Source: a virus
Lineage: Duplodnaviria > Caudoviricetes
Virus record (IMG/VR): IMGVR_UViG_3300033475_001784
Location: 1 to 38,410 of that record
Length of the DNA stretch: 38,410 bases
Strand: one strand, 5' to 3'
In this document: piece after piece, positions 1 through 38,410 of the stretch
How the letters are laid out: each line of letters opens with the position of its first letter
Numbering within the stretch: the stretch's first letter is position 1
Made by a program: the position numbers and the translations under genes
The notes under the pieces: generated by a model
What the model saw: the letters and a program-made list of their open reading frames with translations, nothing else
What the model was told of the DNA's origin: nothing
Database searches by the model: none

Positions 1-43
1 ATGAACAGCGTGCCGTGCGACGAAGAATTGCGTGAATCGGGAG

Positions 44-60
44 TGGTGCCCGGAACCGGA
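44..60 (-). other. att core matching a tRNA 3' end (probably tRNA-Leu); host-prophage junction
   Basis: Minus strand reads TCCGGTTCCGGGCACCA (3' T-stem, acceptor stem, ACCA); the two repeat copies diverge just outside it. Confidence 0.8.
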
Positions 61-98
61 AACATCATGCTAGCACTGGCGCGGCCTGTAGGCTTTTG

Positions 99-117
99 TG
101 GGTGAATTTTGGGGAAT
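99..117 (+). promoter_or_regulatory. Putative integrase arm-type sites
   Basis: TGGGTGAAT at 99 and TGGGGAAT at 110, 11 bp apart; the same motif pair lies on the other att arm at 38157 and 38168. Confidence 0.6.
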
Positions 118-130
118 CCCATGCGTCCTA

Positions 131-541
131 TTACTTCTTCTCCGCCGCCTTTCTCGCCATCTCCTTGTCGTATTCCTTGGCCTTTTCAGCCAGATCGATC
201 GACACCCATTCCGGATAATCTCGCGCCAGGATAACGACGTGCCATGTTTGGGCAACGGAAATTTTGGAATGGTCGTCAAAATAAAAGCCGGAAACGCGCA
301 TCCAGTCGCGATCCATGATGACAATGGATGCATCCCATACATACGGCAGAATTGGCTCGCCCATGCCGCCGGCCTCGATTGGGAGCGTAAGTTGCGCTCT
401 TCTCATCGTCCGGTGGAATACTTCGTGGTTGCACGGTTCCAGCCTAAAGGTTCCCTCGTGCCACTGCTTTTGCGTGCGCCCAATCCGGTAATTCGGCACC
501 AACATACCGTTTTCCCATAGCTCTGTAACTCGACAATACAT
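131..541 (-). CDS. Hypothetical protein, probably SOS-regulated (136 aa)
   Basis: AGGTG RBS upstream; adjacent to a LexA box; divergent from the SRAP gene. Confidence 0.7.
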   Translation of the reverse strand: MYCRVTELWENGMLVPNYRIGRTQKQWHEGTFRLEPCNHEVFHRTMRRAQLTLPIEAGGMGEPILPYVWDASIVIMDRDWMRVSGFYFDDHSKISVAQTWHVVILARDYPEWVSIDLAEKAKEYDKEMARKAAEKK

Positions 542-553
542 GCTGCACCTATA

Positions 554-569
554 CTGTATGGATGTACAG
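554..569. promoter_or_regulatory. LexA (SOS) box
   Basis: CTGT-ATGGATGT-ACAG inside a perfect 11-bp inverted repeat CCTATACTGTA/TACAGTATAGG (548-575). Confidence 0.88.
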
Positions 570-620
570 TATAGGCGAACTCGCCCGATCCGTTAAAGTC
601 CCATCGAAAACGGGGGATTT

Positions 621-1310
621 ATGTGTGGTCGAATTTCACAGCACCAAGACATCATTGACTACTACAAGGGGCTCGGCCTGCCGCCTATTGAGATCGAGGA
701 TAAGGTGGGGCCACCGCGCCGGTTCAACGTATCGCCGGGAACGAATGTCATGGCAATTCACAGCTTAGGAGACGCCATAAGGGCCGATGCGATCCGTTGG
801 GGCTATCACACCAAATGGGCAAAGGAGAAGAAGATCCCTCCAGCGGTGAACGCCACGATTGAGAAGGCGAAGACGGGGTATTGGGCGGGATTGTGGAAGA
901 CGGGCCGGGCTATTGTTCCAGCGGATGGATGGTATGAGTGGACTGGCGAAAAGGGAGACAAACAGCCATGGTTCATCAAACACAAGTCCGGCGGCTCGAT
1001 CTACATTGCGGCGCTGACGGGGTACAGACCGAGCGCCGAGGGCGAGCAGCCTCATGGCGGCATGGCGCTTGTGACGACCGAATCAGCGGGCGGCATGCTC
1101 GATGTCCACGACCGCAGGCCGATCGTACTCACAGCAGAAGACGCCAAGATATGGATCGATCTGTCGTGGTCAGCAGAACAGATGCTGGAGCTAGTCCGCG
1201 CGTCTGCCCTGCCTCCTGATGCTTTCGAGTGGTACAAGGTGACACGAGATGTCAATAAGTCCGGGAATCAATCACCGGCAATGGTGGAGCCTTTAGCCGT
1301 CTCTGAGTGA
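621..1310 (+). CDS. SOS response-associated peptidase (SRAP; YedK/HMCES-like abasic-site protein)
   Basis: N-terminal MCGR, RFNVSPG, PADGWYEW, KQPWFI, VHDRRPI and VTRDVN motifs. Confidence 0.93.
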   Translation: MCGRISQHQDIIDYYKGLGLPPIEIEDKVGPPRRFNVSPGTNVMAIHSLGDAIRADAIRWGYHTKWAKEKKIPPAVNATIEKAKTGYWAGLWKTGRAIVPADGWYEWTGEKGDKQPWFIKHKSGGSIYIAALTGYRPSAEGEQPHGGMALVTTESAGGMLDVHDRRPIVLTAEDAKIWIDLSWSAEQMLELVRASALPPDAFEWYKVTRDVNKSGNQSPAMVEPLAVSE

Positions 1311-1486
1311 AGCATCTTCAGTACCGTTTCTGCGGCCTCTGCTGAAGGCTTGGCGTCTATCAACAGGCAATAGACCATCTCGCCCGTCTTCTTTCCGCAA
1401 TCGCATACCGCCTGGACGGTGGACCATCCTACGGCCGCATGACGGAAGATGAGGTAGGTGTGGCAATCCACCATTTTTTCTTGCAT
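1268..1486 (-). CDS. Possible small hypothetical protein (72 aa)
   Basis: Fills the gap between SRAP and the lipoprotein gene; AAGGA upstream; overlaps the SRAP 3' end by 43 bp. Confidence 0.3.
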   Translation of the reverse strand: MQEKMVDCHTYLIFRHAAVGWSTVQAVCDCGKKTGEMVYCLLIDAKPSAEAAETVLKMLHSETAKGSTIAGD

Positions 1487-1580
1487 ACCACGCATTCCTT
1501 TTGTGTAATTGGTCACAACCGCCCCACTCGACGCTAAAATCCGGCAAAATCACAGCCGGCTTCAATCACTCAGCGCAACA

Positions 1581-2477
1581 ATGCATAACTACAAAGCGTT
1601 ATTGGTCATCGCCCTGCTATTAGCTGGTTGCGGGAAAGGCGACAAAGGTGCTGCACTACATCCCAACGACCTTCCGGTTGCATTCGCCCTTGTCGACAAT
1701 GTGTCGCAACGCCTTGAACCGCTAGATCGCAAGGCGAGACCTCTGCCGAACGTATTGGTCATTAAGCCAGGTACTTATTCCATTGATGGGCAGACGTACC
1801 ATCTCAAAGAAGGGCTATTCCGCCTGTTCCGCCCCGGTCATAGCGGTGAGCAGCGCATTGTTTACCAGCACGATAAAAAGCTGCTTCTGGAATCACTGAC
1901 GTGGATAAAGTCGCATGGGGACATCAACGACGACCTGTTTCTGGAACAGCTCCTGTCGCGAGCAAAAACTCACAAGCTAGTGATTACCTGCGGAACGACT
2001 TCGAAGCTGTTTAAAGAGATTCTGAAAGATGTTGGCATCGAGTCGCGCATCGTCTCTACCGTAACGCTCGAAAAGTTGAACGGCTACGACAACGGCCACA
2101 CCATGTTGGAAGTAAATGTAGATGGCAAATGGGTGTTGTACGACTTCGATAACAATATCTACTTTTACAAGGGACACCCACTGTCATTTATAGAATTCAT
2201 TCGGGCGCAAGGCGACTATGATATGAAACCAATATCTAACGCCCCTGTGCTGACGGTAGATCGAGGAAAGGAAGACACCACGTTCTACTCAGAAGCTATT
2301 AACAGCAGCCTCAAGGGGTGGATCGCTCGCATAGATGACGTTGGCCTAATAGAGAGCGAGGGATATTTTTATTTCCCCGACATTCCAGAACGTGACCGGG
2401 TGGAAAGCTATTCCAATATCTATAAGCCGATGCCGCGAGACGAGTTCATGCGCACGTTTTATCCAGATCAGCACTAA
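1581..2477 (+). CDS. Lipoprotein with transglutaminase-like (Cys-His-Asp) domain; moron
   Basis: MHNYKALLVIALLLAGC lipobox; ITCG, NGHTMLEV and KWVLYD motifs; opposite strand to the late genes; paralogue of 4579-5301. Confidence 0.85.
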   Translation: MHNYKALLVIALLLAGCGKGDKGAALHPNDLPVAFALVDNVSQRLEPLDRKARPLPNVLVIKPGTYSIDGQTYHLKEGLFRLFRPGHSGEQRIVYQHDKKLLLESLTWIKSHGDINDDLFLEQLLSRAKTHKLVITCGTTSKLFKEILKDVGIESRIVSTVTLEKLNGYDNGHTMLEVNVDGKWVLYDFDNNIYFYKGHPLSFIEFIRAQGDYDMKPISNAPVLTVDRGKEDTTFYSEAINSSLKGWIARIDDVGLIESEGYFYFPDIPERDRVESYSNIYKPMPRDEFMRTFYPDQH

Positions 2478-2480
2478 TCG

Positions 2481-3245
2481 TCATTGATCCACGTACTTGT
2501 CCTTGAGGTAGTGCAACGGCACCCAGCACTCATCGAATTCCCCGTCGCTGACGTTATGCAGCATCAACACGCCATGCCAGTGTTTATTCCCCTGCGGCCC
2601 TAAGTAATCCTGCGGCTCGTCGTAGCATGATCCTGCGATGATGGAAGTGATTTGCTTCCCATCTGCCCGATAGGCAGTAGCACATTGCCGCCCTTGCTGA
2701 TGTCCTGCGATGCAAGACATATGCTTCTTATTGAGCTGCGCCTGAGCGGTACTTGCCGCTTGTCCTTTGGTGCCTGTGATGAAGAAGTGCGAGAACGCAA
2801 TACCTTCAATGACTATTACTTCGAGGTATGGAATTACCTCCCAGTCCTTTTCGTATTGCAGATCCTCGATACCAATCGTTCCATCAAGCATCGGCTCATT
2901 ATTGATCGCCCGCAGGATGCGTTCTTCGTGGTTCCCGAGCGTCAGCACCATGCGCGGCTTGTACTGCTTCTTTCGGTTCCGCTCCCGCTGCGCGTTGTAT
3001 TCCTTCATGGGGCCGAGCAGAGCAGCCATGCCTTCATGCGCGGCCTGGATGTCGGCCTTGTACCGCCTGCCCTCGAATGACTTTTTGCCCTTGTCGTATG
3101 AAGACAGCGATGGCATATCTGCAAAGTCTCCGGCGTGAACAATGACATCGGGCTTCTTGGCTACGATGTACTTGCCGATAGCGCGGAGAAAGGCAAAGTC
3201 GTTGCCGGGCTTACATTGAGAGTCGGGGATGAACAGGATTTTCAT
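2481..3245 (-). CDS. Calcineurin-like metallophosphoesterase
   Basis: IPDSQ, GDFAD, GNHE, FSH and GHQQ motifs; ATGA overlap with the upstream gene. Confidence 0.88.
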   Translation of the reverse strand: MKILFIPDSQCKPGNDFAFLRAIGKYIVAKKPDVIVHAGDFADMPSLSSYDKGKKSFEGRRYKADIQAAHEGMAALLGPMKEYNAQRERNRKKQYKPRMVLTLGNHEERILRAINNEPMLDGTIGIEDLQYEKDWEVIPYLEVIVIEGIAFSHFFITGTKGQAASTAQAQLNKKHMSCIAGHQQGRQCATAYRADGKQITSIIAGSCYDEPQDYLGPQGNKHWHGVLMLHNVSDGEFDECWVPLHYLKDKYVDQ

Positions 3246-3439
3246 TGTTCTGGCCCCTTGTATTCGCCGCACCAGTCGTCAGGGCTGACAACTGGATACG
3301 TGCAATCAAACTCGGATTCGCCAGCCAGAGGCATAGGTGGGTAACGTCGACAGAAACCAGCGTCCGCTCTACTTTCCATGAGCACGAAGCGGCAGGTCTG
3401 ACAAGCCTCCGCAATCGTCGGCTTTGCTTTCTTGACCAT
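3242..3439 (-). CDS. Small four-Cys metal-binding protein (65 aa)
   Basis: CQTC...FCRRYPP...VSPDDWCGEY; GAGG RBS; coupled to the phosphoesterase gene. Confidence 0.75.
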   Translation of the reverse strand: MVKKAKPTIAEACQTCRFVLMESRADAGFCRRYPPMPLAGESEFDCTYPVVSPDDWCGEYKGPEQ

Positions 3440-3450
3440 GTACGCCCTCA

Positions 3451-3912
3451 CTAAAACAAATTTCGTTCCGCCGTCCTGCGCAGCACTAGGCCCCGCAGAA
3501 CACGGCCACCGCCGCGAATCCACTTCATTATTTCGACCTTTGCAGACTCCCAATCGCCCTCGTTCACGCGCCGGCGTAAGGTCGATTGCCGCAGGCGGCC
3601 CGTACCAAGGTTGAAAGCGAAGTCGATCAGAGCGGCGAGGCGTTCCGGCGTTTCGACATGCGGACACAGCTTTAAGACCGCTGGCAGATATACGTTGCAG
3701 ACCATCCAGTGAAGCAGCGCCTCTGCGCGCTCCTTGGTGATCGCAGCATCATTAAGAGTTACAGCGCGGCCGTCCTCGTAGTACGTTGCCCCGTATCCAA
3801 TGGAGGGGACGCCGGCAGCGCAAAGGTACGGATGAAGGATTAACCCCTCGAAACGGCGCGCGAGAGATGCGGCAACCTCGATTGCTAATTGCTCGAAGTC
3901 GGCTCTCGTCAT
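3451..3912 (-). CDS. Endolysin, GH24 phage lysozyme
   Basis: FEG...PYLCAAGVPSIGYG, ALIDFAFNLG, STL and LRGLVLRRTAE motifs. Confidence 0.93.
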   Translation of the reverse strand: MTRADFEQLAIEVAASLARRFEGLILHPYLCAAGVPSIGYGATYYEDGRAVTLNDAAITKERAEALLHWMVCNVYLPAVLKLCPHVETPERLAALIDFAFNLGTGRLRQSTLRRRVNEGDWESAKVEIMKWIRGGGRVLRGLVLRRTAERNLF

Positions 3913-4376
3913 TTGCCGCGCTTCAGCAGTTGGCGATCAGCGACGAAGATGCCGAGTGCAGCGCCAATGATTGCCCATACCTGATCGTCAATCTTCCAAT
4001 CAAGTGCGGCGACATAGCGGACGATGAGAAAGATGCAGACTGTGGCCAATGCCGGGCGGATGCTCGCATTCCATGCGTCCACCCATTTGACGCCGGTTAT
4101 GCGTCCGGTCAATTCGACAGCCGTATTGAATCCCTCTGCCGCTAACTTATCGAGATCGACCTCCCCCTGCACTCGGATCGTCTGCACGCCAAGCCCTGCC
4201 TGAGTCTTGATCGCTTCTAAATTGCGCGCTTGCTGCTCGGCGTCCAGTCTGCCTTGCAGCTCCATCCGGGACATTTCTTGTTCGTGATCGATCTTCTTAT
4301 TGAAGAAGGACATGATTTCACCGAACAGCATGCGGAAGGCATTTCCGCCCAAGAATGAAAGTAACGCAGTAATCAT
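3909..4376 (-). CDS. Putative holin (3-TM, GTA-holin-like)
   Basis: Hydrophobic N-terminus, coiled coil, WVDAWNASIRP, two C-terminal TM segments and a basic tail; overlaps the endolysin start. Confidence 0.7.
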   Translation of the reverse strand: MITALLSFLGGNAFRMLFGEIMSFFNKKIDHEQEMSRMELQGRLDAEQQARNLEAIKTQAGLGVQTIRVQGEVDLDKLAAEGFNTAVELTGRITGVKWVDAWNASIRPALATVCIFLIVRYVAALDWKIDDQVWAIIGAALGIFVADRQLLKRGK

Positions 4377-4546
4377 TTGCTCCACCCCTGTCCTTTCAGC
4401 GCGAGATAAACCGCCCCTGCAAAGGCAGCCGCCATCAATCCGCCAAACGTCCATTTGCCGAGCTGCGCAAACTTGGCTTCGAGCCATTCACTAATTGCCT
4501 CCTTGATGGCCTCTTTCCACACTTCCTTGTCTACGTTCTCGGGCAT
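4373..4546 (-). CDS. Small single-TM lysis-module protein (57 aa), absent from the ORF track
   Basis: Hand translation MPENVDKEVWKEAIKEAISEWLEAKFAQLGKWTFGGLMAAAFAGAVYLALKGQGWSK; AAGGA RBS; ATGA overlap with the holin gene. Confidence 0.8.
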   Translation of the reverse strand: MPENVDKEVWKEAIKEAISEWLEAKFAQLGKWTFGGLMAAAFAGAVYLALKGQGWSK

Positions 4547-4578
4547 CACGATTCCTTGGTTCAGTTAAACAAATGGGG

Positions 4579-5301
4579 TCAGACAAACGCCTGGAAGATG
4601 CGGCGATACCATGCTTCGGCGTCCGCTGGGGTATTGAGCGTGCGCTCCCAATACAGGCCCAGGTCGAGAGAACCGGCGCAGTCATTCGTGTATTTGTTGT
4701 CATAGTCGAGCTTGACCAGCTCAGGAAATGCGCCGTTGTTCGCAATTGCGGCCATAAAGTCGGCGCAGGAAAGATGCTTGCCGGTCGCGTCCTTGAAATA
4801 ACAACCGCCGGTCATGTCCCACATGCGCCAATCGGCGCCATGCTTGGTTTCGACGATAAGATGTCCGTCGTCGTAACCATTTGTCGCTTGCAATGTCTTG
4901 ACATTCAACACGCGCGCCTGCACGCCCAGTTGCGGCATGAGCCAAGCGACCATGCCAGCGATAAATCCACAGCGTGCCGACCATTTACGCGTACGGCCTG
5001 CGTTCGCCATGACCTGGTAATCGCCTTCAGTTTGAGTGCCATGGACATGGTTCCAACTAATGCCGCTAATGACGGCGTATACATCGAGAGATGCGCCAGC
5101 GGCATAGACGACACGGTTGATGAAACTGCCTGCCGTGTTAAACCAGCGATACAGCCCTTGCCGCGTGCAGTCGTAGCTCACGCCATTGACGATGTATGTC
5201 CCCGGCACCATGAATGCCGATCCGGTCGGCAATGCAACGCCGCCTGTGGTTACAGGAATGTCCGAAACTTCATCAAAGCACATGTATTTAGGGCCTAGCA
5301 T
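4579..5301 (-). CDS. Transglutaminase-like (Cys-His-Asp) protein coupled to the tail fibre gene
   Basis: ARCG, DGHLIVE and WRMWD motifs; TAATG overlap with the tail fibre gene; no signal peptide. Confidence 0.82.
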   Translation of the reverse strand: MLGPKYMCFDEVSDIPVTTGGVALPTGSAFMVPGTYIVNGVSYDCTRQGLYRWFNTAGSFINRVVYAAGASLDVYAVISGISWNHVHGTQTEGDYQVMANAGRTRKWSARCGFIAGMVAWLMPQLGVQARVLNVKTLQATNGYDDGHLIVETKHGADWRMWDMTGGCYFKDATGKHLSCADFMAAIANNGAFPELVKLDYDNKYTNDCAGSLDLGLYWERTLNTPADAEAWYRRIFQAFV

Positions 5302-6800
5302 TACGCGTCCTTTCCACGGGTATCAATCCAGCCAAGAGTGGCAATTCTCAAAACAGCAGTTCCGCTTACGGATGGGATGCCGGTAAGCCGCGAACGAATT
5401 TGAGCTGATGTATTGGTACGAACTTCGCGGTAGTTGATGCCGCCGTTTGCGTTGCTCGCAGCCGAAACGGAGCTACCCAAGGGGGCAGCAGTAGAACTTG
5501 GCGCTTGGTCTGATACAGCCAAGTCGCTGAAGTAAGGGATGATCTGATTGGCGTTCGATGGCTCGTAAGCGCCGTAGTTGAAACGCGCCACGACGTTCAC
5601 ACCTGTCGGCACGCTAAGCGTGCGGGTAACAGCAGTTGAGCCAGGGCCGGCGACATCCACATCCAATACAGGGACATCCCATTGGAACGAATCGCCGTCT
5701 TGAATAAACTTCGTCCATTGTGCCGAACCGTTTGTCTTTCCAGAGCCGATGCGGCGGTATTGCGTGTAATTCATCGGGAGTGTCGGAGAACTCGCCGAGG
5801 TGGAGAAGCAAACATCGACTACGCCGGTATCCGGGCGTCGAATCGCGTAAAAGTGATACCAGGTGCTATTCGCAATCGTGCCGGTATCAAGACCGCCATT
5901 TCCACTACCAACAGCCCACGATGAGGTTGTCTTGCTGATCGACGCGGCTAGACTCATCAGCACAGCGTTTGTGCTGTCTGCCGCCTGCCCTGCGGCAATG
6001 GACATGGTTGCGGATGAGCCAGCAGTACTCATCGTTAGGCCTGACAGATACGAACGTGGCGGCGCAGACACAACCGACAGCCCATCCTTGCGAACAATCT
6101 CCACTGCAAAAGTCGTCGTAGTAACGGCGGTGATGATCCATTTATCGCCCGCTGCGGCCGCGGCATTCGCACTACCCTGCACAGCGATATTGCCGGCATT
6201 CGTAATGATTGTTCCCGCCGCCGGATAGACTTCTCGCTGCGCGCCGGCTTGCGGTGCCGCAGGGAAGTCCGTAATGGTCGGCGTGCCTGTCCAGTCTTGG
6301 ACATTGCCGTTGCTTGGAATCCAGAGCGGCGTAGCAGTCGCGGTGGCTGCTACTGTGGCGCGTTTCGAATTAAGCGCTGTAGTCAGGTTCGGCATGAGCG
6401 AAGTCCGCAATTGCGCAACTGATGCCGACGACAAAACAAGCTCGTACCATTGATTCGCGACGATTTCGCCACCGACGCATGCAGCGCCGCCGACTTGAAT
6501 TGCAATAGCGGTCAGACCGGAAACTGCGACAGTCACTGCTCCGGTGTTCGTGCTTGCGGCTTTAAACGCAAACGTCTGACCGGCAGCGTAGGCGGTAATT
6601 GCCGGCGATGGCGTCAACGTCAGTGCATTAGCGGTGCCGCCGGCAGTGCCGCACCATGTATTCGAGCCTTCTGCAAGTTGCTTGATGAAGGCAAAGACTG
6701 TGCGCAGGTAATCATCGACTGACGATGGCGTTTCGCTACCAGCAGGAGAATTGCTGGCCGGCGTCGTGGATAAATCCGTGATTGAGCTTGGTACGGGCAT
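5301..6800 (-). CDS. Tail fibre / receptor-binding protein
   Basis: Ala/Thr/Ser/Gly-rich; virion-anchor-like N-terminus; AGGTANALTLT, STWYHFYAI and YTQYRRIGS fibre-like segments; last large structural gene before lysis. Confidence 0.82.
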   Translation of the reverse strand: MPVPSSITDLSTTPASNSPAGSETPSSVDDYLRTVFAFIKQLAEGSNTWCGTAGGTANALTLTPSPAITAYAAGQTFAFKAASTNTGAVTVAVSGLTAIAIQVGGAACVGGEIVANQWYELVLSSASVAQLRTSLMPNLTTALNSKRATVAATATATPLWIPSNGNVQDWTGTPTITDFPAAPQAGAQREVYPAAGTIITNAGNIAVQGSANAAAAAGDKWIITAVTTTTFAVEIVRKDGLSVVSAPPRSYLSGLTMSTAGSSATMSIAAGQAADSTNAVLMSLAASISKTTSSWAVGSGNGGLDTGTIANSTWYHFYAIRRPDTGVVDVCFSTSASSPTLPMNYTQYRRIGSGKTNGSAQWTKFIQDGDSFQWDVPVLDVDVAGPGSTAVTRTLSVPTGVNVVARFNYGAYEPSNANQIIPYFSDLAVSDQAPSSTAAPLGSSVSAASNANGGINYREVRTNTSAQIRSRLTGIPSVSGTAVLRIATLGWIDTRGKDA

Positions 6801-6815
6801 TTTTGCTCCTGCAAA

Positions 6816-6850
6816 TGAAAAGGCCCGCGCCTATTACTAGGGCGGGCCTT
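6816..6850 (-). terminator. Intrinsic terminator upstream of the tail fibre gene
   Basis: Minus strand AAGGCCCGC...GCGGGCCTT hairpin followed by TTCATTT. Confidence 0.6.
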
Positions 6851-6887
6851 GCGGGTGTGTATAATTGGTTACTACTTCGAGGTGCGT

Positions 6888-6965
6888 ATGAACTACGATC
6901 CGATTCAGTTGGGGGCCTTACTGGCCTTCATCATTAATGCTTGGCTGTATTCACGGCGCAAGTAA
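6888..6965 (+). CDS. 25-aa single-TM peptide, antisense moron
   Basis: MNYDPIQLGALLAFIINAWLYSRRK; GAGGTG RBS; perfect TATAAT at 6860-6865. Confidence 0.68.
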   Translation: MNYDPIQLGALLAFIINAWLYSRRK

Positions 6966-9026
6966 TCCCTGCCGCTTGTCCTCATTGGGTTGCATGAGAA
7001 CCGCAGGAGACAGCAACAGCGTTCTTTGTGGTGCTGGCGACAAATAAGACGGAATAGCAAGCGCGCCGGGAATATCTAGCGCGTGCTGTGCGCCTCGTGC
7101 TGTGGAAATGCTTCTGGCGGCATCCGATACCGAATTCGCGATAGGAATTTTGCTCAATAAGGAGCTACCACCGATCCGATCCAGAATTCCCGAAATCATT
7201 GCTCCGGCGGTGTTCGAATTGTTAACCGCTGAACCCCTCGGCTGTACCTGCTCGTAGCTCGCAACACGACCAATAGCTTTGAGTTGCGCCACTTCATCGG
7301 GCGTGAAGAACATCGATAACTTGCGGTCTCCGATATTGGCGAGTGCCTTGTTATAGGCAGACTGGCTGATATTTCCCACTTCGTCTGCTGCGCCATTGAG
7401 CGCCTGCTTCTTGAGGTGCGCTGTGATCTGTCCTTTGACGGCATCCAAAGCTTGCGGATCATTCCGAACAACACTCTTCAATGCTGACAGATCCGATACG
7501 TTAGTTTTGGAACCGTTGCCTACGATGTAGTTTTGAACGAACTTATCCGGCTCGATACCATCTCGCACCGCCTGAAGTGCGGGCGTCCTCTCTACGATGC
7601 CCATGTAAGCCCGATTCAACCGACGCGCCTTATTAAAGGCAGTAATGGCCTCTGCACCTTGTCCGTCTAGCAATGGGGTATCGTCCAATGCTTGGCGCAC
7701 AAGACCAAGTGCTTTGCGCTCTGCCGCATCGTTTGATGCACGCTGCAAGCCACCGATGCGCGTTTTAAGCTGTTCAGCAACATCCACCGTCAATGGCATT
7801 TCGCCCTGGGCCGTCTTGTTCAACAGGCCGCGTACGTCCCCAGGTAGTTTGCCGCCTAACAGTGCATCGTCTAGCAAGTCGTTGGCCTTATTCGTAAAGG
7901 CTGCCGGGTCGAGAGCCGCTGCACGGCCGCTCGATGCTCTCGCTGCGTCATATCGCGCACCAATAGCGGCTTTCGCGGCCTCATCGCGCTTTGCCAGCGA
8001 TTGCATGATCTTCTGGCCCCCGGCGTAGGCGTCATCCGCCGTTGCTGCGCCGAGATCATTCAGGTTCGCGATCAGACGCTGATTATTCGCGTTCTCCACC
8101 TGTCCAAGCTGCTGCGCCGTTTTGTCCGTGCTATTGATGCCCTGTTTAGCAAGGTTCCGCTCACGGGTAACAGTGGCAGGGTCGAGCGTCAATCGCGCAG
8201 CCGTCGGCGTTGCTCCGGTGGTTCGGTAGTCAGCTAGTCGGCGGATCGCATCTGGCGCGAGCAGCCCATCCGTACGCAATGCGGCTTGGACATCGTTGCG
8301 TAGGCTGTTGCGGACGTTCGGAGCAAGGTCATCCAGCCTGATGCCGCTGTTTTCAATGGCACGATCTACCGCCTCGATCGACCTTTGGGGGGCCACGTTG
8401 CGCGAAATAGCGTTTTGCGCTGCCCTTCCCGCCTGGGCTGCTTTGCTCATGGCATAGGGCGCTGCCACCCCGGCAGCCAGCGCGGCAGCGAACTGCGCAG
8501 CGTCATTCCCGCCCTTTTCGCGGACCGCTCCACCAGCTCCGCCCGAAGCGCCGGCGGAAACGATCTGCTGGGCGGGATTCGCCGCAAGCGCCTGCGCAAC
8601 CGCCTTCGTGCTGCCAGTCGTGACATTGGCCGCTTTGGATGCCAGCCCAAGAGGAACCGCGCTACCAGCCATCAGGCGAGAGATGTCTCCCACCACTCGT
8701 TCGGTCGAGTTCTTCGGCTGCGGAAGGCCTATAGCGTCGGCAATGGTCTTCCCTCCGCCCGGCTGGATGTTTACCCCAGGAATAAGGTTCATTGCCGCAC
8801 GAATTGGCGTGGCGACGGCATCAAGAGTATTGCCTACGCCCTCGATACCATAACGCGCAGTCAAACCGAGCTGGCGAGGAACGTCAGACAATGCGCTTGG
8901 CACTGCTTCTTTCTTGGCGTGGATTTCGGGGAAATTCTTCTGAATGGCGGAGGCAATATCTGCTTGCTGCATGCCATCGGGGAATTCCAGCGTGCCGACG
9001 CCCGGAACTTCAACGCGCTGCGCCAT
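6951..9026 (-). CDS. Large internal virion / DNA ejection protein (P22 gp16-like position)
   Basis: 691 aa, Ala-rich and helical; N-terminal VEVPGVGTLEFPDGM; last gene of the ejection cluster. Confidence 0.72.
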   Translation of the reverse strand: MAQRVEVPGVGTLEFPDGMQQADIASAIQKNFPEIHAKKEAVPSALSDVPRQLGLTARYGIEGVGNTLDAVATPIRAAMNLIPGVNIQPGGGKTIADAIGLPQPKNSTERVVGDISRLMAGSAVPLGLASKAANVTTGSTKAVAQALAANPAQQIVSAGASGGAGGAVREKGGNDAAQFAAALAAGVAAPYAMSKAAQAGRAAQNAISRNVAPQRSIEAVDRAIENSGIRLDDLAPNVRNSLRNDVQAALRTDGLLAPDAIRRLADYRTTGATPTAARLTLDPATVTRERNLAKQGINSTDKTAQQLGQVENANNQRLIANLNDLGAATADDAYAGGQKIMQSLAKRDEAAKAAIGARYDAARASSGRAAALDPAAFTNKANDLLDDALLGGKLPGDVRGLLNKTAQGEMPLTVDVAEQLKTRIGGLQRASNDAAERKALGLVRQALDDTPLLDGQGAEAITAFNKARRLNRAYMGIVERTPALQAVRDGIEPDKFVQNYIVGNGSKTNVSDLSALKSVVRNDPQALDAVKGQITAHLKKQALNGAADEVGNISQSAYNKALANIGDRKLSMFFTPDEVAQLKAIGRVASYEQVQPRGSAVNNSNTAGAMISGILDRIGGSSLLSKIPIANSVSDAARSISTARGAQHALDIPGALAIPSYLSPAPQRTLLLSPAVLMQPNEDKRQGLLAP

Positions 9027-10150
9027 CAGTGAAATGTCCCCGTTGCTGGGTCATACACGAGCGTCTTTCCTGCCGGCGGCGCACTTTCTTGCGCCTTGGG
9101 GAACAACGGATTGGCTTCAGAGAATTTACCCAATTCGTCGTAAAAGCCTTCGTCAATCGTGCCATTCCGTTTGCGATATTCGCGAGCGATGCGGGCAACA
9201 TCCTTATCGCGCTGGGCGAGCTTGCGACTCGTTTGCATAATCATGCGATTGCCCTCCGGCGTTTTCGACATGCCAGGTGTGATGTTCGTCAAGAATTCGC
9301 GGTCTTTATCTGACAGTGCACCCGGCATACCTGCGCCACCAGCAGGATTACGCGCTTGCAGTGCCATTTCGTTTGAGATGGCCTCAATGGCCTGCTTGCT
9401 TCCAAGATTAGGATCAAACTTCATGCCAAGAGACTCTGCTACTGCGGCGAGCTGCATGCGGCTTGGCTCCAACTTGCCGGTTTGAACGCCAGACATCAGA
9501 TTCGACAGTCGATCAAGGCGGGCAATCTTGTTGTTTGCCTCGAAGCCTGCCGATTGCAGGTCAAGATATTGCTTGCCGAAGCCCTTTCCGACTTCTTTAG
9601 ATTCCTCTGTCTCTTGCTTCGTGTTGACGTTTACATTCGACGCACCAGCTTTTGCGATGGCCCGCTTTGCCGCCTGCACACGAGGATCGAGGATCTCTGG
9701 CATTGCGCCATAGCCGGCAATTGTGCCTTGCGACTCACCAGGCTTCATCCACATCTTCTGCGTTCGCAGGGGGTCGGTCGGATCAGCCACCTCCACGAGT
9801 TGTGGCTTCTGGAACTGCGGCAGATTCTCAATCAACTTGTCAGGCGCAACATCGAATAGCTGCTGCTGATCGGCCGGTAAGGTATTGCGATACGCCGCTT
9901 GTGCATCGCGCTTACGCTGCATCTCTGCGGTGTCAGCGGCAGCCTTCTTCATCTGCAAATCACGTAGTTCCTGCACGCCCTGCGTCTGTAGCGCGTTGCC
10001 ATAGCCAGCCACGCCCGCAAGACCAGCACGCCCAAGATTGTTCACCGGAGTACCGCGACGCGCTCCTGCCAAACCTCCAGCTACTGCCGCAAGCAAGCCT
10101 TGGCCCTCCGGCGTCTTGGCGAAATCGAGCAATCCATTCATTCCGTCCAT
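9026..10150 (-). CDS. Internal virion / DNA ejection protein
   Basis: Gly/Ala-rich N-terminus; GALSDKDREFL motif; synteny. Confidence 0.7.
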   Translation of the reverse strand: MDGMNGLLDFAKTPEGQGLLAAVAGGLAGARRGTPVNNLGRAGLAGVAGYGNALQTQGVQELRDLQMKKAAADTAEMQRKRDAQAAYRNTLPADQQQLFDVAPDKLIENLPQFQKPQLVEVADPTDPLRTQKMWMKPGESQGTIAGYGAMPEILDPRVQAAKRAIAKAGASNVNVNTKQETEESKEVGKGFGKQYLDLQSAGFEANNKIARLDRLSNLMSGVQTGKLEPSRMQLAAVAESLGMKFDPNLGSKQAIEAISNEMALQARNPAGGAGMPGALSDKDREFLTNITPGMSKTPEGNRMIMQTSRKLAQRDKDVARIAREYRKRNGTIDEGFYDELGKFSEANPLFPKAQESAPPAGKTLVYDPATGTFH

Positions 10151-10152
10151 TA

Positions 10153-10914
10153 TTAGCCCCCGATCAGATTGCGGCGTTGCTGCCGGCGTAATTGCGAATC
10201 CTGCATGCGTGCTGCGTCCGTCGCCTGCAATTGCGCCAAGATGCCTTGCAAGGATTGATTAGAAGTTGGTGGTGCGATCTGCGGCGGCGGGACGGGTGCT
10301 GTTTGCGGCCCCTGAAGCTGCTGAGAAACTTTCATGCCAGTGCTTGCCGCATCCATGATGGGCTTTACCTTGCCGTAGCCCTCTTTAAACTGCGCTAGTA
10401 CGCCGGGGCTTTGTGAGGCGGTTGAAGTACCACCGGCCAGCAATCCGCTGGAGCCTCCAGCACTTCCCGCACCATACGTCACACCAGTGCCGCCTCCCAT
10501 GCCATAAGCAGAACCAGCCGTGTTGCCGGTCAATCCGATACCGGAGCCGCCCGCAGTTATGCCCGTACCTCCGCCCATGCCCGATGCGCCACTCGCCGCA
10601 CTACCACCACCAGCCGCGTTACCAGCCGCACCGCCCGCGTAGAACGATGCGATCGTTCGCGCAATGCCATGCATTGTCGCGCCTGGGCCTGTGTTAATGC
10701 CCGCGTCTTCTGCTTCCTGATACCGTTGTTTCGCCGCACCGCCGTATTGATCGACCAGCGGTTTATCGTTCGTGCCTAGTACCTTGTTCCACACACCCGT
10801 TGAGAACGGATCCGCAGAGCCATACAAGAGCCGCGCCGGATTGTCGCCAACTTGCTGAGCCATCTTGCCAAGGTTGAAATACTCGAAGTTTCCGACATCA
10901 CCGAGCCAGCTCAT
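10153..10914 (-). CDS. Gly-rich putative ejection protein
   Basis: Long Gly/Ala/Ser tract; overlaps the upstream gene in the ejection cluster. Confidence 0.65.
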   Translation of the reverse strand: MSWLGDVGNFEYFNLGKMAQQVGDNPARLLYGSADPFSTGVWNKVLGTNDKPLVDQYGGAAKQRYQEAEDAGINTGPGATMHGIARTIASFYAGGAAGNAAGGGSAASGASGMGGGTGITAGGSGIGLTGNTAGSAYGMGGGTGVTYGAGSAGGSSGLLAGGTSTASQSPGVLAQFKEGYGKVKPIMDAASTGMKVSQQLQGPQTAPVPPPQIAPPTSNQSLQGILAQLQATDAARMQDSQLRRQQRRNLIGG

Positions 10915-11645
10915 TTGCCACCCCCGCCAGACGTTTTCGTAGATGCGCTATTACCGAGATTCGAGCCGAAGACGCCAGACATCGCAGCCAATTGCTGATA
11001 TGGCAGGTTCTGTTTCTCTTGGTACTGTTGATAGGCAAAGTCCTTGTCTTGCTGCGATTGATCCTGCAGCACTTGGCCGGCTGTCATGAGCTTGTCTGCG
11101 TCTGCGTAGGCTTGATTACCAAAGGTCGGCGCCATGCCAATTGCCTGCATTTGGCGCGCTTGATCGCCGTCGTAGGCTTGGCCGTACATCTGCGAGGCGA
11201 CATCGCCCAATTGCTTGGTGTAGGCTTCCTGCACGCCGGAATTGCCGAAGGAGCCGGAATTGATGGCAGACGTGTTGAAGTTGGACTTCACCGAATCCTG
11301 CGCACGCTGCACCATCGAATCGAGGTACGGATTGCCTTGGCCGCCTTGAATCTGCTGATTTAGCGCTTGCTCGGCGTTGTCCATCGTTCGTGAGCCGTTC
11401 ACCGCACGGTCAATGGTCTGACCTAGCGCCTGGTTCTGAACGTTGTTCAAATCTGCGTAGCGGTCGCCTGTGTAGGGCGTATAACCTTGGTTGCTTAGGT
11501 TGATTGCCTTGTTTGCGTATGCCGTGGCGAGCGGCTTTAGTTCGGCAGGCAACTGCTGCGATGTGGTCGATGTTTCACCGCCGCCACCCTTGTGACAAAG
11601 GCGACGGCCATCGCTGGAATACCCGCTGTATTTGTTGAAAATCAT
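10911..11645 (-). CDS. Putative ejection/pilot protein (P22 gp7-like N-terminus)
   Basis: Short leader followed by HKGGGG; Gln/Ala/Asn-rich; follows a GNAT-like gene. Confidence 0.68.
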   Translation of the reverse strand: MIFNKYSGYSSDGRRLCHKGGGGETSTTSQQLPAELKPLATAYANKAINLSNQGYTPYTGDRYADLNNVQNQALGQTIDRAVNGSRTMDNAEQALNQQIQGGQGNPYLDSMVQRAQDSVKSNFNTSAINSGSFGNSGVQEAYTKQLGDVASQMYGQAYDGDQARQMQAIGMAPTFGNQAYADADKLMTAGQVLQDQSQQDKDFAYQQYQEKQNLPYQQLAAMSGVFGSNLGNSASTKTSGGGGK

Positions 11646-12049
11646 AGAATCACCTCTAGCGTTTCATAGACCGGCGCAAAGCCGCATTTCATTCTGTACA
11701 ACCGAGCCTGCACTGGCTTCGCAGAGCAGCGAACACGCGAGCATCCAAGTCCCGCCGCCATCGCCTTCAATTCTTCAAAGAACCGTTCAAAGTGCGCGCC
11801 ATGAGCAACCATCTCGCAGGCATGCAGGACGCGGAAATTCGGCAATTGGTCGATCCGGATCACTCCCCAGCCGACAATCCCGGTCTCGTCGTCCATGCGC
11901 AGCAAAATTCGCTCACCACGCGCGCAAAGCATCTTCAATTGGTCGCCGGTTATCTCGCCACCTGACTGATCGCACGCTTCGGACAGCGCATGCGCGCCTT
12001 CAGCCCACGCCTTGTCAATGAAGTTGGCAGGAACAGGAATCAGCTTCAT
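11642..12049 (-). CDS. GNAT-fold-like protein (P22 gp14-like position)
   Basis: IVGWGVIRI, AMAAGLGCSRVRC and ARLYRMKCGF pattern; position after tail genes. Confidence 0.6.
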   Translation of the reverse strand: MKLIPVPANFIDKAWAEGAHALSEACDQSGGEITGDQLKMLCARGERILLRMDDETGIVGWGVIRIDQLPNFRVLHACEMVAHGAHFERFFEELKAMAAGLGCSRVRCSAKPVQARLYRMKCGFAPVYETLEVIL

Positions 12050-12342
12050 CAATTCCCCGTCAGATAGCGCATTTCAACCCACGTACCAGGTTCGCCGCCG
12101 ACGACGCATTGCCAGCCGCGAATGACGTACTTGCTTGAGGCCGTACCAAGTTCCGTTGGCTCCAGATTCGGCACAACGTCACCTCTTGCATGTTTTCCTG
12201 TAGTAGGTGCAGCAGTTTGCGCGTTGTAATTGCCTGCAATACGTCCTTCCGCGATCATGTTCACCGTCTGCGCATGCTCTTTCAGCTCGCGTAGTACATC
12301 GCGGTCATTAACCCGTGGCGTCGTATTGAGCTTTACAGTCAT
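12049..12342 (-). CDS. Hypothetical virion/tail protein (97 aa)
   Basis: Overlaps both neighbouring genes in the tail module. Confidence 0.6.
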   Translation of the reverse strand: MTVKLNTTPRVNDRDVLRELKEHAQTVNMIAEGRIAGNYNAQTAAPTTGKHARGDVVPNLEPTELGTASSKYVIRGWQCVVGGEPGTWVEMRYLTGN

Positions 12343-13784
12343 CGCATGCCTGCCGGTTTAAACTTGGCGTTCATGTGTGTTACACGGACTGCGCCAGTAA
12401 AACTAAAGGTCGCCTTGTGCCACCGTGACGACCGGAGACAGTCGAATTTCCCGTCGTTCATCGTGCCGGAAACACCTGCGGTGTACGTTTCGCCGCTGTT
12501 CATCGCGTGCATCGTTTGGGCGGAGGCAGTCGTTGGCTTTACTGCGTATCGGAGACGTAGTTGCTGCAAGAGCGACAGCGCATCGTCATCGCCCACCTCG
12601 CCTGTCGTGAAATCACTAGAATCTGATACGCCGACGAGTTTTTGCAGGCGGTTAGATGTATTAAAGACAGACAGAGACCGGCTCGCAGACGACCAGTACG
12701 GCGAGTCGAACGAGATGTCTGGAAGCGAGTCGTAAGTCGGCGCGACGGTATCCCACGTATCCATCGTCAGACCCTGCTCTACAAACGTCATAACCGCCTG
12801 AATCTCGCGATCTGCCCTGCCCCATTGCTTTGATTGGACGTGATAAACCAATGCGCTATCGCATTCGCTCGCAGAGGTGGATGGGTAGAAGATCCAGACT
12901 AGATTGCGGTCGCGGTCGAAGGTGCAGATCGTCTTGTAGAGAAATTGTGGATTGCTGTTATCAATGAACCACTTGCGAATAGTGCCATCGCCAAGTGGAG
13001 CCGGACGAACACCGTCAAATATCCAGAAGTTATCTTCGCCTACAAAGAAATGCGCTCCGCCTATGTCGCAAATGGCGTTCTTGCCAACGCATCCGGCATC
13101 GCCTCCTGAAATATGCTGCCAGTCCCAAATGACCGGTGCGCCAACGTATTGCCCTATGTAGATCGACTTATCCTTATAAGCCACGGCGTAATCGCCCAAG
13201 CGTGCGCCGGCAGTCAAGCGCCCCGGCGTTGCCACTAGGCGACCGGATGCGGCCTGCGTTGTGATTGATTCTGTCCAGTCCGTATCGTCATAAGCGGCGC
13301 AGCAGTGCCAGCCGTCAGGCTTGTCGGTTCCGTCCGACACATTCAAGGCCATGACGAATGCCCCTACTGAAAACACGACTTCAGCCTTCGGCGCGCCCGC
13401 AATGGCAGCGAATGCCCCGGTCAGCGACCGTTGAATCGTATCGGCGCGGTTTGCCATCAACGTGGCGTCACCAAACTGCGTGATCGACCAACGGGTATCC
13501 GCGCCCCCGACGTACCCGCCGGTATCGCTGCGATCTACCCATGCGCCAGAATCAAGTTCGTAGATCGCATCCACCGTCGCGGCAAACGTGCGCCTGGTGT
13601 AATCCAGCTTGTAGATCACGCCAGCACCCTTGCACACATCAGCCAGTGCAGGGACATCCATTGCCGTGATCGCAGATGGCCCACCTTCCATACCAATCAA
13701 GGCGGGAATCATGTTTGTGCAGTCCGAGAACAGGCCGGGCGTCGTTTGGTCTGCGTCCGGAGCGAATCCAATCACCGGAGTCAT
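12339..13784 (-). CDS. Tail hub/nozzle protein (P22 gp10-like)
   Basis: 481 aa, beta-rich; follows the adaptor gene. Confidence 0.72.
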   Translation of the reverse strand: MTPVIGFAPDADQTTPGLFSDCTNMIPALIGMEGGPSAITAMDVPALADVCKGAGVIYKLDYTRRTFAATVDAIYELDSGAWVDRSDTGGYVGGADTRWSITQFGDATLMANRADTIQRSLTGAFAAIAGAPKAEVVFSVGAFVMALNVSDGTDKPDGWHCCAAYDDTDWTESITTQAASGRLVATPGRLTAGARLGDYAVAYKDKSIYIGQYVGAPVIWDWQHISGGDAGCVGKNAICDIGGAHFFVGEDNFWIFDGVRPAPLGDGTIRKWFIDNSNPQFLYKTICTFDRDRNLVWIFYPSTSASECDSALVYHVQSKQWGRADREIQAVMTFVEQGLTMDTWDTVAPTYDSLPDISFDSPYWSSASRSLSVFNTSNRLQKLVGVSDSSDFTTGEVGDDDALSLLQQLRLRYAVKPTTASAQTMHAMNSGETYTAGVSGTMNDGKFDCLRSSRWHKATFSFTGAVRVTHMNAKFKPAGMR

Positions 13785-14344
13785 CGTGCGCGTGCCACCA
13801 ATGAGCCAAACCGGCGTTGGTCGTTGCCGTTAATGTCTGCTACGGTTTGGTCGAACAGGGCTTGCCATGTCGCAGGGTCGTCTCGGGTGAATATCGCTGC
13901 CTGCATCAATGCGCCGTACAGGTACAGGCTAGGATAGCTGTCGCCGAGCCACGTAGTGTCGTTGTCCGCGATAGACGGCACACGGGCATACAGCACGCCC
14001 TCCACATCGCCGGAGCCGTTGAATCGTAGATCCTGCCCTTGCCAGGCGTACAGCGTGGCAGTAGCGAGCGTGTCGCTTGCCAACACAGTGGAAAGTGATT
14101 GCGGCTTGATTTCGCTATTCGGGAAGCCGGACGGCCAGAGCAGTTTGACATCCACAATGTCATCAGCCGGCGTAATCAGGTTGTCCACGATCGTCGTTGC
14201 CGCCAGCACTGTCTCCATCTGACGCACCCGCAGATTGCGGTTGATTCGTTCCTCTGCCAGCTCGATAAACAGCGGAATTTGGGTCGTCAGGTCTGTCCTG
14301 TGCAGCCAGTCCGCAATCGTGCTTTGCAGGGTCGTATAGTTCAT
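13781..14344 (-). CDS. Head-tail adaptor protein
   Basis: MNYTTLQSTIADWLHRTDLT...FIELAEERINRNLR...YPSLYLYGAL pattern. Confidence 0.78.
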   Translation of the reverse strand: MNYTTLQSTIADWLHRTDLTTQIPLFIELAEERINRNLRVRQMETVLAATTIVDNLITPADDIVDVKLLWPSGFPNSEIKPQSLSTVLASDTLATATLYAWQGQDLRFNGSGDVEGVLYARVPSIADNDTTWLGDSYPSLYLYGALMQAAIFTRDDPATWQALFDQTVADINGNDQRRFGSLVARAR

Positions 14345-14643
14345 TTCAGCGCCTTGCTAAACGTGGCCATCGCTGGGTTAGCCCTGAGCCAAGCCATCGC
14401 ACGCTTGTTATCGATCGTTCCGTCTTGCCGCATCATCGTCGCTAGTTCCGCCATTGGAATGAATCCAACATGACGCATCTCACCCCAACGCTGGCCCTCT
14501 GTCTGCGCGCGCATCTCGGCTGCAACGTCGAGGAATGGCTTGCTGTCGTAGGTCTTCTGGATCACCATCCGGTCAGCGTCATCGATGTGATGAACCGTGG
14601 TCGTGATGCCAGTTTGTGCGTCAAAGTCTTGGAATTTGCCCAT
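14341..14643 (-). CDS. Hypothetical protein following the capsid gene (100 aa)
   Basis: ATGA overlap with the adaptor gene; synteny. Confidence 0.72.
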   Translation of the reverse strand: MGKFQDFDAQTGITTTVHHIDDADRMVIQKTYDSKPFLDVAAEMRAQTEGQRWGEMRHVGFIPMAELATMMRQDGTIDNKRAMAWLRANPAMATFSKALK

Positions 14644-14672
14644 AAAAAAACCGCCGAGTTTCCCCGGCGGTT
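14644..14672 (-). terminator. Intrinsic terminator after the major capsid gene
   Basis: AACCGCCG-GGGAAACT-CGGCGGTT followed by a T run. Confidence 0.8.
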
Positions 14673-14692
14673 CCTAGTGGTTGCTACTGCGA

Positions 14693-15664
14693 TTAAGCGG
14701 TCAGATCGGCGATCTTGCCGTGCGCAGCTTCTGCCGTGACGACCAGGCATGCCTCGACCGACACCAGCTCTTTCTCGGTGTGACCGGTTTTTGCCAGTTC
14801 GTCCGATTTGAAACCGCCCAGGTATGCGATACCTGCATGCTCCGGATTCAGAATGAACGCGGTGTTTGCATTGGCGGTTGCCTGCACGTAGTTCGGCACC
14901 ACGGCCAATTCGCCAAAGTCAGACATGTACACGTCAGCACCCCCGACGATGACTGCCTGTTTACCTTTCGCTACTTCCTTACGGTTGGTAGCAATACCGG
15001 TAAAGGCGCTAAAGCCTGCCTTGTGCGAAGGCGTCAAGCTGATGATGGTTGGCATCTCACCGGAGTTGGTGTAGATGCTCTGCATGACAGTCTTCAACTG
15101 CGATTCAGCGAATGCGCGGTTCGTGCCTGCCGTTGGCGCAGTCGAAGCCAGGCCGGAAGTATGCGAAGGAGTCGAGCCGCCAGTGCCAGAGCTGATGTTG
15201 GTGTAAAGCATCGCGCCGAGGCCAGACGATTTGCGCGCCGTGGTCGAGTCACCCGCGACTGCTGCATTGTTCGACAGAATCGACGCCTCCAGATCGCGTT
15301 TCAGCTCGACCATCTTCTTCGAGATTTGGTATTTCATCTCGTTGGATCGGCCTGCCGATTTGGTCTTTTGCTGCGTGCTGGATACCACGGCAACCTTGTC
15401 GAACAATTGAACGGTGTTTGCGACACGACCCGTTGCGGTCAGTGCCGTACCGGTGCGATCATCGCCTTCGATTTGGGCGTTGTCCTTGTTCGGCGCTGCC
15501 AGGGTATCGCGTTGCCATTCGTGCAGACGCTGGGTAGCGGTGAAACGACGGATGGCCGAGACGATTGGTGTTTTTTCTGGCGAAACCATATAGATCTTGT
15601 CTTGCAGGTCTTCGCGATTGCCGACAGCATCGTAGCTGTCAAAGGTATTGCTTGGCTGTGCCAT
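14693..15664 (-). CDS. Major capsid protein (DUF5309/SU10-like)
   Basis: GNREDLQDKIYMVSPEKTP, HEWQRDTL, ELKRDLE and YMSDFG motifs; strong AAGGAG RBS; follows the scaffold gene. Confidence 0.9.
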   Translation of the reverse strand: MAQPSNTFDSYDAVGNREDLQDKIYMVSPEKTPIVSAIRRFTATQRLHEWQRDTLAAPNKDNAQIEGDDRTGTALTATGRVANTVQLFDKVAVVSSTQQKTKSAGRSNEMKYQISKKMVELKRDLEASILSNNAAVAGDSTTARKSSGLGAMLYTNISSGTGGSTPSHTSGLASTAPTAGTNRAFAESQLKTVMQSIYTNSGEMPTIISLTPSHKAGFSAFTGIATNRKEVAKGKQAVIVGGADVYMSDFGELAVVPNYVQATANANTAFILNPEHAGIAYLGGFKSDELAKTGHTEKELVSVEACLVVTAEAAHGKIADLTA

Positions 15665-15676
15665 GTTTGATACTCC

Positions 15677-16558
15677 TTAAAGGAATTTCGCCAAATCCTC
15701 GACGCGCCCGTTCTGTTTCAGGCGATCCAAGGCGGCTTGGTTTTGTCTTGGCTTCGGTTGTGCGGCCTGAGGCTTGATGACCTTTGGCGCTTCCACAACC
15801 TTCTGAAGTGTTTTAGTCTTGCCGGATGACTGGTATTCACGGCCAATTGCTGCGTCGTGAAGGATGTGCACGAACTTCGCGCTGTGCATTGCCATCCGCT
15901 TTTCTTGCTCTGTCAGTCCGTACGCATCGAGGTTTTTCATGATGCGGTCAGAGTCGGCCTTGCCAAAATTCGGGAGTCGTGCCTTAAGCTCCTTTTCTTC
16001 ATGCGCCAACGTTTGCTGATCCATTTGTTGGGTCAGTTGTTGCGCCTGAAGCTGGGCTTGGTGCAATTCCGCGCCTTTTGACTGCGCTTCTCTCTGTAGT
16101 TGCTGATAGGCGATATTGAGTCGCGTTGCTTCTACCGGGTCGGTGTCCACCAGTGCCTGCCAGTCGATGTTCTCGAACTGCTTCAGGCGCGATTGCACTT
16201 CCCGGACCGCAACGGCTTTATCAAACGTTTCGTTGAGTACGCGTTCACGCGTTTCGAGCATCTGTGCACGCTCTTCAAACGCCTTGCGTTGCTCCGCGAC
16301 CGCTTGTGTTTTCTGCGTGTAATCCGATTGGCGCAGCAATGCTTCTTTCAGCTCTTTAGGAACTTTGTAAGCCTTGCCCTCATATTCGACCTCTTCGCCG
16401 TCGTCTTCGCCTTCAGGGTCGGTTTGCTGGTCATCGTCGGATGACAGTTCCGGCTCGTCGGGTTGATCTACAACGTCTTCCTGGTCTTCAATGGGTTCAT
16501 CAATCAAATCGGCAATCTCTGCCAATGACGACACTCCGCTATCTTGGTTGGTGTCCAT
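15677..16558 (-). CDS. Capsid scaffolding protein
   Basis: Acidic N-terminus, LRQSDYTQKTQ, coiled coil; directly upstream of the capsid gene. Confidence 0.85.
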   Translation of the reverse strand: MDTNQDSGVSSLAEIADLIDEPIEDQEDVVDQPDEPELSSDDDQQTDPEGEDDGEEVEYEGKAYKVPKELKEALLRQSDYTQKTQAVAEQRKAFEERAQMLETRERVLNETFDKAVAVREVQSRLKQFENIDWQALVDTDPVEATRLNIAYQQLQREAQSKGAELHQAQLQAQQLTQQMDQQTLAHEEKELKARLPNFGKADSDRIMKNLDAYGLTEQEKRMAMHSAKFVHILHDAAIGREYQSSGKTKTLQKVVEAPKVIKPQAAQPKPRQNQAALDRLKQNGRVEDLAKFL

Positions 16559-16573
16559 TCACGCTCCAAAAAC

Positions 16574-16621
16574 AAAAAAGCCCTCGAAAATGAGGGCGTA
16601 AAAAAAGCCGCTCTAGGCGGC
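16574..16621 (-). terminator. Two tandem intrinsic terminators
   Basis: GCCGC/GCGGC and GCCCTC/GAGGGC hairpins, each followed by a T run on the minus strand. Confidence 0.65.
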
Positions 16622-16644
16622 GTGTATCGCTTTCGCGAATATGG

Positions 16645-16935
16645 TCAGGCAATCAGGCGGCGAAGCATTCCTTCTTTCTCGAATCGCTTCATATTCTCTG
16701 TTGCCAGCTTTCCGGTCTCGATGTAGCCGGTCAGAATGTCTTTAAACTTGCGGGATGTTTTGATGAGCTGCCACAGCGCCTCTTTGCCCTCTTTGTCGCG
16801 GGCTGGGCAGGCAATCCACTGTTCCATCACATCCTGCTCGATGGCTTTCAGCGCCTCTTGCAGCAGTTCGTTTTGCAGCAATGAGAATGCATTGTGTCCG
16901 CGCGCCTCATCAGCCAGCAGGTCGGTATCAACCAT
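16645..16935 (-). CDS. Hypothetical protein downstream of portal (96 aa)
   Basis: Overlaps the portal stop; helical. Confidence 0.75.
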   Translation of the reverse strand: MVDTDLLADEARGHNAFSLLQNELLQEALKAIEQDVMEQWIACPARDKEGKEALWQLIKTSRKFKDILTGYIETGKLATENMKRFEKEGMLRRLIA

Positions 16936-18985
16936 TAATCAATGCTCCCGTGTCGATCAGCGCGGCTTGGCTAGCCTGCGCATGCATTAATTCCATTGCT
17001 TTGATGCGCTCCGCAGATGCGAGGCGCATTTGTTCAAGCTGAATTTCGTTCTGGCGATCAAGTTCCGCTTGCTGCGCCTTGAATTGCAACTCCGTTTTCT
17101 GCTTCTGCACGTCGATTTGCATTTCGGCCTGCGCTTTGTGCTGACTGTCTTGTAGCTTGGCTTGCTCTAGCAATACTTTTGGATCAGGCGGAGGCGGAGG
17201 GCCATCCGGCACCTTGTCAGGATCAAGCCAGAACTCGTTCGGGTTCTTGAAGCCAGCATTCTCAGCGAGGCGGGCCTGCACGTTGTAGATCTGTTTCGGG
17301 GAAATGAGCTTCTTCGCGTAGGGCGAGCCGGCGACCGTCGCCTGTGCCTGTGCGATCTGCATCAGGAACTGGCTTTGCTGCTGCTCGTCACCAGCCCCAA
17401 TACCGACGTTAATGGTCATGTCGTACTGATCGCGCCATTCCTGCGGGTCGTAGCTGACGAAGTTGCCGTTGAGGCGGTAGCTCAGCTTGTCCATGCAGTT
17501 GTCGGTGAGCGTCTTGAAGATGCCCTTGAACATCGGCGCAACCAGGCACTCGGCGGCGATGCGCGCCATCAGCTTCATACGCTTTTGGCTGGCATTCATA
17601 ATCATCTGCATGCCGCCCTTAGTCTTGTTCAGGCTATCGCCGTCAAGCCCTTGGGAGTAGCGCGTCCAGCCGGTGCGGTTCTCTTTCTCCGTCTGCAACT
17701 GTTCAAGCATCGGCATCGCCTGGATGCCTTGCCATTGCTCCGCAAACGGGCGAATTGCGCCTGCCACCTTTTCGCGCAAAATGCCACCTGGCCGGCGATT
17801 CAGCAGATCATCGATATTCGCCTGCGGGTTGCCTTGGCTGTCGGTCGTGACAACCGTTTCTTGATTGTTCGCCAGCGCAAGGTTATCGAGCTGGTTTCGC
17901 ATGATGGTCGTATGGATGCGCTGGAAGTCCTCGACCAGCTCCGCTACCGAGAAGCCGCCAAACTGGTGCGTCAGAATGTACGGCGTCCATGCGGCCATCG
18001 GGACATGGCTGACTTCCTTGTTCTCCAGGATGAGATCACCAAGGCGCACGATGCGGCGGCGCTCGGAGATGCCATCACCGTCGTAATCCACCAGCACATA
18101 TTCATCACGCAGCCAGCCACGAACGGTCGTTTCGTCGTCGGTTTCTTCGTTCTGCGTTGGAAAGTCGCCATTCTCGCGGCGATCCATGCTTTCGATGGAC
18201 TCGGCCTCGGATTGCGCGCTGCGCACATCGTCCGCGTCCACGTCATAGCCCATCTCGCGCATGTCAGACACGCTCTTTTGCGTTACATGGGCGACGTATG
18301 GGCATTCATCCAGCAGCAGCGAGTTATGCCGACGGGACACGCGCATCTCTTCAGGCGGGACAGCGACAATGCGGCAAATGCCCTTCTCTTCTACTGTCTT
18401 AACCTTGATGTTAAAGCGGCGCATCTGCGGGATGGGTGCGCCAAATTCGTCAACCTGCTGCGGCTGCTCTTCCTCAACCTCCTCCTGCTCCATGATTTCG
18501 GCGCTCGGATTGGTCATCAGGAACATGGCGAGCTGCATTTCGTCCACATTCTTGTATGTCGTGAAGGTAGGAACGCGCTTCTTCTCCCAAAACCACTTAA
18601 CGCCGCCCGTTTTCATCATCAGCGCATCTTTGAACGCGCTGTACAGGATCAGGAAGCCATTGTTTTGCTTGTAGAAGACGTAATTGCAGGCGTTCGTCGC
18701 TTGCTCTGCGCCGTCTACGTCCTCTTCGCCCGTTGGCTCGAAGATGACCGCCTTATCGCTGGCCGTGAATACCTCGATCAGGTCCGGCAGCATGCCCTCG
18801 ACAGCGTCGAACACGTCAGACGTGACAACCTGGGAGCGGCCTTCTTCCTCGTTGCCGTAAGGCTTGCGCATGTACGCACGAAGCGAACGGTCACGATCCT
18901 CCGTGATGTCGGATTTGTAGATGAGAGTCTGCTTGGACTCCTCATCTAGAATCCGCAGCAGTTCGGTATCGTCCATTTTCGTCAT
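16928..18985 (-). CDS. Portal protein
   Basis: 685 aa; PYGNEEEGRSQVVTSDV and FKDALMMKTG motifs; C-terminal coiled coil; downstream of terL. Confidence 0.9.
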   Translation of the reverse strand: MTKMDDTELLRILDEESKQTLIYKSDITEDRDRSLRAYMRKPYGNEEEGRSQVVTSDVFDAVEGMLPDLIEVFTASDKAVIFEPTGEEDVDGAEQATNACNYVFYKQNNGFLILYSAFKDALMMKTGGVKWFWEKKRVPTFTTYKNVDEMQLAMFLMTNPSAEIMEQEEVEEEQPQQVDEFGAPIPQMRRFNIKVKTVEEKGICRIVAVPPEEMRVSRRHNSLLLDECPYVAHVTQKSVSDMREMGYDVDADDVRSAQSEAESIESMDRRENGDFPTQNEETDDETTVRGWLRDEYVLVDYDGDGISERRRIVRLGDLILENKEVSHVPMAAWTPYILTHQFGGFSVAELVEDFQRIHTTIMRNQLDNLALANNQETVVTTDSQGNPQANIDDLLNRRPGGILREKVAGAIRPFAEQWQGIQAMPMLEQLQTEKENRTGWTRYSQGLDGDSLNKTKGGMQMIMNASQKRMKLMARIAAECLVAPMFKGIFKTLTDNCMDKLSYRLNGNFVSYDPQEWRDQYDMTINVGIGAGDEQQQSQFLMQIAQAQATVAGSPYAKKLISPKQIYNVQARLAENAGFKNPNEFWLDPDKVPDGPPPPPDPKVLLEQAKLQDSQHKAQAEMQIDVQKQKTELQFKAQQAELDRQNEIQLEQMRLASAERIKAMELMHAQASQAALIDTGALING

Positions 18986-19135
18986 TTATTCGTCTTCCAT
19001 GCCCATTGCTCGTTGCAATTCGCGGTATGCGGCCAGCCATCGCTCATCGTTATAGAAGCCGCACCCATACTCACGGTCGGCCTTGAACATTTCGCGCAGC
19101 AACGCCTTGATTCTTTCTAGTTCGTCGGTGTTCAT
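18986..19135 (-). CDS. Small hypothetical protein (49 aa), absent from the ORF track
   Basis: MNTDELERIKALLREMFKADREYGCGFYNDERWLAAYRELQRAMGMEDE; ATGA overlap with terL; stop abuts the portal ATG. Confidence 0.72.
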   Translation of the reverse strand: MNTDELERIKALLREMFKADREYGCGFYNDERWLAAYRELQRAMGMEDE

Positions 19136-20448
19136 GCGATGACCTTGCTCCGGTATTGAATCGGCTGATTGAAAGTGTTGTTGCTAGGCAGTTCGTAGGC
19201 CACGCACATCAGGCCGAATGCGTCAGAACTGTGCGATGCCCAATCATGTTCAGGTCCGAGGCCAATGTTGCGTACCGCATCGCGCTTTTCGTGATACCAG
19301 CCCAACGCATCGATACCCGGTTGCGTCGTCTCTTGGTTGAACCACATGGAAGGGAACAGCCGGCGCGCAGCTTCAACGCGCAACATTGCCGCCCCCTTGC
19401 CTTGATTCGGTATAACCGTGACCACATAGCCCGCCTGCTCGAACGCCGAGCGGTAGGACACGTCGTGTACCTTGTCTTGTGTGTCGCCGTCGTGCGGCAA
19501 CCAGATTTGCGCCTTGTCTGGCGTATAGCCCTGCGACCGCATCCAGTTCAGATGTGCGGCGAGTGGCTGGCCTTGCTGTTCGTAGTGGTTCAGCACGCGT
19601 ATCTCGCGGCCGATGAACTGCGCGGCCCAAAATACGAAGTTGTCCGCCTTGGCTCCAGTGCCGCCAATGTCGGCGAACAGGCGAATGGTCATCAGCGGGT
19701 CAGCTGCTACCTTGCCGATGCGCCCTTCGGCTTTTGCATTGGTCAGTGCCGACGCCAGATAAGCGCCTTCGATCACGTTGGCGTGCTCGCCCTCCCAAAT
19801 GTGCGCATACTGATCTGGCCGCTCGATCAAATCACGCTGCCGCTCCCGCTCCAACTTTGCTGGAAACTTTGGGTTATCGCGCCAATTGAGTTGAACAATC
19901 TTGATGCGTGGATCTGCCGAATTCTTGAACCGTTTCTCTACTGCTGAGTTCTTGCGCTTCGGGTTCCATGTCACCCACAGTTCCGCATTCCAGCCTTCGC
20001 CCTCTTCGCGTAAGGTTGGGATAACGACTGTCCACGCTTCATCGGAAACCGGCTCGGCCTCATCCACCCACAGGATCAGGATGCGACCCTTCGACTTGAT
20101 GCTGGCAACATTGCGGTCAAGACCAACAAATGTGAACCAGATGCGTCCGTCACGGCTTTTGATGTACTTGTCGCCAATCTCGTAATAAGCCAGCAGAAAA
20201 GGCTCATCTTCAATCGCTCTCTTGCATTCCTCCAAAGAAGAATCTTCCAGCGAATTCATGAACTGCCGGCCGCATACCAGTTGACCAGTGATGCCTGCCT
20301 GTCCGTAGATGTAGCCACGAACAGCAATCATCTTGGCGAAGGATCGCGTCTTCGCAGACCCCCTGCCTCCATCCGCGCCCCTTACATCAGCCTCACCCTC
20401 GAAAACAGGGATCAGCTTGTCGGGGATTTCAACCCGTACTGTCGTCAT
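19132..20448 (-). CDS. terL: Terminase large subunit
   Basis: GGRGSAKT Walker A, LWVDEAE Walker B, TWNP, and C-terminal nuclease motifs (ADIG, HSSDAF). Confidence 0.95.
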   Translation of the reverse strand: MTTVRVEIPDKLIPVFEGEADVRGADGGRGSAKTRSFAKMIAVRGYIYGQAGITGQLVCGRQFMNSLEDSSLEECKRAIEDEPFLLAYYEIGDKYIKSRDGRIWFTFVGLDRNVASIKSKGRILILWVDEAEPVSDEAWTVVIPTLREEGEGWNAELWVTWNPKRKNSAVEKRFKNSADPRIKIVQLNWRDNPKFPAKLERERQRDLIERPDQYAHIWEGEHANVIEGAYLASALTNAKAEGRIGKVAADPLMTIRLFADIGGTGAKADNFVFWAAQFIGREIRVLNHYEQQGQPLAAHLNWMRSQGYTPDKAQIWLPHDGDTQDKVHDVSYRSAFEQAGYVVTVIPNQGKGAAMLRVEAARRLFPSMWFNQETTQPGIDALGWYHEKRDAVRNIGLGPEHDWASHSSDAFGLMCVAYELPSNNTFNQPIQYRSKVIA

Positions 20449-20887
20449 CGGGACGCATAGCGACCAGCTCGATTCGACTAACCTGCACTGGAGGCAGATC
20501 ATCCGCCCCGCCGATTGCAACCTTATCGCCGTACTTCTTCGGATACATCTTGGATGCCAGCCATTTCCGAGCATCCACCCGAAGCCGCGAACGACCGATT
20601 ACGTCTTGATCTGTGCGCTTATTGCCGCTCTCATCAACGTAGGTGTCGTTTTCGCCACTGTCCGCAATCTCAAGGATTTCCTCGGCCAGATAGTCGGCCT
20701 GCGCCTCCCGTGCGCGCGTGTATTGGTCGCGAAATGTCTTGTATCGCTCATCGCCCAACCAGCGGAACACTGTGGCCTTGTCCGGCATATCGTCGGACTC
20801 GCATATCTTGCGCAGGCTTTTACCGTCTGCAAGTTGCGAACAAATCTCGGCGGCTATCTCCTCAGAGAATGAACTGGGTCTTGTCAT
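20429..20887 (-). CDS. terS: Terminase small subunit (Sf6 gp1-like)
   Basis: ICSQLADGKSLRKIC...MPDKATVFRWL...RLRVDARKWLASKMYPKKYGDK. Confidence 0.93.
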   Translation of the reverse strand: MTRPSSFSEEIAAEICSQLADGKSLRKICESDDMPDKATVFRWLGDERYKTFRDQYTRAREAQADYLAEEILEIADSGENDTYVDESGNKRTDQDVIGRSRLRVDARKWLASKMYPKKYGDKVAIGGADDLPPVQVSRIELVAMRPDDDSTG

Positions 20888-20926
20888 GATTTCAGGGTTC
20901 CTTCAGGATTGTCCTGAGCTACGAAT

Positions 20927-20960
20927 AAAAACGCCCTGTCCTCAGTCAAGAGTCAGGGCG
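20927..20960 (-). terminator. Terminator-like hairpin upstream of terS
   Basis: CGCCCTG...CAGGGCG stem followed by TTTT on the minus strand. Confidence 0.45.
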
Positions 20961-20990
20961 AACACGTCTAATGACGTGAAGGGGTAATCG

Positions 20991-21374
20991 TTAATGTAAG
21001 CGACGTAGGAAAGCAATCGCTTGCCGGCAGGAGCTTGCAACCTCGGCACAGTGCTTTGCTTGCTCGGCGCTTCCTTCTGCTGCGTGGATTGGCGCGTTGT
21101 TCTCCAGCATTTCTGCCTTATTTGCCAACTCGCATATTGCTGAATCAAATGTCCCAGGGTCGATCCCTATGTCGGGCGAATTAACCCGCCACTTTGGGTC
21201 TACGTCCGCACATTCGGAATGAGCCATTAGGCCAGCAACCATGCCAGCCTGGTTCTCATTGTCATACTCGCCTATCGTATCCACACCAGCCACCTCTTGG
21301 CCGCCCTCAAGCTCATACCGATGGAAGCGCGTGATGACGAAGCGGGTTACGGGCTTTACTTTGTATTCAATCAT
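20991..21374 (-). CDS. Hypothetical protein, first gene of the late operon
   Basis: GGAG RBS; lies between the late leader and terS. Confidence 0.65.
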   Translation of the reverse strand: MIEYKVKPVTRFVITRFHRYELEGGQEVAGVDTIGEYDNENQAGMVAGLMAHSECADVDPKWRVNSPDIGIDPGTFDSAICELANKAEMLENNAPIHAAEGSAEQAKHCAEVASSCRQAIAFLRRLH

Positions 21375-21409
21375 GCTTTTCTCCAGCCTCCGCAGAGGCA
21401 CAAGACAAT

Positions 21410-21482
21410 AAAAAAGCGCCTCATCCCGCAGGAGTAAGGCGCTAACGAAAAAGCCCCGCGTCCGGTTAAGGAAGCAGGGCTT
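21410..21482 (-). terminator. Two tandem terminators in the late leader (tR'-like)
   Basis: AAGCCC...GGGCTT and AGCGCCT...AGGCGCT stems, each followed by a T run on the minus strand. Confidence 0.68.
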
Positions 21483-21489
21483 AGAGACA

Positions 21490-21577
21490 GTTATAGAGAC
21501 TATCGAATTAGGGTCAATTTTAGATGAAAGTGTACGGGGCTATCCACACAAAAGATGCACGGATAATTCCGTACACT
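21490..21577 (-). promoter_or_regulatory. Putative late promoter (pR'-like) with inverted repeat
   Basis: Minus-strand candidates TGGATA-18-TAAAAT and TTGACC-16-TATAAC; inverted repeat AGTGTACGG (21529)/CCGTACACT (21569); directly after the Q-like gene. Confidence 0.55.
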
Positions 21578-21578
21578 C

Positions 21579-22016
21579 TCAATCTGTTTCTGGCTCTTCT
21601 CGTTGCGGCTTTTGCATCTGTTCTGACATGCGTTTGAGGCTATGCGACATTGAGTAGGCGCGGCGAGCAAAGCGGTTGGCGCGGTCATAGAATGTCTGCC
21701 GGCCGATCTTCATGTCGTAAGCAATCCGCTTGATGTTCTGCGCCTGGCAGTAGTAAAGCAGCAGGAAGCATTCGCTCTGCTCTGGATCCATATCGCACAG
21801 CGCGTGGACTGCCATGTTGAAATACTGCATATTTGCCGATAACTCGGCATCTGGGGGCTGGCGAACCTTGCTAGGCTGCATGCGGGCCAGGATGTTCTTA
21901 GCCTTTGGCGGAAGGTAGAACCCGCGCGTCCGGCACCATTCCCGCCATGCCTCGCAGTAAGCATGCAGATCCTGGTCATTCAGGCCAACTCGCACTTCGT
22001 CAATATCTCGCATCAT
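21579..22016 (-). CDS. Q-like antiterminator / late regulator
   Basis: N-terminal AWREW helix and C-terminal HTH (IKRIAYDMKIGRQTFYDR); last early gene before promoter and terminators. Confidence 0.72.
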   Translation of the reverse strand: MMRDIDEVRVGLNDQDLHAYCEAWREWCRTRGFYLPPKAKNILARMQPSKVRQPPDAELSANMQYFNMAVHALCDMDPEQSECFLLLYYCQAQNIKRIAYDMKIGRQTFYDRANRFARRAYSMSHSLKRMSEQMQKPQREEPETD

Positions 22017-22135
22017 TCCCCACCCTCCCAATAGTCCTCAGTCCTCTCGTCCACAATCTCGAATATCCTGGATAGAACAAGGGCCGCAATTACTACTCCG
22101 CAAAATACGCCTAGCGCTTTAAGTGCTTCGACCAT
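22013..22135 (-). CDS. 40-aa single-TM protein
   Basis: MVEALKALGVFCGVVIAALVLSRIFEIVDERTEDYWEGGE; ATGA overlap with the Q-like gene. Confidence 0.55.
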   Translation of the reverse strand: MVEALKALGVFCGVVIAALVLSRIFEIVDERTEDYWEGGE

Positions 22136-22139
22136 GGCA

Positions 22140-22292
22140 TCAACCCAATGCGATGTAGCTGGCAATAGCAGCACACCCGAATGCGCATAAGGTGTGGGTC
22201 CATACCGGGATTTCCTTTTGACTCAATATTTCAATGATTCCCGTTACTCCAACGCTTACCGCCCATGTCCCGCAAATCAGAAATGCACTCAT
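22140..22292 (-). CDS. 50-aa membrane protein
   Basis: MSAFLICGTWAVSVGVTGIIEILSQKEIPVWTHTLCAFGCAAIASYIALG; AAGGAG RBS. Confidence 0.6.
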   Translation of the reverse strand: MSAFLICGTWAVSVGVTGIIEILSQKEIPVWTHTLCAFGCAAIASYIALG

Positions 22293-22321
22293 CTTTCTCT
22301 CCTTTTAGTGTGTTGGATGGG

Positions 22322-22510
22322 CTACTTCACCACCGCCGCGATCACCCACGCAATCAGCGATACGAACAACGCTGGCACGCACATAAATAGCCTCGTTATC
22401 CCGCCGAGGAATCCGTCATCGTCCGCAGGCCAGAAGAACGCCCAGAGCATTGCCAGAATCGTTACACCAGTCGGTATCTGCCACCATGCAAGATTTAGCG
22501 TGATAGTCAT
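22322..22510 (-). CDS. 62-aa two-TM protein
   Basis: Two hydrophobic segments; AAGGAG RBS. Confidence 0.7.
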   Translation of the reverse strand: MTITLNLAWWQIPTGVTILAMLWAFFWPADDDGFLGGITRLFMCVPALFVSLIAWVIAAVVK

Positions 22511-22861
22511 TCACTTCTCCTTGGTTGAAATACTGGCTGCTGCACGGACTATGGCGCGGCGAGTGGCGGCGCGCGTGTCCAATGAAATGTCGGCTACTTC
22601 TGAAAGCCGCTCGCCGGTTACGGCCCCGACCGCACTGCACGCAGCGCCGGATTCGGTTCGTGCAATCGGAAACACGCGCAGCCCAAGGTCGCATGCCAGC
22701 CGCAGCGCGTCGCCGTCGTCTTCTAGTGGGTTCCACTTCGGCCCGCCGTTCCCCATGTACAGGAACGAAGGTGCGCCAGATGCTCCGCATGCCCAGGCAT
22801 CGCTTCTAATGTCATAGCCCGCCGCCTTCGCCGCCGCTTCCAGCAATTCACGATCTGTCAT
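22511..22861 (-). CDS. Phage protein, NinX-like
   Basis: MTDRELLEAAAKAAG...WNPLEDDGDALRLA...ATRRAIVRAAA pattern. Confidence 0.7.
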   Translation of the reverse strand: MTDRELLEAAAKAAGYDIRSDAWACGASGAPSFLYMGNGGPKWNPLEDDGDALRLACDLGLRVFPIARTESGAACSAVGAVTGERLSEVADISLDTRAATRRAIVRAAASISTKEK

Positions 22862-22882
22862 CACTTCTCCCTTCTCTCAAAC

Positions 22883-23152
22883 TCAATCGGCACTAGTAGG
22901 CGATTGGCGCGGGTAATGCACCACCCAATGCTGGACAGGCTCAGGCACATCCATCAGCGCAGTCACGTAGACATAGCCTTTGGGCGACAGGTCGTAACAG
23001 CGACCACTTACGGACTTTTCGCTGCGTAGATAGCCTTCTTCCCTGAATATATTGATAGCCTTCCGCACAGCCGGCGCAGAGAAATCGCCATCCCGAAAGT
23101 CGTCTGCGGCTTTGTAGTAGTGCAGCAGTATTTCAATCTGAAGCGGGGACAT
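22883..23152 (-). CDS. Hypothetical winged-helix-like protein
   Basis: FREEGYL...YDLSPKG pattern; GGAG RBS. Confidence 0.6.
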   Translation of the reverse strand: MSPLQIEILLHYYKAADDFRDGDFSAPAVRKAINIFREEGYLRSEKSVSGRCYDLSPKGYVYVTALMDVPEPVQHWVVHYPRQSPTSAD

Positions 23153-23153
23153 C

Positions 23154-23360
23154 TCATTTCTCCTTCGTGGTTAAAGACTTCTCAAACGCAATGCGCTTCT
23201 CCACGATTTCCGGCGGCGCTTCGATGAACTGCTCGCATATCGGAGCACTGAAACTGTTGAAGCAGCCAACCGGCTTGTGCTTGCACCATCCGAAGCCAAC
23301 CCCTGCATGCTTTGGATTGTGCTGTAGGTCGAGATTGAGGCAGTCTAGGCAGCGGCTCAT
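23154..23360 (-). CDS. Small four-Cys protein
   Basis: CLDC...WC...IC; ATGA overlap with the replication gene. Confidence 0.65.
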   Translation of the reverse strand: MSRCLDCLNLDLQHNPKHAGVGFGWCKHKPVGCFNSFSAPICEQFIEAPPEIVEKRIAFEKSLTTKEK

Positions 23361-24271
23361 GCGGCCTCCCGGGGCTTCACAAACGATTTCAGCGATGGCA
23401 TGCCTTCCGGTTTTTTGTAGTCCTTCTCGCCGTCGTCAAACGTGGTGATGTTGGCCCGTGGCGGCGGTGGCGGCTTTCCGCCGTTGTCGATTGCAGCCTG
23501 CACGCGGCCTTTGAACGATGGCATGTATTCGCCGTTGTGCGGCTTCATGCCCATCTCTGCACCTTTGGCTAGGATCAGCGCATCGGATGACCACCAAGGG
23601 GCCGAGCCGCCGTTTGCTCGAGTCTGCTTGTCATCCTTCACGGGGAATAAGCCGGTCCATTTGCCTGACATGATGCTTTGCTCAATGACGGCCTTCGGGT
23701 CGTTACCGTCTGCCCTCAGCGTCTCGAGCTTTGCAATGCACAGTTCGGCAGCTTTAAGCGTCAACTTGGCCTTGATGCTTTTGCGGTAATCCACCCATCC
23801 TTGCCAAACGTCGGCAGGCAACCAAGCCGGCAGGCTTAGGTTTTCTAAATCGATAGATTTAGTATTGGTTACTGACTTATGACTTATGTTCGTTTTTGCT
23901 TCGGCATTTGGTGAAGCATTTGCTTCGGCTTTGCTTGATCTGGTTTTCCCTGATTGCTTGCCACCTGCTTTCGCGTTTTCCTTCAGGTTGGCTATTTTTT
24001 CTTGAGCAATCGACACTTCTTCGTCAATGCGTTGGTGGTGCAATTGCCCTGCGCTTTCGATGAAGAACGCTTTGGACACGAAATCCACGGCCTCACGCTC
24101 TTTCTTCTCCAATGCACCGCAAATGCGATACAAGGCGTCCGGGTTCGCTGGCAGAGGGTTCTCTGTGGAGTAGTAGTGATCCATCAGGCGACGATATGCC
24201 CCGTCCTGCGCAAGCGACAGATGGCCGGTCTTTGTCTGGTAGTCGCCTATGTAATGCTTGTAATAAATCAC
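23357..24271 (-). CDS. Replication initiator (DUF1376/YdaU-like N-terminus)
   Basis: YYKHYIGDYQTKTGHLS...GAYRRLMDHYY; LPAWLPADVWQGWVDYRK; internal iteron-like repeats. Confidence 0.82.
   Translation of the reverse strand: MIYYKHYIGDYQTKTGHLSLAQDGAYRRLMDHYYSTENPLPANPDALYRICGALEKKEREAVDFVSKAFFIESAGQLHHQRIDEEVSIAQEKIANLKENAKAGGKQSGKTRSSKAEANASPNAEAKTNISHKSVTNTKSIDLENLSLPAWLPADVWQGWVDYRKSIKAKLTLKAAELCIAKLETLRADGNDPKAVIEQSIMSGKWTGLFPVKDDKQTRANGGSAPWWSSDALILAKGAEMGMKPHNGEYMPSFKGRVQAAIDNGGKPPPPPRANITTFDDGEKDYKKPEGMPSLKSFVKPREAA
23840..23960. other. Putative replication origin
   Basis: TTTGCTTCGGC at 23895 and 23919, variants at 23907 and 23930, GACTTAT twice, adjacent AT-rich tract, all in the linker of the initiator gene. 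Confidence 0.6.
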
Positions 24272-24900
24272 GACGCCACCTCTTTATCGGCCAACTTAAT
24301 CAAGCCCTTGTAGTGGGCGATCTGTTCTTTCAATTCGGGAATGCTCAACTTCTTCACTGGATGTGGGCCTTCAAGCCATTCAACGCGTTCTGCGCCGATC
24401 TTCTTTACTAGTCCGCTCCGGTACATCACTGCGTTGCTACTCAGTTGCACGTTGCAGCGGTGGCACTGCTTGTGGATGTTGTCCAGAACGAACCGGAGGG
24501 TGTTGTTTGCCCCCCTGGATATGTAGTGGCCGGCCTCCCACCGCACGGTTACTGTTGTGCCGCAGGAGATACAAGGCAAATCACGGTCACGTACGACGCG
24601 CACCCACTTGTTCACCAGCTTTTGCAAATCCTCTTCCCATGCGCTGTGTTTCTTCAGCGCTTCTCGCTGCACCCTCGTCTTCTTCCGCTCTTCCTGCTCA
24701 CGCTTGGCTGCTTCCTTTAGGCGCTTCATCTCAGCTACCGCTTGGGCGCATTGCCATGAGCAGACTGTTTGCATCGGCTTGGTCTTCGTGAACTTGGCGC
24801 GGCACTGACGATTGGCGCAGGTGTATTCCTTGTGTGGCTTTTCCGACAACGATGCAGGAGCATTCCTACATGACGAGGCAAATTTTTTTGAGCCAATCAC
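24268..24900 (-). CDS. ninG: NinG/Rap-family endonuclease
   Basis: Zn-finger N-terminus (VCSWQCA), RDRDLPCISCG, AGHY and NIHKQCHRCN motifs. Confidence 0.87.
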   Translation of the reverse strand: MIGSKKFASSCRNAPASLSEKPHKEYTCANRQCRAKFTKTKPMQTVCSWQCAQAVAEMKRLKEAAKREQEERKKTRVQREALKKHSAWEEDLQKLVNKWVRVVRDRDLPCISCGTTVTVRWEAGHYISRGANNTLRFVLDNIHKQCHRCNVQLSSNAVMYRSGLVKKIGAERVEWLEGPHPVKKLSIPELKEQIAHYKGLIKLADKEVAS

Positions 24901-25583
24901 AGCAATGCCGCCTGTTCTTGCTTTGCCAGTGCTGGCTCGAATAGCTGGCCTTGCGCATAGGCCTGCTCGATGCGCTTGCAGGCGATGTCGAAATATTTAG
25001 GTTCGCGCTCAATGCCGATAAACTTTCGGCCTAGCTGTGCCGCTGCAACGCCGGTTGTACCGCTACCCATAAAAGGGTCTAGTACGAGGCCATCGGTCCA
25101 TTTAATAAACTGGGCCATCAGACCAACTGGCTTCTCCGTAGGGTGATAGTCGTTAGCGGTTCGCGCGTGACTTATTACATCCGTTGGCCGGCCGGACGGG
25201 AAACGATGGGCTGGCCCAGCGTAAAAAAACGCCACCTCTGTTTGTCTGGCGTGTTCATGCTGCAGGTCCCCCATGGACCAATTATTTTTCACCCACGTAA
25301 CTAGACTTTTCGGTTGCGGGTAGTCTTTGACGTTATCCCATCGCCCAAATGCGTACACGGAATGCTGCGCATTTTCTAGCGCCCAATCCAGAACGGCGCA
25401 GGCAAGATCCGCAGACTCGTCATTAGCGATCTTCATGTGCTTTTCATTGCGGAAATTGGACTGAAAGGCCATCCCATACGGCGGATCAGTAATAACCGCA
25501 TCCACCTTACCGAGCGTCGGCAGAATGTCCATGCAATCGCCGCAGTACAGCGTTGCGTCACCGATGATTACTGGCTCAATCAT
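24897..25583 (-). CDS. Orphan DNA methyltransferase (N6A/N4C, beta class)
   Basis: DPPY precedes HPTEKP and LDPFMGSGTTG; no cognate restriction enzyme seen. Confidence 0.92.
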   Translation of the reverse strand: MIEPVIIGDATLYCGDCMDILPTLGKVDAVITDPPYGMAFQSNFRNEKHMKIANDESADLACAVLDWALENAQHSVYAFGRWDNVKDYPQPKSLVTWVKNNWSMGDLQHEHARQTEVAFFYAGPAHRFPSGRPTDVISHARTANDYHPTEKPVGLMAQFIKWTDGLVLDPFMGSGTTGVAAAQLGRKFIGIEREPKYFDIACKRIEQAYAQGQLFEPALAKQEQAALL

Positions 25584-25993
25584 GCGAAGTCCACGCCCAT
25601 GCTGGAAGCCGCGTCAGCCTGCACACGCGTCATGTATTCCGAGAACTCGCCAACGGACATTTGCGTGGTGGACTTGCGGCGCACTACGACTTCACCGCCT
25701 GGAAGCGTTACGTCTTCGCAGACGCCGTGTTTGCGGGCAAAGTATTCGTGCCATGTGTCAGTCGTGTACTGCTGGCCGCTCACCCATGCTTGATCTGAGA
25801 TCTGGCGCAGGATGCCGCCCCAATACATGCGGTTCTGCTCCGCGTTGCGCTTCTTCTCTTCGCTGGTGACGATGATGCGTAGTGGCGAGCCTTTATCAGC
25901 AAATGACTTGGCATTCGCCTTGATGATTTCTTTCAGCGCGTTCCATACGTTGTTGTTGGTCAGCGTGAACTCGCGGTACATGACGGCGCTCAT
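25580..25993 (-). CDS. ninB: NinB/Orf-family recombination protein
   Basis: KRNAEQNRMYW, WHEYF and STTQMSVGEFSEYM motifs. Confidence 0.85.
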   Translation of the reverse strand: MSAVMYREFTLTNNNVWNALKEIIKANAKSFADKGSPLRIIVTSEEKKRNAEQNRMYWGGILRQISDQAWVSGQQYTTDTWHEYFARKHGVCEDVTLPGGEVVVRRKSTTQMSVGEFSEYMTRVQADAASSMGVDFA

Positions 25994-26283
25994 TGCTTTG
26001 CCCGCTTCGATACCTTCTTCGTATGCGCCGAAACTTCAATGCGCGAGTACGGGCAGAGTTTCTTTTTCTTCAGGCGCTTGACCTGTTTGGTTTCCTCGCG
26101 CAGCTCGAACAAGCGGGCAGAAATTACGTTCGGCGTGTAGCCGGTCAAGTGCGCCAATTGTTGCCCGGTGTAAGTGCGGTCTTTGCGCATTACGCGCAGG
26201 ATGCGCTCCTGCTGGCTTGCCTTGAATCCCTGCACGGCACTGTTGTAATGAGCGATTGCGGCTGAATGCTGATTGATCTTCAT
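25990..26283 (-). CDS. HTH DNA-binding protein
   Basis: YTGQQLAHLTGYTPNVISARLFEL. Confidence 0.7.
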   Translation of the reverse strand: MKINQHSAAIAHYNSAVQGFKASQQERILRVMRKDRTYTGQQLAHLTGYTPNVISARLFELREETKQVKRLKKKKLCPYSRIEVSAHTKKVSKRAKQ

Positions 26284-26302
26284 TGCTGGCTCCTTGTTGG
26301 AT

Positions 26303-26563
26303 TCAGGCGGTTACTGGCTGGTCGAGATTGGCGCGAGTAGGCAGGCTGTCGCCTTCGGCTGGCGGGTCTATTTTTTTTAAGTGTGACGGGTACCACGAGA
26401 TCGCACTGCCGTTACTTGCTACTGTAGGTGGGTCAAGAAGCCAGAAGCCGGGATTCAAATGGCTTTCCCTTTCGACGATGCGCATAACCCCGATGAACTG
26501 CAGGGCATTGGGATTCCTTCCGCCCACCACCATCACCAAATCACCCGCTTTGATGTCGCTCAT
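26303..26563 (-). CDS. Hypothetical protein
   Basis: IKAGDLVMVV N-terminus; GGAG RBS. Confidence 0.65.
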   Translation of the reverse strand: MSDIKAGDLVMVVGGRNPNALQFIGVMRIVERESHLNPGFWLLDPPTVASNGSAISWYPSHLKKIDPPAEGDSLPTRANLDQPVTA

Positions 26564-26573
26564 CACCCTCTCC

Positions 26574-26918
26574 TTAAACGTACCGAGTAGGCCATGCGCG
26601 ATAGTCGTTACTGCCTTCGCGTAGGCCGAGAACCGATGGAATATTTTTCTTGCTCATCGGTGGTCCGAAAACGTTTGTCGTACGAGCCGGAGCGGTAATC
26701 GCCTGAGCGCGCTCATCGCGATAACTTTCGGTCAGGCGGAAACCGTGGCGGCTTGCCGTGATGCGCCCACTTAGCCGCTCCTGAGAAAGGATTTCGCGGA
26801 CTGTTGCTTCGGTTAGTTCGTTCTTCAGGTCGCGAGAAATGCGGGAGAGCGTGCGATATGTGCGGCGCTGTGTGCCGGCGAGGTAGTCCAGCACCAATTG
26901 GTGATTGCCTTGGCTCAT
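26574..26918 (-). CDS. Hypothetical basic protein
   Basis: ATGA overlap with the cII-like gene. Confidence 0.6.
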   Translation of the reverse strand: MSQGNHQLVLDYLAGTQRRTYRTLSRISRDLKNELTEATVREILSQERLSGRITASRHGFRLTESYRDERAQAITAPARTTNVFGPPMSKKNIPSVLGLREGSNDYRAWPTRYV

Positions 26919-27526
26919 GCCGCCACCTTCCCTTGCGTCACACGGTTGATGAATTTCTTCGCGCTGGTGAACTTGCGGGACATCGCGCCTTGCAGCTTCT
27001 TGCGCAAACGCGTGCGGAGCTTGTCTTCTTTAATTAGCTGGAGTTCGGCGGCTTCGAGGTTTTCTGGCGTAGGGTCAGCAACGGCGCGGCTATAAACGAA
27101 TACCGAGTTGCCGCTGTGCTGCGCCAGTTCTGCGATGTCGTTGTGATCGGGGTCGCTGTCTTCGCTCAGGTCAGGCATGCCAACTGATAGACCGATCGAT
27201 ACCATCAGCTTTGCCGAGGCGCGGAGACGGTTTTGCATCGGAAGCGCTTGCAAGATCACCTTGGCGAAATTGAAGTTGAGAAGGTTGTTGTCCTTCTCGA
27301 AGTCATTTAGCCAGCGATAGACCTTGTCGGCATTGTTCTTCTGGCGCTGGAAGGTGTCGGGGTGATTGCTGAACTCAATGCCCCATGCATGGCTGCCTTC
27401 GGTCTCGTTAAAGACCGAAACAATGCGGTCAACAACCGCCTCACGACTCCAGCCCATATCGATGCGATACGCCTCCACTTCGGTACGCAGCACTTTTATC
27501 CAACTATCGTGCGATTCGTTGCGCAT
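26915..27526 (-). CDS. CII-like regulator
   Basis: Immediately downstream of cro; GGAG RBS; helical; assigned mainly by position. Confidence 0.55.
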   Translation of the reverse strand: MRNESHDSWIKVLRTEVEAYRIDMGWSREAVVDRIVSVFNETEGSHAWGIEFSNHPDTFQRQKNNADKVYRWLNDFEKDNNLLNFNFAKVILQALPMQNRLRASAKLMVSIGLSVGMPDLSEDSDPDHNDIAELAQHSGNSVFVYSRAVADPTPENLEAAELQLIKEDKLRTRLRKKLQGAMSRKFTSAKKFINRVTQGKVAA

Positions 27527-27597
27527 GACTCTTTCTCCCCTATCAACTATTCTTTAACCATGATGAAAAACTTCACTTCACTCACCGACACAAATAT

Positions 27598-27876
27598 TCA
27601 GCGCGGGCTATCGGTTGTGCGACGCGGCCCCTTACGCCGGTCATCTCTGGCGGATCTACGTTCGCCTGTTATCTCGGTCAATTTGATGCCGCGCTTTTTC
27701 GCGAGCTGCACGATTCCAGTGACCAGCTTGTATGCGGGTCTTTTTTTGCCGATCTTCCCTGTAGTCATTTCGGAAACGGTGGGCTGCGAACAGCCGATCG
27801 CGTCAGCAATCTCCGATTGGGTCATGCCGTCTTGCTGAAGGCGGCGCAGAAGGTTTGAGATGTTAGAGATGTCCAT
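27598..27876 (-). CDS. cro: Cro-like HTH repressor with Arg-rich C-terminal tail
   Basis: GMTQSEIADAIGCSQPTVS HTH; divergent from cI. Confidence 0.82.
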   Translation of the reverse strand: MDISNISNLLRRLQQDGMTQSEIADAIGCSQPTVSEMTTGKIGKKRPAYKLVTGIVQLAKKRGIKLTEITGERRSARDDRRKGPRRTTDSPR

Positions 27877-27884
27877 GTCACCTA

Positions 27885-27925
27885 ATTATAGGGGTTCCTA
27901 TCCTGTTGTCAATAGGAATTCCGAT
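27885..27925 (-). promoter_or_regulatory. pR promoter with two operators
   Basis: Minus strand TTGACA(27912-27907)-16-TATAAT(27890-27885); palindromes ATAGGGGTTCCTAT (27888-27901) and ATAGGAATTCCGAT (27912-27925). Confidence 0.88.
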
Positions 27926-27949
27926 TTAAATATAGGTGACAATTACGCC

Positions 27950-28324
27950 ATGAACGTCGGGGAGAGAGTGCGGCAAGCGCGCAAAGAAAAAGGGATGACC
28001 CAGGGCGACCTGGCGTCTAAGGTAGGTATTCGCCAGCCCACCCTGTCAGAACTAGAAAAAGGCGAATCTAACTCCACCGCCCACATTGCTAAACTCGCTG
28101 CTGCGTTAGGCGTTTCGGCGCTTTGGCTAGAGACGGGGCGCGGTCAGAAATTCCCGGCCGCCGCCGCTAATTCAGAGCAGGACGAGTTGGCGAAAGTGGC
28201 TTTATTAGTGCGCCAGTATTATGAGGCGACGGATAGCGGAAGAGAGTTGATACTATCCACTGCGAACAACGTCCCTAAGCGGGACACTTCTGCGGACGTT
28301 GCTGTTGTCGGCAACAAGTCGTAA
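27950..28324 (+). CDS. cI: CI-like XRE repressor without S24 peptidase domain (124 aa)
   Basis: VGERVRQARKEKGMTQGDLASKVGIRQPTLSELEKG...LGVSALWLETGRG; short helical C-terminus. Confidence 0.87.
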   Translation: MNVGERVRQARKEKGMTQGDLASKVGIRQPTLSELEKGESNSTAHIAKLAAALGVSALWLETGRGQKFPAAAANSEQDELAKVALLVRQYYEATDSGRELILSTANNVPKRDTSADVAVVGNKS

Positions 28325-28450
28325 GCCTGGACGCCGCGCCATATTGACCCTCGCGCGCTCAGCCATGATCTTGTACATCGATTCTTGGTCCTCAGCGGAC
28401 ATTGCGTAGAACATCCGGTTTACAACATCACTTTGCGATCTGTAAGGCAT
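28253..28450 (-). CDS. Putative LexA-regulated antirepressor (65 aa)
   Basis: GGAGGGG RBS; downstream of a promoter with a LexA box; convergent with and overlapping cI. Confidence 0.62.
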   Translation of the reverse strand: MPYRSQSDVVNRMFYAMSAEDQESMYKIMAERARVNMARRPGLRLVADNSNVRRSVPLRDVVRSG

Positions 28451-28527
28451 TTCCCCTCCACTTGATTTTGTCTGTGGTTCCGGCCGTCTACTGGTAGTTA
28501 GTGCCATAGGGGAACAGACGTTAAGAA

Positions 28528-28572
28528 CTGTGATTCCGTACAGTATTTTAACGGAATGTTGGTATGAGTCAA
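28528..28572 (-). promoter_or_regulatory. Sigma70 promoter with LexA box over the start site
   Basis: TTGACT(28572-28567)-16-TAAAAT(28550-28545), then CTGT-N8-ACAG at 28528-28543. Confidence 0.78.
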
Positions 28573-28799
28573 CCGGGATTTTGCTGTTGCCAAAGCGATT
28601 GGTTTCATCCTTAAACCTTTGATATTCAACGTAAATTTATAGTTATGCCCACTTCGCCTGCTCTCATTGTGCAGGACGTAAATCCTACTACTGATTATTA
28701 AGATTTTGTAAGATTTTCATGGTCATGTCGGACTTTTCGCCTCACATAATCATGGGATGTCACCTGCGCTCAGGCGCAATCATAAAAATGGAGGGGAAG

Positions 28800-29084
28800 A
28801 TGAAATATGCTTTATTGATCGCATTGCTTTTGTCGAATACCGCATTTGCACGTGATGTGGCCGTGCGCGGCTATACCCGGTCAGACGGGACGTACGTGCA
28901 GCCATCGCACCGCAGTGCGCCGGACGGCAATCCGAACAACAACTATGGCACACAAGGGAATTACAACCCCTACACCGGCCAAGCCGGGACCGCCCAGCCA
29001 CAACCTTACTATGTGCAGCCTGCCCCGATCTACCCGACCAATCGGGGCAACAGCTCCACCTGCCTATACGGTCAGCGCTGCTAA
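28800..29084 (+). CDS. Small secreted protein, immunity-region moron
   Basis: Signal peptide MKYALLIALLLSNTAFA; VRGYTRSDGTYVQPSHRS...GNYNPYTG; GGAGGGG RBS. Confidence 0.8.
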   Translation: MKYALLIALLLSNTAFARDVAVRGYTRSDGTYVQPSHRSAPDGNPNNNYGTQGNYNPYTGQAGTAQPQPYYVQPAPIYPTNRGNSSTCLYGQRC

Positions 29085-29103
29085 TTAAATAGCACTCTGC
29101 CCT

Positions 29104-29126
29104 AGCCCGCTTCGGCGGGCTTTTTT
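29104..29126 (+). terminator. Intrinsic terminator
   Basis: AGCCCGC-TTCG-GCGGGCT followed by TTTTT. Confidence 0.9.
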
Positions 29127-29165
29127 ACGCCTGTTGTTTTCCCGGATAAAAAATATTGGACATTT

Positions 29166-29207
29166 ATCGGAATTCCTATTGACTTATTAAATAGGGGTTC
29201 CTATAAT
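29166..29207 (+). promoter_or_regulatory. pL promoter with two operators
   Basis: TTGACT(29179)-17-TATAAT(29202); ATCGGAATTCCTAT (29166-29179) and ATAGGGGTTCCTAT (29191-29204). Confidence 0.9.
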
Positions 29208-29239
29208 TCATCCATCGAACAACACAACGGGAGCAGCAA

Positions 29240-29326
29240 ATGACCGACGACTTCTTCGCACTGACCGCCGCAGATATTCCAGCCCTGGTGCTGGCAGTGC
29301 TGATCTTGTTTGTGATTGCAGCTTAA
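29240..29326 (+). CDS. 28-aa hydrophobic peptide, first pL ORF
   Basis: MTDDFFALTAADIPALVLAVLILFVIAA; GGGAG RBS. Confidence 0.55.
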   Translation: MTDDFFALTAADIPALVLAVLILFVIAA

Positions 29327-29337
29327 GGGAGATGGGA

Positions 29338-29580
29338 ATGACTACAGCAACGCCGATGGGAGGCCATCTATGGGATGCATCCAATGGCATCTACTACAAG
29401 TCCTTCGCGGATAAACAAAGCGCAATCGCTTTTCGTGAAAAGCTGGCCGCCGCTGGCTTTTCCCCCATTCGTACCGTTAAGGACTTCAGCATCTATACCA
29501 ATTACCAAGTCTTTTACCGCTCAACCGATTCCATCACTGCGTATTGGTCCGCTCTAGCAAAAGCGAAAGGCCAGCCATGA
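29338..29580 (+). CDS. Hypothetical protein
   Basis: AGGGAG RBS; ATGA overlap with the next gene. Confidence 0.6.
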   Translation: MTTATPMGGHLWDASNGIYYKSFADKQSAIAFREKLAAAGFSPIRTVKDFSIYTNYQVFYRSTDSITAYWSALAKAKGQP

Positions 29581-29729
29581 CCGGCCACAACCGCATCCCT
29601 ACCGTATCCCCTGCCGCATGGTGGAAGTTCTGGCGGGATGACAGCGGCACTGCCGGACTGTGCGTGTTCATTGCTGTCTGCGCTCTGTCTGTTGCAGCCG
29701 TCCTTTATGTATTGGAGCAGTGGAAATGA
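29577..29729 (+). CDS. 50-aa single-TM protein
   Basis: ATGA overlaps at both ends; C-terminal hydrophobic segment. Confidence 0.6.
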   Translation: MTGHNRIPTVSPAAWWKFWRDDSGTAGLCVFIAVCALSVAAVLYVLEQWK

Positions 29730-30112
29730 CTGACTTTCTAATGACCCTTCCTGAGAACGTGCGCGGCGTCCTGATCGACATGGTGAACGCGGAAATGAAA
29801 GTGGGCGGGAAGTATGACCCGTTCACTGGTGACAACGTATGCGAAGCGCTCATCTCCGCTGAAGACCCGCAGTTCAGTCAACTGGCGACTTGCCTGCGCT
29901 CTGGCGATCCGGTTCGCATTGCGGCTGCTGTGACTCTGATCTGCCGCGAATACTGGTTCGACTATGGCTGCCGCCACGAACGTGAAGCCGCAGAAGAGCA
30001 TGTAGCTAATAAAGAGCCAGAAGAGCAGCCATACCACCGTCAGGCTTGGGAGCTGACCAACCAAATGTTCGAGCAGGTATCTAGCGCGCTGTTTGCTAAT
30101 CAGGCGCATTAA
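29726..30112 (+). CDS. Hypothetical protein
   Basis: GGAG RBS; ATGA overlap. Confidence 0.65.
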   Translation: MTDFLMTLPENVRGVLIDMVNAEMKVGGKYDPFTGDNVCEALISAEDPQFSQLATCLRSGDPVRIAAAVTLICREYWFDYGCRHEREAAEEHVANKEPEEQPYHRQAWELTNQMFEQVSSALFANQAH

Positions 30113-30144
30113 CTTTAACGCAGCACACAACAAGGAGAGAAGAA

Positions 30145-30582
30145 ATGGAAAAGCAAATCATCGAAATCAACGGCGTGAAGATGGAAGTCGATCTGCGCTA
30201 TGCAAAACGCATCGAACACTTGACGGTCGGCAGCCGCGTGAAATGCCTCATCAAAGGTTATGGCGATGATTACAAAGTGCTGCCAGGTGTGATTGTGGGC
30301 TTCGAGCCGTTTGAGAAGCTGCCCTCGATCATTGTCGCCTACCTGGACGTCGATTACAGCTCTGTCGGCATCAAGTTCAAGTCGTACAACGCCAAATGCA
30401 CCGACTTTGAGATTGTCGCTGATCTGGATAACAACGCTTTGGAAGTCAACAAGGCAGACATCCTCACAAAAATGGAGCGCGAGATTGAGCGCAAGAAGCT
30501 GGAAGTGGAAGAGATCGAGCAGAAGCGTGACTTCTTCGTAAAAAACTTCGGCGTCTATTTCTCTGATTTTGTGCAGGCGTGA
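30145..30582 (+). CDS. Hypothetical protein with C-terminal coiled coil
   Basis: AAGGAG RBS; 145-aa ORF with coding-like codon use. Confidence 0.8.
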   Translation: MEKQIIEINGVKMEVDLRYAKRIEHLTVGSRVKCLIKGYGDDYKVLPGVIVGFEPFEKLPSIIVAYLDVDYSSVGIKFKSYNAKCTDFEIVADLDNNALEVNKADILTKMEREIERKKLEVEEIEQKRDFFVKNFGVYFSDFVQA

Positions 30583-30593
30583 GCCACCACCTA

Positions 30594-30776
30594 ACCTGCG
30601 CCGGGTAAGAGCGTAGGGCCAAGAGGGGTAGCGATTGTGCGAGATCAGAACGCGCGATGTGGCCGCAAGCCATTAGCCGGAACGCTGACGTTAGCAACCT
30701 GCGCAGGGCAGTCGCTACCACCTGTTGGTTAATCACCGCAGTACCGGAGTGGGCGGTATCGCAAATCCCACACCAG
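30594..30776 (+). ncRNA. Candidate structured RNA element
   Basis: 12-bp helix 30627-30638/30708-30719 enclosing short hairpins, with flanking hairpins; no convincing ORF. Confidence 0.35.
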
Positions 30777-30793
30777 GATAACAAGGAGAAGTG

Positions 30794-31030
30794 ATGAATC
30801 TTGTCGACATTTTGGAATGGCAAAAGGAATACGAGCGCGGCGGCGAACTGCCCGGCAATGTTATGGAAGAGCTGTTCGCAAAAACCATTCGACACGATGA
30901 CTTGGCGCAATCGCTGGCAAACGTTCTCCGCATTCTTGAGGCAGTCAAGTATACGGTCGGTCTCGGCAAGCTGCAATTAGACCGCATGGCGGATGCACGG
31001 GCCGTGCTTGATAGAACCAACGGCTCCTAA
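30794..31030 (+). CDS. Hypothetical protein
   Basis: AAGGAG RBS. Confidence 0.65.
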   Translation: MNLVDILEWQKEYERGGELPGNVMEELFAKTIRHDDLAQSLANVLRILEAVKYTVGLGKLQLDRMADARAVLDRTNGS

Positions 31031-31042
31031 CGGGAGAAAGCC

Positions 31043-31255
31043 ATGACCCGCCACCTACCAACAGCAGCAGCCCTAGCCGCCCTCCTTCTTCTATACGGCT
31101 GGATGGGGAAAGACGATATGGCAGAACAAGAGCGTGCTGCTGCTTATGCTGCCGAGATTATGGAACAGGCAAAGCAGCAAGCGTTAGCGAAGGCGGAATA
31201 CAACCGGCTCGTTAAGCAAGCAGATGAGATGTTGGCTTTGGGAGAGATGAAATGA
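31043..31255 (+). CDS. Small membrane-anchored protein
   Basis: N-terminal hydrophobic helix; GGGAG RBS. Confidence 0.7.
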   Translation: MTRHLPTAAALAALLLLYGWMGKDDMAEQERAAAYAAEIMEQAKQQALAKAEYNRLVKQADEMLALGEMK

Positions 31256-31485
31256 GTAAAGGCGGCGGAGCGGCATTTCCCGTACAAGGATTCGGTACAC
31301 GCAACGGTCAAGGCGTTGAAGTGGTGTACGAGCAAGGCATGACCTTGCGCGACTACTTTGCGGCGAAGGCGATGCAGGCGCTGATCGCAGTAGAGACGGC
31401 AGATAACACGATGGAGGCAGACCTGTGGGCTCCACATCTCGCCTATGAGATTGCCGACGCCATGCTTGCGGAGCGCGCCAAATGA
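31252..31485 (+). CDS. Conserved phage hypothetical protein
   Basis: GGAAFP...GMTLRDYFAAKAMQ...AYEIADAMLAER motif. Confidence 0.85.
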   Translation: MSKGGGAAFPVQGFGTRNGQGVEVVYEQGMTLRDYFAAKAMQALIAVETADNTMEADLWAPHLAYEIADAMLAERAK

Positions 31486-31835
31486 TCCTCCACCAATACG
31501 AAGAAGGAACGCCCTGCCAAGGCATGAACTGTGGCACGACCACCTCACAGCATTCAAAGGAATGCATTGCAGAGCATACGGCTGGTTGTGCTGGTGGGTT
31601 CTTTGGGAAATGGTTGCCGATTGAGAGTGCGCCCGAGGACGGGACACTGATCCTGTTGCTACACCAAGGTCACACGGCCATTGGATGGTATGCGCCGCAT
31701 GATTGCTACGAATGGTGCTTTGTAGAAAGCGCGAGCACTAACGGCCCCAACATCGAAGCAAATGCATTCATAAAGTCTGCAACGCAAAAGCTCAAGTGGA
31801 TGCCCCTCCCTCCACCACCATCACTTAACGAATAG
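31482..31835 (+). CDS. DUF551-like phage protein
   Basis: WLPIESAPEDGT...WMPLPPPP. Confidence 0.75.
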   Translation: MILHQYEEGTPCQGMNCGTTTSQHSKECIAEHTAGCAGGFFGKWLPIESAPEDGTLILLLHQGHTAIGWYAPHDCYEWCFVESASTNGPNIEANAFIKSATQKLKWMPLPPPPSLNE

Positions 31836-31880
31836 ATCCACCAACTTAACGCGGGCAGAGTCTCCGCAGAAGGAAATGAA

Positions 31881-32627
31881 ATGACAGCACTCGTCGTACA
31901 GCAAGCAGCGAAACTCGCCTCCCTTTTCAACATTCCGGAGTCAAGCGACCTCGTCGCCGTTCTGAAAGCCACGGCGTTTAAGGGCCAAGTGTCCGATGCG
32001 CAAATGAGCGCCCTGCTCATCGTGGCGAACCAATACAACCTGAACCCGTGGACAAAGGAAATCTACGCTTTCCCCGACAAGAACAACGGCATCGTCCCTG
32101 TGGTCGGCGTGGACGGTTGGAGCCGCATCATCAACGAGAACCCACAGTTTGACGGCATGGACTTCGAGCAGGATGAAGAATCCTGTACCTGCATCATCTA
32201 CCGCAAAGACCGTTCCCACCCGATCAAGGTTACCGAATACCTGAGCGAGTGCAAACGTGGTGCCGCGCCTTGGCAGTCGCACCCGAAACGCATGCTCCGC
32301 CACAAAGCAATGATCCAGTGCGCCCGTCTCGCCTTTGGTTACGTGGGCATCTATGACCAAGACGAAGCGGAGCGGATCGTTGATGTGAACGAAAAGCCGA
32401 ATCAGCGCAATGCCGCATCTGTTGCCAGCCAAGCGCAGGCCGAAGCCGAGGATGTACTCGATCACGAAACACGCGAAACGCTGCTGGCCGACCTTTATGC
32501 AGTCGCAGACACCGGAACCGAAGCCCTGCAAGAAGCATGGGGCAAGCTGCAGAAGCACGAACGCAAAGCACTGGCAAACGAACTGGATGCGCTGAAAGAT
32601 CGCGCCGGAAAGGTCATCGATGGCTGA
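31881..32627 (+). CDS. bet: Red-beta/RecT-family single-strand annealing protein
   Basis: LLIVANQYNLNPWTKEIYAFPDK, VGVDGWSRIIN and HPKRMLRHKAMIQCARLAFG. Confidence 0.95.
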   Translation: MTALVVQQAAKLASLFNIPESSDLVAVLKATAFKGQVSDAQMSALLIVANQYNLNPWTKEIYAFPDKNNGIVPVVGVDGWSRIINENPQFDGMDFEQDEESCTCIIYRKDRSHPIKVTEYLSECKRGAAPWQSHPKRMLRHKAMIQCARLAFGYVGIYDQDEAERIVDVNEKPNQRNAASVASQAQAEAEDVLDHETRETLLADLYAVADTGTEALQEAWGKLQKHERKALANELDALKDRAGKVIDG

Positions 32628-33237
32628 CCTCCAACGTACAGACGAATGGCATGCCGACCGCTGCGGCCATGTGACCGCATCGAAGTTCGGCGCGATCCTG
32701 GCGAAGAAGAAGGACGGCAAGCCCACGCAGGCCCGCGAAGACTACTTGATGCAGATCGTTACGGAACGTATCACCGGCCAGCAGGAAAGCGGCATGACCT
32801 CCTTTGCCCTTCAATGGGGCAAGGACGCGGAACCTTTCGCCCGTTCTGAGTTTGAAGGCGATACCGGCCTGATCGTCGTGGAATCTCCATTCGTAAAGCA
32901 CCCGACGATTAGTTGGGTCGGTTGCAGCCCTGATGGCTTGATTGGCAAAACAGCCGGGTACGAAAGCAAATGCCCGAAGAACTCGGCTATCCATCTGGCT
33001 ACCATCCGCGACGGCATGCCAGAAGAACACAAGCCGCAGGTGCAAGGTTGTATGTGGGTGACAGGTCGGCAGGAATGGTGGTTCGTCAGCTTTGACCCTC
33101 GCATGCCGCCACACCTACGGCTTTACAAGGAGCTTATCAAGCGAGACGACAAGTACATCGCAAATCTGGAAGCAGAAACGATCAAGTTTCTGGAAGAAGT
33201 AGAGGCACAAATTCAACTCTTTAAACAGGCGGCTTAA
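32620..33237 (+). CDS. exo: Lambda-exonuclease/YqaJ-family nuclease
   Basis: QRTDEWHADRCGHVTAS, CSPDGL, ESKCP, QVQGCMW and SFDPR motifs. Confidence 0.92.
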   Translation: MADLQRTDEWHADRCGHVTASKFGAILAKKKDGKPTQAREDYLMQIVTERITGQQESGMTSFALQWGKDAEPFARSEFEGDTGLIVVESPFVKHPTISWVGCSPDGLIGKTAGYESKCPKNSAIHLATIRDGMPEEHKPQVQGCMWVTGRQEWWFVSFDPRMPPHLRLYKELIKRDDKYIANLEAETIKFLEEVEAQIQLFKQAA

Positions 33238-33639
33238 ATGGCATCAGTGAACAAAGTAATCATCGTTGGCAATTTGGGCCGCGATCCTGAAACGCGCCAC
33301 CTCCCAAACGGCGATGCGGTAACCAATATCGCAGTCGCCACCACGGAAAGCTGGAAGGACAAGAACACCGGCGATAAGAAGGAAGTGACCGAATGGCACC
33401 GCATCACCTTCTATCGCAAGCTGGCCGAGATCGCTGGTCAGTACCTGAAGAAGGGTTCGTCGGTCTATATCGAAGGCCGCCTGCAGACGCGCAAGTGGAC
33501 CGACAAGGAAAACATCGAGCGCTACACCACGGAAATCATCGCGGACACGATGCAGATGTTGGGCGGGAAGCCAAGCGGAGGTAGCGCGCCCATGGAAGCG
33601 CCAAGCAAAGGCGATATGGACGACGACGTGCCCTTCTGA
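33238..33639 (+). CDS. ssb: Single-stranded DNA-binding protein
   Basis: [32 protein letters not shown]; C-terminal DDDVPF. Confidence 0.97.
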
Positions 33640-33720
33640 CCGAGCGAGGCTTTCGCCATTGAGCCGTAGCCCTGCAATAGCAGGTAATCAATGGCGCTGA
33701 ATAACGATAAAGGGGAAGAG

Positions 33721-33933
33721 ATGAACAACTACGCGGCATATATCACGCCTGAACAAGCGCGAGCAAACGGCGATACGCGCTCTCTTGGCGAACTGCGCGC
33801 ACTGGCGAGGAACAAGAAGAAGTGCTGCAACTGCGATGAGCCTGTATGGCGTTATGGTGGTTGCGGCATGTGCTTTAGCTGCACGACTGGCGAATCCGAC
33901 GCCTCTGGCGATTATGAATTGGAGCAAGCATGA
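33721..33933 (+). CDS. Small zinc-finger protein
   Basis: CCNC...CGMCFSC. Confidence 0.7.
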   Translation: MNNYAAYITPEQARANGDTRSLGELRALARNKKKCCNCDEPVWRYGGCGMCFSCTTGESDASGDYELEQA

Positions 33934-34934
33934 CCCAATCCCACACTACAGGTAGTGATGAACAGATGAGCGAAGAAACCAAGGTGTACAACCCATGGCG
34001 CGAGTTCATCGAAAACGTCATCAGCGGCGACAACTACTTCCGCACAAGCGAATGGCACGATTTGCTGGAAGACTTGGATCGGCTTTATGCCATCGAAGCT
34101 AGCCGCCAATCACCAGCAGCGGAAGCGGTAGTGCCGACAGAGATTGCAGCCGAAGCAGCCAAGCTCGCTCCGATACTGCGCGACATGATCGAACATAGCG
34201 GCGAGGAACAGGGCGTCGATATTTATGCGGACGACTACACCGCGCCAGACGGTGACGTGTATGTGGCTCGTGCCGTGCAATTGCTTCAAGAAATCGCATT
34301 GGCCCCAAACCAGCCAGCAGCCATTGAGCCAGTAGCAGCGCAAGCGATGACAGATGAGCAGATCGATTCCTTGATGCCAGCCGATGTGCAGCGTTCGGCA
34401 GAATGCCACAAAACACGTTGGAGGCAGTTCGCCCGCGCCCTACTCGCCTCGCAACCTGCACCGGCAACGGGTGCGCAGGGTGTCGAGTATCCGTACACGG
34501 CTCTTGCCGAGATTGCGGAACTGGTGGGACACGATACCAGCAAAGGCTTCCGCGCAAACCTTGTTGAGTCGGTGCGCGCAGCACTCGCATCGGCACAGCC
34601 AATAGAGCAAGCCACATTTGATGCAAGTGATGCAATTGAGCGAATACAAGATGCATGCGAGTTTCTTGAGGAATTGTCTGCGACGAATGAAGATGCCACT
34701 TCGACGCTGAAACGTTTGCAATCCGCTTTACGCATTATTCGACTCGCCCCGCAGCAATCTACCGCCATCGACGTGCGGGAGCTTCTCGAAGCAATTGACC
34801 GGAAAGCCGAAGCCGGCTTGTGCTACTACCAACTTGGATCGGTACGGTCGTTTCATGAAGATATTCGCCGCATGATTGCCGACCACTTCGCCAAGTCATC
34901 ACCACCGGCAACCGAAGCGGGAGAGCAGCAATGA
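33930..34934 (+). CDS. Mosaic hypothetical early protein
   Basis: Ala-rich modules with Pro linkers (MTDEQI...FARALLA); ATGA overlaps. Confidence 0.7.
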   Translation: MTQSHTTGSDEQMSEETKVYNPWREFIENVISGDNYFRTSEWHDLLEDLDRLYAIEASRQSPAAEAVVPTEIAAEAAKLAPILRDMIEHSGEEQGVDIYADDYTAPDGDVYVARAVQLLQEIALAPNQPAAIEPVAAQAMTDEQIDSLMPADVQRSAECHKTRWRQFARALLASQPAPATGAQGVEYPYTALAEIAELVGHDTSKGFRANLVESVRAALASAQPIEQATFDASDAIERIQDACEFLEELSATNEDATSTLKRLQSALRIIRLAPQQSTAIDVRELLEAIDRKAEAGLCYYQLGSVRSFHEDIRRMIADHFAKSSPPATEAGEQQ

Positions 34935-35080
34935 AAGAAACATGGGTCATGAAGTGGAAGCGAACCCTGTGCAACGTGTTCGGACACCAGCCTGTACATC
35001 GCTGGGAATATGGCGGCCACTGGCACGGCGAATGCAAACGCTGCCGCACTCTGTACACCGAAGATAAGGATGCGCCATGA
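34931..35080 (+). CDS. 49-aa zinc-binding protein (DUF1660-like)
   Basis: LCNVFGH...CKRC; ATGA overlaps at both ends; absent from the ORF track. Confidence 0.7.
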   Translation: MKETWVMKWKRTLCNVFGHQPVHRWEYGGHWHGECKRCRTLYTEDKDAP

Positions 35081-35421
35081 CTGCTGACATCAAGACAGTG
35101 CTGACGGACGAGGCCATATTGGACGCTGCAGTACAGGCTCGCCTTGTATGGCAAAACGGCGACGAGTACCCGACACCGTACAGAGAAGACGTGTGCATCA
35201 GGAGCGAGGCGATACGCTTTGCTCGCGCCATCGAACGCGCCGTTCTTTCCGCAATTGACAGTGAGCGGAAGGATGATTCCCGTGATGCGCGCCGGTATCG
35301 AGAAGCGCGTCAGCACCCGTATTTGTATGGCATCGGCAATCCAGAGCCGTGGCAATTTGATGCATACATCGATGCCGCGCTTGAAATCTCTGCCAGTAAA
35401 TCCAGTGAGGTGAAATCGTGA
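35077..35421 (+). CDS. Hypothetical protein
   Basis: LTDEAI...FARAIERAVL...DARRYR...IDAA phage motifs. Confidence 0.75.
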   Translation: MTADIKTVLTDEAILDAAVQARLVWQNGDEYPTPYREDVCIRSEAIRFARAIERAVLSAIDSERKDDSRDARRYREARQHPYLYGIGNPEPWQFDAYIDAALEISASKSSEVKS

Positions 35422-35702
35422 GCCTGACTGCTGACGAGATTGTCATTCTCCGCACTTTGAAAGTGTGGCGAGAGCGCGATTATGGGTATGCCCGTCCGAT
35501 GGACGTAGGCGGCAGCGACGGCAGCAATCATTCAGCCGTGCTGAAGAAGCTAGCAAGATACGGCCTAGTTGATCGCAAGCGCCGAAACACGATCTGCAAT
35601 GTCTTTTGCAACAGCAACCGTGGATCGTACGTCTATGCGATCACGGATGCGGGTATCGCCGAGATCGCCACCAACCATCCAGCCAATACGGGTGATAAAT
35701 GA
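35418..35702 (+). CDS. Winged-helix protein
   Basis: LKKLARYGLVDR...YAITDAG. Confidence 0.72.
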   Translation: MSLTADEIVILRTLKVWRERDYGYARPMDVGGSDGSNHSAVLKKLARYGLVDRKRRNTICNVFCNSNRGSYVYAITDAGIAEIATNHPANTGDK

Positions 35703-36217
35703 GCAAATGTGATAAATGCGGATATGACGATCACGGGACCGGCGATACGGCGCACTATTGCCGCAAACTTGATTTGCAAAGCCCTGTGACTCCCGATCCA
35801 TACAGCCAAGCCGCATCGAACCGCAGGGCAGACGAGCAAGTAAGGGAGGTGGTGCGAAATCAGGTGTTGGAGGAAGCGGCGATAGCGTGCTTCGATATTA
35901 GATTTGCTCGCGAAGGCTTTGATCGGACATCGTGGAATCAAGGCGTGATCGATTGCATCAACGCCATCCGCGCCCTGCAATCCACCACGCCAGCGGAGCC
36001 AGTGGAAAACGGGTGGCTGCCGATAGAAAGTGCTCCGGTGGACAAGGAAATTTTGCTTACCGCTACTCTTCACAACATGTTGACGCCAAAGCCGCAGCGC
36101 GTGGTCGGCCGAAAGGATTCCCGTGGCGGCTGGTGGTCAACTTGCGGACAGACTCTTAGTCACATGCAATGTTGGCAGCCCTTGCCGCCTCCACCATACA
36201 GCCAAAGGAATGAGTGA
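35699..36217 (+). CDS. DUF551-like phage protein
   Basis: RNQVLEEAA...AIRAL, WLPIESAP and WQPLPPPP motifs. Confidence 0.75.
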   Translation: MSKCDKCGYDDHGTGDTAHYCRKLDLQSPVTPDPYSQAASNRRADEQVREVVRNQVLEEAAIACFDIRFAREGFDRTSWNQGVIDCINAIRALQSTTPAEPVENGWLPIESAPVDKEILLTATLHNMLTPKPQRVVGRKDSRGGWWSTCGQTLSHMQCWQPLPPPPYSQRNE

Positions 36218-36287
36218 TGATCCAATCGTGCCAGTTAGTTCTTGTGCTGACTATCGCAATCGTAATCCTTAATCAATGCTCCTAATC

Positions 36288-36536
36288 ATGACAGACATCA
36301 AAGAATTACTAAGCCTAGTCGCGCAAAGCCCACGCGCTGATTCTGATCTGGCTAAGGCTGCGCTTGAGAGGATTGTGGAGTTGGAGGCATATGAAGCCCG
36401 ATTCGAGTGGATCGTAGATAACTGCAATGTTGAGGGCGGCGGTCACGGCTTTACCATTTTCGTCCCTATCGATCACGAAGACATTGGATGTGGAATTGAC
36501 GCCGCCATAGCAGCGCAATCGAAGGAGCAAGGATGA
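36288..36536 (+). CDS. Hypothetical protein
   Basis: ARFEWI...IDAAI motif; ATGA overlap with the next gene. Confidence 0.65.
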   Translation: MTDIKELLSLVAQSPRADSDLAKAALERIVELEAYEARFEWIVDNCNVEGGGHGFTIFVPIDHEDIGCGIDAAIAAQSKEQG

Positions 36537-36733
36537 CTGGATTTGCAATGAAACGAGAGATGGTTAAGAGCCGCCAAGCGCGGCGAGAGTTCGAAGATAT
36601 GCCGGTTACGGAAATGACGGTAGGCCAATTGCGAGAGTTGATTCAAACCGAGGTCGCGAAAGCTATCGCACAGGATCGGCAAGCACAATCTGAGAAGTCT
36701 TGGGGAAGGCCGCCATTTATGATCGGGCCATGA
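36533..36733 (+). CDS. Hypothetical protein
   Basis: AAGGAG RBS; ATGA overlap. Confidence 0.6.
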   Translation: MTGFAMKREMVKSRQARREFEDMPVTEMTVGQLRELIQTEVAKAIAQDRQAQSEKSWGRPPFMIGP

Positions 36734-36745
36734 GGAGGAGCAAGG

Positions 36746-36913
36746 ATGATCGATGAACTGGCAGCCAAGGGATACATCATGCTTGATCGTGCGCCTTGGA
36801 CATACGATCTACTGCCGCCTCAGTTCATGTGGCAGGCATCGTCAAAGCGGTATTTGTGGGCGGTTGGCGAGAGCTTCACCGGAACCATTGATTTGCGGAG
36901 GGGACAAGGATGA
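36746..36913 (+). CDS. 55-aa hypothetical protein
   Basis: GAGGAG RBS; ATGA overlap with xis; absent from the ORF track. Confidence 0.55.
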   Translation: MIDELAAKGYIMLDRAPWTYDLLPPQFMWQASSKRYLWAVGESFTGTIDLRRGQG

Positions 36914-37131
36914 CGACTGAAGAATTACTGATTACCGCTGCCGCTAAGGGTGCGCAGTTCTACGCAGAGCAGCACCCACGGCCATCACATGTAAATGCGA
37001 TGCAAGCGGCCGAGATGTTGAACAAGTCGCCGCAGACCGTGCGCAAGATGATTAAGGACGGCCGGTTGGCGCTCAATCGTTTGGGCCTGATCCCTGTGTC
37101 AGAGATCGATCGTGCTTTGCTGGTCAAGTAA
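36910..37131 (+). CDS. xis: Excisionase-like HTH protein
   Basis: VNAMQAAEMLNKSPQTVRKMIKDGRL; adjacent to the integrase gene. Confidence 0.75.
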   Translation: MTTEELLITAAAKGAQFYAEQHPRPSHVNAMQAAEMLNKSPQTVRKMIKDGRLALNRLGLIPVSEIDRALLVK

Positions 37132-38131
37132 TGCGTTTTGCAATATCGGCGGCGCTGGCGTTGTAATAGACCAGCGCCTGGTCGATCTTTGTCCACCCGA
37201 ACATTTTGCACATGTCGAACACCGCCTGTTGTGCAGCGATGCCTTTTGATTGCATGCGCCCGGCGATCCATGTTGCCGCCGTGTGCCGGCTGTCGTGGAA
37301 CGTGAATCCCTGTAGGCCCGCCCTACCTCGTGCCCTCCTGAATAGCGCGTCGAGCGTTTGTGGCGTTATGCCAAACACGCGGATAGGGTCAAAGCCTTCC
37401 ATGCTCCATATGATCGCCAGTGCTTTTGGCGTCAGCGGCACATCGCGCGCCTTACCGTTCTTCGTCATTGGCAAAGAGCAGTAGCCGTCGTGAACTCGAT
37501 CCCACGTCAGATTGCATAGCTCGGAGGCCCGCATGCCTGTACGCAGCGCCACAAGGAAACAGCATGCAGCCGCTTGTGATACTGACCGTACGTGGCCTCT
37601 CGCATATCCGAACGCGCGGAGCATTTGGCGGATCTGCCAGCGTGTAATGACGACTTCGCGATGTGCAGGGCTAGAAGGCTTGCGCAAGTCGCGCACTGGA
37701 TTCTTATCGATCCACTTCCATTCGCGCCGTGCAGCCTCGAATACGGAGCCGAGCAGGTTTATTTCGCGCAGTACCGTACCGGGCTTTACCTTCTTCAGTC
37801 GAGTATCCCGCCAGACGGCCAAATCATCTGTACCGACCTCGCCAATCTTCTTGTTGATCGGCAGATTGTGCGACTCGAAAGCCTTTAAACGCAGAATCTC
37901 CCATCGCTCCCCACGCTTTGTGGCGGACTCGTTTTCTGCGTATCGTTGTAGCGCGTTGAGTAAGGTATGCTTGGAGCCAGCAGGTGTTTTGGAAGCTGCT
38001 CTGATCTCCGTTTCGCGGCGAGCAGCCCATGCTTCGGCCTCGCGCTTTGTGGGGAATACGGAGCTGTCACGCGTGCCCAGGATAGAGATTTGAGCGCGGT
38101 ATCCCTTCTTGTGCTTTTGGATGCTTGCCAT
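37124..38131 (-). CDS. int: Tyrosine integrase
   Basis: TGMRASEL, TKNG, FHDSRH and C-terminal LVYY motifs; next to att. Confidence 0.95.
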   Translation of the reverse strand: MASIQKHKKGYRAQISILGTRDSSVFPTKREAEAWAARRETEIRAASKTPAGSKHTLLNALQRYAENESATKRGERWEILRLKAFESHNLPINKKIGEVGTDDLAVWRDTRLKKVKPGTVLREINLLGSVFEAARREWKWIDKNPVRDLRKPSSPAHREVVITRWQIRQMLRAFGYARGHVRSVSQAAACCFLVALRTGMRASELCNLTWDRVHDGYCSLPMTKNGKARDVPLTPKALAIIWSMEGFDPIRVFGITPQTLDALFRRARGRAGLQGFTFHDSRHTAATWIAGRMQSKGIAAQQAVFDMCKMFGWTKIDQALVYYNASAADIAKRIT

Positions 38132-38156
38132 CGTGGGGAGCAGAGAAGGCTCTGCA

Positions 38157-38175
38157 TGGGGAATCGATGGGGAAT
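38157..38175 (+). promoter_or_regulatory. Putative integrase arm-type sites
   Basis: TGGGGAAT at 38157 and 38168; further copies at 38050 and (partial) 38134. Confidence 0.6.
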
Positions 38176-38285
38176 GAGTATATCGTTTTTGATCGTTTAG
38201 GCTAATTATTAGTTTCCATCGGCTTGCTGTTTTGCCTATGAAAGATAACTAAATAACGCCTCACGCGATACTATCTACTACGATG

Positions 38286-38410
38286 GTGGTGCCCGGAACC
38301 GGAAACATCATGCTAGCACTGGCGCGGCCTGTAGGCTTTTGTGGGTGAATTTTGGGGAATCCCATGCGTCCTATTACTTCTTCTCCGCCGCCTTTCTCGC
38401 CATCTCCTTG
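38286..38410 (+). repeat. 125-bp direct repeat, right copy; attP-type junction
   Basis: Integrase-side DNA runs through the tRNA-like core into sequence identical to 43-167. Confidence 0.95.

Follow-up and report, generated by a model that had tools for sequence, protein, structure and literature searches.

Two deeply diverged transglutaminase-like proteins of a prophage, one encoded behind the tail fibre and one a predicted lipoprotein, as candidate envelope-glycan remodelling enzymes

The window analysed here, a stretch of 38,410 nucleotides of viral DNA, encodes two transglutaminase-like proteins, P0001 and P0002. The locus raises the question of whether these proteins are related and what task a phage might give to a signal-less and an exported form of one enzyme. 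The preliminary description had taken them for paralogues acting on a receptor, the late copy from the virion and the lipoprotein in the lysogen. Both open reading frames were found where it had placed them, and the features of the window are collected in Table 1.

Table 1. Positions of the repeats, genes and catalytic codons in the window
Feature	Position	Strand	Evidence or remark
Direct repeat, left copy, 125 bp	43..167	.	125/125 identical; left edge sharp at 43
SRAP (SOS-response-associated peptidase) gene	621..1310	+	Pfam PF02586 E 8.9e-43; phrog_1599 E 2.8e-56
P0002, 298 aa, exported lipoprotein form, long branch	1581..2477	+	Pfam, alignments, AF2
P0002 lipobox Cys17 codon	1629-1631	+	
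P0002 C137 codon	1989-1991	+	
P0002 H173 codon	2097-2099	+	
P0002 D188 codon	2142-2144	+	
Metallophosphoesterase	2481..3272	-	phrog_221 E 5.7e-55; Pfam Metallophos
Lysis cassette, immediately 3' of P0001	3242..4549	-	PHROG, Pfam, translations
Rz-like ORF (lysis cassette)	3242-3667	-	
Endolysin (lysis cassette)	3451-3912	-	phrog_7 E 2.4e-39; Phage_lysozyme E 4.4e-30
Membrane protein (lysis cassette)	3909-4487	-	
Small ORF with C-terminal TM (lysis cassette)	4373-4549	-	
P0001, 240 aa, signal-less short form	4579..5301	-	BLASTP, hhalign, AF2
P0001 D162 codon	4818-4816	-	
P0001 H147 codon	4863-4861	-	
P0001 C111 codon	4971-4969	-	
Tail fibre, 499 aa	5301..6800	-	C-terminal domain (aa 250-499) a module very common in phages
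Direct repeat, right copy	38286-38410		Exact match to 43..167; reaches window end

Homology and the two branches of the family

In BLASTP, P0001 and P0002 were 28% identical over 166 residues (23-185 vs 52-209, E 1e-22). When an alignment of 29 sequences of P0001 relatives (A1) was compared by hhalign with one of 12 sequences of P0002 relatives (A2), the probability was 99.9 and the E-value 1.2e-36 over 208 columns. This match spanned P0001 26-239 and P0002 56-255, thus running collinearly through almost all of the shorter protein and taking in the C-terminal WYRRI/WIARI block. Cysteine, histidine and aspartate were invariant in every alignment built (29, 12, 31, 25 and 51 rows), as C111, H147 and D162 in A1, as C137, H173 and D188 in A2 and in A8 (51 rows), and as the three triad columns of A3, the joint alignment of both forms. 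Their spacing was identical in the two proteins, 36 and then 15 residues, and residues adjacent to the triad, including G112, D144, G146 and E151, were also invariant or nearly so.

In the AF2 models of P0001 (pLDDT 94.5, pTM 0.92) and P0002 (pLDDT 92.6, pTM 0.87), the cysteine lies at the N-terminal end of a helix, the histidine at the start of a strand and the aspartate at the end of the next strand, so that both proteins have the residue order and secondary-structure positions expected of a transglutaminase-type site. The leading Foldseek and VIA matches were weak and all fell among transglutaminases, arylamine N-acetyltransferase/amide-synthase (NAT) enzymes, PeiW/PeiP, LapG, TgpA or PNGase; 29 of 30 ESM-Atlas neighbours were Transglut_core clusters. 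P0002 matched Transglut_core (PF01841) with 25.0 bits against a gathering cut-off of 23. P0001 gave no hit in the Pfam scan, Transglut_core included, and was tied to that domain only through its profile-profile match with the long branch. At E <= 0.01, Transglut_core was detected in 35 of 51 long and 7 of 25 short members. Judged from their sequences, P0001 and P0002 are real, deeply diverged paralogues in a transglutaminase-like Cys-His-Asp enzyme family without assigned function, which bears out the collinear homology, the triad spacing and the fold class put forward in the preliminary description.

The family comprised 1084 cluster representatives at E <= 1e-3, with members from archaea to Firmicutes, within glycan gene clusters. 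Leaders were judged by eye and with a hydropathy script. Among the 194 proteins compared, a hydrophobic N-terminus was absent from 58 of the 60 members of <=265 aa and present in 87 of the 130 members of 266-420 aa; lipobox, Tat-type and prepilin-type leaders were also seen. The deepest split of the tree (SH-aLRT 99) separated short from long members, showing that the family consists of a short branch without export signal and a long branch predicted to be exported or membrane-anchored. P0001 and P0002 fell on opposite sides of this split, and a recent duplication giving rise to both was therefore rejected.

The translations agreed with the earlier assignment of a lipobox to one copy and of no signal peptide to the other. 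The N-terminus of P0002, MHNYKALLVIALLLAGC, reads as a textbook lipobox (LAG-C) with the cysteine at position 17. No hydrophobic N-terminus was seen in the translation of P0001, and a hidden leader was excluded since the frame is open for just 7 codons further upstream (open frame 247 aa).

Gene context and pairing of the short and long forms

The 125-bp exact repeat is the att-like boundary of a prophage element, and the P0002 gene therefore lies inside the prophage; on the host side, to the left of the window, malonate decarboxylase and TRAP genes were found. The P0002 gene adjoins the SRAP gene on the same strand, and is opposite to the late operon and convergent with its end, where the metallophosphoesterase is the final gene of the late strand in the window. 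Promoter-like sites before P0002 were no better than chance (2 found vs 4.6 expected). On the late strand, the ATG of P0001 overlaps the TAA of the fibre gene (TAATG) with GGAAAGGA immediately upstream, an arrangement by which P0001 translation is predicted to be coupled to that of the fibre. The lysis cassette that follows also gave PHROG matches to phrog_6637 and phrog_15838.

The short form stood directly behind a fibre gene in the window and in all four readable relatives (L004, L006, L007 and L001), in podovirus and myovirus layouts alike. Long forms were found in glycan clusters at 7 of 8 metagenome loci and 5 of 8 named-genome loci in a Pfam/NCBIfam scan. Using tblastn with 10 pathway enzymes, at least two kinds of glycan-pathway neighbour were detected at 30 of the 38 long-form loci readable over >= 6 kb, although these include near-duplicates (e.g. 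L029/L030/L031 and L017/L048) and are thus not 38 independent observations. These surface-glycan clusters were rich in aminotransferases, sugar dehydrogenases and Asn-synthase-type amidotransferases, the last being present at 26 of the 38 loci by row count. The earlier idea of a chemistry at the cell surface thereby gains independent support from the exported relatives.

The short and long forms were found together in the window, L015 and L006, and the survey suggests that four more places hold the pair. The co-occurrence looked for in related phages was thus partly confirmed: the pair recurs, but it is not obligate, as three complete relatives (G001, G004 and Bordetella phage PBb001) carry the short copy only. 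In L015 and L006 the pair is in tandem, the long copy closely following the short one in the same direction within the run of late genes; a metallophosphoesterase homologue (L015 1439-1924) lies beside the pair in L015 too. The proposal that the lipoprotein gene is a moron fits its strand and its place inside the window prophage, but the co-directional copies of L015 and L006 indicate that a lysogen-expressed moron is not general to the pair.

Envelope-glycan remodelling and the alternatives

That many microbes carry the exported form in gene clusters for sugar coats suggests that the pair remodels a surface sugar or receptor of the host, and we tentatively favour, at close to an even chance, the reading of P0001 and P0002 as envelope-glycan or receptor-remodelling enzymes. 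Both would act on a host surface glycan (O-antigen, capsule or EPS) or on the attachment of glycan to the envelope, and this glycan would be the structure that the fibre is expected to bind. The reaction would proceed through an acyl-Cys intermediate, and an amide or ester group on the glycan would be hydrolysed or transferred. Since the neighbours seen most often were Asn-synthase-type amidotransferases and sugar aminotransferases, uronamide or N-acyl groups are the suggested targets. P0002 would perform this chemistry from the periplasmic side, in parallel to periplasmic HvyA blocking capsulation in Caulobacter, and would alter or remove the receptor, so that superinfection is excluded or progeny are not trapped. 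Its own, opposite orientation in the window prophage would permit expression in the lysogen, a step weakened by the late-strand orientation of the long copy in L015 and L006. P0001, made late with the fibre, would do the same from outside as a receptor-modifying or receptor-destroying enzyme, either carried by the virion or released at lysis. Location in glycan clusters is confined to the long branch, and its meaning would carry over to the short branch through homology across the deep split. The three complete relatives without a long copy count against remodelling.

P0001 could instead be a fibre assembly or maturation factor (a chaperone, a trimming protease or an isopeptide cross-linker), with an unrelated envelope role for P0002, which we consider unlikely. 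P0001 occupies the classic 'gene after the fibre' slot with TAATG coupling, the short form of the myoviruses L004 and L006 is at the P2/Mu-type fibre-assembly position after baseplate J/I and the fibre, and transglutaminases are able to cross-link or cleave proteins. The window fibre has C-terminal homology to the L004 and L006 fibres and N-terminal homology to that of L007, but the fibres that precede the short form in L007 and L001 have unrelated C-terminal domains. The C-terminal domain of the window fibre was found in at least 2870 proteins and in 534 confirmed viral stretches. When its best 80 viral loci (39-63% identity) were inspected, no family member was present in any of the 73 readable with >= 900 nt of downstream sequence, which makes an obligate fibre chaperone unlikely. 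Moreover, P0001 had no Pfam or PHROG match to Tfa, gpG or gp38-type assembly families, fibres fold in the cytoplasm, out of reach of the exported paralogues, and the long branch resides in glycan clusters. It is also improbable that P0001 is an accessory lysis enzyme reaching the envelope through the holin lesion and cutting an amide link there, such as the peptidoglycan cross-bridge or the lipoprotein-peptidoglycan tether, in the manner of PeiW/PeiP. Like canonical endolysins it is signal-less, and lysis genes come immediately after the short form in the window, L004 and L007, and after the intervening long copy in L006; PeiW and PeiP themselves are prophage-encoded cell-wall isopeptidases (PMC2989375, PMC4592898). 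Against this, holin-like, endolysin and Rz-like genes are already present in the window, in Bordetella phage PBb001 the homologue and the lysis genes have a tail-collar protein gene between them, and L015 has no endolysin between the pair and the phosphoesterase. The host would pay a price for any wall-cutting periplasmic lipoprotein that a prophage expressed; the long branch is linked to glycan clusters and not to cell-wall loci, and the Pfam scan found no cell-wall-binding domain.

The lack of an export signal in P0001 and the ancient separation of the branches would also suit an intracellular deamidase or protease acting on a host or phage protein in takeover or counter-defence, with different targets for the two copies and P0001 merely located at a moron hot-spot between fibre and lysis genes. 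We regard this as quite improbable, since the late-operon, fibre-coupled placement is kept in the four readable relatives with their two tail types, and the recurrence of short and long copies together in several relatives argues for a shared task. Neither copy matched PADLOC-DB, in which P0001, P0002, P0195 and P0059 had no match at E <= 0.01. A decoy was among the alternatives named earlier, and the weak fold matches would allow one or both copies to be a catalytically dead binding protein, decoy or receptor mask; the invariance of the triad and of its neighbouring residues in all alignments makes this very improbable.

Returning to envelope-glycan remodelling, a bolder and doubtful extension is that the family represents a new glycan-acting class of transglutaminase-type amidases or transamidases, used by phages for two-compartment receptor remodelling. 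Much as glutamine serves protein transglutaminases, the carboxamide or N-acyl groups that adjacent Asn-synthase-type amidotransferases place on surface sugars would serve these enzymes. Editing of the receptor glycan would fall to the signal-less enzyme, produced along with the fibre, on the outside, and to the exported paralogue on the periplasmic side, where it would exclude rival phages or free progeny. If the remodelling reading holds, the glycosidases, lyases and esterases that phages are known to direct at surface polysaccharides would be supplemented by a new chemistry, amide or acyl transfer by Cys-His-Asp, and a family of about a thousand clusters from archaea to Firmicutes would gain a function. 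The pair would also offer a simple genetic handle, by Cys-to-Ala exchange in either copy, on how a temperate phage uses and then hides its receptor. On the conservative reading too, the short branch is a recurrent, previously unnamed companion of phage tail-fibre genes.

Comparison with known systems

Several characterized groups share the fold or the proposed logic. NAT enzymes are cytoplasmic and use acyl-CoA, whereas the long forms described here are extracytoplasmic, without a supply of CoA thioesters. LapG is a BTLCP periplasmic protease that releases the LapA adhesin; LapG and the periplasmic domain of TgpA differ from the present family in having protein substrates and no known phage or glycan-cluster context, and no Pfam-level membership is shared. 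Matches to BTLCP (PF06035) were absent for P0001 and P0002 at E <= 1 and for 51 long and 25 short members at E <= 0.01; as to export, P0002 has a lipobox and P0001 no leader, as read by eye and with the hydropathy script. PeiW and PeiP, pseudomurein endoisopeptidases (peptidase C71) of methanogen (pro)phages, are lysis enzymes of archaeal viruses with no known tail-fibre link or exported paralogue. They carry N-terminal pseudomurein-binding repeats, which were not found in P0001 or P0002, where Transglut_core was the sole Pfam domain, and no Pei chain was among the PDB-sequence matches of the A1 and A2 profiles at E <= 10.

Phage receptor modifiers include tailspike esterases and deacetylases, the O-antigen conversion proteins Gtr and Oac, and the exclusion lipoproteins T5 Llp and Cor. 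They follow the logic proposed here, a virion-side activity on a glycan combined with changing or masking the receptor from the prophage side, but by unrelated folds and chemistries. To our knowledge, none of the tailspike esterases, Gtr, Oac, Llp or Cor is transglutaminase-like or forms a pair of exported and non-exported paralogues, and our literature search found no paper on such a transglutaminase-like pair in a phage.

The closest parallel is HvyA of Caulobacter, a periplasmic transglutaminase-like protein encoded in a capsule locus, which requires its C/H/D residues, blocks capsulation and thereby sets sensitivity to phiCr30 (PMC4241560). HvyA differs in belonging to another sequence family, in being a host cell-cycle gene product that is soluble in the periplasm, and in having no known phage-encoded or signal-less partner; its own target may be a protein, so that even there a glycan is not established as the direct substrate. 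With P0002 it shares the features of an exported Cys-His-Asp protein of transglutaminase fold, and we propose HvyA as a working model for P0002.

Homology, fold and branches of the family

The preliminary description had identified two paralogues in the prophage: P0001, coupled to the tail fibre, and P0002, a lipoprotein. Both open reading frames were present as described, with 240 and 298 codons, respectively. BLASTP aligned the two proteins with 28% identity over 166 residues (E = 1e-22). Cluster representatives were gathered for each (37 for P0001 and 11 for P0002), and the alignment of P0001 relatives (A1, 29 rows) matched that of P0002 relatives (A2, 12 rows) with a probability of 99.9 and an E-value of 1.2e-36. 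The match covered 208 columns, nearly all of P0001, as expected from the collinearity noted earlier. The original observation is confirmed, far beyond chance.

The proposed Cys, His and Asp residues were located at C111, H147 and D162 in P0001 and at C137, H173 and D188 in P0002. Their spacing, said to be transglutaminase-like, was 36 and 15 residues in both proteins, and none of the three varied in any of the alignments, the joint alignment included. Signal peptides were assessed by eye and with a hydropathy script. The predicted lipobox was found at the N-terminus of P0002 (LLAG followed directly by Cys17), while P0001, as stated, began without a hydrophobic stretch, its frame being open for just 7 codons ahead of the ATG.

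Confident AlphaFold2 models were obtained for P0001 (pLDDT 94.5, pTM 0.92) and P0002 (pLDDT 92.6, pTM 0.87). The order of secondary-structure elements was identical, P0002 having in addition the leader and a C-terminal sub-domain (residues 254-293). In both models the Cys opened a helix, the His began a strand and the Asp ended the next strand. Almost all Foldseek and VIA-align matches belonged to the transglutaminase superfamily, including PeiW/PeiP, TG2, TG3 and factor XIII, arylamine N-acyltransferases, LapG, TgpA, PNGase and a putative cysteine protease of Cytophaga. Among the ESM-Atlas neighbours of P0001, 29 of 30 were Transglut_core clusters. By Pfam, P0002 scored 25 bits for Transglut_core against a threshold of 23 and P0001 had no match; at E <= 0.01 this domain was detected in 35/51 long and 7/25 short members of the family. 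Sequence profile searches of solved structures with A1 and A2 returned chance-level rows only. No family in PHROG, NCBIfam or PADLOC named either protein, and neither belonged to BTLCP, the Pei family, the fibre-assembly families or any PADLOC family. A profile of both branches retrieved 1084 cluster representatives at E <= 1e-3, 335 of them at E <= 1e-30. P0001 and P0002 are members of the transglutaminase-like superfamily by triad and fold, borderline by Pfam score, and their family is a sizeable, unnamed and divergent branch of it.

Among the 194 family proteins in hand, 58 of the 60 with at most 265 aa lacked a hydrophobic N-terminus, which was present in 87 of the 130 with 266-420 aa. Fourteen had a lipobox-like motif. 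Other leaders were a Tat-type signal in P0119, which also carries an insertion of about 190 aa, and a prepilin-type N-terminus in P0090. These three types of leader (lipobox, Tat and prepilin-type), together with the distribution of charge around three anchors read by eye, lead us to infer that the catalytic domain of the long forms lies outside the cytoplasm. Several unusual architectures were also observed. In P0182 the family domain is fused behind a multi-spanning spermidine-synthase-like membrane protein, P0051 holds two family copies in one chain of 586 aa, and in P0161 a short-branch domain follows an N-domain of no known family and a poly-proline linker.

In an IQ-TREE phylogeny of 66 rows, the deepest branch (SH-aLRT 99) separated two clades, a short one (26 rows, of which 23 are short proteins and three have 275-286 aa) and a long one (40 rows). 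P0001 and P0002 fell on opposite sides of this split and, given also their low identity, a recent duplication within the phage is therefore ruled out. P0002 was placed in a fully supported clade of five rows with P0040, P0041, P0059 and the lipoprotein of contig L015. In free trees the long copy of another viral element, L006/G003, stood apart from this clade. An AU test did not reject holding it there (p-AU 0.857; the constrained tree had a lnL 27 higher), and since joint placement is allowed, two independent recruitments of long copies are not claimed.

Genomic context of short and long forms

The relatives of P0001 among viruses were only four viral contigs (L004 to L007) and three near-identical Bordetella phages, represented by PBb001 (locus L001). 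A viral scan with a further alignment, A6, found the same four contigs only. No relative was found when viral scans were queried with P0002 and P0059, nor when genome contigs were searched with the short-form alignment as a profile. The short form lay directly behind the fibre gene in the window and in all four relatives with readable upstream DNA, namely L004, L006, L007 and PBb001. Of these, L007 is a podovirus and the other three are myoviruses carrying baseplate J/I genes. The L005 contig begins too near the gene to show what precedes it. The next genes were those for lysis in three cases (the window, L004 and L007); in L006 the long copy stood between. In PBb001 the gene for a tail-collar protein intervened.

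The fibre C-terminal domain (residues 250-499 in the window) was common to the window, L004 and L006 and was not shared by L007 and L001. This domain has no Pfam family and occurs in at least 2870 proteins. It was confirmed in 534 viral stretches, and by the estimate of the scan the viral collection stores about 1100 of them. When a family HMM was run against the 80 best viral loci with the fibre domain, of which 73 had at least 900 nt downstream, no family member was detected and all positive controls were recovered.

Loci with long forms came from scans of metagenome contigs (48) and of species genomes (11). Pfam scans of the neighbours revealed surface-glycan clusters around 7/8 long metagenome loci, and NCBIfam revealed them in 5/8 named genomes (Nitrosopumilaceae, Methylomicrobium, Veillonellaceae, Lachnospiraceae and an alphaproteobacterium). 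The neighbours encoded NAD-dependent epimerases and dehydratases, PseC/DegT aminotransferases, nucleotide-sugar dehydrogenases, WbpB- and WbpD-like enzymes, Asn-synthase-type amidotransferases, FemAB-type transferases, formyl- and carbamoyl-transferases, WbuZ, glycosyltransferases, and Wzx or Wzc. For a less refined count that took in every locus, ten of these enzymes served as tblastn queries against the 58 loci outside the window. Of the 38 loci of at least 6 kb, 30 had two or more kinds of glycan-pathway neighbour; some loci are near-copies, so that the independent number is smaller. By our own row count of the same search, near-copies included, an Asn-synthase-type gene was present in 26/38 of these loci.

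The exceptions to the glycan context were L057, L072, L073 and L076, the last two without informative neighbours. L057 is a Mu-like phage contig, where the long form stands among late genes of no known function and adjoins the gene for a 1940-aa polyvalent protein with an ADP-ribosyltransferase domain. In L072, from a Porticoccaceae genome, the long form is near a TraG/VirD4 coupling-protein gene, and on the basis of this neighbour some long-form copies may travel on conjugative elements. Two long forms 6 kb apart in one cellular glycan cluster were observed in L017 and likewise in L048.

The pair in the prophage and its relatives

The window is a provirus record, estimated to be 99% complete, with the lambdoid layout of a P22-like podovirus. 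The start codon of P0001 and the stop codon of the fibre overlap (TAATG), with a purine-rich stretch immediately upstream. P0002 is encoded on the opposite strand, convergent with the end of the late string. A promoter-like site precedes P0002, but the promoter and terminator scan gave a site count below chance expectation. The G+C content of P0002 (0.489) was lower than that of the window (0.549). Among sequencing runs, none of RNA was listed for the locus, and one of DNA shared a small fraction of its sequence words. The SRAP gene (SOS-response-associated peptidase, abasic-site cross-linking family) inside the prophage matched the phage family phrog_1599.

Leftward, the contig extends 8.4 kb beyond the window, with malonate decarboxylase and TRAP transporter genes. 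An exact direct repeat of 125 bp adjoins the integrase and reaches the window end. The repeat could represent an att duplication or a tandem copy, or could come from the assembler reading through the circular form; the contig ends some 50 bp beyond it. Because this repeat bounds the element, P0002 lies inside it and not in the host flank.

Coordinates of features in the window and in other loci with family members
Feature	Position	Strand	Remark
Direct repeat, left copy	43-167		identical to right copy
ORF	131-541	-	3' end overlapped by left repeat copy
SRAP peptidase	621-1310	+	upstream of P0002, same strand
Promoter-like site	1512-1540		
P0002	1581-2477	+	long form
Metallophosphoesterase	2481-3272	-	ends late string
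Lysis cassette		-	downstream of P0001; holin-like ORFs, endolysin, Rz-like ORF
Endolysin	3451-3912	-	
P0001	4579-5301	-	short form
Fibre C-terminal domain	5301-6053	-	
Tail fibre	5301-6800	-	499 aa; followed by P0001, lysis cassette, metallophosphoesterase
NinB, DNA methylase, NinG, terminase, portal, scaffold, major head protein, ejection proteins		-	in this order after the cI/cro region
DNA N6/N4 methyltransferase	24897-25583	-	between NinB and NinG, early-late region
cI-like and cro-like genes	27.6-28.3 kb		
Direct repeat, right copy	38286-38410		
L015, phosphoesterase	1439-1924		
L017, two long forms	3560-4261; 10001-10867		
L057, long form and polyvalent protein	9908-10840; 13656-19478		
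L072, long form	2744-4105		

Outside the window, both forms were found together in two loci. The 1.9-kb contig L015 carries on one strand a short form (81% identical), a gap of 20 nt, a lipoprotein with the lipobox VLTGC, a small membrane protein and a phosphoesterase. A metallophosphoesterase adjoins the enzyme pair in L015 and ends the late string in the window, so that it may be part of the same accessory module. In L006/G003, the short form is followed in tandem by a 346-aa copy that starts with a hydrophobic leader and then by the endolysin. In the cluster table, which is without accessions, the longest contig was 41,871 bp alike for P0006 (short), P0040 (lipoprotein) and the fibre P0225, and contigs of 22,206, 12,720 and 3,833 bp appeared in the clusters of both P0013 (short) and P0059 (long). 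These matching sizes are circumstantial evidence for four further pairs. P0001 and P0013 were near neighbours in their clade, as were P0002 and P0059 in theirs, and this parallel placement fits co-inheritance. The suggestion that the two genes go together holds in so far as the pair recurs; obligate pairing is contradicted by the complete records G001 and G004 and by phage PBb001, which have the short form only.

Possible functions and precedent

We tentatively read P0001 and P0002 as enzymes remodelling an envelope glycan or receptor, and give this reading a little less than an even chance. Both proteins would be active Cys-His-Asp acyl-enzyme catalysts whose target is the envelope glycan or the way it is attached. 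For the exported copy the site of action would be the periplasm, and it would change or remove the receptor; in this prophage P0002 might do so during lysogeny, since its transcription runs counter to that of the late operon. The short copy, produced together with the fibre, would work from the outside of the cell, either as part of the virion or once released. Amidotransferases, aminotransferases and N-acyl-transferases are frequent neighbours, and this leads us to speculate that the substrates are sugar carboxamide or N-acyl groups.

Other roles for P0001 were considered. Its gene slot and translational coupling would suit a chaperone or maturation enzyme of the fibre, but with 0/73 fibre-domain loci having a family member the domain therefore does not need a protein of this type. 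The upstream fibres are also unrelated in two relatives, and exported paralogues exist, so such a role seems unlikely. It is similarly improbable that P0001 is an accessory lysis enzyme of the PeiW/PeiP kind: the absent leader, the location of the gene ahead of those for lysis and the matches in structure agree with this, whereas the layouts of PBb001 and L015 do not, the lysis cassette of the window is complete without P0001 and the long branch occurs in glycan context. A cytoplasmic takeover or counter-defence enzyme appears somewhat less probable still, and a catalytically dead decoy, against which the invariant triad argues, very improbable.

In the literature we found no account of a tail fibre with a coupled transglutaminase-like gene, nor of such a pair of short form and lipoprotein. 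The kinds of system behind the finding are known ones, namely surface-remodelling enzymes of the transglutaminase fold and receptor modification by phages. For the proposed remodelling of an envelope glycan or receptor by P0001 and P0002, the closest functional precedent is HvyA, a periplasmic transglutaminase-like protein whose gene lies in the Caulobacter capsule locus. Its catalytic residues are required to block capsulation, and loss of HvyA leads to insensitivity to phage phiCr30 (PMC4241560).
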